Part shown: positions 1 to 64,000 of the stretch, piece by piece
Layout of the letters: every line of letters begins with the position of its first letter
How positions within the stretch are numbered: the stretch's first letter is position 1
Assembly: GCA_963205105.1 (NCBI GenBank)
Contig: CAUJJW010000337.1
Span: forward strand, 5,909-69,908
DNA: 64,000 nucleotides
Source of the DNA: Verrucomicrobiota bacterium
GTDB lineage: Bacteria > Verrucomicrobiota > Verrucomicrobiia > Limisphaerales > CAIMTB01
Reading direction: 5' to 3'
Made by a program: the position numbers and the translations under genes
Notes under the pieces: model-generated
Databases searched by the model: none
Seen by the model: only the letters and a program-made list of their open reading frames with translations
Told to the model about the DNA's origin: nothing

Positions 1-130
1 CGCGGTGACGTCGTGGGAGAGCCGGTAAGGGCGGGGTGGAAGGGGCCGCGGATCGCACGGTGGGAAGCATGGAGGCATAACCTGCCGGGGAGCACAAGGG
101 GCGCGTGCCGCGAACGACGCGAGATGCAGG

Positions 131-232
131 AGAGCCTCCTGTTCCCAAATAACCCGTTCACGCGCCAGGAACCTCGGGGGATTCCGGGGTCGGGACGCCC
201 CCTTCAGGTCAGGCGGGACGCGCGCCGCCATG
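131..232. repeat. Degenerate copy of the REP-like composite (spacer module plus double-hairpin module)
   Basis: Aligns by eye with 42911-43016 and 33731-33812. It has the 'cctgttc...' spacer module followed by 'gattccgggg..gggacgccc...caggcgggacgc'. It overlaps the first ATG (230) of the cupin ORF. Confidence 0.5.
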
Positions 233-277
233 GATTCGCCATTCCCCAGGGGGCGGGCGGCGTGGCAGGGTGCGGTC

Positions 278-634
278 ATGCCCCGATTCGCGATCGCTCA
301 ATTGGATGCCTTGCCGGCTGTCGGCTGTCCGTGTGGGCAGGCCCGGCGGGCTTTTGGTGAATTGCCTGGAGGCCAGGCTTCGGTGCATCTGGTGGACATC
401 CGGGTGGATGCGACGACGCACCATCATCAGCGCACGACCGAGATCTATGTGGTTTTGGAAGGCGAGGGGGAACTGGAGTTGGACGGGGTGCGGGTGCCGG
501 TGAAGCCGCTGACTGCGGTTTACATCCAGCCGGGCTGCCGCCATCGGGCGGTGGGACGGATGCGGTTGTTGAACATTCCGATCCCTCCCTTCGACCCGGC
601 GGATGAGATTTTGGAACCGGAGGAATCACGATGA
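278..634 (+). CDS. Small cupin-fold protein
   Basis: ORF 230..634. Cupin-like motifs 'HHHQRTTEIYVVLEGEGEL' and 'V.PG..H'. The start was moved to ATG 278 because 131-232 is repeat sequence. ATGA overlap with the next gene. Confidence 0.6.
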   Translation: MPRFAIAQLDALPAVGCPCGQARRAFGELPGGQASVHLVDIRVDATTHHHQRTTEIYVVLEGEGELELDGVRVPVKPLTAVYIQPGCRHRAVGRMRLLNIPIPPFDPADEILEPEESR

Positions 635-2133
635 AGGAACACACCATGGAGTCGGAATCCGTCCACGACCTGCGTCCTGCGCCAGCTGGAAGGCCTGCTT
701 CCGCGGGGGAGGTTCCACAGCGGGGATTGAGGGCTTTGCAGACCCGGCGTTCGTTTCTCGGAACGGGAGCGGGCGTTGCCGCGGCGGCGGCGTGGGGCGC
801 GATGGGGGTGCGGCCGCGGGTGCTGGCCCAGGTGCCGGGTGAACGCCCGCCGGCCGAGGCGTCGGTGACGGTGTTGAACCCGCGGGGGCGGGTTCCGCTG
901 AGCTTCATCATCGACGATTCGACCTGCCTGGTGAACGTGAACAAATTCGCCATGCCACAATTCGATGCGGCATTTGGCGGGGCGAATCGGACCTATCACC
1001 GCAACTGGAAGGACTGGCCGGATGAGATCCCTGATGCGTTTGTGCGGAAGTTCGGGGAGTGGTGTGCGGGGCAGGGGGTGAAGGGCAAGTACAGCATCGT
1101 GCCGTATCCGGCGTGCGTGGGGCGGCTGGACCGGGAGCTGCCGGGGTGGTCGGCGAAGGAATTGGCCGCGAGCCTGGACCTGGTGCGGACCGTGATGATG
1201 CCGCACTGGGACATTCATCCGGAGATGGTGACCCACACCCGCGTGATCGATACCAAGACCGGGCACCCCTATCCGGAACGGAGTCTCAAGTTCATGGAGA
1301 ACTGGGATTGGACGACCGGGCGCTCCGCGGACGAGATCGGCAATTACCTGGCTTATGCGCTGCGCATTCTCCGGGAGGTCGGGCTGCCATGCGAAGGGGT
1401 GACGACGCCGGGTGGGTTTGGCAGCCGGGCCTTGCCGCAACTGGCGCAGGCGTCGATGCAGTCGTTGCGGGACGTTTTCCAGACCGAGGTGCCGCACTAC
1501 TTCCGGCATCTTTACGATCGGGGTGCCGAGAGCGTCGCGCCGCGGGTGGAGTACGTGAGCGGCCTGGGTGGGGACGATCCACGATGTGTGGTGAGCGTGG
1601 TGGCGTGCACTGGCGACTGGACTGGAGGTTGGGACAACACGGAGCCGGAGGGCGTGGACAAATTCATCACGGCCGATGGCCGGTCGGGGCGGCTGGTGGA
1701 AGTGATTGAACGGGGTGAACCTGCGTGCCTTCTGGCGCATTGGACGGGCATCTGGTTCAACGGCGAGGAGCGCGGGTTTCATATCTTCCAGGAAGTGGTT
1801 CGCCGCTTGAACGAACACTACGAGCACCTGGTTTGGATGAAGCTTTCCGAGATCGCGCGCTATTGGGCGGCCAGGGAGCTGACCCGGGTTCAGCGGGCGG
1901 GCGGGACGATTCGCTTCCAGGCGCCGTTTGCAGCGCCTGACTTCACGGTGTCCACGGCGACGACGGCGGGTGGCGAGCCGAAGCTCGTGGCAGCGGGGCA
2001 GGCGGTGACGCTGAGAGAAGTCCGACGCCGGCAGGATTTGCGGTCGGGGAATTGGTTCCGGGAAGGAGAGCGTGTCCAGGTGTGCTTCGACTTGCCGAAG
2101 GGCGAGTCGAAGCTGGTGGTCGGCGGAGCGTGA
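631..2133 (+). CDS. Tat-signal secreted hypothetical protein
   Basis: 500-aa ORF with the twin-arginine motif 'TRRSFLGTGAGVAAAAAWG' and balanced amino-acid composition. The antisense 553-aa ORF is Arg/Pro-rich junk. I do not recognise a catalytic family. Confidence 0.6.
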   Translation: MKEHTMESESVHDLRPAPAGRPASAGEVPQRGLRALQTRRSFLGTGAGVAAAAAWGAMGVRPRVLAQVPGERPPAEASVTVLNPRGRVPLSFIIDDSTCLVNVNKFAMPQFDAAFGGANRTYHRNWKDWPDEIPDAFVRKFGEWCAGQGVKGKYSIVPYPACVGRLDRELPGWSAKELAASLDLVRTVMMPHWDIHPEMVTHTRVIDTKTGHPYPERSLKFMENWDWTTGRSADEIGNYLAYALRILREVGLPCEGVTTPGGFGSRALPQLAQASMQSLRDVFQTEVPHYFRHLYDRGAESVAPRVEYVSGLGGDDPRCVVSVVACTGDWTGGWDNTEPEGVDKFITADGRSGRLVEVIERGEPACLLAHWTGIWFNGEERGFHIFQEVVRRLNEHYEHLVWMKLSEIARYWAARELTRVQRAGGTIRFQAPFAAPDFTVSTATTAGGEPKLVAAGQAVTLREVRRRQDLRSGNWFREGERVQVCFDLPKGESKLVVGGA

Positions 2134-2149
2134 ATCCCGCAGGAAGGGG

Positions 2150-3058
2150 TCAGTAGGTGCCGCTGATGCCCAACTGCACATACGGCGCGCCGTCGCTGGT
2201 CAGCTCGAAATCGCGGTCGTCGAAGTTGTACTGGCGTTCGCCCATCCAGCCGCCGTCGAGGCTGACCGTGAAGGCGCGGCATGGAGTCCATCGGACGCCG
2301 ACGCCGACGCGCCATTCGTTGTAGCTCATGTCCTGGTCATTGAGTTCGGGGCGTCCGAAGCGGTCGCCGAAATCTTCAGCCACCCGGTAGGCGGTGCGGA
2401 CGAGTTCGGCTCCGACAAATGCCGTGATGGTGTCGGTGGCGGTGTATTCGATGCGCGGCGACGGAAACACTGCGAGAAGAGTCCAGTCATCGGCGAAATT
2501 CCAACGCGCGCCGATGGCTGGAATGACGGGCAAGTCGCGGCGGATGTCGACGCTGGCGCCGCCGATCAATTGAAGCCGTTCGTTGAGCTGCCAGAAGGCG
2601 AGGATAAGACCGGGCACCTTGAAGTCATCGCCGTCGAAGTCCTTGAAATCCGAGTATAGACCGGGGCTGAGCATGACCTGGAGGGTCCAGTTGTCGGCGA
2701 ACCTCCAGACGGTGCCGACGCGGAGTGAGGTTTCGTAGAGGGCGTCGGGGATGGGGGCGTTGCCGGGGCGATCGAACCAGGTGCCTTGGAGGTCGATGCC
2801 GGCGATCCAGGAGACGGTTTTTGAACCGGGGATGATGGCCTGATACGAAACCTGGGCGGCCGAGGTGGAGACATCGCCGAACTCGGTGGAATCGAGTTGG
2901 AGCGCCGAAGGCAGGGCGTAGGCGAACTCGGAGTAATAACGGGCGGAGTAGGCGGTATCGGCGGCGGCACCCATGCGGGGCCCGGTCTGGGCTAGCACGT
3001 TGGGGGCGGCGAGGGTGGAAATGGCGAGGGCGAAGGTCAGGGCGTTTGGGGCGCGCAT
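2150..3058 (-). CDS. Outer-membrane beta-barrel protein
   Basis: Signal peptide 'MRAPNALTFALAISTLAAPNVLAQ' (start at ATG 3058), alternating amphipathic strands, aromatic C-terminus '...GISGTY'. Confidence 0.6.
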   Translation of the reverse strand: MRAPNALTFALAISTLAAPNVLAQTGPRMGAAADTAYSARYYSEFAYALPSALQLDSTEFGDVSTSAAQVSYQAIIPGSKTVSWIAGIDLQGTWFDRPGNAPIPDALYETSLRVGTVWRFADNWTLQVMLSPGLYSDFKDFDGDDFKVPGLILAFWQLNERLQLIGGASVDIRRDLPVIPAIGARWNFADDWTLLAVFPSPRIEYTATDTITAFVGAELVRTAYRVAEDFGDRFGRPELNDQDMSYNEWRVGVGVRWTPCRAFTVSLDGGWMGERQYNFDDRDFELTSDGAPYVQLGISGTY

Positions 3059-3181
3059 GGAGCGGCCGGTTGTAGCGCAGACGGTGCGAAGCGCAAGGAG
3101 ATCGGGGTTGTTGGGTCGCCGCTTGCAGAATTGGGACAGGGGCAACACTTTCCGCGGGTGAATTTCCTGAGCTCAACTTGG

Positions 3182-5116
3182 ATGCGGCGGCGGATGGCGT
3201 GGGGCGCGGTTGGCATCGGCATCGGAAGTTTGACCCTGGGTTTGCTGAATGGAGCTGGAGCGTCGGAAGTGGGGATGGTGCGGGACGGAGGCACGGTGCA
3301 GTTGATGCTTAAGGGCGAGGACGGCAAGGAATACTCGGTCGAGGCGGTGGAACATCTGCTGAACGAGGGGTTGGGATGGACATCGATCGCCACGGTGGCG
3401 CCGACCAACCAGCCGGTAATGTTTTATGATCCCACCTGCACCACCCGGCCGCAGAACTTTTATCGGCTTCGGCTCCTGAGCGGTGCGGTGCCGGTGGAAG
3501 TGCCGAATTTTCGGCTGCTGGATGGGGAAGGACAGGCGCAGGAACTGTTCTACCAGACCGATGCCAAGGCGGTGGTGCTGGTGTTTGCCGGCGAGGACCT
3601 CAGCTCCCTGGGTGCGACCGTTGCGGATGTGAACCGGTGGGTTGGGGATCCGGAGTTGCGGGTATGGGTGGTGGTTCGGGCGGGAGTGGGTGATCGGAAG
3701 CGGCTGAAAGAGCAAGCGGAGGCGCTGGGGCTCAAGGCCAGGGTCTTGGAGGACGAGGGTGGATCAGTGACACGTTCCATGGGTGTTCGAGCCGTCCCGG
3801 AAGCGTGGGTTCTGAATCCGGCCCGCTGGTCGGTGGTGTATCGGGGGCGGATTGCCGATGCCGTGCCATCGGGTCCTGTTGGAGCGCGGCAGGCGCTGGT
3901 GCAGGCGGCCTTGGACCATTTTCGGGCGGGCGAGCGGGTGGTAGTCCGTCACACCGTGGCCGACGGGACGTCCCAGACTTGGGCGGAGCCGGGTGAGAGG
4001 ACGTACGCGAAGGACATTGCTCCGCTGTTGCAACGATCCTGTGTGCCCTGCCACAGCCCGGGGAACATTGCGCCGTGGGCGATGACCAACCACGCGTTGA
4101 TCCGGGACTACGCGCCTCTGATGAAGGATGAGATCCTGACCCGACGCATGCCGCCGTGGCACGCGGATCGGCAGCCGCAATCGTACCACAACGACGGGAT
4201 GCTGCGCGGTGAAGATCTGGCGATGCTGGTGGACTGGATTGACCGGGGTGCGCCGCGGGGGGATGGGGCGGATTTGTTGGCGGAACAAGTGCCGCCGCCG
4301 CCGGAGAAATGGCCCCTGGGAACACCGGACCAGATTGTGAAAGTGGAGTCGCAGACCATTCCGGCATCAGGAACCGTGGATTACCGCTATCTGGTGGTGG
4401 GCAATCCGTTTGGTCGAGATGTCTGGCTGCGAGCGGCGGTGGTGAGCCCCGGCAATGCGCGCGTGGTGCACCACGTTTTGGTCTTCAACGCGACGAGCTT
4501 TACCGACGTGCTCCAGATCAAGGCTGGGTTGGGCGGATACTTTGCGGCGTACGTGCCGGGGATGGCGCAGGGTGAGTATCCGGCGGGGACGGGGAAGCTG
4601 CTGAAAAAGAACGCGTTCATGGTCTTCCAAATGCATTACACCGTGAGCGGGCAGCCCGAGACGGACCAGACGGAGGTCGGGCTCTACTTGGCGGACGGCA
4701 TTCCGGGTAAGGAACTTCGGACCGCAGCGGCCTACACGACGACGTTCACCATTCCGCCCGGGAATCCCGAGTACGCGAGCGCGGCGGAATTTCAGATGCC
4801 GCGGGACGGTCTAGTCTACGAGTTCAGCCCGCACATGCATTATCGGGGGCGTTCGTTTCGATTTGAAGCGGTGTATCCGGACAGCCGGCGCGAGGTTCTG
4901 CTGAACGTCCCGTTTTACCGGTTCGACTGGCAGACCCTGTACCGACTGGCGGAACCAAAGCGACTGCCGGCGGGAACGAAGATCATCACGACAGGCACCT
5001 GGGACAATTCCCCGAGAAATCCCTACAACCCGGACCCTTCGGCGTCGGTGCGCTTTGGGGAACAGAGCTGGGAGGAAATGTTCATCGGGTACTTCAATTG
5101 GTCAGATGCTTTGTGA
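3182..5116 (+). CDS. Secreted redox protein: thioredoxin/AhpC-like N-domain, CxxCH haem-c site, copper-monooxygenase (PHM/DBH)-like C-terminal half
   Basis: Signal-like N-terminus from ATG 3182. 'CVPCH' haem-binding motif. His/Met ligand pattern 'HHVLVF', 'QMHY', 'HMHYRG', 'WEEMF' spaced as in type-II ascorbate-dependent copper monooxygenases. Confidence 0.55.
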   Translation: MRRRMAWGAVGIGIGSLTLGLLNGAGASEVGMVRDGGTVQLMLKGEDGKEYSVEAVEHLLNEGLGWTSIATVAPTNQPVMFYDPTCTTRPQNFYRLRLLSGAVPVEVPNFRLLDGEGQAQELFYQTDAKAVVLVFAGEDLSSLGATVADVNRWVGDPELRVWVVVRAGVGDRKRLKEQAEALGLKARVLEDEGGSVTRSMGVRAVPEAWVLNPARWSVVYRGRIADAVPSGPVGARQALVQAALDHFRAGERVVVRHTVADGTSQTWAEPGERTYAKDIAPLLQRSCVPCHSPGNIAPWAMTNHALIRDYAPLMKDEILTRRMPPWHADRQPQSYHNDGMLRGEDLAMLVDWIDRGAPRGDGADLLAEQVPPPPEKWPLGTPDQIVKVESQTIPASGTVDYRYLVVGNPFGRDVWLRAAVVSPGNARVVHHVLVFNATSFTDVLQIKAGLGGYFAAYVPGMAQGEYPAGTGKLLKKNAFMVFQMHYTVSGQPETDQTEVGLYLADGIPGKELRTAAAYTTTFTIPPGNPEYASAAEFQMPRDGLVYEFSPHMHYRGRSFRFEAVYPDSRREVLLNVPFYRFDWQTLYRLAEPKRLPAGTKIITTGTWDNSPRNPYNPDPSASVRFGEQSWEEMFIGYFNWSDAL

Positions 5117-5221
5117 AGCCGGCGTAGCCTTGTTGTCCGCCTGCCTGCAGGTTCCATTGCTGTCCACACGTTGCGGGCAAGGTACTCCTTGCCTGGGATG
5201 GTTTGCGCCTCCCCATGACAA

Positions 5222-6250
5222 CTAACCGAACACGTTCACCCGAAGCGCCCTCGCGGTGAACAACCCTCCGTCCTGCATGCCGCGCAACGGGCGTGCCCCG
5301 GTCTTTCTCTTGACTCCGAACCGCTCCCGGCTCGATCGAAGGACTGCCTCCACAAAAACCCGGCTCCCAAACACCGCTCCATCACAAAAGTACCTAACCC
5401 GGCACCTTAAATACTCCGCTGTCGGCAGTCGTCCCTTGTCCGCCAAGACCTTCAGTACCGCTTCTCGCGTGATGCTGCCGCGTTCCTTGCTCCCATCTTC
5501 CGCGATCGGTTCCCGCTCCTCGCTGCCTTCCACGAACAGTTGCTGGCGATAGATCTCAAGCGCTTCCAACTCGCAGCCCTCCTCCTGGCGCGTCAAGGCT
5601 CGGACGATGCGCTGCAAACCTGCCCGTGCGTCAGGCTTCCCGGCGACTGCTTCCGCATAACCGCACCATCGATACTGGAGAGGATCTTTCACCAAACCCG
5701 CACGAACTGAATTCAGGTCGATGTAGGCCGCCATGGTGACCAGCGCTCGTCCCTCGCCTTCGACGATCACGCTTTTGAATCGCTCCTCCCAAAGCGTGCC
5801 GCGACGACCGTGGCATCGGTTGTAGAGGGCACTGAATCGCTGTTTCAAGACCTGCATGAAGGCGGAGAGATTCCATCGACGGGCGTGGTAGCAGGCGAGC
5901 CAACTCGCTTCTGCTTCGGCATCTCCCCGGGCCCGGATGGCTTGGAGTTCCTGTCGGGCTGCGCCCACATCCTGACAACCGGTCAGGCGCCCGAGGGCTT
6001 CGAGGGTCTCCTCGGCTGAAGGAAGGGGGTCGGGAGGTCGAGGAACATCGACGAGGATGTGAAAGTGGTTGGACATCAGACAGAAGGTAAGAATGCGGAC
6101 CTGGCAAAACTCGGCCAGTTCATGCAGGAGGGAGCGGAATTGTTCATTTTCCAGGTCGCCGAAAATGTACTGACCGTCGACAACTCGCGACATGCAGTGA
6201 GAGACGGCGGTGAATTGATCAGTAGGTGCCAGCCATCGGCGCTTCCTCAT
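5222..6250 (-). CDS. IS200-like HUH/Y1 transposase (RAYT-type, COG1943-like)
   Basis: HUH motif in 'LMSNHFHILV'. C-terminal block 'AAYIDLNSVRAGLV..PLQYRWCGY' is typical of this family. No TnpB partner. Visibly less GC-rich than its neighbours. Confidence 0.8.
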   Translation of the reverse strand: MRKRRWLAPTDQFTAVSHCMSRVVDGQYIFGDLENEQFRSLLHELAEFCQVRILTFCLMSNHFHILVDVPRPPDPLPSAEETLEALGRLTGCQDVGAARQELQAIRARGDAEAEASWLACYHARRWNLSAFMQVLKQRFSALYNRCHGRRGTLWEERFKSVIVEGEGRALVTMAAYIDLNSVRAGLVKDPLQYRWCGYAEAVAGKPDARAGLQRIVRALTRQEEGCELEALEIYRQQLFVEGSEEREPIAEDGSKERGSITREAVLKVLADKGRLPTAEYLRCRVRYFCDGAVFGSRVFVEAVLRSSRERFGVKRKTGARPLRGMQDGGLFTARALRVNVFG

Positions 6251-6297
6251 GGGCGGAAAACGCAGACAAGCGGTAAAAACTTACAAAGATTCCACCA

Positions 6298-6472
6298 CAA
6301 ATCGTCTGTCACTTGGTCAGCACGTGGTGCGGCACATTGCCTGTCCCCCTGTTCGTGAGGTTTACGTCAATTCGTCTGTCACCCTGTAAACGCCTTTTAC
6401 GCCAAATCGTCTGTCACTCTGCATAAGCCTTTCGGAGAAGAGCTCCCTATAGATTGCCTGTCCCTTTGTTTG
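6298..6472. repeat. Short direct-repeat array upstream of the transposase gene
   Basis: CAA(A/T)TCGTCTGTCAC occurs at 6298-6312, 6368-6382 and 6403-6417. ATTGCCTGTCCC-NN-TGTT occurs at 6336-6355 and 6453-6472. A related ATTGCTGTCC lies at 5156-5165 on the other side of the gene. Confidence 0.7.
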
Positions 6473-6485
6473 CTGGCGCTCGCCG

Positions 6486-8861
6486 TTACCGCAGCGGTTC
6501 CACGAGGTAAAAGGAAGCGTTTGGGGTCGCATCAGCGGTTTCGTCGATGAACCGGATCGATGTGCCCGTGGCGATGATTTCATGCAGCACCGTCGTCGTA
6601 GGATCGCTGAGCGAATGCCGTCGCAGGACCCGGTATTTCACGCCCGGCACCGAAGGGAACTGAAGTTCGGGTAGAGCCCGTATCCCCACACGGAAACCAG
6701 ATGTGGCATCGAGAGGATCCGAGCCCGCGAGGAACTCCTGTCGGTTGTCCGAACCATCCCCATCCGGATCGGCGGTTTGATGAGCCCTTGGATCATAACG
6801 GAATTCGGATCCAAAGAATTGTTCTCGCCAAGTGTTCGGAATGCCGTCGGCGCCGAACACAAAGACGCGGCGGAAGGTGGCGGAAACGACCTCGCTGACG
6901 GGGAACTCGTTGAAGAAGGCAACCACCCTGACCGTGGTGGATTCCGTGACCGGGATAGGTGCCGTATACGCCGTGTCGGCGGAGGTAGGATCGGTTGCGT
7001 CAAGGGTGTACCGTAGCGTGGTCCCAGCCAGACGGCTGACCAAGTTCACATCGACGCGGTTGGTGAAGTCACCGCCGCCGGGAAATATCCCGACACCAGG
7101 GTCAGCCTGGAACACAGCAGTGAAGGTTTCGCTGGCGGGGAAGCCGTTGATGAAAAGCCTCACTTTGACGGTGGTGGTCCGAACGAGTGTGAACGGGTCG
7201 GAGTAGAGGGGGCTTGCGAGTGTCGGTTCAGAGGCGTCGGTGGTGTAACGGATCGCGGCGCCCGGCGACTGGGACCGAAGGGTAACCACGACCTGGTTGG
7301 TGAAGGTGCCGCCATTGGGGAGGATGGAGAGGAGGGGGGATGTGGTGCTTTCAGTCACCGTGAGGCGTTGGCTGGGCGCGATATTGGTCAGTTGCTGGGT
7401 GAGGCCGGAAGGCCACTCCACCGTGATGCGCTCAACAATGGCCGCATCGCCGAGTCCAAAGTGGGCGATCAGTTCGGGGCTTCCCCAACCATCGCCCGAG
7501 GTGATCTCGCGCATTTGCCAAACGGGAACTCCCCGGACTCGGGTCAGCAGGCGCACCTTGGTTCCGATGCCGCTGGAGTTTGAGGGATTGCCCTGGCATT
7601 GCACCTTGAGCCAGGTATTGGCATTCCCGCGATTGCGAAAGAGCTCATTGGATTGCCCATCCCAGTTGGCAACGACCAGATCCAGGAAGCCATCGTTGTT
7701 GTAGTCACCCCAGGCACATCCATTGGAGGCACGGATCGATTCGACGGTCGGATCGTTGACGATACGGACAAAGGATCCGTTCCCCAGATTTCGGTACAGG
7801 AAGTTGCGGGTGCCACGGTTGGCGATGTAGAGGTCGAGCCAACCGTCGTTGTCGTAGTCTCCCCACATGGCGCCAACGATGGGGGACTGATCCTGGACCA
7901 GCGCCGACGACGAAATCCGGGAGAAGCCTTCGATTCCCTCATTGCGATAGAGCGAGGATGTGTAGGGCGCCCCGTGTCCAACAAAGAGATCGAGGTCGCC
8001 GTCATTGTCGTAATCACCCCAGGCGACCGTGCTGGAGGAGGCGGTCTGTGAATCGAAGGGCGGTCGCGTGTTGCGCTCAAATCGTCCGCCGCCCTGGTTG
8101 TGGAAGAGGATGCCGACCTCATTCCATCCATTCCCGACGTACAAATCCGGTAACCGATCGTTGTCGTAGTCGCCCCAGCCTGCACCGAGCGAGTAACCGG
8201 CGGCGGTGACCACCGGACTGTCCTGGACGGCGATAAACCTTCCGTCGGGGAGATTCCGCCAGAGTTGTTCCGGTGCCTGGTTTCCACCCCCGCCGTAACT
8301 GACGAGCAGGTCCAGGCGGCCATCGTTGTCGAAGTCGGCCCAACCGCCCGCATAGGCCCCAAGTGTGCCGTTCGCAGCCACCAGATCGATTGATGGGGCG
8401 AAGGCGCCGTTGCCAAGGTTTCGGTAGATGCGGGTGCCGAAGTTGAAATCGTTGACGAACAGATCGAGAAGCCCGTCGTTGTTGTAATCACCCCAGCCGG
8501 CGCCGATGTGTTCGCCGGGGGCCTGAACGGGTGGGGAGTTTCGAATTCGAGTGAATCCACTGGAGCCATCATTTCGATAGAGGGCATTCGTATGGCCGCG
8601 GAGGTGGGTGACGAACAGGTCAATGTCCCCGTCATGGTCGTAGTCGCCCCAGGCTGTGGCGATGGCCTGGCCGGTGTCTTCGACGAGGGGACCGGTGGTG
8701 ATTCGCTCGAACAAACTGGTCGATGCACCTGAGGTTGTGGCGAGCGTGGTGAACGGCGGCTTACTCCTTTCGCCGGGTTGTTCCCCCAAGGAAACCAGCG
8801 TCCCAATGTTAAGAAGCAGGGTCAGGGTGCATGGACGGAGGATGGCGAGGATGGTGCTCAT
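6486..8861 (-). CDS. FG-GAP/VCBS-repeat (CRTAC1/ASPIC-UnbV-like) surface protein with 2x chitobiase-C-like domains and a TSP3-type C-terminal tail
   Basis: Many 'WGDYDNDG.LDL' repeats, 'IRYTTDASEPT' and 'LRYTLDATDPT' domains, and 'DPDGDGSDNRQEFLAGSDP'. Start set at ATG 8861 (signal-like 'MSTILAILRPCTLTLLL'). Confidence 0.8.
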   Translation of the reverse strand: MSTILAILRPCTLTLLLNIGTLVSLGEQPGERSKPPFTTLATTSGASTSLFERITTGPLVEDTGQAIATAWGDYDHDGDIDLFVTHLRGHTNALYRNDGSSGFTRIRNSPPVQAPGEHIGAGWGDYNNDGLLDLFVNDFNFGTRIYRNLGNGAFAPSIDLVAANGTLGAYAGGWADFDNDGRLDLLVSYGGGGNQAPEQLWRNLPDGRFIAVQDSPVVTAAGYSLGAGWGDYDNDRLPDLYVGNGWNEVGILFHNQGGGRFERNTRPPFDSQTASSSTVAWGDYDNDGDLDLFVGHGAPYTSSLYRNEGIEGFSRISSSALVQDQSPIVGAMWGDYDNDGWLDLYIANRGTRNFLYRNLGNGSFVRIVNDPTVESIRASNGCAWGDYNNDGFLDLVVANWDGQSNELFRNRGNANTWLKVQCQGNPSNSSGIGTKVRLLTRVRGVPVWQMREITSGDGWGSPELIAHFGLGDAAIVERITVEWPSGLTQQLTNIAPSQRLTVTESTTSPLLSILPNGGTFTNQVVVTLRSQSPGAAIRYTTDASEPTLASPLYSDPFTLVRTTTVKVRLFINGFPASETFTAVFQADPGVGIFPGGGDFTNRVDVNLVSRLAGTTLRYTLDATDPTSADTAYTAPIPVTESTTVRVVAFFNEFPVSEVVSATFRRVFVFGADGIPNTWREQFFGSEFRYDPRAHQTADPDGDGSDNRQEFLAGSDPLDATSGFRVGIRALPELQFPSVPGVKYRVLRRHSLSDPTTTVLHEIIATGTSIRFIDETADATPNASFYLVEPLR

Positions 8862-9035
8862 AGGAAGGAGCGCGGTTAGTAACGCATCCCTTGGTCGATT
8901 GGGCAAAGGGTCTTCCGTGAGGCTTCGGCCACATCGACCGCGAATTCTGTCCGGAACCGGACGCAAGCAATTGCCTTGCCCGCAGGAGGGTATCGGGGAC
9001 ACAACACGGCGCGCCCGCAAGGACGCCCAATCACG

Positions 9036-9935
9036 ATGGGAATTTCAGCGACCAACGCCCGGCTGCTGCTCGATTGCCGGCGCAACGGGATGGCCTTCAA
9101 TCGAACCCTCATGCTGGGACGACAAAACGTCTACATGAGTGCGCCAGAGTCGGATGCGTTGATCCGATCCATGGGCATGGCGACGACGGACCGTCTGCTC
9201 GGGGCGGTGAAGAGGTCCGGGGAATTCGCCGAAGGCTTCTTCACAGCCCTGGGGGCGACAGTCGTTGATAGCATGGATGCGTCGGGTTTTGAGGGGGCGA
9301 CACGGGTTCATGACCTGAACACGCCGGTGCCCGAGGCGTGGTGGGAAAGTTACGATGTGGTGTACGACGGCGGAACGTTGGAGCACGTGTTCGACTTTCC
9401 CAGGGCCATCGGAAACGCGATGCGCATGACGCGGGTGGGCGGTCACCTGATTCTTCATACCCCGGCCAACAACATGCTGGGTCACGGGCTTTACCAATTC
9501 AGCCCCGAGCTGTTCTTTCGCGTGCTGGGGCCGGTGAACGGGTTCGAGATGAAGCGGGTATGGGTGGTCGAGGACGGCGTCTGGGCCAAGCCCTATGAGG
9601 CGACGGATCCCCTGAAAGCGGGCGTTCGTGGCGAGATGGCGAATCGTGTCCCGGTTTGGTTGCACGTGGAGGCCCGCAAAACCGGACCCACGCCAGCCGT
9701 CCTAACCCAGATCCAGCAGAGCGACTATCAGACCCGCTGGGACAAGACGGGATCGGCACCCGAGACGGTCCAGCACCTCAGCGACCCGCATCATTGGGTG
9801 AATCCACGGCTGAGGCAGTTCCTACTCGCCAATTTCCCGGGGCTGACCCGGCGGCTGGAGCGGTTCGTGGGGATCTACCTGGCGGCCGGCGCCTCGTTCC
9901 GCAACCGCGCGGCGTACCGACGGCTGCGTTGGTGA
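9036..9935 (+). CDS. Class I SAM-dependent methyltransferase
   Basis: 'YDVVYDGGTLEHVFDFPRAIGNAMRMTRVGGHLIL' resembles the Methyltransf_11/23 post-I to motif III region. Start chosen at ATG 9036. Confidence 0.55.
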   Translation: MGISATNARLLLDCRRNGMAFNRTLMLGRQNVYMSAPESDALIRSMGMATTDRLLGAVKRSGEFAEGFFTALGATVVDSMDASGFEGATRVHDLNTPVPEAWWESYDVVYDGGTLEHVFDFPRAIGNAMRMTRVGGHLILHTPANNMLGHGLYQFSPELFFRVLGPVNGFEMKRVWVVEDGVWAKPYEATDPLKAGVRGEMANRVPVWLHVEARKTGPTPAVLTQIQQSDYQTRWDKTGSAPETVQHLSDPHHWVNPRLRQFLLANFPGLTRRLERFVGIYLAAGASFRNRAAYRRLRW

Positions 9936-9939
9936 TGGT

Positions 9940-11556
9940 TCAGGGGGTGGGAACGACGAAATAAAAGGCCGGGTTCACCACGATGCCGGCGTCGTTGTCG
10001 GTGTAGAGAATTTCGGGGCCGGTGGCGGTGATTTCAGCGATCCGTATCGGATTGGGATCGGAGAGCGATGACCGTCGGAGGATCTGGTATTTCTGGCCGG
10101 GCACGGTGACGAACCGAAGTTCGGGGACCGCGCGAACGTTGAGATGGAATCCGGATCTGGGATCGTTCGGGTCGGTGCTGGCCAGGAACTCCTGGAGGTT
10201 GGTGGAGCCATCACCATCGGGATCGGTTTCGGCGCCGGCGCGAGGATCGGTCCGGAAATCCTGGCCGAAGTGCTGTTGGCGCCAAGCGGTGGGGATGCCG
10301 TCGTTGTCGAAGGCGTAGATCCTGCGGTAAATCTTCGCGACGATCTCTGAAACGGGGAAACCGTTGAAGAAGGCGCGCGCCTTGAGAACGGTCGAGTTGG
10401 TCAGCTGGATGGGAGAATCGTACAGCGCGGAGGTCTGCGCGGGATCCGAGCGGTCGGCGGTCCAGTGGAGCAAGGCTCCCGAAAGGCTGGTGCTCAAGGC
10501 GACATGGACCTGGTTGGTGAAGTATTCCTCGACCGGGGAGAAGTAGATGCGGGGATCGGGCTCATAGGAGGCTGATCGGATGTCGCTCACTGGAAACCCG
10601 TTCAGAAAGGCCCGCGCACGGATGGTGAAGGACCCGGTGACGGGCAGCGAAAATGGCCCGGTGTAGGCGGTGGAAGTGATGGTGGGGTCGGTGTCATCCA
10701 GGGTGTACCGGATTTGTCCGCCGACGACGGTGGTGTCGAGGGTGATCGTGACAGGATTGGACACAGGACCCGAGGCGGGAGAGAACGTGATGACCTCGCG
10801 CTGGTTGAGGTTGAGGCCCGGGTGGGTGTGGAGGAAGTCGATCGACGCCTGGTCGAGGGCGGTGCCGTAGACCTGAACCTCATCGATCCAGCCGTTGAAC
10901 CGGCGGGCGGGAGGAGGCGGATCGACAGCGCCGACCATGAAATCGGCGGCGGACAGGATGACAGTGCCTCCTTGGGCGGTGGCGACCGGTGGGCCGCCGT
11001 CGATGTGAAAGCGCACATCACCCTCGATGCTGACGGCGAGGACGGCATGGTGCCACTGTCCGTCGTTGACGGTGACGCTGGTCCGAAAGAAGGCCCCGGC
11101 GCCGCCGTAACCCGCCATGGTTCCTCCGTCGCCGTTCAGCAACACATAGTACCCGTTCTCGAACCAAGGAGTGTGTTTGCCGAAGAGCACGGCCTCGGGC
11201 GTGGTGTCGCCCGGAGGGGTCCTGAACCAAGCCGAAATTGAATAGGCGGTGTTGGAGAGAGGAAGGATCTTGCCGAAATTCACCGAGGCGGAAGGAGAAA
11301 TGCCGGGGTGGATGGCGATGGCCGAGCCGGCGATGCCGGCATTCGTAAAGGTCGCTCCGGCAGCCAGAACGCCGGGAAACCTTCCCTTGATATCGGCCGT
11401 TGATGTACCGCTGCCCTCATCGAATCGCCAGTGGGCGATCAGGTTGGTGGATGCGGCGCCGACCGATTGGCCTGGAACAGCAGGTGGCATCAGAGCCCAC
11501 CACAACAGCAGAACGCTTAGAACGGTGCGACGGACAACACATCCATAGAGGCTCAT
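9940..11556 (-). CDS. LamG/concanavalin-like surface protein with the same C-terminal cassette as 6486..8861
   Basis: Signal peptide from ATG 11556. 'HWRFDEGSGT' and 'GQWHHAVLAV' LamG-type motifs. The C-terminal 284 aa are colinear with the FG-GAP protein tail. Confidence 0.75.
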   Translation of the reverse strand: MSLYGCVVRRTVLSVLLLWWALMPPAVPGQSVGAASTNLIAHWRFDEGSGTSTADIKGRFPGVLAAGATFTNAGIAGSAIAIHPGISPSASVNFGKILPLSNTAYSISAWFRTPPGDTTPEAVLFGKHTPWFENGYYVLLNGDGGTMAGYGGAGAFFRTSVTVNDGQWHHAVLAVSIEGDVRFHIDGGPPVATAQGGTVILSAADFMVGAVDPPPPARRFNGWIDEVQVYGTALDQASIDFLHTHPGLNLNQREVITFSPASGPVSNPVTITLDTTVVGGQIRYTLDDTDPTITSTAYTGPFSLPVTGSFTIRARAFLNGFPVSDIRSASYEPDPRIYFSPVEEYFTNQVHVALSTSLSGALLHWTADRSDPAQTSALYDSPIQLTNSTVLKARAFFNGFPVSEIVAKIYRRIYAFDNDGIPTAWRQQHFGQDFRTDPRAGAETDPDGDGSTNLQEFLASTDPNDPRSGFHLNVRAVPELRFVTVPGQKYQILRRSSLSDPNPIRIAEITATGPEILYTDNDAGIVVNPAFYFVVPTP

Positions 11557-11630
11557 GGCGGAGGGAAGGTGAACGCCGACCAATCAAGCCTGTCGGGCCA
11601 AGAACCGCAAGAGGCATGCCGGCTGTCGAA

Positions 11631-12560
11631 TCACCGCGTTGTCGGTGATGCCGAGAACGATTCCAGCGCGCGGATCGCCGCATCGACCGTCAAACCCGCC
11701 TGGGTTCGCAGGTACTCCTGAGAACCGACCACCGAGGTCAGTGTTTCGGGCACGATCAGACTCCTCATCCGAATTCCGTCCGGGGCGAGTTCACGCAGAA
11801 GCGATCCGAACCCGCCGGCGAGCACGTGCTCCTCGAAGGTGACGATCCGCGGGTACTTCCAGAGTTCTGCGAAGGCTTCGCGATCCGCGGGTTTGAGTCG
11901 GGAACAGGAGAAGACCGTGACCGGTTGTCCCTGGGCGGCGAGGCGTTCGGCGGCTTCCAAGGCGACGGAAAGTACCGAACCGGTGGCCGCGAAAGCGATG
12001 GAGGCAGGGCCGGCGGATGCGGGCTTCGACACCCGGATCGGTCCGAGAGAGCTTCCCTGGACGGTGTGAAGCGTCTTTTCGCCGGCTTTGCCCAGGCGCA
12101 AGTAGGACGGGCCTGGATTCTCAGCCAGCCACTGCACCGCTTCGGCGGCTTCGCCGGGATCAGCGGGGCTGAGGAGCGTCAGGTTCGGCAGCGGACGAAG
12201 CGCGGCGATGTCATGGATGCCGTGGTGTGAGAAACCGAGATTGCCGTAGGCCAGACCGGCACCGACGGCGACCACGGTGACGGGCAAACGGTGGTAACAA
12301 ACGTCGTTCCGGATCTGTTCCAGGCATCGGAGCGTCGGGAAATTCGCGATGGAATAGGTGAAGACGTGCCAGCCCTCCGAGGCGAGGCCGGCGGCGAGCG
12401 AGGTCATGTTCTGCTCGGCGACACCGGCGTTCAGGAAGCGGTCAGGGAACTCGGAAGCGAAGGGTTCGACGACCGAGTAGCCGAGGTCGCCGACAACCAG
12501 GAAGATCCGGGGATGCGTCCGGGCCTGGCGGATGAGCTCCTGAATGAAGGCGGTCCGCAT
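11631..12560 (-). CDS. Transketolase, C-terminal (pyrimidine-binding) subunit
   Basis: 'FLNAGVAEQNMTSLAAGLASEGW.VFTYSIANF' and length match split transketolase B subunits. Confidence 0.85.
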   Translation of the reverse strand: MRTAFIQELIRQARTHPRIFLVVGDLGYSVVEPFASEFPDRFLNAGVAEQNMTSLAAGLASEGWHVFTYSIANFPTLRCLEQIRNDVCYHRLPVTVVAVGAGLAYGNLGFSHHGIHDIAALRPLPNLTLLSPADPGEAAEAVQWLAENPGPSYLRLGKAGEKTLHTVQGSSLGPIRVSKPASAGPASIAFAATGSVLSVALEAAERLAAQGQPVTVFSCSRLKPADREAFAELWKYPRIVTFEEHVLAGGFGSLLRELAPDGIRMRSLIVPETLTSVVGSQEYLRTQAGLTVDAAIRALESFSASPTTR

Positions 12561-12563
12561 GGG

Positions 12564-13397
12564 TCAGTCGGGGCAGCCGAGTTGGCGAAGGGCATCGGCG
12601 AGCTGTGCCGGGCTGGGAGACTTGTAATGCCACGCCAGCTGATCCTGCATGAAGTCGACGCCGCGCCCCTTGGTGGTGTGGGCGATGAGGCAGGAAGGAC
12701 GGCCGGGTTCCCAGGGGACGGTTTCGAGAGCGTCCCGAATGGCGTTGTGGTCATGGCCAGCGACCTCGCGGACGGCCCAGCGGAAGGCGCGGAACTTGTC
12801 GGCGAGCGGGTGGAGTTCGGCGACCTCGGCAACGGAGCCGAGGCTTTGGATTTTGTTGTAGTCGACGAGGGCGACCAGGTTGTCGAGGCGATGTTGGGGG
12901 GCGAGCAGGATGGCTTCCCAATTGGAACCCTCGTCGAGTTCGCCGTCGCTGAGCAGGGTGAAGACGCGCCAGGGTTTGCGATCGCGTTGAGCGGCGAGGG
13001 CTTTGCCGAGTCCGAAGGGAAGGCCGTGTCCGAGAGAACCGGTACTGAACTCGACGCCGGGAACCTTGTGGCTGATGTGGGCCATGAGGCGGGAGCCGTC
13101 CTGGCCGTAAGTCGCGAGTTCGCTTTCAGGGAAAAAGCCGCGGAGGGCGAGCGTGGCGTAGACGGCGGTGCAGCTGTGTCCCTTGCTCAGGAGGAAACGA
13201 TCTCGATCGGGCCAATCGGGCTGATCCGGGCGGTGACGAAGGACGCCGGAGTACAGCACGGCGAGCAGATCGGCCATCGAGAGGGCGCCTGCGACATGGG
13301 AAGCCTTGGCGCGGGTGACCATGCGCAGGGCATGGGCGCGAATGGCGGCGGCGAGGTCGACACTGGAGCGAATGGTTGGGGCAGGTTCTGTGCGCAC
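12564..13397 (-). CDS. Transketolase, N-terminal (ThDP-binding) subunit
   Basis: 'RDRFLLSKGH', 'GSLGHGLPFGLG', 'LLSDGELDEGSNWEA', 'VDYNKIQ'. The ORF track starts at 13571, but 13402-13474 is a REP repeat, so I propose GTG 13397. The start is uncertain. Confidence 0.75.
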   Translation of the reverse strand: MRTEPAPTIRSSVDLAAAIRAHALRMVTRAKASHVAGALSMADLLAVLYSGVLRHRPDQPDWPDRDRFLLSKGHSCTAVYATLALRGFFPESELATYGQDGSRLMAHISHKVPGVEFSTGSLGHGLPFGLGKALAAQRDRKPWRVFTLLSDGELDEGSNWEAILLAPQHRLDNLVALVDYNKIQSLGSVAEVAELHPLADKFRAFRWAVREVAGHDHNAIRDALETVPWEPGRPSCLIAHTTKGRGVDFMQDQLAWHYKSPSPAQLADALRQLGCPD

Positions 13398-13401
13398 GGT
13401 T

Positions 13402-13474
13402 ACTGAACCGGGTGGCCCGCCGGGCGAGACGCCCGACTCTACGGCAGGCGGGACGCCCACCGCTACCGAGGGTA
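13402..13474. repeat. REP-like double-hairpin unit
   Basis: 'cgggcgagacgcccg.ctctacggcaggcgggacgcccaccgctac' ending in 'ggttcatgg'. Same family as 30716-30780 and 45316-45382. Confidence 0.8.
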
Positions 13475-13503
13475 GGTTCATGGGCAGAGGCTCGGACATC
13501 CGG

Positions 13504-15117
13504 TCAGCGGGCGAGGATGTCGCGGATTTGGGCGCAGACGTAGGCGACCTCTTCGCGGGCGAGGCAGACACCGCTGGGCAGGTTGATGGCGCGCAGTCCG
13601 ATGCGCAGGGCGTTGGGCTGGGGCGTCTGGGGTGTGGGCCAGATTGGGTATTGGCTGATGGCAGGGAACACCGCGCGGGTGTCGACCTTGCGAGCCTTGA
13701 GTTCCTTCATGAGATCGTCGCGGGAAATGGGGGACGATTCATGCACCAGAATGCTGGTCATCCAATAGATGCTCCGCGCCCAGGAAGCTTCCCGGTTGAG
13801 GGAGAGATGTGGCACACCGGCGAGACCTTCTTCGTACCAGCGGAAGACGCGGCGCTTGGCTTCGACCATGGCGTCGTTGCGCTCGAGTTGGCCGAGGCCG
13901 ATGGCGGCGAGAGTGTTGGCCAGTTTGTATTTCCAGCCACGGTGGGCGATCCAGAAGGTGCCGGGCACGCGGCCTTGATCCCAAATCGTATAGACCTTCT
14001 TGTAGAGTTCGTCGTCGTTGGTCAGGAGCATCCCGCCCTCCCCGGTGACGGCGAGTTTGGCCCCCTGGAAGCTGAACGCGGCGAAATGGCCAAAGGAGCC
14101 GGTTCGCCGTCCGAGAACTTCCGCGCCGATCGACGGGGCGGCATCCTCGACAACGGAAAGGCCGTGTTCGTTGGCGATCTTGAGGATTTCGTCCATGCGG
14201 CAGGGATGTCCGTACAAGTGGACGGGCATGACTGCCTTGGTGCGGGGCGTGATCTTGGATCGGAACGATTCGGGATCGAGGGTCCAGGTCTCGGGGTCGA
14301 CATCGGCGAACACCGGTGTGGCGCCGACATAAAGAACTGCGTTGCCGGTGGCGACCCAGGTGATGTCCGGAACGATGACTTCGTCGCCGGGTCCGATGCC
14401 GAGGGCGGCGAGGGCGAGGTGAAGGGCTCCGGTGCAACTGGAGGTGGCGAGGGCGTACTTGGCGCCGATGTACTGGGCGAACGACTGCTCGAAGGCCTTG
14501 AGGTACTTGGCCCATTGATCGTTCCAGCCGTACTTGGCGGCATCGAAGGCGTAGGAAGCCTCGCGCGCGGAGATGGACGGGCCGGCGGTGAGGATCATCT
14601 TTTCGCCTCCGCGCCAATTCGCCCGGCGGCTCAGGACGATTGGGTCGTCGCCAGGCTGGCTGGTTGCCGCAAGGGAATCGGAGCGGATGGGCAGATCACG
14701 GATCGCGTCGCCGAAGAGCGTGCGAAGTGAGGAGAGCGACGCCGTGCAGTGTTCCGGCCAGAGGGTTTCCTCGGACCACCGGACGATTTCGCGCACGGCC
14801 TCGGCGAGTTCACCTCCGCACGGATCCCCATCAACCTGGGCGAGGGTGAGGTTGGGAGCGGAAAGCTGGAGGACCACCCGGCCGCGGTTTTGGAGGGTTT
14901 TTGAGACGACGAGGAACGCGCACTGGTCGGGGTTGGCGAGAATGGCGTCGTCGGCGGGGGAAGTGCGGTTGGCCTGGGTGAGGGGGACGGCGAGTCCTCC
15001 GGAGGTGGGGAGGTGTAGGCCGCGGCTGAAGGTGCCTTCGAGGTGGTTGGCGGCCTTGAGGAAGGCGAACTCCCGGCGCACGCTGGTGGCGAAGGAGGAC
15101 GGGGGAACGGTGTTCAT
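13504..15117 (-). CDS. DegT/DnrJ/EryC1/StrS-family sugar aminotransferase with a ~170-aa N-terminal extension of unknown function
   Basis: The C-terminal ~360 aa carry 'ATSSCTGALHLALAALGIGPGDEVIVPDITW' and 'FSFQGAKL'. The start at 15117 leaves a 16-nt gap to the upstream gene. Confidence 0.8.
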   Translation of the reverse strand: MNTVPPSSFATSVRREFAFLKAANHLEGTFSRGLHLPTSGGLAVPLTQANRTSPADDAILANPDQCAFLVVSKTLQNRGRVVLQLSAPNLTLAQVDGDPCGGELAEAVREIVRWSEETLWPEHCTASLSSLRTLFGDAIRDLPIRSDSLAATSQPGDDPIVLSRRANWRGGEKMILTAGPSISAREASYAFDAAKYGWNDQWAKYLKAFEQSFAQYIGAKYALATSSCTGALHLALAALGIGPGDEVIVPDITWVATGNAVLYVGATPVFADVDPETWTLDPESFRSKITPRTKAVMPVHLYGHPCRMDEILKIANEHGLSVVEDAAPSIGAEVLGRRTGSFGHFAAFSFQGAKLAVTGEGGMLLTNDDELYKKVYTIWDQGRVPGTFWIAHRGWKYKLANTLAAIGLGQLERNDAMVEAKRRVFRWYEEGLAGVPHLSLNREASWARSIYWMTSILVHESSPISRDDLMKELKARKVDTRAVFPAISQYPIWPTPQTPQPNALRIGLRAINLPSGVCLAREEVAYVCAQIRDILAR

Positions 15118-15133
15118 CGGGGGAAGAAAAACC

Positions 15134-16237
15134 TCAGGTCAATTCGCGGATACGCCGACAGACGAGCGCAACGTCCTCTTCGGTGAGGCAGAATGCGCCC
15201 GGCAGGAGCACGCCATGGGTTTCGATGAGGGCGCAGACCGGGGTGTCGCCCTTGTGTTGAAACATGGGCATCGGGCTCTGGCGGGGCTGAGCGGGGCGGG
15301 CGTCGATGTTGTCGAGCTTGAGCTTGGCGAAGAGCTCGGCGCGGGTCACCCGGGCGCCAGGCTTCAGCAGCATGGGCGGGTAGCAGTAAGTGCTCTTGGT
15401 TCCCGGGGCCTCGCGAATGAGCTTCACGTTGGGGGCATCGCCGAGGCGCGCTTCATACCAGGCCCAGATCTGGCGCTTCTTGGCCAGCAGTTCCTCGATG
15501 CGATCCATCTGCGCCGCGGCGAGGGCTGCCGGCAGGTTGGGCATGCCGTAGTTGAAGCCGATGAAATCGGACCAGTAGGTCATGACCGAGTCGGTGCGGC
15601 CATAGGAGGCGAGCTGTCGGGCCTTGAGAATGGCGTCGTCGCGGTTGGTCACGAATGCGCCGCCCTGGCCGGCGATGGCGATCTTGGCGCCCTGAAAGCT
15701 GAACGAGGCGGTATCGCCGAGGGTGCCGATTTTGCGACCACGGTATTCGGCTCCGAGGGCTGGGGCGCCGTCCTCCATGACCACGAGCTGGTGTTTTTGG
15801 GCGATGTCGAGCAGATCGTCCATGGCGCAGGGGTGCCCGTTCCAGTGGACGGGCATCAGGGCCTTGGATCGGGGTGAGAGACAGCGGCGGACGGAATCGG
15901 GGGCGAGACACCAGGTTTCGGGATCGACGTCGGCGAAGATGGGGGTGGCGCCGGTGTAGGCGACGGCGAGGGCGGTGGCGACGCAACTGGCGTCGGGCAC
16001 GATCACTTCATCGCCGGGGCCGATGCCGAGGCTGGCGAGCCCGAGGTGCATGGCGGCGGTGCCGGAGTTCACGGCCAGGCAGTGGCGGACGCCGAGATAC
16101 TCGCAGATCTTCTTTTCGAGTTTCGAGGCGTGGAGGCGGTAGTTCTCGTAGAAGCCGTTTTGGGCGGCCTCGGCCACGGCGGCGACTTCGGCCTCGGTGA
16201 TCCAAGGGCCGGCGTAGTGAATTTTGCGCTGGGACAT
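15134..16237 (-). CDS. DegT/DnrJ/EryC1/StrS-family sugar aminotransferase
   Basis: 'NSGTAAMHLGLASLGIGPGDEVIVPD', 'FSFQGAKI'. 367 aa is a canonical length. Confidence 0.85.
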   Translation of the reverse strand: MSQRKIHYAGPWITEAEVAAVAEAAQNGFYENYRLHASKLEKKICEYLGVRHCLAVNSGTAAMHLGLASLGIGPGDEVIVPDASCVATALAVAYTGATPIFADVDPETWCLAPDSVRRCLSPRSKALMPVHWNGHPCAMDDLLDIAQKHQLVVMEDGAPALGAEYRGRKIGTLGDTASFSFQGAKIAIAGQGGAFVTNRDDAILKARQLASYGRTDSVMTYWSDFIGFNYGMPNLPAALAAAQMDRIEELLAKKRQIWAWYEARLGDAPNVKLIREAPGTKSTYCYPPMLLKPGARVTRAELFAKLKLDNIDARPAQPRQSPMPMFQHKGDTPVCALIETHGVLLPGAFCLTEEDVALVCRRIRELT

Positions 16238-16243
16238 CGCGGG

Positions 16244-16912
16244 TTAGAAATGACGTTCGCCTGGTTGTCGGCTGCGCACGACGCGGGCAGGCACGCCGTA
16301 GGCAAGACTAAGCGGGGGCACGTCCGCAAGCACGACGGAGCCAGCGCCGATGACGGTGTGGGCTCCGACGTGGACCTTGTGGGCGAGGGTGGCGCCGAGG
16401 CAGACGCAGGAAAACTCGCCGATTTCGACGTTGCCTCCGGTGACGACGCCGGGCAGGAGGCAGGACCAGGGGTGCAGGATCCCGTCGTGATCGAGGGAGG
16501 CCCTGGTATTAACGATACAACCGGTACCGAGGCGGCAATTTGTGTTCACCACGGCCCCGGCGAGGGCGAGGGTACCGGCGCCGACTTCCACATCTCGGGC
16601 GATGACGGAAGCGGGGTGGAGGATGCTGAACAACTCCAGGCTTGGACGGAGCTGTTGGATCATGTCGTGGACCTTGGCGCGGGTGGTGTTGTCGCTGATG
16701 GCGAGGAAGTACCCATCCAGGCGATGCTCGCGGGCCAGGGCATCGAGCTCTGCGGGTTTGCCGAGCACCTGGAGGCCGGCGAGTTCAGTGCCGGCAGCGA
16801 CGAAGGTATCGGTCCAGCCGACGAGGTCGAAGCGGTCCTGGCAACGGGCGGCGTCGAGGGCCACGCGGCCATGGCCGGAGGCTCCGACAAGGACGATTCG
16901 GGGGCGGGTCAT
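16244..16912 (-). CDS. Hexapeptide-repeat sugar N-acetyltransferase (NeuD/PglD family)
   Basis: N-terminal Rossmann-like 'IVLVGASGHGRV' followed by left-handed beta-helix repeats. Confidence 0.8.
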   Translation of the reverse strand: MTRPRIVLVGASGHGRVALDAARCQDRFDLVGWTDTFVAAGTELAGLQVLGKPAELDALAREHRLDGYFLAISDNTTRAKVHDMIQQLRPSLELFSILHPASVIARDVEVGAGTLALAGAVVNTNCRLGTGCIVNTRASLDHDGILHPWSCLLPGVVTGGNVEIGEFSCVCLGATLAHKVHVGAHTVIGAGSVVLADVPPLSLAYGVPARVVRSRQPGERHF

Positions 16913-16921
16913 GGGAGGGGT
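16865..16921. repeat. 57-bp direct repeat, copy 1 (includes the acetyltransferase start codon)
   Basis: Identical base for base to 17563-17619: gcggccatggccggaggctccgacaaggacgattcgggggcgggtcatgggaggggt. Confidence 0.95.
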
Positions 16922-16976
16922 GTGATCGCTGGGTCAGTTCATTGACAACGCCTTGGGAAGGGCGGCAAGTTCCCGC

Positions 16977-17210
16977 ATGGCGTCGCTGCTTAACCGAATC
17001 ACCATCGATCCGGATGTGTGCCACGGCAAACCGGTGATTCGCGGGCTTAGATATCCGGTCGAGAGTGTTCTTGAGTACCTCGCGGCCGGCGACTCGATCG
17101 AGGACGTGCTGGTGGATTTCCCTGACCTGCAACGGGAAGACCTTCTTGCTTGCTTGGAATTTGCGACTCGCTCGTTGCAGGTTCGAAGCCAGCACCTCGT
17201 GTTGACGTGA
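16977..17210 (+). CDS. DUF433-family putative antitoxin
   Basis: 'ITIDPDVCHGKPVIRGLRYPVESVLEYLAAGDSIEDVL.DFPDL..EDL' is the DUF433 signature. Its stop overlaps the partner start (GTGA). Confidence 0.75.
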   Translation: MASLLNRITIDPDVCHGKPVIRGLRYPVESVLEYLAAGDSIEDVLVDFPDLQREDLLACLEFATRSLQVRSQHLVLT

Positions 17211-17560
17211 AGTTCGTGGTCGATGCGCATCTGCCCTTTCGCCTTTGCGAGCTGCTCGTTGCCGCAGGTCATGATTGCGTGCACACGACCCAACTTCCTG
17301 ACGGCAATCGAAGTGCTGACGTAACCCTGATTCAGCTCGCAGTTGCGGAAGGTCGGGTACTCGTCTCGAAGGATGCCGACTTCTATTATGCCTACCTGAC
17401 GGGCCGAGAGTCGTTTCGCCTGCTCCTGGTTCGAACCGGCAACCTTCGCTCCGCGGCCTTGATCGATCTGTTCGGGAGACATCTGGAGGAAATCCTTCAG
17501 GCGCTGAGCAGCCACTCGTTGGTCGAACTGCATTCCATAGGGCCTCGGGCATGCCGCTGA
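17207..17560 (+). CDS. DUF5615-family (PIN-like) putative toxin
   Basis: 'KFVVDAHLP..L...L...GHD..H' N-terminus. GTG 17207 overlaps the DUF433 stop codon by 4 nt. Confidence 0.65.
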   Translation: MKFVVDAHLPFRLCELLVAAGHDCVHTTQLPDGNRSADVTLIQLAVAEGRVLVSKDADFYYAYLTGRESFRLLLVRTGNLRSAALIDLFGRHLEEILQALSSHSLVELHSIGPRACR

Positions 17561-17562
17561 AT

Positions 17563-17619
17563 GCGGCCATGGCCGGAGGCTCCGACAAGGACGATTCGGG
17601 GGCGGGTCATGGGAGGGGT
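17563..17619. repeat. 57-bp direct repeat, copy 2 (abuts the rfbH stop codon)
   Basis: Identical to 16865-16921. It carries a now-orphan copy of the acetyltransferase start and first 15 codons. Confidence 0.95.
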
Positions 17620-19307
17620 TAGCGCCGACAAAACCGGGTGATGGTGTCGGTGGTGTGCTCCAGCATGGCGTCGGTGAGGCCCGGATAGACGCCGATGAAG
17701 ACGGATTCGTTCATGATGCGATCCGCGCCTGCCAGATCGCCAACGACCCGGAACGCGGAGGGGTTGTCGCGTCGGAGCTGAACAAACGCAGGCTGCCGAA
17801 GCAGATTCCCTCCGAAGAGCATGCGGTTGCCGATTTTGGCGGCGTCGAGGGCCCGGGCGAAGTCGCGGCGTGAGAACGGGGCGTCGGGTCGGACGCGCAT
17901 CATGAACCCGAACCAGCTGGGGGTGGTGCGGTGGCCGGATGTGTCCCAGGAAAATCCCTGAGCGGGGCTCCAGCCGGTGGCATGGGTGGGCAATTGGAAC
18001 TCGAGCACACCCTCGAGCGGTGCAAGCTCGGTGCGCAGGCGGTTCCAGGTCTGGCTGCGGGCCTGGACGAAGGCCGGGAGTTTACGCAGTTGGGCCCGGC
18101 CGATCGCCGCCTGGGGGTCCAGGGGCTTCAAGTTATAGCCGAGGTGGCTGTAGATGTATTTGTGGTCGTAGCCCTCGGGGAGTTCGCCGAGCTGCCAGCC
18201 AAAGCGCTTGTTGCAGGTGTTGTCCTTGCCGCTGGGGCACCAGCAATCACGGCCCCAATCGCGGAAACTCTCGACGAGGGGTTTCAGGCGGGATTCGCGG
18301 ACGATGCTGACGGCGCCGCCTTCCCCGAGCGTGAGGTGATGAGGAGGGTAAAACGACTGAGTGGAAAGGTCGCCGAACGTCCCGGTCAGGCGGTCGTCGT
18401 AGCGACTGCCGAGGGCATCGCAATTGTCTTCGATGAGCCAGAGCTGATGGCGGCGGCAAAACTCGGTGACGGTCGCGAGTTCGAAGGGATTGCCGAGCGT
18501 GTGGGCCATGAAGACGGCCTTGGTCTTTCCCGGAACGAAGGCTTCTTCCAGTTGGTCGTGACGGGCGTTGAGCGTGACGGGGTCGTTGTCGATGAACACC
18601 GGCACGAGGCCATTTTGGAGGATGGGTGCGACGGTGGTGGGGAAACCGGCGGCGACGGTGATGATCTCATCACCGGGACGAAGGCGCCGGTCGCCCAGCT
18701 TGTGGCTGGTGAGGGCGCTGACGGCGAGCAGGTTGGCGGAGGAACCGCTGTTGACCAGGAGTGTGCGGCGCACGCCGAGGTAGGCGGCCAGTTCGGTCTC
18801 GAAGGCGTCGCCCTCGGGTCCGAGGGTGAGCCAGAAATCGAGGGTTGCGGAGACCGCGGCTTCGACTTCATGGGTGTCGAAAACGCGACCGGCGTAGGGG
18901 ACGGTGGTCTGGCCCGGCGAGAAGGGGTCGCGTCCGTCGAGTTGATCGCCGGGTCGCTGGTTGGCGTGTTGAAGGCGCGAGAATGAGCGAGTGTGCTGAA
19001 GAGCGATGGCCCGGTGGATTTCGGCCAGTTTGGAGGGGCGAAGGCGGATGGGCTGAGCCGAGAAACCGCTGGTGTGGAGGGTGGTCAGTCGGTCGCTGCG
19101 CACCACCAGCGGCGAAGGCAGCGTGCCCTCGGCGACGTCGGCGGGTGTCAACACCAGTAGGCCGGGTGGCTCCGTCGGTTCGGTCAGAGGTGCGAGTAGA
19201 AGGAAGCCTTGAGCGTCGGGCTCACCCAGCGCGATGGCCTGACTGGCAGCGGAGAGCTCTGGAAGGTTGGGGTTTGGTAGGGCAACGAGCCGGCCGGCGA
19301 GATTCAT
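17619..19307 (-). CDS. rfbH: RfbH/DdhC-like PLP/PMP-dependent CDP-4-keto-6-deoxyglucose 3-dehydrase with an N-terminal extension
   Basis: 'LVNSGSSANLLAVSALTSHKLGDRRLRPGDEIITVAAGFPTTV' and the C-terminal region match RfbH-type proteins. Start set to ATG 19307 (38-nt gap to rfbG); ATG 19388 is the alternative. Confidence 0.75.
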   Translation of the reverse strand: MNLAGRLVALPNPNLPELSAASQAIALGEPDAQGFLLLAPLTEPTEPPGLLVLTPADVAEGTLPSPLVVRSDRLTTLHTSGFSAQPIRLRPSKLAEIHRAIALQHTRSFSRLQHANQRPGDQLDGRDPFSPGQTTVPYAGRVFDTHEVEAAVSATLDFWLTLGPEGDAFETELAAYLGVRRTLLVNSGSSANLLAVSALTSHKLGDRRLRPGDEIITVAAGFPTTVAPILQNGLVPVFIDNDPVTLNARHDQLEEAFVPGKTKAVFMAHTLGNPFELATVTEFCRRHQLWLIEDNCDALGSRYDDRLTGTFGDLSTQSFYPPHHLTLGEGGAVSIVRESRLKPLVESFRDWGRDCWCPSGKDNTCNKRFGWQLGELPEGYDHKYIYSHLGYNLKPLDPQAAIGRAQLRKLPAFVQARSQTWNRLRTELAPLEGVLEFQLPTHATGWSPAQGFSWDTSGHRTTPSWFGFMMRVRPDAPFSRRDFARALDAAKIGNRMLFGGNLLRQPAFVQLRRDNPSAFRVVGDLAGADRIMNESVFIGVYPGLTDAMLEHTTDTITRFCRR

Positions 19308-19345
19308 ACGTGGGCGGTGCGCGAGGCGATCCGGGCGGGAGTTGG

Positions 19346-20470
19346 TTATTTGGCCCAAGGCAGACCCGCTTCCTGGGCGCGGCCGCAAAAGGCCTGGATT
19401 TGGTCCTGAGTTAGCTGGATGGCCTTGGAGGGCTCTTGGGCGTGCGCGACATCGAAGTACCAGCGCAGGGTTTCACGGACGGAATCGGTGAAGGTCCAGA
19501 CCGGGCGCCATCCCAGCAGGGCGTGGGCTTTGTCGATCGACAGGTGAAGCAGCGTGGCTTCGTGAGGGGCTTGGGGGTCGCTTCCGTCGATCCATTCGCC
19601 GGGGACGAATTTCCTGGCTTCCTCGACCAGGTCGTGGACGGAGCGGTTGGAATCGGAGGAGGGGCCGAAGTTGAACGCCGATTCGAGGGGGGAACCGTTG
19701 GCGGGTTGGCGGGCCAGTTGGGCGGCAAGCCAGAGGTAGCCTGAGAGGGGTTCCAACACGTGCTGCCAGGGGCGGGTGGCACGGGGGTTGCGTATGCGAA
19801 GCGGCCGGTTGGCGATCCAGGCCCGGGCGCAATCCGGGACGATGCGGTCCTCGGCCCAGTCACCGCCGCCGATGACATTCCCGGCGCGAGCGCTGGCGAT
19901 GCGGACGGGGTGATTGCGGAAGAAGGATTGGCGCCAGGTCGCGACGGCGATTTCGCTGGCGGCCTTGCTGGCGCTGTAGGGGTCGGCGCCGCCGAGTGGA
20001 TCATTTTCGCGATACCCGAAGAGCCATTCCCGGTTCTCGTAGCACTTGTCGGTGGCCACCATGACGGCGACGCAGGGCTTCTGGAGGGTGCGAAGCGCTT
20101 CCAGGACGTGGATCGAGCCGAGGACGTTGGTCTGCCAGGTGGCGAGGGGTTCGCGGTAGGAGCGTCGGACGAGGGGTTGAGCGGCGAGATGGAAGACGAA
20201 GTCCGGTTGGGATTCGGCGATGACCCGTCGGATGCCGTCGGCGCTGCGGATGTCGCCGAAGATGCTGTCGAGGCGATTGGCGAGCTGGAGTTGGGTGAAG
20301 AGGGAGGGATCGGTTTCGGCTGGAAGTCCGAGGCCGGTGACGTTGGCTCCCAGGCCGAGCAGCCATTCACAGAGCCAGGAGCCTTTGAACCCGCTATGCC
20401 CGGTCACGAGGACCCGTTTGCCGGCGTAGGTTTCGGCAAGGGGAGCTGGAGCGGAGAGAGTAGCGGTCAC
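19346..20470 (-). CDS. rfbG: CDP-glucose 4,6-dehydratase
   Basis: 'GKRVLVTGHSGFKGSWLCEWLLGLGANVTGL', an SDR YxxxK core, ~370 aa. Confidence 0.9.
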   Translation of the reverse strand: MTATLSAPAPLAETYAGKRVLVTGHSGFKGSWLCEWLLGLGANVTGLGLPAETDPSLFTQLQLANRLDSIFGDIRSADGIRRVIAESQPDFVFHLAAQPLVRRSYREPLATWQTNVLGSIHVLEALRTLQKPCVAVMVATDKCYENREWLFGYRENDPLGGADPYSASKAASEIAVATWRQSFFRNHPVRIASARAGNVIGGGDWAEDRIVPDCARAWIANRPLRIRNPRATRPWQHVLEPLSGYLWLAAQLARQPANGSPLESAFNFGPSSDSNRSVHDLVEEARKFVPGEWIDGSDPQAPHEATLLHLSIDKAHALLGWRPVWTFTDSVRETLRWYFDVAHAQEPSKAIQLTQDQIQAFCGRAQEAGLPWAK

Positions 20471-20483
20471 GGGAACGGGACGG

Positions 20484-21266
20484 TCACCAGACTTTCCAGG
20501 GGGCCTTGCCTTCGGACCAGAGCCCGTTGAGGTAGGTCATCTCCTGGTAGGTGTCCATGGGCTGCCACCAGCCCTCATGCTTGTAGGAGTGGAGTTGACC
20601 GTCGTCGAGGAGGTTTCCGATGGGGCCTCGTTCGAAGGCGACGGTGGGGTCGTCGGGGAGGTACTCGAAGATCTTGTGTCCGCAGACCATGAAACCGCCA
20701 TTGACCCAGACGGCTTCCACCTGGGGTTTTTCGTGGAACCGGTGGATTTGGCCGTCTTCATGGAGCGCCATCATGCCGAAGCGACCGGCGGGGTGGACGG
20801 CGCTGATGGTGACGATGCGTCCGGCTTTTTCGTGGGCGGCGATGCTGGCGTTGATGTCGATATTGGAGAGTCCATCGCCGTAGGTCATGAGGAACGGTTC
20901 ACCGGGCTGAAGGTAGCGGCGGATCTGGCGGAGGCGATGGGCGGTCTGAGATTCCAGGCCGGTGTCGGCGAGGGTCACGGACCAGTCCTCCTCTTCGTGG
21001 TGATCGTGGAACTTGGCTCCGGGTTTGCGGCCGAGCGAGATGGTGACGTCGCAGCGGTTCCAGAGGTAGTTCCGGAAGTAATCCTTGATCATGTCGCCCT
21101 TGTACCCGAGGCAGAGGATGAAATCCCGATGCCCGTGGTGGGCATAGTATTTCATAATGTGCCAGAGGATCGGCTGGCCGCCGATGGGGACCATGGGTTT
21201 GGGGCGGAACTCGGTCTCCTCGCGGAGCCGGGTGCCTTTGCCACCACAGAGAATCACGACCTTCAT
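20484..21266 (-). CDS. rfbF: Glucose-1-phosphate cytidylyltransferase
   Basis: 'MKVVILCGGKGTRLREETEFRPKPMVPIGGQPILWHIMKYY' from ATG 21266. Confidence 0.9.
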   Translation of the reverse strand: MKVVILCGGKGTRLREETEFRPKPMVPIGGQPILWHIMKYYAHHGHRDFILCLGYKGDMIKDYFRNYLWNRCDVTISLGRKPGAKFHDHHEEEDWSVTLADTGLESQTAHRLRQIRRYLQPGEPFLMTYGDGLSNIDINASIAAHEKAGRIVTISAVHPAGRFGMMALHEDGQIHRFHEKPQVEAVWVNGGFMVCGHKIFEYLPDDPTVAFERGPIGNLLDDGQLHSYKHEGWWQPMDTYQEMTYLNGLWSEGKAPWKVW

Positions 21267-21331
21267 GATTGCAGCGCTGCGAGGCGTGAGCGTGCCGTGA
21301 GGCATGGCGTCACGGCAATGGAGAAGGCAGC

Positions 21332-22252
21332 TCAGGGTTGGCGACGGCGGCCGTGGAAAAAGAGGCGCTTGAGGAACCACCACCAGGCTTGGGGTTGCCT
21401 CAGGGCGTGGAGATTGTCCCGAATGTAGCGGATCGGGTGCCGGGTGATCTTGCGCACGAGCTCGCGTCGAATGTGTTCGATGGCCAGCTCCGGACGGAGT
21501 TCCGGCACATCGAACTGGCCGCGAAGCCAGCCCAGGTATTCGAGCCAGCTCCGTTCCAGGTCGGTGGGCCAGACGGCGTCGACTGCCGGGGCGCGGCTGT
21601 CGCGGACCTGAATCGTGGGAAACGCCGCGACCTGGATGGCGCCACCTTGCTGCTGAAGGCCACGAGCCATGCCGTACATGTGCAGGAAATCGGTCGCCTC
21701 CTTCTCCTTGGCGAAGATCCGATCAAAGGCATTGGCCCGGTAGATGTTGGAGCTGGTCAGGGTGTGCTCGACGAGGGCGTGCGTGTGGACCCGTGCACAT
21801 TCGCGGATGTAATCACGATAGGTCGCAAACCGGGCGGGGCGCTGGATACGAGGGTTGTAGCGCGTGTCGAAGTGGATCAGCAGGCTGAGTGCCGGGTCGT
21901 CGCGCAGTGTTTTCAAGGAATGCGCAAGGCCGCCGGGAAGCAGGAGGTCGTCGTCCCCGATGATCCACAGATACTGGCCAGCGGCGTGATGGACGAGCTT
22001 ATGGTAGTTGCCACGGGCCCCGATGTTCTCCTCGTTGCGCCAGTATCGCAGGATCGGAAGCCGAGCCGCGACGGACTGGGCCAATGTGCCGGTGTCATCG
22101 GTGGACGCGTTGTCCGAGACGAGGATTTCGAGGCCGCATTCGGCCACGATGGGTTCGCGGGCCTGGACTTCCAGGGCCTCGAGCAAATCGCGCAGGTATC
22201 CGGCGCGATTGCGCGTGGGGATGCCGATGGTCAGGAGCACACGTTCCATCAA
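21332..22252 (-). CDS. Family-2 glycosyltransferase
   Basis: 'LTIGIPTRNRAGYL', 'VSDNASTDDT' and 'IIGDDD' GT-A motifs. Confidence 0.8.
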   Translation of the reverse strand: MMERVLLTIGIPTRNRAGYLRDLLEALEVQAREPIVAECGLEILVSDNASTDDTGTLAQSVAARLPILRYWRNEENIGARGNYHKLVHHAAGQYLWIIGDDDLLLPGGLAHSLKTLRDDPALSLLIHFDTRYNPRIQRPARFATYRDYIRECARVHTHALVEHTLTSSNIYRANAFDRIFAKEKEATDFLHMYGMARGLQQQGGAIQVAAFPTIQVRDSRAPAVDAVWPTDLERSWLEYLGWLRGQFDVPELRPELAIEHIRRELVRKITRHPIRYIRDNLHALRQPQAWWWFLKRLFFHGRRRQP

Positions 22253-22988
22253 GGTCCGCGTGCTCTAGCACAGCCCCCCGCGGTGGGGATACGGGGTTTG
22301 TTCCGGCGCCGGGGGGGCGGCCCGCGCCTCGCAGGGTGAGCAGCAGTCCGGCACCCAATCCAATGCCTGCCAGCACGGTGGAGGACTCCGGAATCGGGGC
22401 GACAACCACTTGGGTGACCGAGACGTCATCGATGATCGTGTTGTAGCTTCCCTGGGTGGCATCGTAGATGCGGAGCAGCGTGCTGGACCCCGTGGCCACA
22501 AAATCAAAGGCCGCCTGATCCCAGTCGAGGTAGTCGTACAGCGGTTCGGACCCTCCGGCTCCCGAGCCGTGCGCCACTTCGCCGATCAGGCTGCCGTCGA
22601 TAAGGACCTGGGTTTGCGAGGGACCGCCATTGCCATCGCTGGAATAGGCAAAAGAGACCCGATAAGTCTTCCCAACTTCTGTCGGAAAGCTCTGCTCGGC
22701 CCAAGCCGCATATTCTGGGTTATTGCCGTCCAGAGAGAGCGCCAGGTTGCCCTCGAAGGCGTTGAAGCCCGGTTTGGTCAACCACCAGACGAACGCCCAA
22801 CCACCATCATGCCCGATGGTCCAGCTGGTGATGTCGGTGGCGCCGCTGCCCAAATACATGCGGTCCTGGTACCCGTAATTCCCATTGATGAAGTTGCCGC
22901 TCTCAAAGCTGCCGTTCTGAAGCAGGTTGGCTGACGCTGGAACGGTCAAGCCGGCTAGAGCCAGGAGGGGAAGGACGAGAGTTTTCAT
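22095..22988 (-). CDS. Secreted DUF642-like carbohydrate-binding protein with a PEP-CTERM anchor (3' end anomalous)
   Basis: Signal peptide, 'LLQNGSFE' start, and C-terminal 'PIPESSTVLAGIGLGAGLLLTLRGAGR'. The ORF then reads ~75 codons further and overlaps the GT2 start by 158 nt. Confidence 0.65.
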   Translation of the reverse strand: MKTLVLPLLALAGLTVPASANLLQNGSFESGNFINGNYGYQDRMYLGSGATDITSWTIGHDGGWAFVWWLTKPGFNAFEGNLALSLDGNNPEYAAWAEQSFPTEVGKTYRVSFAYSSDGNGGPSQTQVLIDGSLIGEVAHGSGAGGSEPLYDYLDWDQAAFDFVATGSSTLLRIYDATQGSYNTIIDDVSVTQVVVAPIPESSTVLAGIGLGAGLLLTLRGAGRPPGAGTNPVSPPRGAVLEHADLDGTCAPDHRHPHAQSRRIPARFARGPGSPGPRTHRGRMRPRNPRLGQRVHR

Positions 22989-23113
22989 TCCTTGGGGTGG
23001 GTTTGGAATCGGTGAAAGTGTTATGGGATTTTCTTAAGGAGTTTGGCGACGCTAGGTGTTTCGGTTCACGAGTCAAGAGGCCGATTGTGAAATGCGCCGG
23101 CGTGCTGATTGGT

Positions 23114-24316
23114 TCAAACCTCGCCGATGTGGTGGATCGCTTCCTGGGCGACGGTGGCGCCGATGGCGAGGGAGGCGGTGGCAGCGGGGGACGGGGCGTT
23201 GCAGATGTGGATCACGTTGCCGTCGATGCGGATGTCGAAGTCGTCGAGCAAACGGCCTTCCCGGTCACAGGCCTGGGCTCGAATCCCCGCTCCGCCGGGG
23301 TCGAGGTCGGCGGCGGTGATGTCGGGGATGAGGCGTTGAAGGGCCCGGACAAAGGCGGCCTTGCTCCAGGATCGGCGGAATTCGCCGAGTCCGGTGCGCC
23401 AGTATTTGCGGGCGACGATGCGAAATCCGGGCCAGGCGAGGGTTTCGAGAGTGTCGCGGAGGTGGAAGTCCGTTTTCCGATAAGCTTCCCGACCAAAGGC
23501 GAAGACGGCGTTGGGGCCGCATTCGATACCGCCACGGATCATCCGGGTGAAGTGGACGCCCAGGAAGGGGAAGGCGGGGTCTGGAACGGGGTAAATGAGG
23601 TTGCGGACGAGATGATGGGCGGCGGGTTTGAGCACGTAATACTCGCCGCGGAAGGGTGTGATGCGCAGCGGCAGGTCGGGATGGGTGAGGCGGGCCACCC
23701 GATCGGAGTGCAGGCCGGCACAGGTGACGAGCACCCGGCCGGTCCAGGTGCGATGGGCACTGGCCACCTCGATGGCGGTGTCCTTGCGGCGGATGGCTTC
23801 GATGCGTTGTCCAAAGATGATCTCTCCGCCGAGTTCGCGGATTTTATCGGCGTACTTTTCCGCCACGGCGGTGTAGTCGACGATGCCGGTTTGGGGGACC
23901 CAGAGGCCCTGGATGCCGGTGCAATGGGGTTCGATCTCGCGGATTTCGGCGGAGGAGAGGGTACGGAGGCCGGCGAGACCGTTGGCTTCGCCGCGGCGCT
24001 GGAGTTCGGCGAGGCGGGGCAGTTCGGATTCGGAAGTGGCGACCACGATTTTGCCGCAGAGATCATGGGGGATGCCTTCCTTGCGGCAGAAGTCGATGAG
24101 TTGCTGGTAGCCGGTGCGGCAGTTGGCGGCTTTGAGTGAGCCGGGCTTGTAGTAGAGGCCGGAGTGGATGACGCCGCTGTTGTTGCCGGTTTGGTGCCGG
24201 GCGGGGGCGGGTTCCTTTTCGATCAGAACGAGCCGTGTGGCCGGGCGGCATTGGAGGAGGCGAAAGGCGGTGGCGAGACCGACGATGCCGCCGCCGACGA
24301 TGAGGACATCAGTCAT
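23114..24316 (-). CDS. lhgO: FAD-dependent L-2-hydroxyglutarate oxidase/dehydrogenase
   Basis: 'DVLIVGGGIVGLATA', 'NSGVIHSGLYYKPGSLKA', ~400 aa. Confidence 0.8.
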   Translation of the reverse strand: MTDVLIVGGGIVGLATAFRLLQCRPATRLVLIEKEPAPARHQTGNNSGVIHSGLYYKPGSLKAANCRTGYQQLIDFCRKEGIPHDLCGKIVVATSESELPRLAELQRRGEANGLAGLRTLSSAEIREIEPHCTGIQGLWVPQTGIVDYTAVAEKYADKIRELGGEIIFGQRIEAIRRKDTAIEVASAHRTWTGRVLVTCAGLHSDRVARLTHPDLPLRITPFRGEYYVLKPAAHHLVRNLIYPVPDPAFPFLGVHFTRMIRGGIECGPNAVFAFGREAYRKTDFHLRDTLETLAWPGFRIVARKYWRTGLGEFRRSWSKAAFVRALQRLIPDITAADLDPGGAGIRAQACDREGRLLDDFDIRIDGNVIHICNAPSPAATASLAIGATVAQEAIHHIGEV

Positions 24317-24370
24317 GGGAGGGGGCGCTTTTCAAAATGAGGACACGGAGAGGGAGTATGTACCGCGGCG

Positions 24371-24598
24371 CAAGGAATGGAGCGGGCGGCCCTCATCCCG
24401 GCCTTCTCCCGGAGGGAGAAGGAGAAAATGCGCCGCGAGTTTCGAGGGGTTGAGCAAAGCGTTGGCTGGAACGAGTTGATGCGGCTCGCGCGGATGGGGT
24501 TTGAGCGCGGGACGACGGGTGGAGGCGCGACTCCCTCTCCCTCCGGGAGAGGGTCGGGGTGAGGGAGCCGGTTTGCATCCTCGCGATAGCTGGCATGG
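24371..24598. repeat. REP-like mosaic (hairpin modules R2 and R3)
   Basis: 'gagcgggcggccctcatcccggccttctcccggagggagaaggagaa' and 'gactccctctccctccgggagagggtcggggtgagggagcc'. Copies at 33511-33705, 43095-43285 and 44945-45135. Confidence 0.8.
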
Positions 24599-24622
24599 AA
24601 AGGGAAGTTTGGGCGTGAACCG

Positions 24623-25576
24623 TCACGGGGCGCGGCGGCCATAGAAGGTTTTGAGGGCGAAGTTGGCGAGCCAGCGCGGGAAGAAGCGGCTGCCGGCGAT
24701 TTCCGCGGTGCGCCGGCCGGCGTGGCGGAGGAAGGCGGTGGAAAGGAACGGCCAATGGGCGCGGTGACGCAGGACGACGCGGACCATGTCGGGTCCGAAC
24801 CCGCCGAGCAGTCCGCTGGCGCGCAGGCGGGGCAGGACATCGGCGTAGCGCTCGCTTTCGAGCAGGCGGAGCAGTTGATCCATGACTTGGCGGCGGGCGG
24901 AGTTCTGGGCCGAGTTATAGAACGAGGTGGAGAACAGGTTGTAGATCGAAAGGACTTTGGGGGTGTGGCAGGCGCCGTGTCGGAAGCTCACCACCCAGCC
25001 GCCGAAAGCGTCGGTGAACCAGCGCAACTCCGGGATCCAGCCGCCGGCATCCTGTAGCGCGGTTTTCTTGTAGAGCATGTGCTGGCCGGACATGGCGAAC
25101 CGGCCCGTCTGCGCCAACCGCACCAGGTCGTCGGGGTTCAGGAAGCACGAACGGTCGGGCATGGTGACGCCGTGGACCCAGTTGCGGCCCTTGGCTTCGT
25201 CACGCCATTCGGTCATGCCGCTGGCGGCGCCGGCTTCGGGATGCTCGGCCAGGAGCGGGAGCAGATGCTCGAAGAGGCAGGGGAGGACTTCGTCGTCGGC
25301 GGCGGGGAAGCAGACGTAATCGCCCTGGGCCATGTCGAGGCCGCGGTTGAGGGTGAAACAGACGCCGCGGTTCTGTTCATTGCGCACGACTTTGAGCAGC
25401 GGGTGCTGACGGGCGTAGGCCTGCAAGACCTCCAGGCTGTCGTCCTTGGAGGCGTCGTCGATGACGATGACCTCGTGGGGCGGGACGGTCTGGTGGAGGA
25501 GGGCGTCGAGGCAGCGCGGGAGGAACTTTGCGTGGTTGTAATTGGGGACGACGACGGAGGCGCGGGGGAGGCTCAT
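24623..25576 (-). CDS. Family-2 glycosyltransferase
   Basis: 'SVVVPNYNHAKFLPRCLDAL', 'IDDASKDDS', 'PAADDE'. Start at ATG 25576 with an ATGA overlap to the upstream gene. Confidence 0.8.
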   Translation of the reverse strand: MSLPRASVVVPNYNHAKFLPRCLDALLHQTVPPHEVIVIDDASKDDSLEVLQAYARQHPLLKVVRNEQNRGVCFTLNRGLDMAQGDYVCFPAADDEVLPCLFEHLLPLLAEHPEAGAASGMTEWRDEAKGRNWVHGVTMPDRSCFLNPDDLVRLAQTGRFAMSGQHMLYKKTALQDAGGWIPELRWFTDAFGGWVVSFRHGACHTPKVLSIYNLFSTSFYNSAQNSARRQVMDQLLRLLESERYADVLPRLRASGLLGGFGPDMVRVVLRHRAHWPFLSTAFLRHAGRRTAEIAGSRFFPRWLANFALKTFYGRRAP

Positions 25577-26331
25577 GGCGCGGGCTCCCTGGGAGTGAGG
25601 GGTAGGGGTTCGACGCGGCACAATCCTTCGGCAAGGGCGGAGCGGGCCTGGACGAGGCGTTCGGGCGAATCGATGGCGCAGCGGAATCCGTCGAGGGGCA
25701 TGGCGAACAAGCGGCGGGTGGCGACGAGGGGGACGAAGACGTCGCGGGGGAAGTCGGCGGGTTTGCCGGCTGGGATATGGTTGAGCAATTCGGGAGAGGC
25801 GACGCAGATGCCGGAATTGACCCACGGGGTGGACACTCCGGCGCGATGTTCCTCGGTGGGCCGTTCGAGGAACCCGATGATGCGACCTTCGGGGTCCAGG
25901 GTCACGGCGCTGTTGGAGCGGGGTCGGGGGTGAACGAGCAGGGTGGCCAGGGCGTTGCGTTGTTGATGGAAACGAACCAGGGCGGACACGTCATGGTCGG
26001 TGAGGATGTCACCGTACTGGACCAGGAAACAGGGTTCGTCGCGGAAGAAGGCTTCGACCTGTTTCACGCCGCCGGCGGTGCCGAGCAGGGACGGTTCTTC
26101 GGAGTAATGAAGGTGGAGGCCCCAGCGTGAACCATCGCCGAAAGCGCCGCGGATGGATTCGGGGCGGAAGTGGAGGTTGATGGCGACGTCGGTGAAGCCG
26201 TGGGTGCGCAAGTGCCCGAGCAGGTAGGCGAGCAGGGGGTGATCCCCGATGGGGAGCATGGGTTTGGGGATCTCACGGGTGAGGTCGCCGAGGCGGGTGC
26301 CGAAGCCGGCACAGAGGACCATGGCTTTCAT
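25573..26331 (-). CDS. Sugar-phosphate nucleotidyltransferase (HddC/mannose-1-P guanylyltransferase-like)
   Basis: 'MKAMVLCAGFGTRLGDLTREIPKPMLPI' from ATG 26331. ATGA overlap with gmhB. Confidence 0.75.
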   Translation of the reverse strand: MKAMVLCAGFGTRLGDLTREIPKPMLPIGDHPLLAYLLGHLRTHGFTDVAINLHFRPESIRGAFGDGSRWGLHLHYSEEPSLLGTAGGVKQVEAFFRDEPCFLVQYGDILTDHDVSALVRFHQQRNALATLLVHPRPRSNSAVTLDPEGRIIGFLERPTEEHRAGVSTPWVNSGICVASPELLNHIPAGKPADFPRDVFVPLVATRRLFAMPLDGFRCAIDSPERLVQARSALAEGLCRVEPLPLTPREPAP

Positions 26332-26906
26332 GCGACGGAAAGAATCCAGGCGGCGGCGGCCGGCAGGTCCGGGCAAATCCGGTCGGGTTGAAGGTTGGGA
26401 TCCATGGATTCGGTGGTTTCGATGGCGGGATCGCGGTGGCGCCCGGTTTGAACGAGCACGGTGCGGGTGCCGGAACGAGCGCCGGCATGGATATCGGTGA
26501 GGCGATCGCCGATGGTGAAACTGGCGTTCAGTTGGAGGCCGAGTTCGTGAGCGGCCTGAAGGAGCATGCCGGGCGCGGGTTTTCGGCAGGTGCAGGCGAT
26601 GCGGTAGGCGGGGAGGGTGCCGGAAGGGTGGTGGGGGCAGACGTAGAACCGTTCCACCGGAGGGCCTCCAGCGGCCTGGAGGCGGCGGTTGAGTTCCTGA
26701 TGGACCTGCTGGACGTCGGCTTCGGTGGCGAGGCCGCGGGCCACGACGGTTTGGTTGGTGATGACCACGAGATGGAAGCCCGCGTTGGCGAGCGTGGCGA
26801 GGGCTTGGGGAACGCCCGGAAGGACGCGGATTTGATCAGCGCGGATGAGCAGGTGGACGTCTTCGATGAGAACGCCGTCGCGGTCGAGGAACACGGCGCG
26901 GTTCAT
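26328..26906 (-). CDS. gmhB: D,D-heptose 1,7-bisphosphate phosphatase (HAD family)
   Basis: 'AVFLDRDGVLI', 'VVITNQ' and 'YVCPHHP' motifs. Start at ATG 26906 with an ATGA overlap to the NUDIX gene. Confidence 0.75.
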   Translation of the reverse strand: MNRAVFLDRDGVLIEDVHLLIRADQIRVLPGVPQALATLANAGFHLVVITNQTVVARGLATEADVQQVHQELNRRLQAAGGPPVERFYVCPHHPSGTLPAYRIACTCRKPAPGMLLQAAHELGLQLNASFTIGDRLTDIHAGARSGTRTVLVQTGRHRDPAIETTESMDPNLQPDRICPDLPAAAAWILSVA

Positions 26907-27454
26907 GGCCGGGTTCGAAGCTCGGGGTGATCGGCGAGCAGTTGGTAGGCGAAGAGAGCGGCGATGCTGAGGCTGTCGATGATCTCGCCTCGGAAGATCA
27001 TCTGGAGGCATTGCTCGAGGGGAACCCAGACGCACTCGGTGACTTCGCGGGGGTCGGGCTGGAAGGGAGCGACCCGTTCGTGGCGGCGGGACACGAAGAG
27101 GTGACTGGGGTTGTGGAAGGTGTCGAGCCCGGGATGGAAGAAGAGGAGTGGTTCCAGATCATGACAGCGCAGGCCGGTTTCCTCGAGCACCTCGCGGGCG
27201 GCGGCCTGGGCGGGGGATTCACCGTCGTCAATGCGGCCGCCGGGAATTTCCCAGGCGATGGCGTTGATGAGGAAGCGATATTGGCGGACGAGCAGGATGC
27301 GGTCGCCATCGGCGAGGACGAGGCCGGTGCGGGAGCCGACTTCGGTGACGAAGTACTCCTTGGAAAAGCCCTCGAACGCGACGTTGACCCGATGAACCCG
27401 TTGGTAGGGGTTCTCGTAGTCGAGTTGGCGCGGCCCGATGTGCGGCGCGATCAT
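26903..27454 (-). CDS. NUDIX hydrolase
   Basis: Nudix box 'GGRIDDGESPAQAAAREVLEETGL'. Confidence 0.8.
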   Translation of the reverse strand: MIAPHIGPRQLDYENPYQRVHRVNVAFEGFSKEYFVTEVGSRTGLVLADGDRILLVRQYRFLINAIAWEIPGGRIDDGESPAQAAAREVLEETGLRCHDLEPLLFFHPGLDTFHNPSHLFVSRRHERVAPFQPDPREVTECVWVPLEQCLQMIFRGEIIDSLSIAALFAYQLLADHPELRTRP

Positions 27455-27492
27455 CCGGGGACGGTGTCACGTGGGAAGGCGCGGGGTTAAGG

Positions 27493-27528
27493 AAAAATAA
27501 AAACCCAGCCCCGGGGTGCGGGGCTGGG
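27493..27528 (-). terminator. Rho-independent terminator after the malectin/TSP3 gene
   Basis: Perfect 9-bp GC stem (27504-27512 / 27520-27528) with a 7-nt loop, followed on the minus strand by TTTTTATTTTT. It lies 26 nt after the stop at 27555. Confidence 0.8.
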
Positions 27529-27554
27529 TTGGGTGGAGTCGGAGAGGGCGCTGG

Positions 27555-30407
27555 TTACTGGCCCCGAACGCGCCAGAAGCCGCTGGCCTGGCCCTGGTGG
27601 GCGGCGTCGGTGTCGCTGAGCGTGGAGCTGGTGCCGGTGGCGACGGCGCTGGTCACGTCGGACCAGGTGGGATCCGAGAGCCGGGCCTTGTACTGAAGCG
27701 CGTAGGTGTTGCCGGACACGCTGGTGAAGACCACGGAGAAGCCGTTGTTCTGACGGCTGACGTTGGTGATGCGCGGCGCAGGCGGGAGGATGGGACCGCC
27801 GGTCATGTCCTCGAGGGTCACCGCGTTGATGATGGGGTTCTTATCCGTGTAATGCTCGGTCGTCACGGCGTCGCCGCCGAGGGTTTGGATGATGACCGTG
27901 TCTTTAGCGGCGGTGAACTCGTAGATCACGGCGGCGGCCTGGGCGGGATTGTTGATCTCCCCCATGATTTCGAACGGGGCGAATTCGTCGGCGATGAGTT
28001 TGCCGTCGACGTAGACGTCCATACCGCGGGAGCAGCACTGTTCGCCGAACATCAGCTGCAGCTTGTATTTCCGGCCGACGACGAGGTTGGCGAGGGTGAT
28101 GTTGGCGCCGCCGCCGCCATGGCGGATGTTGCCGACGATGCGCTCGAGGTTGTTGTCATTCTCGGTTTCGCCGAAATCGGGGCGATACCACGCGGCGATC
28201 TGGGACGTGGCGTTGAGCACCCGGACGCCGGGCACGTTTTCGGAAGTGAACACCGCATCGCGCACTTTGCCGGTGGCGGCGGTGTTGGGGAGAATGCTGA
28301 ACGCGTAGAGGAAGGAGCCGTCGAGATCGAGGCCTTCACCGGCGTCGCCGCCCGTGAAGCCGGCGATGGTCACACCTGCGGTCACGGTCTCGATCGCCGG
28401 GTTGTTCGGATTGCTGCCCATGGCGATTTCAAAAGCATCCGAGAGCAGGTCGTCATCGGAGTCGGCCTTGAGCGGATTGGTCTTGTGCGTGTTGATTTCG
28501 GCGCTGTCGGAGAGCCCGTCGCGGTCGGAGTCGGCGAGGCCCGGTTTGGTGCCGGCAGCTTTCTCCTGGCTGTCGGAGAGTCCGTCACCGTCCGCGTCGG
28601 CTTTGCCGGGATGGGTGCCGTCGGCAAACTCGGTGGCGTTGGAAAGCGTGTCGCCGTCGGTGTCCTGGGTGCCGGTCTGGCCGAGGTTGCCAAAGTAGCC
28701 TGTTTCCCACAGGTCGGGCAGGCCGTCGCCGTCAGTGTCTGCGGCGGGACCGATGCGCTCGAGGGTCGAGGCGTTGATGATGGCGTTGTGGTCGGTGAAC
28801 TCCGGCGTGGTGGTGGTGGTGCCGTCCACGATGAAGCGCAGGCTGGTGGCGCGGGCCACGAACTCGTGGGTGATCACGACGCCCCTATTGTCCGGATACG
28901 CGAGTGGGAAGCCGCCGCCCTGGTAGTACGTGGGGCTGAAGTCGTCCATGACCAGAATGTCGTCGATGTAGACGTCAAACCCGCGGGGCCAGGCCTGTTC
29001 GGCAAAGAGCAATTGGAGTTTGTAAACCGTGCCGACCGTAAGGTTTCCGAGTTCGACGGTCGCATCCGGGATGGCAGTCCCCGCGGCACTCCAGGTGATG
29101 GAGCTCATGACATCGGCGAGGGTGATGTCGTTTTGGGTGTCGCCGTAAACGATGTCGCTGTTCCACATGCCAGTGCGGTTGCCGGCGGTCACGGTCACGC
29201 CCTCGACCGGTTCCGGAGTGAAGTTGGCATCGCCCACGGGGCCGCCTTGCACTTCTTCGACGCCATGATCCAGGGCGTAGACAAAAGTTCCCTGCAAATC
29301 CAGGCCTTCGCCCGCATCGCCACCGGTGAACAGGCTCACCTTGGTGTTGCGAGGCACGCTGGTAGCCAAGGTCGGATCGGTGAGCAGTCGCACTTCGTCG
29401 AAGTCGGAGAAGGTGTCGCCATCGGTGTCGCGCTTGGTCGGATCCGACTTGTGGGTGAGAACTTCGTCTCCGTCACGCAGGCCATCACCGTCGGAATCCG
29501 TTTTGGCCGGATCCGTCTTATGGGTGTTGCGTTCGGCGCCGTCGGAGAGACCGTCGCCGTCCGTGTCGCTGTTGGACGGGTTGAGCTGGAGGGTGAATTC
29601 CTCGCCGTTGGTCAGGCCGTCGCTGTCGAAATCGCCGGCTGGGGTCTGGGAGGTGTCGCCGAAGAACGAGGATTCCCAGTCATCGCGCAGGCCGTCGTTG
29701 TCGACATCGGTGAAGGGGCTGAGGCGTTCCAGGGTGAACCCGTTGAGGATGGCGTTGCGGTCGGTGATCTCCTCGGAAGGAGCGGCGGGGCCGCTGAGCA
29801 CGAGCACGAGGTTGTTGGTGGCGGCGGTGAACTGGTAAGTGACCACCGCGCCCTGGATCCGCTTTTCGGTGGCAAAATCACCGCCGGGCGACTGCAACAC
29901 GCCGGGCATGAAGTTTTCAGCGAGCAGTTCGTCGTTGAGGGTGATGTTGAAGCCGCGGCCGGGGCAGCAGTCTTCGCCCTGCAGCACCTGCAGCTTGTAT
30001 TCCACCCCGCGTTCCACACGCATCTGGACGGTGACCACGGCCGGAGCGCCGGACCACCGGATGGAGGCCAGCACGGCTTCCAGGTTGTTGTCGTTTTCGG
30101 TTTCACCGAAATCGGCGGCGAGCCAGCCGCCCGTGCCGATATTGTTTTGGGCGTCCACGGTGACGCCGACGATGTTGTCGGCGGTGAAGTTGGCGTCGCC
30201 GACTTTGCCGACGGCGCCGTTGGGGCCGACGTTGACGGCGTAGGTGAAGTTGCCCTGCATATCGAGACCTTCACCGGGATCGCCGCCGGTGAAGATACCG
30301 ACGGTGGGGGTGGCGCCCCAGGCACTGGAAGCCGTGAGGGCGGCGAGTGCGAGAAGCGGGGCAACGTAGGAACGGGATCGAGTGCGATGGCGGTTATGTC
30401 TCAGCAT
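27555..30407 (-). CDS. Secreted protein with three malectin-like carbohydrate-binding modules separated by thrombospondin type-3 Ca-binding repeats
   Basis: Signal peptide. Three ~190-aa repeats ('FTGGD.GEGLD..G.F.YA', 'YKLQL.F.E...RG.DV'). 'DTDGDGLSD'-type repeats. C-terminal 'YALQYKARLSDPTW...FWRV'. Confidence 0.8.
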   Translation of the reverse strand: MLRHNRHRTRSRSYVAPLLALAALTASSAWGATPTVGIFTGGDPGEGLDMQGNFTYAVNVGPNGAVGKVGDANFTADNIVGVTVDAQNNIGTGGWLAADFGETENDNNLEAVLASIRWSGAPAVVTVQMRVERGVEYKLQVLQGEDCCPGRGFNITLNDELLAENFMPGVLQSPGGDFATEKRIQGAVVTYQFTAATNNLVLVLSGPAAPSEEITDRNAILNGFTLERLSPFTDVDNDGLRDDWESSFFGDTSQTPAGDFDSDGLTNGEEFTLQLNPSNSDTDGDGLSDGAERNTHKTDPAKTDSDGDGLRDGDEVLTHKSDPTKRDTDGDTFSDFDEVRLLTDPTLATSVPRNTKVSLFTGGDAGEGLDLQGTFVYALDHGVEEVQGGPVGDANFTPEPVEGVTVTAGNRTGMWNSDIVYGDTQNDITLADVMSSITWSAAGTAIPDATVELGNLTVGTVYKLQLLFAEQAWPRGFDVYIDDILVMDDFSPTYYQGGGFPLAYPDNRGVVITHEFVARATSLRFIVDGTTTTTPEFTDHNAIINASTLERIGPAADTDGDGLPDLWETGYFGNLGQTGTQDTDGDTLSNATEFADGTHPGKADADGDGLSDSQEKAAGTKPGLADSDRDGLSDSAEINTHKTNPLKADSDDDLLSDAFEIAMGSNPNNPAIETVTAGVTIAGFTGGDAGEGLDLDGSFLYAFSILPNTAATGKVRDAVFTSENVPGVRVLNATSQIAAWYRPDFGETENDNNLERIVGNIRHGGGGANITLANLVVGRKYKLQLMFGEQCCSRGMDVYVDGKLIADEFAPFEIMGEINNPAQAAAVIYEFTAAKDTVIIQTLGGDAVTTEHYTDKNPIINAVTLEDMTGGPILPPAPRITNVSRQNNGFSVVFTSVSGNTYALQYKARLSDPTWSDVTSAVATGTSSTLSDTDAAHQGQASGFWRVRGQ

Positions 30408-30580
30408 ACGGGTTTCGGGATGTCGATGGAGCCGCTCCTTTTGTGGACATGAGAAACCTTTCCCGTGTCAGGAACCTGAGCGGCCAGTGGTAAGGCGTCG
30501 TGATGACACGGATGAATTTTCACTGCAAACGAAAACCCTGGTTTCGCTTGGATTGGGGTCTGGTGGGGGGGCGACGGAGA

Positions 30581-30967
30581 GCAATCGGTTCGAAATGGAT
30601 CTGCTCACCGATCATGAAACCGGGGGAGGCGGGGGGATTACGATGACGATGAGGAGTAGGAGTACGTGGACGAGGGGAGGCGCGATTCATTAATCGCGCA
30701 TGGGGACCATGAACCGAGGATTCCGGGGGGCGAGACGCCCCCCTCTACGGCAGGCGGGACGCCCGCCGCTACGGAGGCCCGGAGGGGCGATCAGAATCGA
30801 CCGCGGTGGGGTTGGTATTTAGCGGAACGCAGGATGTTCTGCCCGCCCCTGCTTTTCTGATCGCCCCTCCGGGGCTTCTGGTTTCCTTCGGGCCTTGTCC
30901 CCACGGCTCACGCCGTGGGCTCGTGCTCTTCCGCCCCGTCCGGGGCTGGGAAATCGAAGTTCATGGG
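30581..30967. repeat. REP-like mosaic, including a ~210-bp composite colinear with 45175-45396
   Basis: Modules 'ttcgaaatggatctgctcacc', 'aggagtaggagtacg', 'gattcattaatcgcgc' and the GTAG double hairpin at 30716-30780. Further hairpin-rich sequence runs to 'gttcatggg' at ~30960. Confidence 0.75.
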
Positions 30968-30980
30968 CTGCCCTTCGACC

Positions 30981-32006
30981 TCAGGTCAGGGCGGTGGACG
31001 TCGATTCCTCCGAGGCTGACGACGGTGGAATGTCGGCGCTGAGATGGCGCTGGTCGCGGGCGCGGAGGAGTACGTGGGCGGCCCAGGCGATCGTGAACAG
31101 GCAACAACCGGCGACGACCATGGCGCCGGCGATTGAGCAGTCGAGCCAGAGGGCGAGATGGAGGCCGACGACGGTGCTGATGGCGGAGTGAACGACGATG
31201 AGGGTGAAGAGGGTGGGCAGGCGTGCGGCGACCAGGGAAGCGGTGGCGCCGGGGACGATGAGCATGGCGATGACGAGGATGGCGCCGACGGATTCGAAGG
31301 CGCTGACGACGACCACCGACAACCAGCCCATGAGCAGGAGATGGACCGTAGGGGCGTGGATGCCGAGGGAGGTGGCCAGACCGGCGTCGAAGGAACTGAT
31401 CACGAGTTCCTTGTAGAACAGGAGGGTGGCGAGAACGGTGAGCAGGGTCACCACGGCCATGCGGGTGACGGGGACGGGGCCAAGGGGAATGCCAAAGGCG
31501 GTGAGGGTGGGCTGGAAGGGGACGAACCCGATTTCACCGTACAACACGCAATCGGCATCCAGGTCCACGTGGTCGGCGAAGAGCGTGATCAGCACGACGC
31601 CGATGGCGAAGAGAGTGGCGAAGACGATGCCGATGGCGGCGTCCTGCTTGATGCGGGAGCGGCGGTGGAGCATGCCGATGAGCAGGGTGGTGATCCAACC
31701 GGCTCCGATGGCGCCCACGAGCATGACGGACGAATCGCGGGCGGCGTGGCTGGAGTCGGTGCGTTGACCGAACAGAAACGAGGCGACGAGGAAGGCGGTG
31801 GCGAGGCCTGGGAGAATGCTATGGCTGATGGCGTCGCCCATGAGCGCCATGCGTCGGAGGAGGAGATGTTGCCCCACCCAGCCGCAGGCGACGCTGGTCA
31901 GGAAACCCATGAGGAGGATCCAGCCCTTTTCGGGGAAATCGGTGGTCCACGGGTCGATCAGGACGGACCGGATGTCGAAGGGAGGGATGAGGTCGGCGAG
32001 ATTCAT
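30981..32006 (-). CDS. Metal (Mn/Zn/Fe) ABC transporter permease, second permease (YtgD/TroD-like)
   Basis: 'LLLRRMALMGDAISHSILPGLA' and multiple TM segments of the ABC-3 family. Confidence 0.85.
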   Translation of the reverse strand: MNLADLIPPFDIRSVLIDPWTTDFPEKGWILLMGFLTSVACGWVGQHLLLRRMALMGDAISHSILPGLATAFLVASFLFGQRTDSSHAARDSSVMLVGAIGAGWITTLLIGMLHRRSRIKQDAAIGIVFATLFAIGVVLITLFADHVDLDADCVLYGEIGFVPFQPTLTAFGIPLGPVPVTRMAVVTLLTVLATLLFYKELVISSFDAGLATSLGIHAPTVHLLLMGWLSVVVVSAFESVGAILVIAMLIVPGATASLVAARLPTLFTLIVVHSAISTVVGLHLALWLDCSIAGAMVVAGCCLFTIAWAAHVLLRARDQRHLSADIPPSSASEESTSTALT

Positions 32007-32015
32007 GGGCGCGGA

Positions 32016-33467
32016 TCAACGGCCATAGCCGGCGGGTGGGCGGCGGGTGGCCTCGACGGGGCCTGCGGCCAGGACGGCGTTGGGGGTGGGGATGGGTCGG
32101 CCGTGGGGGTCGGTGTCCGCGTAGTTCAGGCGTCGCTCGAGTTCGCGAACCACATCCTCGCCGAGCACGTGCTCAATGCGTTCGGCGTCCTCATGGACGT
32201 GGTCGGCGGGGATATGGGCGGCGTGGGTGAGGTAGAGCTCCCACAGGCGATGATTGCGGACGAGTTCGATGGCGCGTTGGCGTCCCACGGGGGTGAGGAG
32301 CACGCAAGGGTCGGCGGCGTGGAACGTGGCAAATCCGTGGCGGACGAGGTCTCTGGCCTGGCGGCTGGCGTCCTCGATGGTTTCGCGGCGGCGCTGGGCC
32401 AATTCGCGGAGGGAGACTCCTTCGCCGTGGAACTGGCGGTCCTCGAGAATGCGGTAGACGGTTTTGAGGGTGTTTTCGCGGCGGACGCGGCCGGCGTTGG
32501 AGCGTTGATTCCACCAGCGGGTAACGAGGCCATGGCGGGGGGCGAACAAAAAGGCCGCGGTGAACAGTGCGCTTCCTGAGAGGACCATGAGGGGGCCGGT
32601 GGGCAGGTTGCTGCCGAGGAAGGACAGGAAGCAGCCCATCGCTCCGGACACGAGGCCGATGACCGCGGCGTAGAGCAGCATGCGGTGCATGCGGTCGGTG
32701 AGCAGGTAAGCGGCGGCGGCGGGGGTGATGAGCATGGCGGACACGAGCACGACGCCGACCGCCTGGAGGGCGGAGACGACCGAGAACGCGAGCAGCAGCA
32801 TCAGGGCGTAGTGAATGATGCGGACGGGGTAACCGATGGAGCGGGCGAAGGCGGCGTCGAAGCTGGCGACGAGCAGTTCCTTGTAGAAGACCAGGACGGT
32901 GCTGATGGCAAGAACCGCGACCACGGCCATGAGTTGGAGGTCACGCGGGCCGATGGCGGCAGCCTGACCGAAGAGGAATTTGTCGATGCCGCTTTTGGCG
33001 CCGGTGGGGAGTCGCTGGATCATGGTGACCAGGCAGATGCCCACGGCGTAGAACCCGGCGAGTACGAGTCCGAGGGCGGCGTCCTCCTTGAGGCGGGTGG
33101 TTTGCTTGATCCCTTCGACGACGATGGTGCCCAGGAGGCCGGCGATGACGGCACCGATGAAGATGGCGAGGGGATCCTTGGTTTGGCTCCACAAAAACCC
33201 GGCGGCGACTCCCGGGAGTACGGCGTGGGAAAGGGCGTCGCCGACCAGGGCGAGGCGGCGCACGACGAGGAACGCGCCGAGCAGGCCGCAGGAAATGCCG
33301 AGGAGCATGGACCCGGCGAGGGCGTAGCGCACCGCGGGATCGCGGAGGGTGAGGAAGCGAAGCGCCTGATCGCGGATCGAGTTGTCGGTGAGTTCACCGA
33401 TTTTGGCGGCGTTCGCGGCGGGCGCGATGAGCGCGGCGAGAATGAAGAGGAGGAGGAAGGTGAACAA
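32016..33467 (-). CDS. Metal ABC transporter permease fused to a C-terminal DtxR/MntR-type repressor domain (YtgC-YtgR-like)
   Basis: Permease core 'VVRRLALVGDALSHAVLPG', then 'HRLWELYL...HEDAERIEHVL...DPHGRPIP'. The upstream ~120 codons of the ORF call are REP repeats. The proposed TTG start at 33467 is tentative. Confidence 0.75.
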   Translation of the reverse strand: MFTFLLLFILAALIAPAANAAKIGELTDNSIRDQALRFLTLRDPAVRYALAGSMLLGISCGLLGAFLVVRRLALVGDALSHAVLPGVAAGFLWSQTKDPLAIFIGAVIAGLLGTIVVEGIKQTTRLKEDAALGLVLAGFYAVGICLVTMIQRLPTGAKSGIDKFLFGQAAAIGPRDLQLMAVVAVLAISTVLVFYKELLVASFDAAFARSIGYPVRIIHYALMLLLAFSVVSALQAVGVVLVSAMLITPAAAAYLLTDRMHRMLLYAAVIGLVSGAMGCFLSFLGSNLPTGPLMVLSGSALFTAAFLFAPRHGLVTRWWNQRSNAGRVRRENTLKTVYRILEDRQFHGEGVSLRELAQRRRETIEDASRQARDLVRHGFATFHAADPCVLLTPVGRQRAIELVRNHRLWELYLTHAAHIPADHVHEDAERIEHVLGEDVVRELERRLNYADTDPHGRPIPTPNAVLAAGPVEATRRPPAGYGR

Positions 33468-33485
33468 CGTGGACGTTCGGCTCGC

Positions 33486-33824
33486 GGACCATGAACCGGG
33501 GTGCGAGGAGTCGAGCGGGCGGCCCTCATCCCGGCCTTCTCCCGGAGGGAGAAGGAGAACATGCGCCGCGGGTTTCGGAGGGTCGAGCTGAGCGTTGGCT
33601 GGAACGGGTCGCCACAGCTCGGATGGTTGGGGTTTAGGCGTGTTGCGGAGGGTAGCGCGCGACTCCCTCTCCCTCCGGGAGAGGGTTGGGGTGAGGGAGC
33701 CTGTTTCAACCCTCGCGACGGCTCGCATGGGAAGCCCCCTGTTCGAAATCGACCTGCTCACGGACCAGGCACCAGGGATTCCGGGGGGCGAGACGCCCGC
33801 CGCTACGGAGTTGCGGTTCATGGG
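33486..33824. repeat. REP-like mosaic inserted between the ATPase and the permease-repressor gene
   Basis: Order R2, R3, spacer module, GTAG hairpin, bounded by 'ggaccatgaacc' and 'ggttcatgg'. The ytgB-like stop codon lies inside the terminal motif. Confidence 0.85.
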
Positions 33825-34627
33825 ATGGAACCCCCGTGCTGGCGGACGGCGTCGGCGACCTCGCTGAGGATGGTGAGTCGGCCGCCGTAGGTTTTCTGGA
33901 GCAGTTCGTAGGTGAACACCTCGTCGGTGGGACCAAAGGCGACGCGCCTCAGGTTGAGCAGCAGGAGCATGTCGAAGTAATTGCGGGCGGTCGGGAGGTC
34001 GTGATGAACCACGAGGATGGTGCAGCCCCGGTCGCGCAACTCGTGCAAGAGCGTGACGATGGCCGCCTCGGTGGCGGCGTCGACCCCGGCGAAGGGTTCG
34101 TCCATGAAGTACAGGTCGCTCTCCTGGGCGAGTGCCCGGGCCAGGAAGACGCGTTGCTGCTGGCCTCCGCTCAGGTTGGCGATCTGCCGATTGGCGTAAG
34201 GCAGCATGCCCACTTTGTCCAGGCAGGCGCGGGCGATGTCGCGGTCGGCGCGGGAAGGTCGGCGGAACAGGCCGATTTTTCCGTAGCGCCCCATCAGAAC
34301 GACATCCATGACGCTGACCGGGAAATCCCAGTCGACGGATTCGCGTTGGGGCACGTAACCGACACGGCGATGGGCGCGGGAAAGTGGTGCGCCGAAGATC
34401 CGCACCCAGCCGCCGGCGATGGGAGTGACGCCCATGCAGGCCTTGATGAGGGTGGATTTTCCAGCGCCGTTGGGCCCGATGATGCCGACGAGCTTTCCGG
34501 CGGGCACCGCGAGGTCGACGCCCCAGAGCACGGGGCGGCGATGGTAGGCGACCGTCAGGTCATGGATCTCCAGCGGCGGGGGTGTCTCGGGTGTGGCCGT
34601 GGGCGGCGTTGGAGGCGGGGCGGTCAC
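33818..34627 (-). CDS. Metal ABC transporter ATP-binding protein (YtgB/TroB/ZnuC-like)
   Basis: Walker A 'GPNGAGKST', signature 'LSGGQQQRV', Walker B 'LYFMDEP'. ATGA overlap with the binding-protein gene. Confidence 0.9.
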   Translation of the reverse strand: MTAPPPTPPTATPETPPPLEIHDLTVAYHRRPVLWGVDLAVPAGKLVGIIGPNGAGKSTLIKACMGVTPIAGGWVRIFGAPLSRAHRRVGYVPQRESVDWDFPVSVMDVVLMGRYGKIGLFRRPSRADRDIARACLDKVGMLPYANRQIANLSGGQQQRVFLARALAQESDLYFMDEPFAGVDAATEAAIVTLLHELRDRGCTILVVHHDLPTARNYFDMLLLLNLRRVAFGPTDEVFTYELLQKTYGGRLTILSEVADAVRQHGGSIP

Positions 34628-35541
34628 TTGAGTGATTCGACGACCGTGTTGACGTTGTGACGGAGCATGCCGGTGTAGGTGCCCACATCATAGGACTCAC
34701 CGCCGACCTTTCGCACATCGCCGGGTTGGCCCAGTGCGTCGGAGAACAATTCACCGCCCACGCGGGCGCCGGAGTCCCGGCTGATGCGTTCGATGGCTGC
34801 CGGAGAAACGCTGCTCTCGATGAAGAGAGCCTTGAGCTTACGGGAGCGGACCAGGTCGGCGACCTTGGTGATGTCGGCGAGGCCGGCCTCCGAAGCGGTG
34901 GAGATTCCCTGAACGCCGACGACTTCGAAACCGAAAGCGCGTCCGAAGTAGTTGAACGCGTCGTGGCTGGTGATCAGGACCCGTTGATCCTTGGGGATCT
35001 CGGCCACACGGGCTTCGGCCCAGGTGCGGAGTTTGTCGAATTTGGCTTCGAGATCCTGAAGCCGGGTCTGGTAGCCGGCGGTGCCACCGGGATCCACTTC
35101 ACCCAGGCCGCGGGCGACGGTGCGAGCGGCGATTTTCCAGAGGGCGGGATCACCCCAGACGTGGGGGTCGGCGTGTCCGTCGGACTGGCTGGGTTGGATG
35201 AGGGACTCGTGGGGGATGTCGGCGGTGACGGCGAACACCTTGCGGCGGGACGTGGCGAGGCGTTTGAAGAGATCCTCCATGCGGCCTTCGAGGAAGAGGC
35301 CGGAATAGAAGACGGCTTCGGCGCGGGAAAGGCGGGTGACGTCGCGGGCGGAGGCTTTGTAAAGGTGGGGGTCGACGCCCGGGCCCATGAGGGCTTCGAC
35401 GGTGACCCGGTCTCCGCCGATTTGCTGCACCAGGTCGGCGACGAGGGTGGTGGTGGCGACGACAGGAATGGCGGCGTGGGCGGAGGCCGCGCCGAGGGCG
35501 ATCACGATGCCGGCGAGGAAGGACCTGAATTGGGAAAGCAT
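34624..35541 (-). CDS. Metal ABC transporter substrate-binding protein (cluster A-I, YtgA/TroA/ZnuA-like)
   Basis: Signal peptide, 'VDPHLY', 'DPHVW', 'SHDAFNYF' motifs. Confidence 0.9.
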   Translation of the reverse strand: MLSQFRSFLAGIVIALGAASAHAAIPVVATTTLVADLVQQIGGDRVTVEALMGPGVDPHLYKASARDVTRLSRAEAVFYSGLFLEGRMEDLFKRLATSRRKVFAVTADIPHESLIQPSQSDGHADPHVWGDPALWKIAARTVARGLGEVDPGGTAGYQTRLQDLEAKFDKLRTWAEARVAEIPKDQRVLITSHDAFNYFGRAFGFEVVGVQGISTASEAGLADITKVADLVRSRKLKALFIESSVSPAAIERISRDSGARVGGELFSDALGQPGDVRKVGGESYDVGTYTGMLRHNVNTVVESLK

Positions 35542-35636
35542 GGGTGATGGGGCTGCGGTGGCGTTGGCTGGGTGAAGGACAGGGCCCCCAGCCGAGGCGA
35601 CGGTAGCCAGTCCGCGCGCACCCGCAAGGCAAATTT

Positions 35637-35665
35637 AGTATCACCTACAATTTTAAGGTGAGACT
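35637..35665. promoter_or_regulatory. Candidate metalloregulator operator in the ytg-like promoter region
   Basis: Inverted repeat AGTATCACCT-N9-AGGTGAGACT (9/10 match) inside the only AT-rich patch of the 153-bp region upstream of the operon start (35541). Confidence 0.4.
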
Positions 35666-35694
35666 GAAAATGTGGGGCGGTGCGGCGGGGGGTG

Positions 35695-36792
35695 TCAGTC
35701 GGTCGTGGCTTGGGCAGGGGCGGGGGCCGGGGCCGCGGCCTTGGTTGCGGTCGCGGCGACGGCGGCGGCATAGGACTCGGCGAGCCGGCCGACGAGGGCG
35801 CGGTCGGCGGTGATGCCTGCGGATTCGAGGGCCAGGGCGGCGGCACCGAGCAGCGGGGCGAGGAGCATGGGTTCGAAGGTGACGGGGATTTCGTCGCGCA
35901 TGGTGCGGTAGACCGATTCCTGGACGACGGTGTTTTTGCTGACGACGGAGCCGTTGAGCCAGACGGGGACGGGTCGGATGCGGAGGTCGACGAGGCGGAT
36001 GGCGGCGAGGGCCTGGCGGGCGAGGTCCTGGCCGGCGCGCTGGCAGATATCGATCCAGAGGGCATCGCCGGGGTCGGCGTGTTGGGCGGCGTAACCGGCG
36101 AGGGCTGCGAAGCGGTCCTTGGAGTATTTCGGCTGGTAGATGATGGGGACGATATCGTTGAGCACTTTGACATCGAACCAGCGGAGGACGATGTCGAGGA
36201 GGCAGGTGGCGGGGCCGGAGCCTTCGGAAGCGGCGATGGCGGCGCGGATGCATTCGCGACCGATCCAGTAGGCGCTGCCTTCATCGCCGAGCAGGTGGCC
36301 CCAGGCGCCGACCTGGGCGAATTCGCCGCGTTCGTTACGGGCGAGAAAGCTGGAGCCGGTGCCGCCGACGATGAGGACGCCGGGTTGGCCGAGGCTGGCG
36401 GCGTGGTAGGCGGTCATGACATCGCTGACGAGGCGGGTGGCTTCGAGGGGGACGATGCCGCGGCAGAGCATTTCCTTTTCGCGATGGGTGGCTTCGGAGA
36501 AGAGGGCGGCGCTGCCGATGACGGTATGGACGAGGCGATTGCCGAGGGGGAGGTTGGTTTCGAGGGTGCGGACGAGCTGGGTGAGGCTGCGGCGGGCTTC
36601 CTGGAGGGAGGTGCCGAAGAAATTGAGGGAACCGGATTTGGCGGTGGCGAGGGCCTGGCCGTTGAAGTCGACGGCGACGCCGTAGCTGTAGGTGGCGCCT
36701 CCGTCGATGCCGATGATGACTGGGGTGGCGTGGGGATCCTCGATGAGGAGGCCGGAGCCCGGGGCAAGGGCGGGGGTGGGATCGGGGGCCAT
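35695..36792 (-). CDS. BadF/BadG/BcrA/BcrD-type ATPase (N-acetylglucosamine kinase-like)
   Basis: 'IIGIDGGATYS' phosphate-1 motif and 'LIVGGTGS' of the ASKHA fold. Confidence 0.65.
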   Translation of the reverse strand: MAPDPTPALAPGSGLLIEDPHATPVIIGIDGGATYSYGVAVDFNGQALATAKSGSLNFFGTSLQEARRSLTQLVRTLETNLPLGNRLVHTVIGSAALFSEATHREKEMLCRGIVPLEATRLVSDVMTAYHAASLGQPGVLIVGGTGSSFLARNERGEFAQVGAWGHLLGDEGSAYWIGRECIRAAIAASEGSGPATCLLDIVLRWFDVKVLNDIVPIIYQPKYSKDRFAALAGYAAQHADPGDALWIDICQRAGQDLARQALAAIRLVDLRIRPVPVWLNGSVVSKNTVVQESVYRTMRDEIPVTFEPMLLAPLLGAAALALESAGITADRALVGRLAESYAAAVAATATKAAAPAPAPAQATTD

Positions 36793-36816
36793 GAGCGTGA
36801 TCGGTCGGGGGGCGGT

Positions 36817-37737
36817 TCAGATCTGGAAATCGAGGATGGGTGATTGGCGTTCGCGTTTCCCTTTCACGACCATGTGGCCGTCTTCGTAAAGCACGAGGGA
36901 ATGGGGTGGGACGCTGTGCATGAGGAAGACATTGCCACCGATGGTGCTGTGGGCGCCGATGACGGTTTCGCCGCCGACGATGGTGGCATTGGCGTAGATG
37001 GTGACGTGGTCTTCGAGGGTGGGGTGGCGGCGGGTGCCGCGGAGATTCTGGCCGCCGGCGAGGGAGCGGGCGACGAGGCCGACGCCTTGATACATTTTGA
37101 CATGGGAACCGATCACGGCGGTTTCGCCGATGACGGTGCCGGTGCAGTGGTCGACGAAGAAATGGGAGCCGATGGTGGCGCCGGGGTGGAGGTCCATGCC
37201 GCTTCGGCTATGGGCCCATTCGGTCATGATGCGTGGGAGGAGGGGGATATGGGCGAGGTACAGCTGGTGGGCCATGCGTTGGACGGCGATGGCTTCCATG
37301 AAGGGGTAGGCGACGATGACCTCTTCCTTGCTGAGAGCGGCGGGGTCGCCGCGGAAGGCGGCTTCGGCGTCGGTTTGGAGGATTTCGCGGACGCAGGGGA
37401 GGCTGTACAGGAAATCGAGTCCGAGCTGGCGGGCGGCTTGGGCGAGTTGGTTGCGCTGGAGGTGAGTGGGTGGTGCGTATTCGAGGCTCTTGAGGATCTC
37501 GTCCTCCAGGCGTTCGCGGACGGAGGCGAGGAGGAGGGTGGTTTCGACCTTGAGTTCGGAGGAGACGAGGGGGCGTTCGTCGAAGAAGCCGGGGAACACC
37601 AGGCGGAGCAGATCCTGGGTGATGGACGTGATGGCGGACTTCGAAGGCAGGTTGGGGCCATCGACGTGATTAATACCGCCCACCGTGGCGTACGAGGCCA
37701 GGAGCCGGTCCGCCAGTTGGGTCACGGTCGCGTCCAC
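36817..37737 (-). CDS. cysE: Serine O-acetyltransferase (long form)
   Basis: 'GMDLHPGATIGSHFFVDHCTGTVIGETAVIG..V.MYQGVGL' and hexapeptide repeats. Confidence 0.8.
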   Translation of the reverse strand: MDATVTQLADRLLASYATVGGINHVDGPNLPSKSAITSITQDLLRLVFPGFFDERPLVSSELKVETTLLLASVRERLEDEILKSLEYAPPTHLQRNQLAQAARQLGLDFLYSLPCVREILQTDAEAAFRGDPAALSKEEVIVAYPFMEAIAVQRMAHQLYLAHIPLLPRIMTEWAHSRSGMDLHPGATIGSHFFVDHCTGTVIGETAVIGSHVKMYQGVGLVARSLAGGQNLRGTRRHPTLEDHVTIYANATIVGGETVIGAHSTIGGNVFLMHSVPPHSLVLYEDGHMVVKGKRERQSPILDFQI

Positions 37738-37910
37738 GGCGGGGATTATCCGCCTGGGTTGGCGGGGGACGCAAGCGGGGGCTTGCGATGTGGGGTTCGC
37801 GGGCTATTCAACGGTCGGGTCGGGTGTCAGGGTGTTGGAAACGGAACGTCCGGTTTGTGAACATAACAACGAACGAGGTGGGAGCGTCGGCGGTTGGAGA
37901 AGCTTTGCCG

Positions 37911-38663
37911 ATGCGGGCGGGATCGGTGCCGTATTTGAATGCGGCGCCGCTGGTGCGGGGGTTGGAAGGGAGATTGCGCCTGTTGCCGCCGTCCCAATTG
38001 GCGGTGGAATTGCGGCAAGGGACCTTGGATGCGGGATTGGTGAGCATCACGGAAGCGCTGCTCAACGACTGTTACGATATTCTCGATGGTTATGGAGTGG
38101 CTTCGGACGGTGAGGTTTACAGCGTTTTTCTGGCGCATAGGGTGCCGCTGGAGTTGGTGCGGCGGGTTCGGTGCGACACGGCCTCGCTGACGAGCGTGAA
38201 TTTGTTGCGGGTGTTGCTGGTCGAGCGTGGTTTGCGACCGAACTTTGAGCCGTTGGGGTCGGTGGAGGAGGCAGGACGGGAGGAGGCGGTCCTGTTGATT
38301 GGGGATGGTGCGATCGCGTTTCAGAGGGCGGGGCACGGGCACACGATTTGGGATCTGGGGGAAGCGTGGCGGGCGATGACCGGGTTACCGTTTGTGTATG
38401 CCGTTTGGGCGTTACGGCGCGGGGTGGACACGAGGGAACTGCGGCGGGAATTGGCGGAGGCGGGGCAACGAGGGCAGGTGGAGATGGACGCGGTGGTACG
38501 GGAATCGCGTGGTTTTGATGAAGCTTTCCGGCGGGTCTATCTCACGCGGCACACGCATCATACGTTGGGGCCGGCGGACAAGAAGGGAGTGGCGCGGTTT
38601 GTGGAGCTGCTGCGACGGCATCGTCCCGGACCGGTGTATGATCCGCGGTATGTCGGGGTTTGA
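37911..38663 (+). CDS. mqnA: Chorismate dehydratase of the futalosine menaquinone pathway
   Basis: 'RAGSVPYLNAAPL', 'LDAGLVS', 'GLPFVYAVWALRRG'. Start at ATG 37911. Confidence 0.75.
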   Translation: MRAGSVPYLNAAPLVRGLEGRLRLLPPSQLAVELRQGTLDAGLVSITEALLNDCYDILDGYGVASDGEVYSVFLAHRVPLELVRRVRCDTASLTSVNLLRVLLVERGLRPNFEPLGSVEEAGREEAVLLIGDGAIAFQRAGHGHTIWDLGEAWRAMTGLPFVYAVWALRRGVDTRELRRELAEAGQRGQVEMDAVVRESRGFDEAFRRVYLTRHTHHTLGPADKKGVARFVELLRRHRPGPVYDPRYVGV

Positions 38664-38754
38664 ACGTTCCCGCCTAGAATGGCAGTTGGCCAAATGCGTC
38701 ATGGGGATTAGGCTTTCGGCGTCAACGAACCCTGTCTGCCGACGCCCATCGACC

Positions 38755-39354
38755 ATGAAAACGACCTATGCATTCGCGTACGTCCTCCTGACCTCCTGGG
38801 TGGGCCTGGCTCAGACCGCTCCGCTGACCAATGTCGTGGAGCGGATGCCGGCAGCGCCGAGTTTGGCGACGGAAGTGTCGGTGCCCGTGCCGGTGGTGCG
38901 TGTGCCGGTGGGTGGGGTGGTGGTTCCTGCTGAGGCCGAGTCGAGCCCGGCGCCTGCGGTGGTGGTTTCCGAGATGGACACGCAACTGGGCTGGAGCGCG
39001 AACTCGGTGGGGCTTCGGGAGCCGACGGTGACGACGGTGCGCACCAATCGGGGTGTGGAGATCAAGGGAGTGCTGCCGCGTGCGGCGCGATCGGAGCGGA
39101 GGGGGTTTGGGGGTTTTCTGTCGGGGTTCGCCAATCTATTCAACCCGTTCGCGCCGGTGTCGAAGGGGGTGGAGAGCCGAGGGGAGCATTGGTACGACGG
39201 CGGGGTTCAGTCGGCACCGCTGCCGCGCGGCCTGAGGGATGAGCGGTCGCATGAGCCGCAGACGGCGATTTTCTCGTCGGACTTTGGAAGTGGTGAGTCC
39301 CCGGACAAGCTGCCGCCGGCTCCGGCGAAGGGGTCGATCCCGGCCAAGCCGTAG
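38755..39354 (+). CDS. Secreted hypothetical protein
   Basis: Signal peptide 'MKTTYAFAYVLLTSWVGLAQ' at in-frame ATG 38755, with a Pro/Val-rich body. The upstream part of ORF 38392.. overlaps mqnA and was rejected. Confidence 0.45.
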   Translation: MKTTYAFAYVLLTSWVGLAQTAPLTNVVERMPAAPSLATEVSVPVPVVRVPVGGVVVPAEAESSPAPAVVVSEMDTQLGWSANSVGLREPTVTTVRTNRGVEIKGVLPRAARSERRGFGGFLSGFANLFNPFAPVSKGVESRGEHWYDGGVQSAPLPRGLRDERSHEPQTAIFSSDFGSGESPDKLPPAPAKGSIPAKP

Positions 39355-40428
39355 TTAGCGGGTGGTGGGGAGTTCGATCACGTCGATCTTGCGGAGCGAA
39401 TCACTGCCGAGTTCGAGCAGCCGGGCGTTTTCGTAGAGCTCGGTCCGATTGGTGATGGCCGGGGTTCCGGCGGCGATGCGGATGCGGTTGAGTTCCTCCT
39501 GGGACAGGACGTCGAGGGCAACGGGGTCGAGGCTGAAGCGGAGTTCGTTGGGGGTGGCGGAGTACTGGAAGAACGTGCGCTGGCTGCCTTCGTACTGACC
39601 GATGAGGGCATCGACGATGTTGAGGGCGATGTTTTCGGCAAGGTTGGTTTTGCCGAAGATTTCGGGGACGGCGCGGGCGAGCAGGCTGGGATTGGCTTCG
39701 AAGCGAAGGAAATTGTCGGTCACCGCGCTGGCGACGCTGTAGAGGATGCCGCTGACGCCGGCCTGGTTGTGGTTGAGCAGCGGGGCGATGAAGATGTGGC
39801 GGGTGATGTCGCGGGTGATGAGGCGGCTGAAGTGGGATTTGCGGCCGGCGACTTCGTTGGTGGTGCCGGTGGCGGCGGCGCGGGCGAATTCGAGATCCCC
39901 GAACACGAGTTGACCGAGCACAGAATTTTCGTAGGGGTCGACGGGGTCGAAGCCGGCATCGGTGGCGCCGGCGAGTCGGACGCCGAGGGAGGAGGCGATT
40001 TCCTCGAAACCGGCGGAGCGCAGGTCGATGAGACGGCGGTCCCAGAGGACGATGCGGTTGGCGGGGTGTCCGGCGTCGAGGAGGCCGCGTAGGACGGCGG
40101 AAGCCACGGCGGGGCGGGTGCCGCTGGCGGATCCTGGGGAGGAATGGACTTTGACGCCGACGACGTCCTGGGGTTGGACGAGACTGCGCCAGGCTTCGGC
40201 GGCGTTGGTTTTGCCGGTGAGGGCGATGACCCCACGGGCGACCATGGACGCGACGACATCCGGTTGGGCGGTGAGCGACCGGGTGGCGGCGGGGTCACGG
40301 ACGACAAAAACCCTGGAATTCGGGTTGTCCGAGCTGCCGAGCAGGCCAGGATCGGCGAAGCCGAGCTCGGCAGCCGTGAGACAAAACGACTGACAAAGCA
40401 AAAGGAGCGTGAGTATGACTCGCGGCAT
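39355..40428 (-). CDS. Secreted DUF362-like protein
   Basis: Signal peptide. 'VVGVKVHSSPG...TRPAV..AVLRGLLDAG' resembles DUF362 N-terminal motifs. Its stop abuts the convergent gene's stop. Confidence 0.5.
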   Translation of the reverse strand: MPRVILTLLLLCQSFCLTAAELGFADPGLLGSSDNPNSRVFVVRDPAATRSLTAQPDVVASMVARGVIALTGKTNAAEAWRSLVQPQDVVGVKVHSSPGSASGTRPAVASAVLRGLLDAGHPANRIVLWDRRLIDLRSAGFEEIASSLGVRLAGATDAGFDPVDPYENSVLGQLVFGDLEFARAAATGTTNEVAGRKSHFSRLITRDITRHIFIAPLLNHNQAGVSGILYSVASAVTDNFLRFEANPSLLARAVPEIFGKTNLAENIALNIVDALIGQYEGSQRTFFQYSATPNELRFSLDPVALDVLSQEELNRIRIAAGTPAITNRTELYENARLLELGSDSLRKIDVIELPTTR

Positions 40429-40491
40429 GACGCAACGATGGGCCGCGAAGTGCTGGAGCGCTTCGCGACTCGAACTTTAGCCGGAGCACGG

Positions 40492-42882
40492 ATGTTGACG
40501 ACTTCAAAACCACGCGGGAACTGGCGCCGGCCGGTGGTGGCCACCGGGTTGGTGCTTTTATTGGCCGGGTGCACCCCACCGGGTCCGAGAGCTTTGCTCG
40601 AAGGGGAACGCCTGATTCGGGAGGGCCATTCGGAGGACGCCATCCGGCGTTTGCGCACGGCGGTGGAGTTTTTGCCGGGGAACGCGCAGGCCTGGAATCA
40701 CCTGGGTTTGGCGTACCACGGCGCCAAACGTCCCACGGAAGCATCCGAGGCCTATCAGCAGGCGTTGCGGTTGGATCGGAATCTGTCGGTGGCGTACTTC
40801 AACTCCGGGTGCCTGTATTTGGAGCATGGGGAACCCATGCTGGCGACCGATGCGCTTTGGGCGTACGTGGGTCTTCAGCCGAGGGTGGTGGAAGGCTGGG
40901 TGAAGCTCGGTCAGGCCCAGTTGCGGACGCGCAAGTGGGATCAGGCGGAACGGAGCTTCGCGGAGGCGCTTCGGCTGAATCCTGCCCGGGTGGACGCGCT
41001 GAACGGGCTCGGGGTTGCCCTTCACCAGCGACGGAAAGTGCGCGAGGCCTGGCAGTCCTTCACCAACGCCGTCATGCGCGAACCTGGCTTTGCGCCGGCT
41101 TGGTTGAACCTGGGGGTGATCGCGCATCAGACCGGCGCCAGCGCCAAAGCCGCGCAGGCTTATCGGCAGTATGCGAACCTCCGTCCGGAACTGGCTCGTC
41201 AGATGGATCTGGCGGCGGTGATCGGAAAATTGGAGGCGCCGCCTGCGGCCCCGGTGATCCAACTGCCTCCAGCGCCGGGTTCGACCGGAGACAACACTCC
41301 GCGCGTCCCGGACACTGCCTCCCCCTCGGGGGCCTCGGTGGAGCCGGGGGCGCCCGAGGCCGCGACACCAGCGTCGGTAAGCGTCGCCTCGACGGATCCG
41401 CCGGTGACGAACGAGCCAGTTCAGGCAAGTCCACCCCAGGTTCCTGACCTTTCGGACACCGAGCCGACGCTGGCCGATGGGACTTCGACCAACGCCGCGC
41501 CGGTTTCTGTTTTGCAAGTGGTTGGCAACGAGAGTTCTGTGACTCAGGAAGTCGCGGCTGCCCCGGTCGCTGCATCCACTTCCACCGACGCTCCCCCCGC
41601 CTCGGTTTCGGTTCCGATTTCGGTTGTTTCGAATCCGCCTGTGCCGGCCGCGGCTCAGGAGCCTTTGGCGGTCGCGCCGGCGGAGAACACGGACGCGTTG
41701 ATCCTTCCCACACCGCCGCCGATGGAAGCGACGGCTTCGATCCCCACCGGGGTGGTGGCAGCCGCCACGTCCGTTCCGGTGGTTCCGGTGGTTCCGGTGG
41801 ATCGGGTCCAACTGCCGGCCAACGAGTCGCTGGTGATGGGGGTGCGTGACGAGGCGCCTTCCGTGGAAGCTTCCGGGGTTTCGGAGGCGGTTTCGGCGGA
41901 GGCAGGTTTGGCTCCGCTCGTTCGTCCAGTGGGGGCGCAGCGGTCGTCACCGGGAACGGATCGAGACGATCGGCGCGGCTTTTGGAGCCGGGCGAATCCG
42001 GTGAGCTGGTTCGGCTCGGAGGGGGCCAAGCCCGAAATCGCCGCGGAAGGGTCGGTTTCCGCCTCGGATCGGGAGAGTGGTGCCGCTGGTTGGCGTTGGG
42101 TGAACCCGGCGAGTTGGTTCCGAGGCAGCGGCGAAGGCGGCTCCGCGACCGCGGCAGCGTCGTCTGATCGAACGGCAGCGTTGGATGGTGGTGTGGCGAC
42201 GAACCAGGTGACTGCTTTGGCGGCTCCGGCGTCGGTGCCGGAGCGTGGGGCCACGGAAGCGGTGGAGACCGTGCCGGTGCGTCGGGCTCCGACGGCGACG
42301 TGGGCGTCGAGACCGGTTTCGACGCGGCCCGAGCCGGGGCGTGAGGCGGAGGTCGCCGTGCCGCGGGAGATCCGTCGGTACGCCTATTTGCGACCGGAGA
42401 GGCCGCCGGAGGGGAACCGGAACGCGGCGAAAGGGGTGTTGGCGCAGGCCCAGGAGGAGCATCGGCGGGACCGGGCGTCATCCGCGGTTCGGTTGTACGA
42501 GGAAGCGCTGCAATTGGATCCATCGCTGGCGGAGGCGTACCAGGAACTGGCAGTGGCGGCGCTTCAGTTGGACGATGTGCCGAGGGCGCTGGCGGCGGGT
42601 GAGATGGGGTTGCTGTTGCAGCCTCAGACGGTGGTGGGGCGACTGAATTTTGCCCTGGCGTTGGATCGGGCGGGGTACCCGGTGGATGCGGCCATGGAAG
42701 CGGAGCGGGTGGTGGGGGCGAAGCCGGATCACGTGGCGGCCCATTTGCTATTGGGGAATCTGAACGCCCAGAAATTAGGGCGTCCGGACTTGGCTCGGGT
42801 GCATTACCTGCGGGTGCTGGAACTGGAACCGACGCACCCGCAGAACGCGGCGATCCGGCGGTGGCTGGCGGGGCGTCCTTAG
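40492..42882 (+). CDS. TPR-repeat lipoprotein with a long Pro/Ala/Ser/Val-rich central linker
   Basis: Lipobox 'LLLAGC' after ATG 40492. TPR units at both ends ('AWNHLGLAYHG', 'AYQELAVAAL'). Confidence 0.75.
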   Translation: MLTTSKPRGNWRRPVVATGLVLLLAGCTPPGPRALLEGERLIREGHSEDAIRRLRTAVEFLPGNAQAWNHLGLAYHGAKRPTEASEAYQQALRLDRNLSVAYFNSGCLYLEHGEPMLATDALWAYVGLQPRVVEGWVKLGQAQLRTRKWDQAERSFAEALRLNPARVDALNGLGVALHQRRKVREAWQSFTNAVMREPGFAPAWLNLGVIAHQTGASAKAAQAYRQYANLRPELARQMDLAAVIGKLEAPPAAPVIQLPPAPGSTGDNTPRVPDTASPSGASVEPGAPEAATPASVSVASTDPPVTNEPVQASPPQVPDLSDTEPTLADGTSTNAAPVSVLQVVGNESSVTQEVAAAPVAASTSTDAPPASVSVPISVVSNPPVPAAAQEPLAVAPAENTDALILPTPPPMEATASIPTGVVAAATSVPVVPVVPVDRVQLPANESLVMGVRDEAPSVEASGVSEAVSAEAGLAPLVRPVGAQRSSPGTDRDDRRGFWSRANPVSWFGSEGAKPEIAAEGSVSASDRESGAAGWRWVNPASWFRGSGEGGSATAAASSDRTAALDGGVATNQVTALAAPASVPERGATEAVETVPVRRAPTATWASRPVSTRPEPGREAEVAVPREIRRYAYLRPERPPEGNRNAAKGVLAQAQEEHRRDRASSAVRLYEEALQLDPSLAEAYQELAVAALQLDDVPRALAAGEMGLLLQPQTVVGRLNFALALDRAGYPVDAAMEAERVVGAKPDHVAAHLLLGNLNAQKLGRPDLARVHYLRVLELEPTHPQNAAIRRWLAGRP

Positions 42883-42900
42883 AGAGGGGATGGGGAGGGG

Positions 42901-43320
42901 TGGTTCATGGAGAGTCCCCTGTTCGAAATCGACCTGCTCACGGCCCTTGAACCCGGGATTCCGGGGGGCGGGACGCCCCCCTCTACGGCAGGCGAGACGC
43001 CCCCCGCTACGGAGGCGCGGTTCATGGAGAGGAGCGTTTTCCAAGAATTGGACACGTATTGGGACCATGAACGGTGGAGCGAGGAATGCAGCGAGCGGCC
43101 CTCACCCCGGCCCTCTCCCGGAGGGAGAGGGAGAATAGTTCCCGCGGGTTTCGAAGGGTTGGGCCGGGTGTTGGCTGGAACAAGTCGTGTCGGCTCGGAC
43201 GGTTGGATTTCTGGCATGTCGCCGTGCGGGATATGCGGCTCCCTCTCCCTCCGGGAGAGGGTTGGGGTGAGGGTGCCCGTTTCACCCCCCGCGACGGCTT
43301 CCTGGGTGAGCTTCATGGGG
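42901..43320. repeat. REP-like mosaic
   Basis: Spacer module, GTAG double hairpin (42956-43016), R2 and R3, delimited by 'ggttcatgg', 'gaccatgaac' and 'cttcatgggg'. The stop of 43313..43933 lies in the last motif. Confidence 0.85.
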
Positions 43321-43933
43321 TGGGCGGGTGGTTTTCGCCGTCCTTCCAGAAGGTTTGGCGGACGACTTTCCCGTTTTCGAGTTCGACTTCGGCCTTCAGG
43401 GAGCCGCTGGCAAACCAGGCGCGGGAACTGCCGTGGGGTTGACCGTTCGTGAGATGGATTTCCTCGGCGAGCACCCCGTTGGTGTGCCAGCGCCGGAAGG
43501 TGCCTTCGAGTTGGCCGTGGCGGGCGGTGCCTTCGGAGAGTCGTGAGCCGTCGGGGTGCCACTTCTCGACGGGTCCGTGGCCGACGCCTTCGACGAACTG
43601 TTCTCGGATCTGGAGGTTGCCGTTGGTGTGGAAACCTTCCGAGACGCCGTTCAACACGCCATTGGAGATTTGGGTGCGCGATTTGAGAGGACCATCGGGG
43701 TAGCTCTCGGTCATCCAGCCCGTGAACGCCGCATTGGTGTTCCCGCGGAGCACGAGCCGACCGTCCATGCGGATCAGTTGGGATGCATCGACCTCGGCCA
43801 GCGGGGGCGGGGTGGGTGATGGGGGCAGTGGGCGACGAGAGTAGGCCAACCACGCGAGCATGCCTGCAAGGACGACGAGTCCCAAAGCCCACGCCAACGA
43901 GCGGGAGTTGGATGGAGCCGTGGAGGTCGGCAT
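43313..43933 (-). CDS. Membrane-anchored MORN-variant repeat protein (YwqK-like)
   Basis: N-terminal TM 'LAWALGLVVLAGMLAWLAY', then repeated 'G...G....W..NG' units. Confidence 0.7.
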   Translation of the reverse strand: MPTSTAPSNSRSLAWALGLVVLAGMLAWLAYSRRPLPPSPTPPPLAEVDASQLIRMDGRLVLRGNTNAAFTGWMTESYPDGPLKSRTQISNGVLNGVSEGFHTNGNLQIREQFVEGVGHGPVEKWHPDGSRLSEGTARHGQLEGTFRRWHTNGVLAEEIHLTNGQPHGSSRAWFASGSLKAEVELENGKVVRQTFWKDGENHPPTP

Positions 43934-43935
43934 GG

Positions 43936-44781
43936 CTAGCGCACCACGAGGCGGAAGAACCGGGATCCTTCCACGGCGTCCGTGGAGGGACCGACCAGGG
44001 CCCGGATGGGGCGAACGTCGGTGGCGGTGAAGGACCTCCGTTCCGCTGCATCGGCGGGATCGGAGGGCAGGGTGAAGGAGACAGGGGCCCAGGCGGTCAT
44101 GTTCTGGGAAACCTGAATGGAGTAGGTGCGGCCGCGAATGGCGGTGAACTCGAGAACCGACCGTCCTGCGGCGGTGGACACGATGGCGAGGGCGAAGCCA
44201 TCGGCGGGGTCGAAGGCGTAGGTACCGGCGAGGTACTCGTTGAGATTGCTGAGTCCATCGCCGTCGTCGTCATCCTTGGGGCGGATGTCGCCGAGAGAGC
44301 GGTTGCCGCCGGAAGCGGCAATGAGGGCCTGTTCCCAGGCATCGGGAAGGCCATCGCCGTCGGAGTCGATGCCGAGGGTGAGGTCGAGTCGGGTTTCGGC
44401 GCCGGGTTCGGTGAAAACCTTGGCGGCGCCGGTCATTTCGATGGGCAAGTAGGTGGTGGAACCGATGCGGACGCGCATGCGGAACGGGACGATAGGTCGG
44501 AGAGCGGATGGCTTGTAGAGGTCGTCGGTGGTGCCGGAGTCGAGAGGGATGGGGAGTCGGTAATTGAAGCCTGAGTCCGCGTTGGCGGCGGAGGTGGTGG
44601 CGATGGCAGCGCGGACGGTGGGTGCGCCCTCGGTTTCGAGGAAAACCTGGGCATTGGGGACGTTGAGGGGATTGCCGAGTTCATCGCGGACCGTGCCGAA
44701 CACGAGGTGATGCGGGGCGGGGGGGAAGGCGTTGGCGCTGGTGGCGGCCAGGAGGGCGGCGGCGGCGAGGATGGGCTTCAT
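43936..44781 (-). CDS. Secreted protein with TSP3-type Ca-binding motifs and the shared C-terminal tail
   Basis: Signal peptide from ATG 44781 ('MKPILAAAALLAATSANA'). 'DSDGDGLPDAWE', 'DDDGDGLSNLNEYLAGT', '...RTYSIQVSQNMTAW...RFFRLVV'. The upstream 208 codons of the ORF call are REP repeats. Confidence 0.75.
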   Translation of the reverse strand: MKPILAAAALLAATSANAFPPAPHHLVFGTVRDELGNPLNVPNAQVFLETEGAPTVRAAIATTSAANADSGFNYRLPIPLDSGTTDDLYKPSALRPIVPFRMRVRIGSTTYLPIEMTGAAKVFTEPGAETRLDLTLGIDSDGDGLPDAWEQALIAASGGNRSLGDIRPKDDDDGDGLSNLNEYLAGTYAFDPADGFALAIVSTAAGRSVLEFTAIRGRTYSIQVSQNMTAWAPVSFTLPSDPADAAERRSFTATDVRPIRALVGPSTDAVEGSRFFRLVVR

Positions 44782-44820
44782 GGGGAGGAACGATTTCCGG
44801 AATGAGGAGATAGGATGGGG

Positions 44821-45396
44821 CCATGAACTGGAGATTCCGGTGGGCGGGACGCCCGCCGCTACGGATGACCGGTTGATGGGTAGGAGCGTTTGCCAAAACT
44901 TGGACACGTATGAGGGCCATGAACCGAGGAGCGAGGAATGCAGCGAGCGGCCCTCACCCCGGCCCTCTCCCGGTGGGAGAGGGAGAAAACGCTCCGCGGA
45001 TTTCGAAGGGCCAAGCCGAGCGTTGGCTGGTGCGGTTGGCGACGGCTCTGAAGGACGGGGTTCAGGCCTGTCGCCGAGGGCAGGACGCGACACCCTATCC
45101 CCCCGGGAGAGGGTTGGGGTGAGGGAGCCGGCTTCAACCCTCGCGATAGCTTGCATGGGTAGGTTCATGGTAAGTCCACTGCTCGAAACCGACCTGCTTA
45201 CGGACCATGAACCTGGGGAGGCGGGCGGAATACGATTAGGAGTAGGAGTACGATGACGAGGGGAAGGCAGGTTCATGGAGAGGCCCCACGATTCACGAAT
45301 CGCGCATTGGGACCATGAACCCGGGATTCCGGGGGGCGAGACGCCCCCCTCCACGGCAGGCGGGACGCCCGCCGCTACGGAGGCGTGGTGCATGGG
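44821..45396. repeat. Largest REP-like mosaic (fills the whole intergenic region)
   Basis: Half hairpin unit 44833-44868, R2, R3, then a ~210-bp composite ending with the GTAG double hairpin at 45316-45382. Confidence 0.85.
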
Positions 45397-45405
45397 AAGG
45401 TGCAT

Positions 45406-64000: not shown

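Follow-up and report, generated by a model that had tools for sequence, protein, structure and literature searches.

The region between positions 11,631 and 21,266 of the window (the whole 64,000-nucleotide stretch analysed) is best explained as a biosynthetic operon whose product is a heavily tailored, CDP-activated 3,6-dideoxyhexose for a surface glycan of a Limisphaerales-like verrucomicrobium. Within it lies a two-gene transketolase (TK-N and TK-C) that, judged from its sequence, is a distinct subfamily and not a housekeeping transketolase, and comparative genomics shows this subfamily to be dedicated to NDP-4-keto-6-deoxyhexose pathways. Two-carbon branching of the sugar is the role that we infer to be most likely for the TK pair.

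Gene content and organization of the operon

All of the genes named in the original prediction were recovered on the minus strand, with matches to TIGR02623, TIGR02622, NF011936, TIGR03570 and Pfam models (Table 1). The eight operon ORFs are intact with coding-type GC3 values (0.7-0.9), and the intergenic gaps of 3-38 nt, the cassette insertion excepted, suggest co-transcription; the gaps between TK-N and TK-C (3 nt) and between TK-N and DegT2 (4 nt) are among them. The relative L004 (80-92% identical) has the identical gene order without the insertion and the architecture is found again in four more distant genomes, so that the order is neither a chance juxtaposition nor an assembly artefact. 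The family-2 glycosyltransferase (GT2) upstream of rfbF is a likely user of the CDP-sugar, and the same position is taken by a GT2 in L005 and L090. According to domain scans of the ORFs, RfbG is the only SDR of the operon.

Table 1. Features of the operon, the adjoining glycosyltransferase gene and the insertion (window coordinates)
Feature	Position	Strand	Basis or remark
rfbF, glucose-1-phosphate cytidylyltransferase, 260 aa	20484-21266	-	ATG at 21266; TIGR02623 equivalog, PF00483
rfbG, CDP-glucose 4,6-dehydratase, 374 aa	19346-20470	-	TIGR02622 equivalog
rfbH, E1-type PMP/[2Fe-2S] CDP-4-keto-6-deoxyglucose 3-dehydratase, 562 aa	17619-19307	-	NF011936, 3BCX
NeuD/PglB/VioB-family sugar N-acetyltransferase, PerB-like, 222 aa	16244-16912	-	TIGR03570, PF17836 PglD_N + Hexapep
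DegT1, PLP sugar aminotransferase, PerA-like, 367 aa	15134-16237	-	PF01041
DegT2, PLP sugar aminotransferase	13504-15117 (catalytic part 13504-14598)	-	PF01041 at residues 182-532
TK-N, ThDP-binding (PP-domain) transketolase-like subunit, 311 aa	12564-13499	-	PF00456
TK-C, Pyr-domain + C-terminal-domain subunit, 309 aa	11631-12560	-	PF02779 + PF02780
Family-2 glycosyltransferase	21332-22252	-	Directly upstream of rfbF; PF00535, 1.4e-17
Inserted toxin-antitoxin-like pair	16953-17560	+	Between rfbH and the acetyltransferase gene
DUF433 protein of inserted pair	16953-17210	+	PF04255, 2.3e-25
DUF5615/PIN-like protein of inserted pair	17150-17560	+	PF18480, 3.8e-18, with PIN_10 and Mut7-C
57-bp direct repeat, upstream copy	17563-17619	.	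Duplicates ribosome-binding region and first 46 nt of acetyltransferase gene
57-bp direct repeat, downstream copy	16865-16921	.	Holds functional acetyltransferase start

The interruption of the operon by a toxin-antitoxin-like pair had been missed in the original prediction. The two copies of the 57-bp repeat are 100% identical at a spacing of 698 (repeat search), and Logan contigs stop inside the repeat on both sides. At the syntenic site of L004 the pair is absent and the RfbH stop overlaps the acetyltransferase start, which the insertion has regenerated intact in the window.

Entry enzymes and the electron donor

Family membership and active-site residues show that rfbF, rfbG and rfbH encode the enzymes expected to convert glucose-1-phosphate to CDP-4-keto-3,6-dideoxy-D-glucose. 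RfbF and RfbG score 323.6 bits (cut-off 300.25) and 470.4 bits (cut-off 278) against TIGR02623 and TIGR02622, respectively, and the 374-aa RfbG product is also called on an independent Logan contig (L090). RfbH, with 643 bits against NF011936 (cut-off 423) and 462 bits against Yersinia E1 (3BCX), conserves the PMP histidine (His220) and, in the 3BCX alignment, all four cysteines of the unusual [2Fe-2S] motif (Cys193/251/253/261), as in the E1 partners of the E1/E3 systems for C-3 deoxygenation (DdhC/DdhD, AscC/AscD). By these residues it is a true E1-type dehydratase that would need an electron donor. At its N-terminus are about 100 additional residues (18951-19307) that have no Pfam match and are lineage-specific, found otherwise only in L004 (59% identity).

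The operon had been described as lacking an E3 reductase, and this holds throughout the window as searched. Neither an E3-type reductase nor a terminal sugar reductase was found among the ORFs scanned in the 64-kb window, and no protein with Fer2, FAD_binding_6 or NAD_binding_1 domains was detected by Pfam in selected ORFs (a set without the 2692-aa ORF at 45406-53484 and numerous short ones) or in a tblastn search of the full window that used the reductase of a relative as query. However, the lack of E3 does not characterise the pathway as such: seven related loci encode, directly 3' of RfbH, a 247-aa Fre/FNR-like flavin reductase without a ferredoxin domain, as opposed to the 330-aa [2Fe-2S] flavoprotein of E1/E3 systems. 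This gene is absent from the window and its closest relative, and the lack is thus lineage-specific. Because RfbH is a genuine E1, its electrons must come from a reductase not encoded in the window, presumably one encoded elsewhere. E1-type dehydratases without a dedicated reductase, such as SpnQ, function with general cellular reductases.

A remodelled split transketolase

TK-N matches PF00456 (2.8e-43) and the N-component of a split-chain transketolase (6YAK, 234 bits), while TK-C reaches only 151 bits against 6YAJ. With this enzyme, from Carboxydothermus hydrogenoformans (6YAK/6YAJ), the window pair shares the two-gene organization, the ThDP/Mg motif, the cofactor-activating glutamate and the catalytic histidines, the motif and histidines of TK-N among them; TK-C keeps Arg2, Ser29, Glu49 and His112. 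In contrast, Gly100, Leu108 and Lys158 of TK-C stand where the canonical enzyme has the sugar-phosphate-binding His, Asp and Arg. When family members are aligned to the C. hydrogenoformans enzyme, Gly replaces the phosphate-binding His and a non-acidic residue the acceptor-binding Asp in 83 of 83 orthologues, and Lys replaces the phosphate-binding Arg in 73 of 83, although some of the loci were retrieved with a motif that spans the altered pocket, so that conservation at that one position is overstated. All three replacements occur in the 120 closest database homologues (120/120). TK-N has its own family changes, SDG for GDG (79/79 orthologues) and GHG for GQG (78/79), and the family shows no variation in the ThDP glutamate or in any catalytic histidine.

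The subfamily is present in at least 590 species genomes of many phyla, including Verrucomicrobiota, Planctomycetota, Acidobacteriota, Bacteroidota, Pseudomonadota, Cyanobacteria and Bacillota. Of the 54 loci with adequate flanks, 42 have RfbF/RfbG no more than 10 kb from the TK pair; a PglF-type 4,6-dehydratase takes their place in L062, which lacks RfbF/RfbG matches, and stands upstream in L085, where they are present. The gene directly upstream of TK-N is an SDR in 21 loci and DegT2 in 9, never both, a pattern expected if the two provide alternative tailoring of a single TK-generated ketone. A plasmid of Paenibacillus cellulosilyticus encodes SDR and TK-N as one fused 635-aa protein. In both Paenibacillus and Methylovirgula, which are cultured, the cassette is plasmid-borne (accessory) and lies inside glycan clusters, flanked by GT2 and GtrA genes; a GtrA gene also flanks it in Sphingobium. 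One locus (L042) has a YerE-like enzyme together with the TK pair, and the two are therefore not simply interchangeable.

It is accordingly highly improbable that the two genes encode a normal split transketolase of the pentose-phosphate pathway that neighbours the sugar operon by chance. Pfam and NCBIfam do see only generic transketolase domains, and an active split-chain enzyme is the closest relative of solved structure; however, such canonical enzymes belong to central metabolism, whereas here three substrate-binding residues are replaced family-wide, synteny with RfbF/RfbG is maintained across phyla, the genes are packed tightly against each other and DegT2, and two cultured bacteria carry the cassette on plasmids. 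Synteny across phyla, the changed pocket and the SDR::TK-N fusion thus bear out the earlier proposal that the pair is a dedicated part of a sugar pathway.

Aminotransferases and acetyltransferase

DegT1 and DegT2 are paralogues (42% identical) that match PF01041 at 1.9e-96 and 4.8e-111, respectively, and both have Caulobacter perosamine synthase PerA (3BN1) as best solved relative (252 and 295 bits); the Schiff-base lysine of DegT1 (SFQGAK) aligns with that of 3BN1. The acetyltransferase exceeds the TIGR03570 (NeuD/PglB/VioB) cut-off (172.6 against 160.8 bits), and its best solved relative is perosamine N-acetyltransferase PerB (4EA7), with which the DHD catalytic motif aligns. PerA and PerB act on a GDP-sugar, whereas the window operon has a CDP-linked, 3-deoxygenated substrate and two paralogous aminotransferases. 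DegT1 and the acetyltransferase form an add-on module of type-(a) clusters only, DegT1 orthologues being confined to L004, L014, L019, L031 and L034.

Unlike PerA, DegT2 is ancestrally GNAT-fused and tightly linked to the TK genes. Its N-terminal 173 aa (14599-15117) are what is left of a decayed GNAT acetyltransferase domain: relatives carry an intact Acetyltransf_3 domain at this position, and the window region has no match by Pfam or tblastn but coding-like GC3 (0.76-0.90).

A proposed pathway and its alternatives

The chemistry considered best, given slightly less than an even chance, is that the TK pair extends CDP-4-keto-3,6-dideoxyglucose at its C-4 keto group by a glycolaldehyde-type unit, after which the side-chain ketone is aminated and acetylated. 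The transketolase would form a ThDP-bound two-carbon carbanion, most likely dihydroxyethyl-ThDP from hydroxypyruvate or a ketose, and would add it with YerE-like logic to the C-4 carbonyl, the acceptor because it is the sole electrophile that the intermediate offers, giving a 4-C-glycolyl tertiary alcohol. DegT2 would transaminate the new ketone, which in sister clusters would instead undergo YerF-like reduction by the SDR. The amine would then be N-acetylated by the PerB-like enzyme, since the GNAT domain of DegT2 has decayed. The predicted product is CDP-3,6-dideoxy-4-C-(1-acetamido-2-hydroxyethyl)hexose, and DegT1 may channel some of the 4-keto intermediate into a 4-acetamido-3,4,6-trideoxyhexose.

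This scheme resembles yersiniose A biosynthesis in Yersinia pseudotuberculosis (DdhA-D, YerE and YerF), which has the same entry enzymes (RfbF/G/H corresponding to DdhA/B/C), the same CDP-4-keto-3,6-dideoxyglucose intermediate and a co-encoded ThDP enzyme; in sister clusters a reductase adjoins or is fused to that enzyme. However, YerE has an acetolactate-synthase/decarboxylase fold and transfers pyruvate-derived acetaldehyde, whereas the enzyme here has a two-subunit transketolase fold and would probably transfer a hydroxylated C2 unit, with an aminotransferase and an acetyltransferase in the place of YerF and no DdhD/E3. [quoted passage not shown] These and 13 Streptomyces homologues likewise combine a split transketolase in a sugar-tailoring cluster with a proposed ketone acceptor (PMC12247030); the likeness is one of architecture, their putative function being in nucleoside sugars of actinomycete secondary metabolism and not in cell-surface glycan clusters. 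Ketone acceptance has been shown for no transketolase (PMC12247030). The YerE-like branching originally suggested, to which the split-gene proposals are a published parallel, is the most chemically sensible reading, and it stands as inference only.

The genes for an amino or acetamido branched sugar are as originally named, but PerA and PerB, the best solved relatives of their products, work at C-4 of the ring, which makes an unbranched product a serious alternative, although a less likely one than branching. RfbF/G/H with the PerA-like and PerB-like enzymes would yield CDP-4-acetamido-3,4,6-trideoxyhexose, consuming the 4-keto group and leaving no TK acceptor; the TK pair would have another pathway-linked role, for example in providing a substituent that is not itself a sugar, or in rearranging or epimerising the keto-sugar by ThDP chemistry. 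DegT2-type enzymes are seen only where RfbH is also present in the locus, and the non-TK genes make up a complete conventional pathway in every cluster type, C-methyltransferase-type and SDR-only clusters included. A 174-Da sugar of the Kuenenia S-layer glycan (PMC5088730) also fits a di-C-methyl-6-deoxyhexose without two-carbon addition, which bears on the transketolase if the Kuenenia TK locus makes it. Such a pathway, however, leaves unexplained a ThDP enzyme conserved beside 4,6-dehydratases in many phyla, with a remodelled acceptor pocket and, in one genome, an SDR fusion. A ThDP carbanion requires a carbonyl electrophile, of which C-4 is the only one on these intermediates, and the TK pair also occurs in clusters without any aminotransferase, so that its role cannot depend on the amine.

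Branching with pyruvate or another 2-oxo acid as donor, by DXS/YerE chemistry, would leave a 4-C-acetyl branch and lead to a true yersiniose-type or 1-aminoethyl-branched sugar. TK-C scores nearly as well on DXS (TIGR00204, 1.3e-30) as on transketolase models (NF004559, 7e-39), DXS structures are its second-best PDB matches, and pyruvate is the substrate of YerE (PMC12247030); yet the transketolase histidines that grip the donor C1-hydroxyl are all invariant in the family and TK-N, far nearer to true transketolases, reaches only 7e-05 on the DXS model, making such a donor improbable. That the cluster is decaying and non-functional in this organism is less probable still. The toxin-antitoxin cassette with its duplication, the GNAT remnant without detectable similarity to intact domains and an RfbH with no reductase gene found in the window would suit decay, but the eight ORFs are intact and coding-like, the acetyltransferase start was regenerated, RfbH, both DegTs, the acetyltransferase and the transketolase all keep their catalytic residues, and general cellular reductases can stand in for E3.

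No publication describing this transketolase subfamily was found. It is a widespread, uncharacterised subfamily embedded in nucleotide-sugar pathways.

Organization of the operon

The window has a G+C content of approximately 65% and carries nearly all of its genes on the minus strand. Eight closely packed genes, running from 21266 down to 11631, encode RfbF, RfbG, RfbH, a NeuD/PglB/VioB-family acetyltransferase, two sugar aminotransferases (DegT1 and DegT2) and the two subunits of a split transketolase-like ThDP enzyme (TK-N and TK-C, together the TK pair). The gaps between the genes from the acetyltransferase to TK-C measure 3 to 16 nt. Every gene assignment of the original prediction was borne out by profile cut-offs and domains, and by identical proteins on independent short-read contigs from three samples.

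Features of the operon and its surroundings in the window
Feature	Position	Strand	Profile match or remark
rfbF	20484-21266	-	TIGR02623, 323.6 bits (cut-off 300.25)
rfbG	19346-20470	-	TIGR02622, 470.4 bits (cut-off 278.45)
rfbH	17619-19307	-	NF011936, 643 bits (cut-off 423)
RfbH N-terminal extension	18951-19307		about 100 aa
57-bp direct repeat	16865-16921 and 17563-17619		bounds the insert
DUF433 gene		+	PF04255, 2.3e-25; in insert between rfbH and acetyltransferase
DUF5615/PIN-like gene		+	PF18480, 3.8e-18; in insert between rfbH and acetyltransferase
Acetyltransferase (NeuD/PglB/VioB)	16244-16912	-	TIGR03570, 172.6 bits (cut-off 160.8)
DegT1	15134-16237	-	PF01041
DegT2	13504-15117	-	PF01041
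DegT2 N-terminal region	14599-15117		173 residues
TK-N	12564-13499	-	Transketolase_N
TK-C	11631-12560	-	Transket_pyr and Transketolase_C
LamG_3 protein and FG-GAP/UnbV_ASPIC protein	6486-9020 and 9940-11583		directly downstream of TK-C
ORF with partial IS200-like Y1 transposase domain	5222-6250		342 aa
DAO-family FAD oxidoreductase	23114-24316		upstream of GT2/rfbF
Second sugar-nucleotide-like set	24623-27454		small; includes a GT2 gene
Second nucleotidyltransferase	25573-26376		start site provisional
HAD phosphatase	26328-27035		start site provisional
NUDIX hydrolase	26903-27454		start site provisional
Very long ORF	45406-53484	-	2692 aa, strong coding GC3

The operon is interrupted by 698 bp that separate rfbH from the acetyltransferase gene and carry two plus-strand genes, a predicted toxin-antitoxin pair of DUF433 and DUF5615/PIN-like proteins. 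The insert is bounded by a perfect direct repeat in which the acetyltransferase gene's ribosome-binding region and initial 46 nt are duplicated; insertion took place at the 5' end of that gene, and the repeat restores an intact gene start. In L004, the closest relative, the site is empty and the RfbH stop overlaps the acetyltransferase start. The short-read contigs terminate within the repeat on both sides because of the repeat itself, which argues that the insertion is real. An assembly chimera joining rfbFGH to the remaining genes is excluded, as L004 has the same order without interruption and the breaks in the short-read contigs coincide precisely with the repeat.

A GT2 gene lies directly upstream of rfbF, and large secreted LamG/FG-GAP/ASPIC proteins are encoded downstream of TK-C in the window and its relatives. 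The two such proteins in the window have a repeated CHB_HEX_C_1/Fn3_assoc region in common and resemble each other in their C-terminal tails, and such genes also come after the TK genes in L004, L005 and L006 (L-numbers denote retrieved loci). The DAO-family oxidoreductase gene also occurs upstream of the GT2/rfbF genes in L005 and L090 and is conserved whatever tailoring genes follow. Further upstream, the ORFs of the second sugar-nucleotide-like set overlap. A gene similar to the partial transposase ORF is found near the clusters of L001 and L005.

Entry enzymes and the electron-transfer partner

RfbF and RfbG score above their equivalog cut-offs as glucose-1-phosphate cytidylyltransferase and CDP-glucose 4,6-dehydratase. 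RfbH aligns with the Yersinia E1 dehydratase (PDB 3BCX) at 462 bits and conserves both His220, in place of the PLP lysine, and Cys193, Cys251, Cys253 and Cys261, which form the C-X57-C-X1-C-X7-C [2Fe-2S] motif; the roles of these residues are those that we take from the E1 literature. With the histidine and all four cysteines kept, RfbH is, as judged from these residues, a genuine electron-dependent 3-dehydratase.

The original prediction had noted the lack of an E3 reductase, and this holds for the window: Pfam searches of selected ORFs across the 64 kb (a set without the 2692-aa ORF and many short ORFs) revealed no ferredoxin/FNR-type protein (Fer2, FAD_binding_6 or NAD_binding_1), and a relative's reductase, used as a tblastn query against the entire window, gave no match. 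As a feature of the pathway the claim does not stand, since a 247-aa Fre/FNR-like flavin reductase directly follows RfbH in seven related loci (L014, L017, L019, L029, L035, L036 and L078). The lack of an E3-type reductase is thus lineage-specific and not the feature of interest. Where an E1-type enzyme has no dedicated partner, as with SpnQ, general cellular reductases are known to serve it. The further claim that the operon has no terminal epimerase or reductase was upheld: RfbG is its sole Epimerase/SDR-family protein, and there is no terminal C-4 ketoreductase or epimerase of the abequose/paratose synthase or tyvelose epimerase kind.

The N-terminal extension of RfbH is shared with L004 only, at 59% identity as against 90% for the catalytic part. 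A fused electron-transfer domain is ruled out, the extension being cysteine-free, without a Pfam match, lineage-specific and fast-evolving. By eye only, it faintly resembles a MazF/PemK-type toxin. Comparison of the N-terminal extensions of RfbH and DegT2 as possible related domains gave no significant similarity.

Active-site changes in the transketolase pair

The domains of the TK pair are Transketolase_N, Transket_pyr and Transketolase_C and not the TPP_enzyme_N/M/C domains of the decarboxylase/acetolactate-synthase fold. TK-N shares approximately 50% identity with the N-component of a split-chain transketolase from Carboxydothermus (6YAK, 234 bits), and TK-C is far more diverged from its counterpart (6YAJ, 151 bits). 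Both fall below the NCBIfam transketolase cut-off of 488 (TK-N reaches at best 253 bits, TK-C 134), which carries little weight because that cut-off is set for full-length proteins and is out of reach for halves. No dedicated NCBIfam model exists for either TK half, nor for the SDRs, C-methyltransferases and TylF-like methyltransferase of the related clusters.

Aligned to the Carboxydothermus enzyme, TK-C keeps the ThDP-activating Glu49 together with His112, Arg2 and Ser29. Across 79 to 83 orthologues the SDGE...N ThDP/Mg motif, Glu49, His112 and four histidines of TK-N are invariant. TK-N also shows family-specific changes (SDG for GDG and GHG for GQG), with all four catalytic histidines conserved in 79 orthologues. 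Three residues that bind the sugar-phosphate substrate in canonical transketolases (numbering from the structural literature) have been replaced. One of the two peptide patterns that fetched the loci spans the Asp position, so that invariance there is partly built in; neither the remaining positions nor the homologues listed by word matching are affected.

Residues of TK-C at the sugar-phosphate-binding positions of canonical transketolase
Yeast / human residue	TK-C residue	Closest homologues	Orthologues
His469 / His416	Gly100	Gly in 120/120	Gly in 83/83
Asp477 / Asp424	Leu108	Leu, Met or Ala in 120/120	Asp in 0/83 (L59, M7, Q6, H6, A5)
Arg528 / Arg474	Lys158	Lys in 120/120	Lys in 73/83

The family has lost the His and Arg that bind phosphate and the Asp that binds the acceptor hydroxyl, with the donor-handling histidines kept, a combination that would fit a small hydroxylated donor such as hydroxypyruvate. 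The altered pocket would also suit a bulky nucleotide-sugar acceptor in place of a sugar phosphate.

Distribution and gene neighbourhoods of the family

Relatives of the TK pair were found by genome scan in at least 590 species genomes. Named matches fall in Verrucomicrobiota, Planctomycetota (including Kuenenia and Novipirellula), Acidobacteriota (Edaphobacter), Bacteroidota, Cyanobacteria, Chloroflexota and others, as well as Alpha- and Betaproteobacteria (Sphingobium, Limnohabitans, Roseateles); the nearest named TK-C homologues belong to Limisphaerales and Verrucomicrobiales MAGs. Cultured carriers include Methylovirgula and Paenibacillus, both with plasmid-borne genes, Edaphobacter (sp. 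HDX4), Limnohabitans (sp. G3-2) and Novipirellula. Azospirillum and Rhizobium plasmid matches to TK-C (36-38% identity) were left out of the analysis; the Azospirillum context differs (radical-SAM/B12).

Eighty retrieved loci were annotated by tblastn, the queries being the proteins of the window plus three from L005, and 54 had adequate flanks. TK-N adjoins TK-C in 52 of these 54, RfbF or RfbG (at least 40% identity) lies within 10 kb in 42, and RfbH is present in 30. L062, which lacks an RfbF/RfbG match, has a PglF-type UDP-HexNAc 4,6-dehydratase; L062 and L077 each encode a DegT and a second aminotransferase, L077 also an initiating sugar transferase, and L085 combines RfbF/RfbG with a PglF-type dehydratase upstream. 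From the recurrent architectures, the constant partners of the TK pair are a sugar nucleotidyltransferase and a 4,6-dehydratase, the makers of an NDP-4-keto-6-deoxyhexose.

Recurrent architectures of clusters containing the transketolase pair
Type	Gene order	Examples
(a)	RfbF-G-H-acetyltransferase-DegT1-DegT2-TKN-TKC	window, L004, L014, L019, L031, L034
(b)	RfbF-G-H-(flavin reductase)-GNAT::DegT2-(TylF-type methyltransferase)-TKN-TKC	
(c)	RfbF-G-H-SDR-TKN-TKC	
(d)	RfbF-G-C-methyltransferase-SDR-C-methyltransferase-TKN-TKC	L005, L006, L009, L081
(e)	TKN-TKC-RfbF-G-SDR-GtrA	Sphingomonadales
(f)	PglF-type clusters	

In the 1.5 kb ahead of TK-N, 21 loci have an SDR gene and 9 loci, all with RfbH, have a DegT2-type aminotransferase gene (at least 50% identity); in no locus do the two occur there together. 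On a 509-kb plasmid of Paenibacillus cellulosilyticus KACC 14175 (NZ_CP054609.1; L088, 7097-9004; cassette genes HUB94_RS00335-00355), an extended SDR is fused to TK-N in a single 635-aa protein, preceded by rfbF, rfbG and a C-methyltransferase gene and followed by TK-C and a TylF-type methyltransferase; PGAP labels the fusion merely 'SDR family NAD(P)-dependent oxidoreductase'. In Methylovirgula sp. HY1 the order on plasmid pHY1 is rfbF-rfbG-SDR-rfbH-TKN-TKC (MHY1_RS17090-17115), with GT2/GtrA and rfbBCDA genes adjacent. In Kuenenia stuttgartiensis (L038, L023) the order is RfbF-G-SDR-CMT-TKN-TKC-CMT, L038 being of type (d) and without RfbH. In a Gemmataceae MAG (L042, 3951-10894) a YerE-like ThDP enzyme of the acetolactate-synthase type is found in one cluster with a TK pair, RfbF/G/H, an SDR, an FkbM methyltransferase and an acyltransferase; this cluster possibly makes one sugar with two branches, or else two separate sugars. 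On the plasmids of Methylovirgula and Paenibacillus the cassette has GT2/GtrA genes at its flanks, and in a Sphingobium MAG it is followed by a GtrA gene; together with the GT2 gene beside rfbF in the window, this suggests that the sugar may decorate a surface glycan via a lipid-linked route.

A housekeeping transketolase is ruled out by the pocket residues, the synteny and the plasmid location.

Aminotransferases and acetyltransferase

DegT1 and DegT2 are paralogues (42% identical), each matching PF01041 at better than 1e-96. Their nearest solved relative is the GDP-perosamine synthase PerA (3BN1; 252 and 295 bits), whose SFFGNK Schiff-base lysine motif aligns with SFQGAK in DegT1; DegT2 has the same SFQGAK. 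Neither reaches an NCBIfam equivalog cut-off, the best being LegC (292 and 256 bits against 420). The acetyltransferase combines PF17836 (PglD_N) with a Hexapep left-handed beta-helix, and its nearest solved relative is PerB (4EA7), a perosamine N-acetyltransferase whose DHD catalytic motif it shares.

In type (b) relatives DegT2 bears an intact N-terminal GNAT domain (PF13302; for example L029, 6617-7330) and is thus aminotransferase and acetyltransferase in one protein. The corresponding N-terminal region in the window retains a coding-like composition with no detectable GNAT similarity, and appears to be a decayed GNAT domain kept in frame. A separate PerB-like acetyltransferase and DegT1 occur only in type (a) clusters, where the former probably took over the role of the lost domain.

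A possible branching pathway and its alternatives

In function, the yersiniose pathway (DdhA-D, YerE, YerF) comes nearest. Like YerE, the TK pair is encoded with the genes for CDP-4-keto-3,6-dideoxyglucose, here rfbF, rfbG and rfbH of the same operon; the intermediate is shared, whereas the fold differs, YerE having that of the decarboxylases and acetolactate synthases and the TK pair having transketolase domains. With canonical transketolase (EC 2.2.1.1) the pair has in common the ThDP/Mg motif, the activating Glu and the catalytic histidines, and differs in the replaced sugar-phosphate-binding residues. The closest fold precedent, likened here by description and context, is provided by the miharamycin and amipurimycin clusters, in which split transketolase genes likewise sit in a sugar-tailoring cluster that generates a keto-sugar; hydroxyacetyl transfer to the keto-sugar has been proposed for them and never demonstrated, and the only further split-gene candidates, 13 in number and all from Streptomyces, are uncharacterised (2025 review, PMC12247030). 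A full-text literature search found no paper on the TK family in CDP-sugar or surface-glycan clusters. We infer that the TK pair may carry out a known kind of chemistry, ThDP-dependent sugar branching, in a new form.

Judged from family membership and active-site residues, RfbG would convert CDP-glucose to CDP-4-keto-6-deoxyglucose, and RfbH with an unlinked reductase would yield CDP-4-keto-3,6-dideoxyglucose. Context points to the later steps, in which TK-N/TK-C would place a 4-C-glycolyl branch on this intermediate, DegT2 would turn the side-chain ketone into a 1'-amine, and N-acetylation would give a 1'-acetamido group. More specifically, addition of a dihydroxyethyl unit at C-4 would give a 4-C-glycolyl tertiary alcohol, whose side-chain ketone would next undergo either a reduction like that by YerF or a transamination. 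C-4 is the likely acceptor because a ThDP carbanion needs a carbonyl electrophile and C-4 is the sole carbonyl of the intermediates. The alternation of SDR and DegT2 beside the TK pair and the SDR::TK-N fusion form the pattern expected if the pair makes a new ketone that is later tailored. DegT1 may divert part of the 4-keto intermediate to a 4-acetamido-3,4,6-trideoxyhexose.

PerA and PerB act at ring C-4, and if DegT2 does likewise the TK pair would be left without an acceptor. The alternative, an unbranched acetamido sugar with the pair in some other pathway-linked role, is less likely than branching but serious. In every architecture the non-TK genes already amount to a complete conventional pathway, L042 holds a YerE-like enzyme and a TK pair together, and no transketolase has so far been shown to take a ketone acceptor (PMC12247030). 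The Kuenenia S-layer protein carries an O-glycan with an unidentified 174-Da sugar (PMC5088730), for which the L038/L023 locus is a candidate source; this mass would correspond to a di-C-methyl-6-deoxyhexose, with no C2 addition required. It would equally match a hydroxyethyl-branched dideoxyhexose, but the Kuenenia locus lacks RfbH. Because of these weak points, the branching model for the window has a little less than an even chance of being correct. Two other roles for the TK pair are ruled out: it cannot be an E3 substitute, as it also occurs in clusters without RfbH (types d and e), nor the maker of an acyl donor for the amino group, as many TK clusters have no aminotransferase.

Extended to the family in the at least 590 species genomes, the branching model becomes a tentative proposal, held with considerable reserve: a widespread transketolase-derived ThDP family would use NDP-4-keto-6-deoxyhexoses as ketone acceptors, the product in the window would be a CDP-3,6-dideoxy-4-C-(1-acetamido-2-hydroxyethyl)hexose, and the sister clusters would make dihydroxyethyl-branched and C-methylated relatives.

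Implications

Even without branching, this is a ThDP enzyme with a remodelled pocket and no known function that is conserved in NDP-sugar pathways. The branching hypothesis is directly testable, since there are carriers among cultured bacteria. A ketone-accepting transketolase reaction is wanted in biocatalysis and has never been demonstrated (2025 review, PMC12247030); if the hypothesis is true, these would be the first natural transketolases to convert ketones to tertiary alcohols, and the first sugar-branching enzymes of the transketolase type, acting in ordinary cell-surface glycan biosynthesis and not in antibiotic pathways. Hundreds of genes now labelled just 'transketolase' would gain a functional annotation. 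The product in the window would be an amino-branched sugar of a hitherto undescribed class, and the little-studied phyla Verrucomicrobiota, Planctomycetota and Acidobacteriota would possess a large, so far overlooked class of envelope sugars with C8 branched and amino-branched structures.

Follow-up and report, generated by a model that had tools for sequence, protein, structure and literature searches.

Restriction-modification modules are known to insert with long target duplications (Nobusato et al. 2000, Gene 259:99; Furuta, Abe & Kobayashi 2010, PMC2853133). In the cases described in those sources, the insert has a deviant GC content and no integrase or transposase, and it is flanked by direct repeats of 46-423 bp that sometimes overlap gene ends. 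The repeat is a single copy in genomes without the insert. The criteria set out in PMC2853133 are direct repeats of >30 bp with a single-copy match in an insert-free relative, and an insert of <20 kb that holds a complete module, here a restriction-modification system, and no mobility gene, tRNA target or dispersed repeat. PIN-COG2442 (DUF433) systems are type II toxin-antitoxin (TA) systems (Makarova, Wolf & Koonin 2009, PMC2701414).

We found that a TA cassette lies antisense inside a glycan operon, between two copies of the junction of rfbH and a sugar acetyltransferase gene (Table 1), in the window, by which we mean the whole 64-kb stretch of DNA analysed. Comparison contigs are designated L001 and so on. 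The names that the earlier note had given to rfbH and the acetyltransferase gene agree with NCBIfam matches above cut-offs. RfbH matched its equivalog with 643 bits (cut-off 423) and also Pfam DegT, and its start at 19307 agrees with 562-aa gene calls in L008 and L013. The acetyltransferase matched TIGR03570 with 172.6 bits (cut-off 160.8) and Pfam PglD_N and Hexapep; its dN/dS among relatives was 0.05-0.19. The equivalogs for the dehydratase and cytidylyltransferase pair were TIGR02622 and TIGR02623. Gene order downstream of the acetyltransferase gene (11631..16237) is the same in L007, L008 and L013. Exact-sequence protein look-ups with the window acetyltransferase, an 85-aa form of the antitoxin and P0034 (with 100% match) matched no record. 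An Rfam scan yielded no more than snoRNA noise below threshold, within the acetyltransferase gene.

Table 1. Features of the cassette, the repeat copies and the surrounding operon (window coordinates)
Feature	Coordinates	Strand	Evidence or remark
Split transketolase subunits, operon downstream part	12564-13571, 11631-12560	-	
Two DegT-family aminotransferases, operon downstream part	15134-16237, 13504-15117	-	
NeuD/PglB/VioB-family (NeuD/PglD-type) sugar acetyltransferase, 222 aa	16244..16912	-	ATG at 16912-16910
Repeat copy A, functional junction copy with the real acetyltransferase start	16865..16921		Continuous with the 222-aa ORF
Inserted cassette, exactly 641 bp	16922..17562		Between copies A and B; genes antisense to operon
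TTGACA box, candidate -35 of a putative TA promoter	16942..16947	+	29 nt upstream of antitoxin ATG
Antitoxin gene, DUF433/COG2442, 77 aa	16977..17210	+	Pfam; ATG at 16977
Toxin gene, predicted DUF5615 PIN-like nuclease, 117 aa	17207..17560	+	Pfam; GTG start
Orphan 37-codon ORF opened by the copy-B pseudo-start, antisense into toxin 3' end	17497..17610	-	Translation
Repeat copy B, orphan junction copy adjoining rfbH	17563..17619		ATG 17610-17608; homologous copies in L007, L008, L013
rfbH (CDP-6-deoxy-hexulose 3-dehydrase family, DegT fold), 562 aa	17619..19307	-	TAA stop 17619-17621
CDP-glucose 4,6-dehydratase, operon upstream part	19346-20470	-	NCBIfam equivalog above cut-off
Glucose-1-phosphate cytidylyltransferase, operon upstream part	20484-21383	-	NCBIfam equivalog above cut-off

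The two repeat copies are identical at 57 of 57 positions, as the earlier note had reported. They are the sole perfect long repeat in the window (0 expected, from 100 shuffles). Read on the operon (minus) strand, each copy consists of A (the final base of the rfbH TAA), the 8-nt spacer CCCCTCCC, the ATG and 15 further codons. The coding part is thus 16 codons, MTRPRIVLVGASGHGR; the note had the stop base, spacer and start right and counted 15 codons. It was also right that the downstream gene keeps an intact start, in copy A, and that an orphan pseudo-start, in copy B, follows rfbH. The peptide of the orphan ORF is not conserved, because it has non-synonymous changes in L008 and its length differs in L013. 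In the L013 lineage the pseudo-start opens a 236-aa antisense ORF, which is closed in the window clade. We considered this ORF as a bridging gene and attribute it to chance, as it stays open in 8-35% of synonymous-codon randomisations.

Judged by gene layout and domain thresholds, the cassette is a type II TA system of the PIN-COG2442/DUF433 kind. Coordinates and Pfam matches bore out the earlier description of 641 bp with GTGA-coupled DUF433 and DUF5615 genes on the opposite strand, and of a lower GC content (0.58 in the cassette, 0.65 in the flanks). The antitoxin matched DUF433 with E 2e-25 (88.6 bits, cut-off 23.6) and PDB 2GA1 with E 5e-6. An in-frame TTG at 16953 would give the 85-aa form; the JGI call in L007 is the 77-aa form. 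The toxin matched DUF5615 with E 2e-19 (69.8 bits, cut-off 23.8), as well as PIN_10 (26.8 bits, cut-off 26.2) and Mut7-C. D6 (in VDAH) and D55 and D57 (in KDxDF), candidate acidic residues of the PIN-like site, were invariant in the sequences of the four toxins. The antitoxin gene comes first in the same orientation, and its stop overlaps the toxin start in the GTGA at 17207-17210, an overlap kept in 4/4 lineages. Everywhere at this locus the two ORFs are intact (77 and 117 aa, the toxin ORF in all four lineages). Both genes are under purifying selection, with dN/dS of 0.03-0.06 for the antitoxin and 0.07-0.24 for the toxin. A block containing the TTGACA box, GTTCATTGACAA, is kept in 4/4 lineages even though the cassette is only 70% identical overall. 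A scan for the sigma-70 promoter consensus in and beside the cassette found no full promoter, so that the putative TA promoter is proposed from this conserved box. The TA transcript is predicted to begin near 16977 and to be leaderless. A scan of the same region for intrinsic terminators found none.

We found no mobility gene at the site, in agreement with the earlier note. The ~12.7 kb of syntenic DNA surrounding the site codes for no recombinase in either the window or L008, and there was no transposase or integrase among the neighbour genes in the window and its relatives. There is no tRNA target at the site. The cassette ends have no terminal inverted repeats (end-to-end inverted alignment score of 7, shuffle mean of 7.2). 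The flanking repeats are host coding sequence and are not attC-like. We therefore rejected a transposon or insertion sequence, which would bring a transposase, terminal inverted repeats and a fixed duplication of 2-14 bp where this one is at least 57 bp and variable. We likewise rejected an integrase-mobilised island or integron cassette, given the lack of a nearby recombinase and of attC-like flanks.

We found that related lineages carry the same arrangement. Comparison loci were obtained by a search for homologous proteins, followed by retrieval of the contigs encoding them. (A metagenome-contig scan with the acetyltransferase as query returned only distant relatives, at 33-47% identity, from a collection in which the relevant samples were absent.) The window shares insertion site, orientation and boundaries with contigs, assembled independently, from three Verrucomicrobiota-like lineages (L007, L008 and L013); ten further contigs from different samples (L032-L041) are near-identical to L013. 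In L007, L008 and L013, respectively, the cassette is 92.5%, 86.0% and 70.5% identical to that of the window, and the flanks are 93.9%, 92.9% and 87.1% identical. The cassette can be aligned end to end in all three comparisons. Cassette and junctions are collinear to the base in the window, L007 and L008, and the L013 cassette has an indel at each edge, of 22 nt on the toxin side and 13 nt on the promoter side. Repeats of >30 bp surround the insert in every case. They are 95-98% identical in the relatives and measure 54 or 59 nt in L007, 52 nt in L008 and ~60 nt in L013, where the ~60 bp of homology is 95% identical with the 22-nt indel at its edge.

The earlier note had proposed looking in relatives for the empty site, and we found it in L001, L002 and L012, which supports its reading of an antisense insertion into the operon. 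Each has one junction copy and no cassette, and the rfbH stop overlaps the acetyltransferase start (ATGA in L001 and L012, GTGA in L002). The flank tree was (((window,L007),L008),L012),L013, with L001 and L002 outside and bootstraps of 95/100/82/99. The empty site of L012 is thus nested in the TA-bearing clade, a position based on one 1.6-kb contig and 82% bootstrap. Synonymous divergence between the window and L013 is up to 1.4-1.9 for the TA genes and ~0.5 for the flanks. Between the window and L007 the cassette is a mosaic, with dS of 0.64 for the antitoxin and 0.12 for the toxin. Because TA divergence exceeds flank divergence, exchange of the cassette between lineages, or two gains, is possible.

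The pattern of differences indicates that the two repeat copies evolve in concert. We compared the copies over the region from the ATG to +47. Within a genome, copies A and B differ at 0 positions in the window, 1 in L007, 4 in L008 and 1 in L013. Between the diverged lineages (window/L007, L008 and L013), A differs from A at 4-8 positions and B from B at 7-9; the closest pair, the window and L007, has 0 differences in A and 1 in B. Differences in copy A are mirrored in copy B at 4/4 positions between the window and L008 and at 7/8 between the window and L013, synonymous sites included. In every TA-bearing genome, both copies carry the substitutions of their own lineage. Differences within genomes (0-4) are fewer than those between genomes (4-9), as expected of copies that evolve in concert. 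Most A/B mismatches in L007 and L013 sit at the edges of the repeat, a distribution that conversion tracts should give; those in L008 are both internal and at the edges. Homogenisation of the copies is most simply explained by gene conversion, and homogenisation within the genome would account for the perfect identity seen in the window.

Based on these results we suggest the following history, which as a whole we consider probable. A self-contained type II TA module with its own upstream region would have entered the ancestor of a small Verrucomicrobiota-like clade, landing exactly where, in a CDP-sugar glycan operon, the rfbH stop is translationally coupled to the acetyltransferase start. 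At least 57-62 bp of target would have been duplicated in the process, a stretch reaching from about -9 to no less than +48/+53 when counted from the acetyltransferase ATG, so that the end of rfbH and the full acetyltransferase initiation region were both kept and the junction copy adjoining rfbH became an orphan start. Later, the TA genes were retained by the purifying selection described above, and the repeat copies would have been homogenised repeatedly in each genome, presumably by gene conversion. Scar-free loss, whether between these repeats or by ordinary allelic recombination across the flanks, may also have occurred and would account for the nested empty site in L012. The founding event would most likely have been the capture of a TA fragment during host-mediated repair of a staggered break or during a replication template switch. 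This would be the same process as proposed for restriction-modification modules. The earlier note called the mechanism unclear; a precedent exists in the modules described in the two sources cited above.

Single-crossover integration of an excised circle of repeat plus cassette, driven by homology, could explain later spread. In a bolder version, which we regard as unlikely, the cassette is a minimal mobile unit that needs no recombinase, such as has been hypothesised for restriction-modification modules: a ~700-bp circle is excised between the duplications and re-enters related genomes by a single crossover at a homologous junction, and loss is penalised by toxin addiction. If true, this would account for why some relatives have the cassette and others lack it, why it is mosaic and why TA divergence exceeds flank divergence. 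The orphan copy may further have been co-opted to control the start of the acetyltransferase gene by way of the TA transcript, which is antisense to it.

Somewhat less probable still are recurrent, independent site-specific insertions, each with a fresh local duplication and no gene conversion, which would imply a homing TA element that lacks a recombinase. Clustering of the repeat copies by genome, the high TA dS, the window/L007 mosaic and the nested empty site would all fit. However, independent insertions would not readily produce base-collinear junctions in the window, L007 and L008 and a homologous cassette in L013 that differs at its edges by indels, and the copies in L007, L008 and L013 are imperfect, unlike fresh duplications. 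No second cassette was found in the 64-kb window, and protein-database homologues of >60% identity are all at this locus. TA homologues elsewhere (L014-L031, toxins 54-58% identical) occupy three other contexts and have no flanking repeat longer than 11 nt. These three contexts show that the TA family as such does not bring the duplication with it, and we ruled it out as a family hallmark.

We also think it improbable, to a slightly greater degree, that selection on an RNA-level function keeps the copies alike. Here a TA read-through mRNA carrying antisense copy B would be complementary to the acetyltransferase initiation region in copy A and would regulate it in trans. The toxin stop is 2 nt from copy B with no terminator after it, TA and operon transcription converge, and the co-variation of the copies extends to synonymous positions. 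Yet in L008 copy B alone is changed at 4 of the 48 nt that begin with the ATG, and at 8 positions across the 57-bp repeat, with no counterpart in copy A. Moreover, direct repeats that co-vary are the textbook sign of gene conversion, which needs no such function.

The single old insertion that we favour departs from the earlier note mainly on age. The note took the perfect identity of the copies to mean a recent event. The 57/57 identity, low cassette GC and absent recombinase would suit a recent insertion in the window genome by some transposition-like mechanism with a 57-bp target-site duplication, a reading that we find very unlikely. The same insertion is present where flanks differ by 6-13% and cassettes by 7.5-29.5%, and the repeat extent is not constant among lineages. 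The note had itself named relatives with the same arrangement and diverged copies as pointing to an ancient event, and the copies in L007, L008 and L013 are slightly diverged. Concerted evolution would instead explain the identity. An assembly artefact such as a k-mer-sized loop can be dismissed, although 57 bp is near common k-mer sizes and the window is probably from a metagenome-assembled genome, because the structure recurs, with a different sequence, in 13 other contigs (L007, L008, L013 and L032-L041), which come from JGI and ENA assemblies of different samples and represent independently assembled lineages.

This locus adds a TA system, with a toxin predicted to cut RNA and not DNA, to the restriction-modification systems for which insertion with long target duplication has been described. 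Such cargo argues that the host recombination and repair machinery, and not the cargo, supplies the mechanism. The locus is also a clear natural case in which a very short, 57-bp duplication has been held identical by concerted evolution across substantial divergence. For genome scans, perfect identity of flanking repeats is therefore no clock for the age of an insertion. In addition, duplication of the junction can allow a tightly coupled operon to tolerate an antisense selfish module at that point, with the downstream genes still under purifying selection. The case does not overturn current understanding.

The closest precedent is the class of restriction-modification insertions. By its structure the cassette fits there: the repeats are 57 bp, L001, L002 and L012 have a single copy, and the 641-bp insert is complete. 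Its cargo, DUF433 plus DUF5615, lies outside the original definition as given in PMC2853133. Like the restriction-modification cases described there and in Nobusato et al. 2000, this is a compact, addiction-type module with no recombinase, over-long repeats and deviant GC. In contrast to those DNA-cleaving systems, the cargo is a TA pair predicted to be of RNase type, so the proposal that insertion is driven by double-strand breaks made by the cargo is not obviously applicable. The insertion is also old, having persisted while the flanks diverged by ~13%, and concerted evolution is seen in its copies, a feature that we did not meet in the passages of Nobusato et al. 2000 and PMC2853133 that were consulted.

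The TA genes themselves are ordinary. As in other PIN-COG2442 systems, the gene for a DUF433 antitoxin of ~77 aa comes first and overlaps that for a PIN-like toxin of ~117 aa; what is unusual is confined to the insertion site and the flanking duplication. Integrase-mediated integration of phages or islands at gene ends, where attL/attR repeats rebuild the end of a tRNA or protein gene, similarly leaves direct repeats of tens of bp and restores the interrupted gene. Here, however, an integrase is absent and the insert has only 641 bp, and what the repeat rebuilds is the 5' end of one gene together with the stop of the gene upstream. Both copies also track the substitutions of the host lineage, which is not expected of an attP copy borne by an element.

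Gene conversion between intragenomic repeats is familiar from rRNA operons and duplicated tuf genes. As in those examples, paralogues within a genome are more alike here than orthologues between genomes. In contrast to them, the tract is only 57 bp, the copies are 641 bp apart, one copy is non-functional, and a crossover between copies A and B would delete an addiction module.

A toxin-antitoxin (TA) cassette lies antisense within a CDP-sugar glycan operon, between two copies of a perfect 57-bp direct repeat that are exactly 641 bp apart. None would be expected by chance, and this pair is the sole perfect long repeat within the 64-kb window. Read in the operon direction, each copy contains the final A of the rfbH stop codon TAA, the spacer CCCCTCCC, and an ATG followed by 15 codons (MTRPRIVLVGASGHGR). 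These make 16 codons, one more than the earlier note had counted; its description of the repeat and of the cassette in the operon was correct. The cassette has a GC content of 0.58, compared to 0.65 in the flanks, and its two genes are coupled through a GTGA overlap.

Positions of the cassette, its repeats, the operon genes and other repeats in the window
Feature	Position	Strand	Remarks
Functional repeat copy	16865-16921		carries true acetyltransferase start
Region between copies	16922-17562		641 bp
DUF433 antitoxin	ATG at 16977	+	77 aa; domain match
DUF5615 PIN-like toxin	17207-17560	+	117 aa; domain match
Orphan repeat copy	17563-17619		orphan start, opens 37-codon ORF
Glucose-1-phosphate cytidylyltransferase	20484-21383	-	operon, upstream of insertion
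CDP-glucose 4,6-dehydratase	19346-20470	-	operon, upstream of insertion
RfbH	17619-19307	-	operon, directly before insertion
NeuD/PglB/VioB-family acetyltransferase	16244-16912	-	operon, first gene after insertion
Two DegT aminotransferases, split transketolase		-	operon, after acetyltransferase
Dispersed intergenic-looking family, ~100-300 nt	24390-24565, 33523-33697, 43099-43273
Further repeat families	24277-24576, 33410-33808, 42906-43285, 44838-45384, 30646-30778
Periodic in-gene repeats	7670-8651		7 copies of 43-nt unit, ~153-165 nt spacing
Periodic in-gene repeats	56679-57634		5-6 copies, ~147-159 nt spacing, one gap ~300 nt

We found that the cassette is an insertion, as had been proposed. 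Species-representative genomes were scanned with the acetyltransferase, and two Verrucomicrobiota MAGs (L001 and L002; 85% and 83% protein identity) matched. In both, rfbH continues straight into the acetyltransferase gene, with an overlap of ATGA in L001 and GTGA in L002. A Logan contig (L012, acetyltransferase 91% identical) has an empty site too, where the overlap is ATGA. The window junction is homologous to these three empty junctions, with spacing equal to that in L001, and the cassette is therefore an insertion.

Several relatives contain the cassette. In the protein database, the toxin's two nearest homologues (94% and 84% identity; the remainder at most 59%) are on two JGI contigs, L007 and L008, that have the same operon with the TA pair antisense at the same site. 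A third locus, L013 (acetyltransferase 86% identical), has the same arrangement, as do ten more near-identical contigs assembled from further samples at JGI and ENA. An assembly artefact is ruled out by this recurrence. The cassettes can be aligned end to end, with 92.5% (L007), 86.0% (L008) and 70.5% (L013) identity to that of the window; the corresponding flank identities are 93.9%, 92.9% and 87.1%. The junctions of the window, L007 and L008 match to the base, and the three clearly share a single insertion.

The earlier note had taken the insertion to be recent, and this dating was wrong: L007, L008 and L013 share the arrangement, with diverged repeat copies. In a neighbour-joining tree built on 1335 columns of the flank alignment (bootstrap values in brackets), the window grouped with L007 (95), joined in turn by L008 (100), L012 (82) and L013 (99), with L001 and L002 outside. 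This tree and the distribution of the cassette indicate that the insertion is older than ~13% nucleotide divergence. The distribution would require either one gain and one loss (in L012), or two gains; L012 may have lost the cassette through recombination of the repeats with each other, or may never have carried it. In every lineage with the TA pair, rfbH ends early, with a stop at one shared codon position (TAA for the window clade, TGA for L013). This stop is absent from the empty L001 and L012, which read on to the ATGA overlap with the acetyltransferase start (compared: window 17619-17640, L001 5985-6004, L012 250-272, L013 3270-3293). The early stop fits with translational coupling no longer being needed after insertion.

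We found that the two repeat copies have changed together. The duplication is present at every TA-bearing locus (identity of the copies: L007, 98% over 54 nt; L008, 96% over 52 nt; L013, 95% over 60 nt). Over 48 nt anchored on the ATG, the copies within a genome differ at 0 (window), 1 (L007), 4 (L008) and 1 (L013) positions. Between diverged lineages (window/L007, L008, L013), there are 4-8 differences in functional copies and 7-9 in orphan copies; the closest pair, the window and L007, has 0 and 1, respectively. Differences between functional copies are repeated in the orphan copies (4/4 for window/L008, 7/8 for window/L013), including synonymous third positions (CGA/CGC, GTC/GTT, GGC/GGT, CAT/CAC), and the clustering of copies follows genome rather than copy type. 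One common insertion in the window, L007 and L008, with parallel change in both copies after the split, indicates concerted evolution, most simply explained by gene conversion. The perfect identity in the window would then reflect recent conversion, not recent insertion. Leftover mismatches are mostly at the repeat edges in L007 and L013; L008 has two internal ones as well. The match reaches +50 in L007 and +53 in L013, with a 22-nt indel at that edge. The length of 57 bp is thus no mechanistic constant, and the original duplication spanned at least about 62 bp.

The TA module is maintained by selection, as judged from low dN/dS among cassette-bearing lineages (antitoxin 0.03-0.06; toxin 0.07-0.24) and from gene lengths and a GTGA overlap that are unchanged in all of them. 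Purifying selection also persists on the downstream operon genes, indicating that the insertion did not silence them. A conserved TTGACA (16942-16947), 29 nt upstream of the antitoxin ATG, raises the idea of a TA promoter. Synonymous divergence between the window and L013 is greater in the TA genes (dS 1.4-1.9) than in the flanks (~0.5). Between the window (16977-17560) and L007 (7771-8354) it is mosaic: 0.64 for the antitoxin, about the window/L008 distance, and only 0.12 for the toxin, which suggests a recombination breakpoint within the module. The excess and the mosaic may be due to codon bias being weaker in the cassette, or to lineages having exchanged cassette alleles by recombination.

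In the L013 lineage (L013 3294-4004; also L032-L039), a 236-aa ORF begins at the orphan start and runs antisense through the entire cassette, ending in a TGA that overlaps the true acetyltransferase ATG. Where the sequence is otherwise identical, gene callers annotate sometimes this ORF and sometimes the TA pair. The ORF is probably a chance product rather than a real gene, as it was open in 8-35% of synonymous randomisation trials and is closed in the window clade.

Other repeats were seen in the window. Each dispersed element has paired 35-nt inverted arms (CCCTCACCCCGGCCCTCTCCCGGAGGGAGAGGGAG and its complement) ~105 nt apart, with a REP- or MITE-like look. Synteny with L008 stops at ~24365, right at one of them. 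About 7 kb upstream of its operon, L008 has a reverse-transcriptase (RVT_1) gene (15648-16354) that by eye is group II intron-like; the window has no counterpart. The periodic in-gene repeats resemble tandem protein-domain repeats, possibly of beta-propeller type.

We found no transposase or integrase in the ~12.7 kb syntenic between the window and L008, no terminal inverted repeats at the cassette, and no tRNA or Rfam element at the insertion. The duplicated segment includes ~9 nt of the ancestral rfbH 3' end, which indicates a true local target duplication and rejects a replacement gene end supplied by a donor. More distant homologues of this TA pair lacked flanking repeats in three other genomic contexts; the duplication belongs to this event, not to the TA family. 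The cassette is notable mainly for its long persistence and the concerted evolution of its repeat, and is of modest interest.

Among described phenomena, "insertion with long target duplication" comes closest. Nobusato et al. 2000 and Furuta et al. 2010 (PMC2853133) describe restriction-modification modules without a mobility gene that lie between repeats of 46-423 bp; genomes lacking the insert have a single copy of the repeat. The authors suggested a role for DNA breakage by the cargo, and proposed that modules insert, amplify and are released through the repeats in a cycle. Unlike those modules, this cassette carries a predicted PIN-type nuclease pair belonging to the PIN-COG2442 class (Makarova et al. 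2009). Because of this cargo, origin by host repair seems more likely, in which a staggered break was filled in or a template switch occurred. Later spread could have occurred by an excised circle re-entering through a homology-driven single crossover. The cassette adds a toxin-antitoxin case to the long-target-duplication class.

Follow-up and report, generated by a model that had tools for sequence, protein, structure and literature searches.

A verrucomicrobial metal-uptake operon whose first permease gene carries a DtxR-like repressor domain, homologous to chlamydial YtgCR

Among the closest described systems, the TroABCD transporter of Treponema pallidum is accompanied by TroR, a short DtxR-family repressor without an SH3 domain, which is encoded by a separate gene of the tro operon downstream of troD. 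In Chlamydia trachomatis YtgABCD (CT067-CT070; CTL0325), as in other Chlamydiota, the genes stand in the order binding protein, ATPase, fused permease and permease. Cleavage of this fused permease, iron-dependent DNA binding and autorepression have been described in Chlamydia (PMC5599777, PMC6504234, PMC7755916). A C-terminal fragment is freed in C. trachomatis, and also when the protein is expressed in E. coli, and the 139-residue domain on its own both represses and binds DNA (PMC6504234, PMC7755916). Orthologous permease-repressor fusions were found in 11 bacterial phyla by Thompson et al. (2012), as relayed in a 2017 review (PMC5599777), and the JGI name for such proteins is [quoted passage not shown].

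The window, which is the whole 64 kb stretch of DNA analysed here, contains an operon for metal uptake, ordinary in kind, from a Verrucomicrobiota bacterium; one of its permease genes has a built-in metal-sensing repressor domain. The operon runs on the minus strand from 35541 to 30981, and all four genes proposed in the initial annotation are present in the order given there: binding protein, ATPase, ABC-3 permease with a DtxR-family domain, and second permease. The genome had also been taken for a free-living-type member of the PVC superphylum, which agrees with the nearest loci, from Verrucomicrobiota/Limisphaerales MAGs at 90% identity. The features are:

35630..35653, minus strand: candidate operator, imperfect palindrome AAATTGTAG-GTGATA-CTAAATTTG, 3 nt upstream of a -35-like hexamer (weight matrix)
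35600..35627, minus strand: putative promoter, TTGCGG (35627-35622), 16-nt spacer, TACCGT (35605-35600) (direct reading)
34624..35541, minus strand: periplasmic metal-binding protein of cluster A-I, TroA/YtgA-like, 305 aa (PF01297 ZnuA, E 7e-76)
33818..34627, minus strand: ABC transporter ATPase, 269 aa (PF00005, E 1e-26)
32016..33821, minus strand: fused permease-repressor gene, YtgCR-like, a single maximal ORF of 601 codons (ABC-3 and Fe_dep_repr_C)
33505..33780, minus strand: 276-nt in-frame dispersed-repeat segment inside the 5' part of the fused gene, lacking in its closest homolog
33398..33476, minus strand: signal-peptide-like hydrophobic segment ending A-N-A, then conserved AKIGEL (homolog comparison)
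32544..33332, minus strand: ABC-3 permease domain, ORF residues 164-426 (PF00950, E 4e-68)
32478..32543, minus strand: junction APRHGLVTRWWNQRSNAGRVRR from the last membrane helix to repressor helix 1, 22 residues of fixed length
32088..32477, minus strand: two-domain DtxR-family module, winged helix-turn-helix and metal-binding/dimerisation domain (PF02742)
30981..32006, minus strand: second ABC-3 permease, YtgD/TroD-like, 341 aa (PF00950, E 1e-44)

The A-B-C-D gene order and the TroA-like binding protein are shared with the treponemal system, from which the locus differs in that its repressor forms the C-terminus of the TroC-like permease. The binding protein has a signal peptide-like N-terminus. 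Among solved structures it is closest to T. pallidum TroA (1toa; E 1e-62), much closer than to C. trachomatis YtgA (6nsi; E 4e-24). The DPH, DPHVW, SHDAF and FSDA motifs, corresponding to the His-His-His-Asp ligands of TroA, all align, and ligands of this type do not discriminate among Zn, Mn and Fe. The ATPase gene overlaps the stop codon of the binding-protein gene with its start and the ATG of the fused ORF with its stop. Its top NCBIfam matches, both under their equivalog cut-offs, are the manganese/iron ABC ATPase NF011630 (E 1e-68) and Deinococcus MntA (E 2e-66). The second permease has no repressor domain. In all related loci whose contigs extend far enough, it comes after the fused gene.

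In the fused gene, the cytoplasmic C-terminus of the permease reads on into the repressor within one ORF, as had been proposed from the peptide “HRLWELYLTHAAHIPADHVHEDAERIEHVLGEDVVRELERRL...DPHGRPIP”. The AlphaFold model of the permease part, of low to moderate confidence there, finds its top structural match in the PsaC permease of Streptococcus pneumoniae PsaBCA (7kyp; Foldseek E 9e-12; 34-37% identity over aligned columns), although PsaC is a homodimer without a regulator domain and the window encodes two different permeases, one of them fused. PF02742 (Fe_dep_repr_C) is matched at residues 510-579 (E 7e-24 to 8e-25). Sequence matches to the PDB, led by 5zr4 (metal-dependent transcriptional regulator, E 4e-16) and followed by IdeR, DtxR and SloR, span both subdomains of the repressor module. 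The sister entry of 5zr4, 5zr6, is titled a manganese-dependent transcriptional repressor. The repressor part of the model has block-mean pLDDT values of about 78-95 and superposes on Deinococcus radiodurans DR2539 and two-domain IdeR with target TM scores of 0.79-0.84 and an rmsd of 1.8-2.2 Å over about 133 residues. The predicted winged-helix and dimerisation fold matches that of DtxR, IdeR, MntR, SloR and DR2539, and five of the six domain-2 ligands are kept (the DtxR His79, Glu83, His98, Glu105 and His106 positions, invariant in 46 homologs). The Cys102 position is Glu and the Met10 position Asn. Unlike those proteins, the module is joined to a membrane protein and lacks the SH3-like third domain. 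PF01325, the DtxR helix-turn-helix model, gave no match to the module even at an E of 10, and the putative recognition helix carries acidic residues (ETIEDASRQARD), so that the DNA-binding subdomain is assigned from the PDB sequence alignments and the predicted fold rather than from a family model.

The imported metal is most likely Mn2+, with Fe2+ and Zn2+ also possible. The hints to manganese are the Glu at the Cys102 position, the Mn/Fe-type ATPase matches, the manganese-dependent repressors among the solved relatives of the repressor module (5zr4/5zr6, DR2539) and an OprB-like porin gene that lies within the operon in most relatives.

Homology of the fused protein with chlamydial YtgCR includes the junction. 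Alignment to the chlamydial sequences (PMC7755916 Supplementary Data 5), which had been suggested as a check, gave one collinear match over both domains and the junction at 30-32% identity, with 30% to C. trachomatis (E 2e-61) and 32% to Protochlamydia (E 3e-66). Both proteins join an ABC-3 permease, through a junction of identical length, to a two-domain DtxR-like module lacking an SH3 domain; both also have Glu in place of Cys102, as well as the HRLWE and DPH..PIP motifs. The WWW motif, reported as specific to Chlamydiaceae (PMC7755916), is missing at the chlamydial position, where the window has VLVFY and C. trachomatis VLWWWY. Cultured Bacteroidota (Parapedobacter, Sphingobacterium, Chryseobacterium, Ekhidna), Balneolales and one “Deltaproteobacteria bacterium” MAG carry this fusion too, joined at the same junction, and it is common in free-living Verrucomicrobiota and Bacteroidota. 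The initial annotation had suggested that the arrangement goes back to the common ancestor of the PVC superphylum, rather than being peculiar to Chlamydiae. That it is not peculiar to Chlamydiae was already known, from the 11 phyla that the review attributes to Thompson et al. and from the JGI naming. Ancestry in the superphylum does not follow, since the fusion occurs outside PVC, the window protein is closer to those fusions (39-41% identity to Bacteroidota, Balneolales and “Deltaproteobacteria”) than to Chlamydiae (30-34%), and a crude neighbour-joining tree (200 bootstraps), with all deep nodes below 50% support, does not group Chlamydiae with Verrucomicrobiota. The appeal of the locus as a tractable system is likewise weak, as cultured organisms already carry the fusion. 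New here are the details: the palindrome at the -35 box, the five of six ligands with Cys102 replaced by Glu, the lack of an SH3-like domain and the 276-base 5' repeat.

Upstream of the operon, adjoining the -35 box, lies a conserved palindrome of the type AAAGTTAG-N6-CTAACTTT. A weight matrix was built from 30 TTAG-N6-CTAA sites 5' of the binding-protein gene in related Verrucomicrobiota loci, with the window excluded. The window operator scores 18.0, the top value in the whole 64 kb (runner-up, 10.8), and 47 of 63 upstream regions of relatives score above 14, compared with at most 6.1 in control regions. The half-sites GTTAG/CTAAC we take to be the inner half-sites of the IdeR/DtxR box TTAGGTTAGGCTAACCTAA, in which they stand 1 bp apart rather than 6 bp as in the verrucomicrobial operator. 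A scan for an operon promoter by the strict sigma-70 consensus found no match, so the promoter is assigned from conservation, the TTGCnn-16 nt-TAnnnT spacing recurring in loci L001, L002, L031, L040, L051, L052 and L065. The position of the palindrome upstream of the -35 hexamer, and not across the -35/-10 region, counts against the mechanism proposed below, and it could instead be the target of a separate regulator encoded beyond the window. In 69 loci from environmental Chlamydiota, the 350 nt 5' of the binding-protein gene contain no TTAG-N6-CTAA site; thus the operator is not demonstrably common to Chlamydiae.

In the proposed mechanism, the binding protein would hand metal to a heterodimer formed by the two permeases, one fused and one not, with uptake powered by the ATPase. 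Once cytoplasmic metal suffices, the DtxR-like domain would bind it through the conserved His and Glu ligands and dimerise, and the metal-loaded dimer would occupy the palindrome, such that the operon represses itself. Since each transporter has a single repressor domain while members of the DtxR family bind DNA in dimeric form, the domain is probably freed by proteolysis, as is C. trachomatis YtgR, or else two complexes pair; cleavage and Fe-dependence have been demonstrated in Chlamydia only. To the reading of the operon as a TroABCD/YtgABCD-type (cluster A-I) ABC importer for a divalent transition metal, with a YtgCR family member as its first permease and the mechanism just outlined, we assign a probability of roughly 0.72.

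One might suppose, from the separate troR gene of T. pallidum and from two 152-aa database proteins (P0127, P0128) that start at or just past the junction, that an error of sequencing or assembly, or a frameshift confined to this strain, merged adjacent permease and DtxR/TroR-like genes. This reading is effectively refuted. The ORF is uninterrupted, the check for a stop codon between the two parts having found none, and independent assemblies agree: PF00950 and PF02742 occur together in all 120 homologs listed (65-98% identity; 468-566 aa, most 470-540), and in all of the best 80 genome loci, from Verrucomicrobiota, the alignment extends at least as far as residue 451 of the 486-residue query, inside the repressor domain, and in most to residue 463 or further (one, L074, ends at its contig end), with the order of the genes conserved. 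From the LPTGP motif to the ENxLK motif, moreover, there is no indel in 62 of 64 aligned fused proteins from several phyla (the window, four Chlamydiae and 59 cluster representatives at 50% identity). The same junction makes it quite improbable that the verrucomicrobial and chlamydial fusions arose independently, the window protein being then an analogue rather than an orthologue of YtgCR. Operon-adjacent repressor genes such as troR do make repeated fusion plausible, and both the low overall identity to Chlamydiae and the lack of a Chlamydiae-Verrucomicrobiota grouping would fit it. Nevertheless, the pattern P-x-x-G, 17 residues, E-N/H-x-L-K is identical in Chlamydiae, Verrucomicrobiota, Bacteroidota and other fused clusters, and the fused partner is the first of two permeases in every group. 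The nearest relatives of the repressor domain are also other fused domains rather than stand-alone repressors: 119 of the best 150 representatives at 50% identity are fused (58 full-length and 61 fragments with permease-side sequence), and the first clear stand-alone DtxR proteins score about 86 bits.

A harder case is that of a repressor domain that is never released, and instead works tethered to the membrane, where paired transporter complexes would keep the operator at the membrane, or binds no DNA and trans-inhibits the transporter as a cytoplasmic metal sensor, in the manner of the regulatory C-terminal domains found in certain ABC importer ATPases. The strictly fixed linker length across phyla fits a role in geometry better than a mere cleavage site, the silence of PF01325 and the unusually acidic recognition helix point the same way, and full-length YtgC might also repress, like membrane-anchored LacI (review PMC5599777). 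We nonetheless regard non-release as unlikely, given the freed fragment and the DNA-binding, repressing 139-residue domain in C. trachomatis and E. coli, the DtxR-box-like palindrome kept at the operon promoter in Verrucomicrobiota, and a high-confidence predicted winged-helix fold that can be superposed on the structures of DNA-bound IdeR and DR2539.

Of the 601 codons of the fused gene, the first ~115 are built from a dispersed repeat, with other copies at 24277-24576, 42986-43285 and 44838-45137, and locus L081, whose protein is 98% identical, lacks exactly 276 nt at about 33505-33780, a segment flanked by an imperfect direct repeat of 22 nt. It is therefore uncertain which start codon is the true one, the candidates being ATG 33821, GTG 33761, ATG 33728 and TTG 33467, and the insertion might alter expression or membrane insertion of the fused protein in this strain. 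Unlike chlamydial YtgCR, in which the alignments show no counterpart, the window protein has an N-terminal signal-like segment and an extension of ~30 residues. In the first 30 homologs and the consensus of 46 aligned sequences, a hydrophobic stretch is followed by small-x-small and (A/E/D)(K/R)I(G/A/S)(E/D); the segment may be cleaved or may form an extra transmembrane helix.

The operon comprises four closely spaced genes, all on the minus strand:

35541-34624 (-), ZnuA/TroA-family periplasmic binding protein (PF01297, E 7e-76)
34627-33818 (-), ABC ATPase (PF00005)
33821-32016 (-), fused permease-repressor ORF (ABC-3 PF00950 at residues 164-426, E 4e-68; PF02742 at residues 510-579, E 7e-24)
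32006-30981 (-), second ABC-3 permease (PF00950)

The order of binding protein, ATPase, fused permease and permease (the ytgA-B-C-D type), which the initial annotation had proposed from the sequence, is borne out by these gene and domain calls. The peptide quoted there lies in the third ORF, where PF00950 and PF02742 occur in a single reading frame with no stop codon between them, and the permease does run into a DtxR-family domain. With one PF01297, two PF00950 and one PF00005 protein, and a binding protein that carries the motifs of a four-residue metal site, the operon is predicted to encode a cluster A-I (TroA/PsaA/ZnuA) metal ABC importer. Its gene order is kept in the related Verrucomicrobiota loci wherever the contig extends, sometimes with one extra gene between the binding-protein and ATPase genes, and the same order is found in environmental Chlamydiota loci. 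The extra gene, judged by eye to encode an OprB-like outer-membrane porin, is present in most of the related Verrucomicrobiota operons (at about 1850-3172 in locus L004, with equivalent gaps of 1-1.4 kb in most of loci L004-L080). Neither the window nor L001 and L002, its two closest relatives, has it.

The fusion recurs in independent assemblies, whose homologs are all fused, and an assembly or frameshift artefact is thereby ruled out for practical purposes. Among the more than 5,000 relatives found by a protein search, each of the 120 listed (65-98% identity; 468-566 aa, most of them 470-540) has both PF00950 and PF02742. These 120 are named as Verrucomicrobiales, Verrucomicrobiota or Roseimicrobium, or carry the JGI product name [quoted passage not shown]. 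Scanning GTDB with a single genome for each species gave 468 relatives. The matches of the best 80 of these loci, the closest two being 90% identical, all reach residue 451 of 486 or beyond, inside the repressor domain, and most reach residue 463 or further. Nearly all of the 80 are labelled Verrucomicrobiota (Limisphaerales/Pedosphaera, Chthoniobacterales, Opitutaceae, Methylacidiphilales, Verrucomicrobiales), along with a few metagenome-assembled records labelled otherwise. The latter include records assigned to Akkermansia muciniphila, Klebsiella and Chitinophaga pinensis (e.g. loci L006, L025, L027 and L038), which look like mislabelled or contaminated bins because their fused genes are 66-70% identical to Verrucomicrobiota proteins.

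Sequence and architecture place the window protein in the YtgCR family. When compared with chlamydial YtgCR sequences taken from Supplementary Data 5 of PMC7755916, it aligns with the C. trachomatis L2 protein in one collinear BLASTP segment (residues 58-463 against 20-442, 30% identity, E 2e-61) and with the Protochlamydia protein collinearly over both domains (32% identity, E 3e-66), and the comparison drawn with YtgCR is sound. The junction itself was aligned with MAFFT using the window protein, four chlamydial sequences and 59 full-length fused representatives of 50%-identity clusters. From LPTGP in the last membrane helix, through the linker, to E-N-x-L-K in the first repressor helix, 62 of the 64 sequences are free of insertions and deletions. 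A search with the repressor domain alone against 1.8 billion representatives returned, among the best 150 matches, 58 full-length fusions and 61 fragments with permease-side sequence, and clear stand-alone DtxR proteins first appear at about 86 bits. Because the junction is free of indels in nearly all of the sequences and the relatives of the repressor domain are mostly fused, these alignments point to a single ancient fusion rather than to convergence. Two proteins of 152 aa that are 51-57% identical to the window repressor domain start at or just past the junction (P0127, beginning MQRENTLK, and P0128, beginning LKAIYHVLE); they could be stand-alone repressor genes produced by fission of the fusion, or fragments of gene calling.

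The WWW tryptophan-sensing motif distinguishes the two systems, as C. trachomatis has VLWWWY where the window protein has VLVFY at the aligned position. This motif is poorly conserved outside the Chlamydiaceae (PMC7755916), and its absence leaves family membership unaffected since it is a feature of the Chlamydiaceae rather than of the whole family. A tryptophan pair in the linker (TRWWNQ) was rejected as its equivalent, as the chlamydial WWW sits in the permease domain, at another aligned position.

The repressor part matches PF02742, the metal-binding and dimerisation domain, with an E of 8e-25. Searching the PDB by sequence with the last 177 residues retrieved the metal-dependent regulator 5zr4 (E 4e-16), whose sister entry 5zr6 is described in its title as a manganese-dependent repressor, as well as IdeR, DtxR and SloR. 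The alignments span DtxR/IdeR residues ~12-136 and take in both the DNA-binding and the dimerisation subdomain. Alignment to IdeR places conserved residues at the His79, Glu83, His98, Glu105 and His106 positions and a Glu in place of Cys102; these ligand positions vary little or not at all among 46 homologs, and chlamydial YtgR has the same pattern, including the Glu at Cys102. The Pfam helix-turn-helix profile PF01325 found no match in the repressor part even at an E of 10. An AlphaFold model of the fused protein, built on 46 homologs, predicts there a winged helix-turn-helix fold of a helix, a strand, two helices and a two-strand wing, with block-mean pLDDT of about 78-95. This part of the model superposes on D. 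radiodurans DR2539 and on two-domain IdeR (target TM 0.79-0.84, rmsd 1.8-2.2 A, about 133 residues), the rmsd being 1.8-2.4 A when the winged helix-turn-helix fold is compared with DNA-bound IdeR and DR2539, while the permease part matches S. pneumoniae PsaC at low model confidence. DtxR, IdeR, SloR and ScaR have an SH3-like third domain, whereas the window protein stops 23 residues past its DPHGRPIP motif and has none. Such a domain is not required for membership of the DtxR family, because the two-domain DR2539 and B. subtilis-type MntR entries (139-148 aa) also lack it. Four fused proteins from other lineages (P0188, P0211, P0236 and P0237, one of them named "Deltaproteobacteria bacterium" / "bacterium HR37") are 80-100 residues longer and seem to retain the SH3/FeoA-like third domain known from full-length DtxR.

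The related loci share, ahead of the binding-protein gene, a palindrome of consensus AAAGTTAG-N6-CTAACTTT, placed 3-6 nt ahead of a -35-like TTGAC/TTGC hexamer. A symmetric weight matrix trained on 30 strict sites, with the window copy left out, scores above 14 in 47 of 63 upstream regions of relatives and at most 6.1 in control regions within the fused gene. The window palindrome, AAATTGTAGGTGATACTAAATTTG at 35630-35653 (-), scores 18.0 and is the best site in the 64 kb, the next scoring 10.8. After it come TTGCGG, a 16-nt spacer and TACCGT, a spacing found again in seven relatives, and this conservation marks a putative promoter. A strict sigma-70 scan of 30700-35800 returned no match, and terminator-like matches there were at chance level. 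The half-sites GTTAG/CTAAC equal the inner half-sites of the IdeR/DtxR box, although they are separated by 6 bp in the verrucomicrobial palindrome as against 1 bp in that box. In 69 environmental Chlamydiota loci, the 350 nt ahead of the binding-protein gene contain no T[TA]AG-N6-CT[AT]A core and show no enrichment of any perfect 5-mer inverted repeat. In the environmental Chlamydiota loci (L162-L241) a conserved gene, whose product ends ...GRYALRI.F.SGCS.GIYSFD..., directly abuts the ytgA-like gene upstream, and because of this neighbour the Chlamydiota operon promoter is probably situated further upstream than its verrucomicrobial counterpart.

The metal transported is weakly favoured to be Mn2+. 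The binding protein is nearest to T. pallidum TroA (E 1e-62), with which its four ligand motifs align, and TroA-type sites are promiscuous for Zn, Mn and Fe. The ATPase is nearest to Mn/Fe NCBIfam models; none of the operon proteins reaches an NCBIfam equivalog cut-off, so family models do not assign the metal. Within the repressor, Glu102 is typical of Mn-responsive members, and the closest solved relatives include manganese-dependent repressors. The OprB-like porin gene in the operon of most relatives is a further hint towards Mn. An Rfam scan of 30000-36500 gave only sub-threshold matches, with no riboswitch, Mn riboswitches included. One of these matches, to the Acido-Lenti-1 RNA (31.7 bits, gathering score 37, E 2.6e-4), falls at 30900-30947 (+), immediately after the operon's 3' end and on the strand opposite to it.

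Beyond the observed fusion, fold, ligands and conserved palindrome, we infer cleavage, DNA binding and repression by analogy with the chlamydial system: when metal is sufficient, the repressor domain would bind the candidate operator and shut the operon down. The importer would be a heterodimer of the fused and the unfused permease, and hence would carry a single repressor domain. Since DtxR proteins work as dimers, the domain would have to be either released, as in C. trachomatis, or paired across two transporter complexes. The only reports of such release concern the C-terminal repressor in C. trachomatis itself and in E. coli expressing YtgCR (PMC7755916, PMC5599777), and these papers give no cleavage-site motif for comparison. 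It is also conceivable, if rather unlikely, that the verrucomicrobial domain acts uncut, either as a membrane-tethered repressor, with two transporter complexes pairing at the operator, or as an integral metal sensor that controls the importer directly. In that event, the fixed 22-residue linker, kept across phyla, would serve to couple the two parts mechanically rather than as a site for a protease.

The fusion extends well beyond Chlamydiae, as the initial annotation had suggested in reading it as more than a chlamydial peculiarity. Our own scans found it in named, cultured Bacteroidota (Parapedobacter, Sphingobacterium, Chryseobacterium, Ekhidna and Thermoflexibacter), in Balneolales and in a "Deltaproteobacteria bacterium"/"bacterium HR37" cluster, taxon names having been obtained for one of ten distant fused clusters. 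The arrangement is thus not specific to the PVC superphylum. Nor is it new, as a 2017 review credits Thompson et al. (2012) with orthologous permease-repressor fusions in 11 phyla (PMC5599777); the fusion is already published for Chlamydia, widespread, and annotated by pipelines in environmental genomes. The window protein is 39-41% identical to the Bacteroidota, Balneolales and Deltaproteobacteria fusions versus 30-34% to those of Chlamydiae. In a neighbour-joining tree, a crude method (Kimura distances over 419 columns, with 200 bootstraps), Verrucomicrobiota and Chlamydiae each form a clade with 100% support and are not sisters, and support for all deeper nodes falls below 50%. The suggestion of an origin ancestral to PVC is not supported, and the tree and identities are compatible both with vertical inheritance within PVC and with its absence.

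The argument that this genome would offer a tractable system is likewise weakened, since cultured carriers already exist. The homology of the junction across Chlamydiota, Verrucomicrobiota and Bacteroidota means that cleavage and regulation could be studied in cultured, genetically easier bacteria such as Parapedobacter, Sphingobacterium and Chryseobacterium in place of an obligate intracellular pathogen, and binding assays would have a clear candidate operator in Verrucomicrobiota. The value of these results is practical; as a discovery the fusion matters little.

Downstream of the operon, a 950-aa secreted-looking protein (27555-30407, minus strand) is encoded without evident connection to it, and contains three internal repeats of ~320 residues and runs of calcium-binding-type D-x-D-G-D repeats.

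The 5' end of the fused gene is itself unusual, as its maximal ORF has 601 codons versus 470-540 in most homologs. Relative to a 98%-identical homolog (P0001, from locus L081), the window carries exactly 276 extra nt at about 33505-33780, in frame, stop-free and flanked by an imperfect 22-nt direct repeat; the start codon is uncertain because of this insertion. Downstream of it, at 33398-33476, a signal-peptide-like hydrophobic segment ending in A-x-A (small-x-small) is common to the homologs examined (P0001-P0120), and is followed by (A/E)(K/R)IG(E/D)L within a conserved amphipathic stretch, AKIGEL...ALRFLTLRDP. Neither element has a counterpart in chlamydial YtgCR. The hydrophobic segment may be cleaved or may form an extra membrane helix. 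The insertion and its surroundings (33410-33808) are part of a family of dispersed GC-rich repeats about 300 bp long, with two hairpin-forming cores of the CCCTCTCCCGGAGGGAGAGGG type flanked by GGCGAGACGCCCGCCGCTACGG modules. Its other members in the window are:

24277-24576, copy of the ~300-bp repeat
42986-43285, copy of the ~300-bp repeat
44838-45137, copy of the ~300-bp repeat
42906-42988, shorter module
45166-45248, shorter module
45274-45356, shorter module
30672-30778, shorter module
13366-13472, shorter module

The in-frame insertion illustrates, on a small scale, how a coding region can tolerate a mobile repeat.

Follow-up and report, generated by a model that had tools for sequence, protein, structure and literature searches.

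GTAG-headed tandem hairpins in the intergenic mosaics of a Verrucomicrobiota bacterium, a probable REP family tied to one clade of RAYT transposases

A repeat-filled intergenic region and its counterparts

The stretch of DNA analysed here, referred to below as the window, comprises 64,000 nucleotides at 64.8% G+C from a Verrucomicrobiota bacterium. Its intergenic region 44782-45405 is bounded upstream by a minus-strand ORF of 2692 aa, whose TAA lies at 45406, and on the other flank by a minus-strand gene for a secreted TSP3-repeat protein with its ATG at 44781. This spacer harbors a repeat unit that reads, on the minus strand, CC-GTAG-CGGCGGGCG-tcc-CGCCTGCCG-TAGAG-GGGGGCG-tct-CGCCCCC-CGGAATC. 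A covariance model of 56 positions, built from 149 copies (145 from other genomes and four from the window), was run over the 64-kb window with its filters off and returned seven significant matches, all on the minus strand, while the strongest non-significant match reached 12.4 bits (E 0.036). These are the same seven sites that an earlier note on this DNA had listed. They comprise four full doublets (67-79 bits), one decayed doublet and two single units of 33 nt, and six of the seven are intergenic with respect to genes that were called or are supported by Pfam:

45325..45380, minus strand: full doublet of the putative REP, CCGTAGCGGCGGGCGTCCCGCCTGCCGTGGAGGGGGGCGTCTCGCCCCCCGGAATC; covariance model score 76.0 bits; 27 nt past the TAA of the 2692-aa gene
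44832..44864, minus strand: single hybrid unit of the putative REP; 24.6 bits, with 23 model positions deleted
42957..43012, minus strand: full doublet of the putative REP; 73.2 bits
33776..33808, minus strand: single hybrid unit of the putative REP; 22.1 bits
30719..30774, minus strand: full doublet of the putative REP; 78.9 bits; 208 nt 3' of an ABC-3 permease gene
13413..13468, minus strand: full doublet of the putative REP; 67.1 bits; in the spacer between DegT aminotransferase and transketolase genes
180..233, minus strand: decayed doublet; 25.2 bits; ATGG replaces GTAG and the stems are broken

The doublet at 42957..43012 lies within a 1053-nt mosaic flanked by convergent genes for TSP3-repeat and TPR proteins, and the decayed doublet adjoins a decayed spacer module (129-179) with BLAST similarity to 42909-43007. 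One hybrid unit (44832..44864) is located 51 nt 5' of the ATG at 44781, the other (33776..33808) 11 nt past the stop codon of an ABC-transporter ATPase gene, within a metal-transporter operon recognized from its Pfam neighbors. The earlier note had called some of the copies half-copies; the sites hold, but the copies are better described as single hybrid units with parts of both hairpins. Both 33-nt units consist of GTAGCGGC, the core GGGCGTCyCGCC and CCCCGGAATC, that is, the 5' part of unit 1, a shared 12-nt core and the 3' part of unit 2, which is the product that would be expected of a deletion between the two 12-nt cores. Short Logan contigs of 100% identity to the window, from runs ERR10643337-9, break inside or beside the repeat mosaics.

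Short GC hairpins are common at high GC, and the units might be dismissed as GC-rich palindromes that a genome of 65% GC would produce by chance. Against this, the 20-mer GTAGCGGCGGGCGTCCCGCC, allowing up to three mismatches, occurs 11 times in the window, on the minus strand in every case, where shuffles predict 0.04 occurrences, and dozens of other genomes contain the 56-nt unit, with stems altered in a compensatory manner. The chance explanation is refuted.

Two hairpins conserved by compensatory change

Folded as single-stranded DNA, the doublet at 45325..45380 forms two hairpins with a free energy of -21.9 kcal/mol (z -4.0), and its complementary strand folds at -19.4 kcal/mol. An unpaired GTAG stands 5' of each stem, in keeping with the REP layout of tandem GTAG-tagged GC hairpins that had been suggested previously, although the 6-bp stem assigned to the first hairpin in the same account has to be corrected, as alignment and fold give 9 bp. 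This stem, CGGCGGGCG/CGCCTGCCG, includes one G.T pair, and the second GTAG supplies its final base, G. Across the 149 copies either GTAG or GTGG is found 5' of both hairpins, and positions G3, T4, and G6 are invariant.

The doublet structure is conserved by compensatory change. Among the 149 distinct copies, 97% of stem cells are paired, compared with 34-49% when the partner column is slid, and 13 of the 17 pairs are altered on both sides, for example from G-C to U-A in 45 sequences and from G-C to C-G in approximately 70, figures that count sequences rather than independent events. The observed pairing and covariation values were reached by none of 500 shuffles. The 149 copies were first chosen with a hairpin filter, and ascertainment was redone with sequence anchors alone. 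The anchor-only candidates split into two groups, 235 with 8-9 of the 9 pairs and approximately 90 chance matches with at most 6, and because of this split the hairpin filter did not create the pairing signal. One stem pair is G.U in 66 sequences, which on the opposite strand amounts to a C.A mismatch, and selection therefore acts on the GTAG strand.

The doublet in other genomes and its association with a RAYT clade

An exact-pattern scan covering one genome per species, which yields distribution rather than copies per genome, returned at least 67 loci. Those listed are mostly in Verrucomicrobiota MAGs of 55-63% G+C and carry the tandem doublet as in the window, with a nearly invariant first hairpin and a second hairpin represented by several covarying stems. 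Among the matches listed, approximately 35 of 41 doublets in other genomes are accompanied by an inverted partner doublet 95-140 nt downstream, giving an element of ∼190 bp whose GTAG ends lie outside. A search of the 300 nt around the window doublets returned no inverted partner (best score 8-11), and this departure from ∼35 of 41 matches listed elsewhere is a caveat to be kept beside any reading of the window copies as RAYT substrates.

In E. coli, REP/BIME elements and the associated RAYT (TnpAREP, yafM; REPtron) are reportedly the subject of work by Nunvar from 2010. When the listed doublet loci, at least 67, were screened for Y1 proteins, matches were obtained in two relatives, L042 and L048, in each of which a 217-aa Y1 gene has a doublet, ∼70 nt and an inverted doublet on both of its sides. 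The protein displays the HUH motif NHVHAVV and the tyrosine motif AYVENNP, and its two versions score 95.3 and 90.4 bits on the NCBIfam model for REP-associated tyrosine transposases (NF047646, REP_Tyr_transpos), for which the curated cut-off is 80 bits. Its best PDB match is 4ER8, the E. coli TnpAREP (E 5e-8). More than 7,000 homolog clusters were found, the best 120 of which are 73-100% identical to it, and many homologs among these best 120 sit on contigs of ∼1 kb, which is what a position of the gene between high-copy repeats would produce.

An alignment of the 217-aa RAYT clade, run against metagenomes, provided 79 loci, in which doublets were scored at a threshold of at least 45 bits. 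A doublet adjoins the gene in every one of the 40 loci with a RAYT sharing 63% or more identity with the query, and in none of the 39 loci of a sister clade, whose RAYTs are 41-59% identical. The common arrangement is [+][-] gene [+][-]; the RAYT stop codon frequently falls inside the downstream GTAG. The reading of the units as REPs recognized by a RAYT, which had been advanced from the window alone, thus finds its support in relatives, where doublets stand to either side of a bona fide RAYT gene. The relative L105 (66% G+C; RAYT 63% identical) carries GTAGCGGCAGGCGTCCCGCCTGCCGTAGAGGGTGGCGTCCCGCCACCCGGAATCCCG, which is very close to the window unit, and the doublet beside its RAYT has the window-type tail GGAATCCCG.

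Around the RAYTs of the sister clade lie GTAG tandem doublets of other sequences, GTAGCGCAGATTttcAATCTGC being one example. In a genome assigned to Rariglobus hedericola by transposase name, a different RAYT type, homologous to Oter_2468, is flanked by a different REP, GTAGGGCCTGAyCTTGCGTCAGGCC, and each RAYT clade is thus paired with a REP of its own. Within the 64-kb window itself, a tblastn search found no RAYT of the cognate clade, and returned solely an unrelated Y1 gene, 29% identical across 75 residues.

The Y1 protein encoded at 5222-6250

5222..6250, minus strand: Y1/HUH transposase-like gene, not part of the element; Pfam Y1_Tnp 4e-9

This gene had been put forward in the earlier note as a candidate partner of the repeats. 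It encodes a 342-aa protein that is recognized by the Pfam Y1_Tnp model, contains the HUH motif HFH and the tyrosine motif YIDLN, and has several homologs to which JGI attaches the label "REP element-mobilizing transposase RayT." Its score on the NCBIfam REP_Tyr_transpos model is nevertheless 50.5 bits, below the cut-off of 80, no PDB relative was found at E≤1, and it is the gene whose similarity to the doublet-flanked RAYT is confined to the 75 residues mentioned above. No GTAG units or inverted repeats were found flanking the ORF, which is accompanied instead by direct copies only, three of AGTGACAGACGATTTG and two of AACAGGGGGACAGGCAAT.

Its homologs in relatives point in the same direction. 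In L153, a metagenomic relative, an 87%-identical homolog shares the gene neighborhood and the conserved upstream repeats, and the sole doublet on that 14-kb locus is 7.4 kb away from it, while the loci L154-L156, with an 81%-identical homolog, contain no doublet within their 4-10 kb of flank. Recognition of the doublet by this Y1 protein is therefore very improbable and close to refuted. Exact look-ups of the window Y1 protein (from either start), Oter_2468, and P0010 gave no matching record.

The ORF bears more resemblance to the TIRYT class, defined as long Y1 proteins with terminal inverted repeats that often read GGGGWSAS (Di Nocera, De Gregorio, Rocco 2013, PMC3733652). It is long and has a C-terminal extension ending in basic KRKTGARP, its motifs CLMSNHFHILV, GTLWEERFKS, and YIDLNSVRAGLV resemble those of gbm 2474, rba 2408, and dau 2153 as aligned in that paper, and GGGGACAG upstream of it fits GGGGWSAS. 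In contrast to the TIRYT class, however, no terminal inverted repeat was found in its flanks; the upstream GGGGACAG repeats are direct, and a search downstream gave no inverted partner. The nearby transposase-like gene should not be annotated as the mobilizer of the REPs.

A 9-bp bracket and modular mosaics around the doublets

The doublets of the window are embedded in larger repeats, the principal ones being as follows:

45387..45395, minus strand: CCATGCACC, upstream arm of a 9-bp inverted repeat around the doublet; partner GGTTCATGG at 45313-45321
43019-43027/42945-42953, 33815-33823, 13475-13483, and 44871-44879/44821-44829: other 9-bp brackets
45270..45321, strand not assigned: 52-nt module composed of GGTTCATGG, 34 nt and CCATGAACC, with the inner palindrome cgcgattcgtgaatcg
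45162-45213, 44871-44925, 44775-44829, 43019-43073, and 42902-42953: sister modules of 45270..45321
44902..45170, minus strand: composite element of ∼250 nt with two inverted 35-mers; self-BLAST, 77-83% identity
43022-43318, 33486-33734, and 24313-24602: further copies of the composite element (four in all)

Self-comparison of the window reveals seven repeat-rich spacers. Three inner types can be distinguished among the 52-55-nt modules with GGTTCATGG and CCATGAACC ends, one of which is also present in a distant verrucomicrobial MAG (L043). Further modules include one with gtgagcaggtcgatttcgaa, present four times in the window against 0 expected, the hairpin CCCTCTCCCggaGGGAGAGGG at eight places, and a gcgcgattcgtgaatcg module at two. 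The inverted 35-mers of the composite element correspond to the modules R2 and R3 of the earlier note; these and its other recurrent hairpin modules are real by both counts and self-BLAST, and several of them are indeed combined in mosaic intergenic regions, with all copies sharing one orientation. BIMEs and REPINs are inverted REP pairs. The description of the arrangement as BIME-like accordingly holds only in a loose way, for the mosaic of modules, and fails in the strict BIME or REPIN sense, as inverted REP pairs are absent from the window.

The mosaics were also considered as coding sequence. Two of them are open throughout in one minus-strand frame, which only 3-4% of dinucleotide shuffles equal, and three other mosaics are unremarkable; the openness was judged compositional. 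Approximately 2.5 kb of open frames, for example 43936..45405 and 42879..44051, are to be annotated as non-coding repeat mosaic.

The bracket around the doublets raises the question of what it is that spreads. CCATGAACC (with at most one mismatch) is located 8 nt 5' of the GTAG at five of the seven sites and GGTTCATGG 3 nt 3' of the unit at five of the seven, at fixed distances, features that the earlier note does not mention, and GGTTCATGG occurs 12 times in the window against 0.75 expected. The doublets might be passengers in this genome, carried by a larger spreading piece, either a ∼92-nt CCATGAACC...GGTTCATGG module (MITE-like, or a REP in a palindromic target) or mosaics copied by recombination. 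The identical ends of the other 52-55-nt modules are consistent with this, as are the REPs inside palindromic targets that are described for other species (Di Nocera et al. 2013, PMC3733652). A 334-nt alignment between 44843-45170 and 42991-43318 (80% identity) preserves the order of the modules, from which it follows that block duplication contributed to the mosaics. The ∼80% identity and common module order over 330 nt in two spacers also stand as a caveat on RAYT-driven spread, because some copies may stem from block duplication rather than from a RAYT.

Several observations are nonetheless at odds with a purely passive doublet. The site at 30719 has no upstream bracket arm, and the bracket is missing from the REPtron of L105. 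Doublets are also better preserved than their surroundings, with 92% identity between 45316-45395 and 42948-43027 compared with ∼80% in the adjoining modules. Finally, L153 matches 4.4 kb of the window at ∼92% identity and carries a doublet (L153:2548-2603) in the orthologous DegT-transketolase spacer, the counterpart of which in the window is 13413..13468. Compared with this ortholog, in which the second stem differs from the L153 copy on both arms, the window paralogs at 45311-45400 (90%) and 30705-30778 (95%) resemble the L153 copy more closely. The comparison suggests homogenization, turnover or replacement acting on the doublet itself, and we regard the passenger explanation as rather unlikely.

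The 9-mers coincide with real codons, namely the ATPase TGA with an overlapping ATG at 33815-33823 and the ATG of the TSP3 gene at 44781. A further proposal holds that in the lineage of the window the doublet has left the RAYT-driven inverted-pair form and is now a cassette of a modular intergenic system, whose modules would each terminate in CCATGAACC or GGTTCATGG and share one sense orientation, and in which the mosaics are selected transcribed spacers rather than selfish DNA. We consider this improbable; if it were true, the mosaics would shape operon junctions.

Orientation and a possible role as RNA

All seven copies share their strand with the minus-strand genes that flank them, and three of them are located 11-37 nt past stop codons (of the 2692-aa, ATPase, and DegT genes). 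Because every copy is on the sense strand of its neighboring genes, the doublet probably gives rise to an RNA hairpin as well. This leads to the alternative that the doublets act mainly as sense RNA hairpins, protecting upstream mRNA from 3' exonucleases or setting differential expression, and that the link with a RAYT is historical, a view that is compatible with the REP/RAYT reading. The G.U pairs, which mark the GTAG strand as the folding one, fit such a role, as does the statement that REPs are mostly located downstream of coding regions (Di Nocera et al. 2013, PMC3733652).

The evidence for RNA function is, however, mixed. An intrinsic terminator was rejected, given that the tail is GGAATCCCGG and no T-run follows either hairpin, and a terminator scan of 42700-45600 skipped the doublets and returned one unrelated site against 1.6 expected. 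Rfam gave no match at gathering score in the window, and none even at E≤1 in 42850-45450. The inverted pairs of other genomes place both orientations at one site, and the count of gene orientation there is even, with 17 doublets in the same orientation and 19 in the opposite one, as determined with a GC3-based gene caller that is too crude below 60% GC; with the same crude caller, 12 were co-oriented and 2 were not at distances of at most 100 nt. Within the window, transcription is moreover confounded with replication direction: the plus strand is G-rich at third codon positions (skew +0.22) in genes of both strands, and because this skew holds on both gene strands, the orientation of the copies is inseparable from the direction of replication. 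A mainly RNA-level role can be entertained for the doublets, though it is a doubtful one.

Interpretation and comparison with known systems

The units are best explained as REP elements of the GTAG superfamily, members of a family widespread among Verrucomicrobiota and tied to one RAYT clade, a reading to which we assign a probability of roughly 0.8. Under this REP/RAYT reading the doublet would be a short non-autonomous DNA element, the GTAG strand of which folds, when single-stranded, into two GC hairpins side by side. If it acts as TnpAREP of E. coli does, a RAYT would recognize a hairpin together with its 5' GTAG on single-stranded DNA, then cut and rejoin nearby, so that units are copied, deleted, and homogenized. 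The cognate RAYT would be located outside of the 64-kb window or have been lost, and in the lineage of the window the doublet is solo, bracketed by a 9-bp inverted repeat and set in larger module mosaics. What the analysis shows is the two-hairpin structure, the compensatory changes that preserve it and the tie to a RAYT in relatives; binding and cleavage by a RAYT, mobility in the source genome and any role as RNA are inferred.

The E. coli TnpAREP binds single-stranded REP, requires both GTAG and hairpin for binding and cleavage, and cuts nearby (Ton-Hoang 2012, PMC3333891). The units described here resemble E. coli REPs in having a short, GC-rich imperfect palindrome preceded by an unpaired GTAG, in lying at dispersed, mostly extragenic sites within the 64-kb window, and in the flanking of a cognate Y1/HUH gene by its own repeats (here in relatives), where the RAYT matches 4ER8 and passes the NCBIfam RAYT model. 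They differ in that the unit is a head-to-tail pair of two unlike GTAG hairpins sharing a base, and in that REP/iREP inverted pairs are absent from the window; the verrucomicrobial RAYT in turn differs from TnpAREP in its 217 aa and an extra N-terminal part of ∼95 residues.

REPINs of Pseudomonas were reportedly the subject of a 2011 paper by Bertels and Rainey. The likeness to them is closest in most of the other Verrucomicrobiota among the matches listed, which carry the ∼190-bp unit of two inverted arms around a spacer that flanks a single well-conserved RAYT gene. Unlike in a REPIN of Pseudomonas, each verrucomicrobial arm is a tandem doublet of two hairpins, and the arms in the window are solo. 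In IS200/IS605 elements, sub-terminal single-stranded DNA hairpins are recognized by a Y1 HUH transposase. The putative REP would share with them a single-stranded hairpin read by a Y1 HUH transposase and one active strand, whereas its transposase gene lies outside of the repeat unit and its copies are much shorter and would be far more numerous.

The GTAG superfamily was defined in 2013, and GTAG REPs are reported in that paper to be highly enriched in the verrucomicrobium Opitutus terrae (Di Nocera, De Gregorio, Rocco 2013, PMC3733652). The O. terrae GTAG-19 family is described as one in which GTAG is often mutated to GTGG and which is often found at gene ends or inside ORFs (PMC3733652). 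The REP-encoded peptides given there for GTAG-19, GTGVPPV and HGRDARAT, back-translate to GTGG-CACGGGCGTCCCGCCCGTG, with the core GGGCGTCCCGCC as in the window (PMC3733652). As far as these peptides indicate family identity, GTAG-19 and the window family would thus share the core GGGCGTCCCGCC, yet GTAG-19 has an outer stem CACGGGCG/CGCCCGTG in place of the CGGCGGGCG/CGCCTGCCG of the window, and its units are arranged tail-to-tail, 1-2 bp apart, rather than head-to-tail. In the literature searched, PMC3733652 was the sole paper found on verrucomicrobial REPs, and no description was found of the core sequence or of the verrucomicrobial doublet with its RAYT clade.

The repeat is a known kind of element, a REP of the GTAG superfamily, and the principle of its linkage to a RAYT is not new; what sets it apart locally is a unit built as a head-to-tail doublet, the solo copies and the 9-bp bracket. 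What the relatives provide is a compact REP/RAYT pair, consisting of a 56-nt two-hairpin substrate with its covarying positions mapped and a highly conserved 217-aa RAYT clade, whose best 120 of more than 7,000 protein clusters share 75-96% identity, and the all-or-none association between the two could make it useful for studying how a RAYT reads its substrate and how REP families and their enzymes co-evolve.

RAYT Flanks and an Orthologous Doublet

A sister clade of REP-associated tyrosine transposases (RAYTs), 50-56% identical and represented by three loci from other genomes or metagenomes (L108, L118, and L124), has tandem GTAG doublets of another sequence, GTAGCGCAGATTttcAATCTGC-TGTATC-GCCGATTtgcAATCGGC, on its flanks, so the head-to-tail two-hairpin architecture predates the sequence family. 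At another RAYT locus (L105:2001-2300), the stretch upstream of the intact gene contains two partial copies of its 5' end alternating with REP doublets. The window doublet at 13413-13468 has an ortholog at L153:2548-2603, in a 92% identical relative that shares the gene neighbourhood. This copy is closer to the window paralogs (90-95%) than to its ortholog, from which it differs on both arms of the second stem.

Other Repeats of the Mosaics

A second class of modules, 52-55 nt long and bounded by the 9-mers GGTTCATGG and CCATGAACC, has interiors of three kinds.

Window positions of the 52-55-nt modules
42902-42953
43019-43073
44775-44829
44871-44925
45162-45213
45270-45321

Because a close relative of one kind is present in a distant verrucomicrobial MAG (L043:5002-5056), these modules constitute a second widespread small-repeat family. 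Their 9-mers overlap real codons at two window sites: CCATGAACC at 33815-33823 contains the TGA stop of an ATPase gene and the overlapping ATG that opens a 601-aa ORF, and CCATGAAGC at 44775-44783 contains the ATG of the TSP3-repeat gene.

A composite element of ∼250 nt contains two inverted 35-mers, each with the hairpin CCCTCTCCCggaGGGAGAGGG inside it.

Window copies of the composite element
24313-24602, without an adjoining GTAG unit
33486-33734
43022-43318
44902-45170

Among short Logan contigs of the source organism, all three stop at 30896, just past the hairpin CCCACGGCgtgaGCCGTGGG (30900-30919; stretch 30896-30920), and two of the three stop on the other side at 33540-33542; these ends suggest more repeats with copies outside the window. 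Separately, a 57-nt stretch occurs in two 100% identical copies ∼700 nt apart (16865-16921 and 17563-17619), each spanning the start codon of a minus-strand ORF and the codons right behind it (MTRPRIVLVGASGHGR...).

The Y1 Gene and Its Upstream Repeats

The TIRYT-like Y1 gene belongs to a family of >7,900 clusters, many of them on contigs of 1.2-2 kb, and has a third-position GC skew of 0.03 vs 0.3-0.6 in its neighbours. Its upstream repeats, which together with the gene take up window 5222-6470, are also kept in a relative (L071/L153).

Repeats upstream of the Y1 gene
6298-6418, direct repeat AGTGACAGACGATTTG, three copies
6336-6353 and 6453-6470, direct repeat AACAGGGGGACAGGCAAT, two copies

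Composition and Open Frames

GC skew is very strong across the window (1-64000; plus strand +0.22) and positive at third codon positions for genes of both strands; despite it, the C-rich strand carries most window genes, the 2692-aa gene among them. Long minus-strand ORFs at 43936-45405 and 42879-44051 span entire repeat mosaics, with an openness matched by only 3-4% of dinucleotide shuffles, and the same comparison found no unusual openness in three other mosaics. These long frames are probably a product of composition, but gene callers will annotate both mosaic stretches wrongly.
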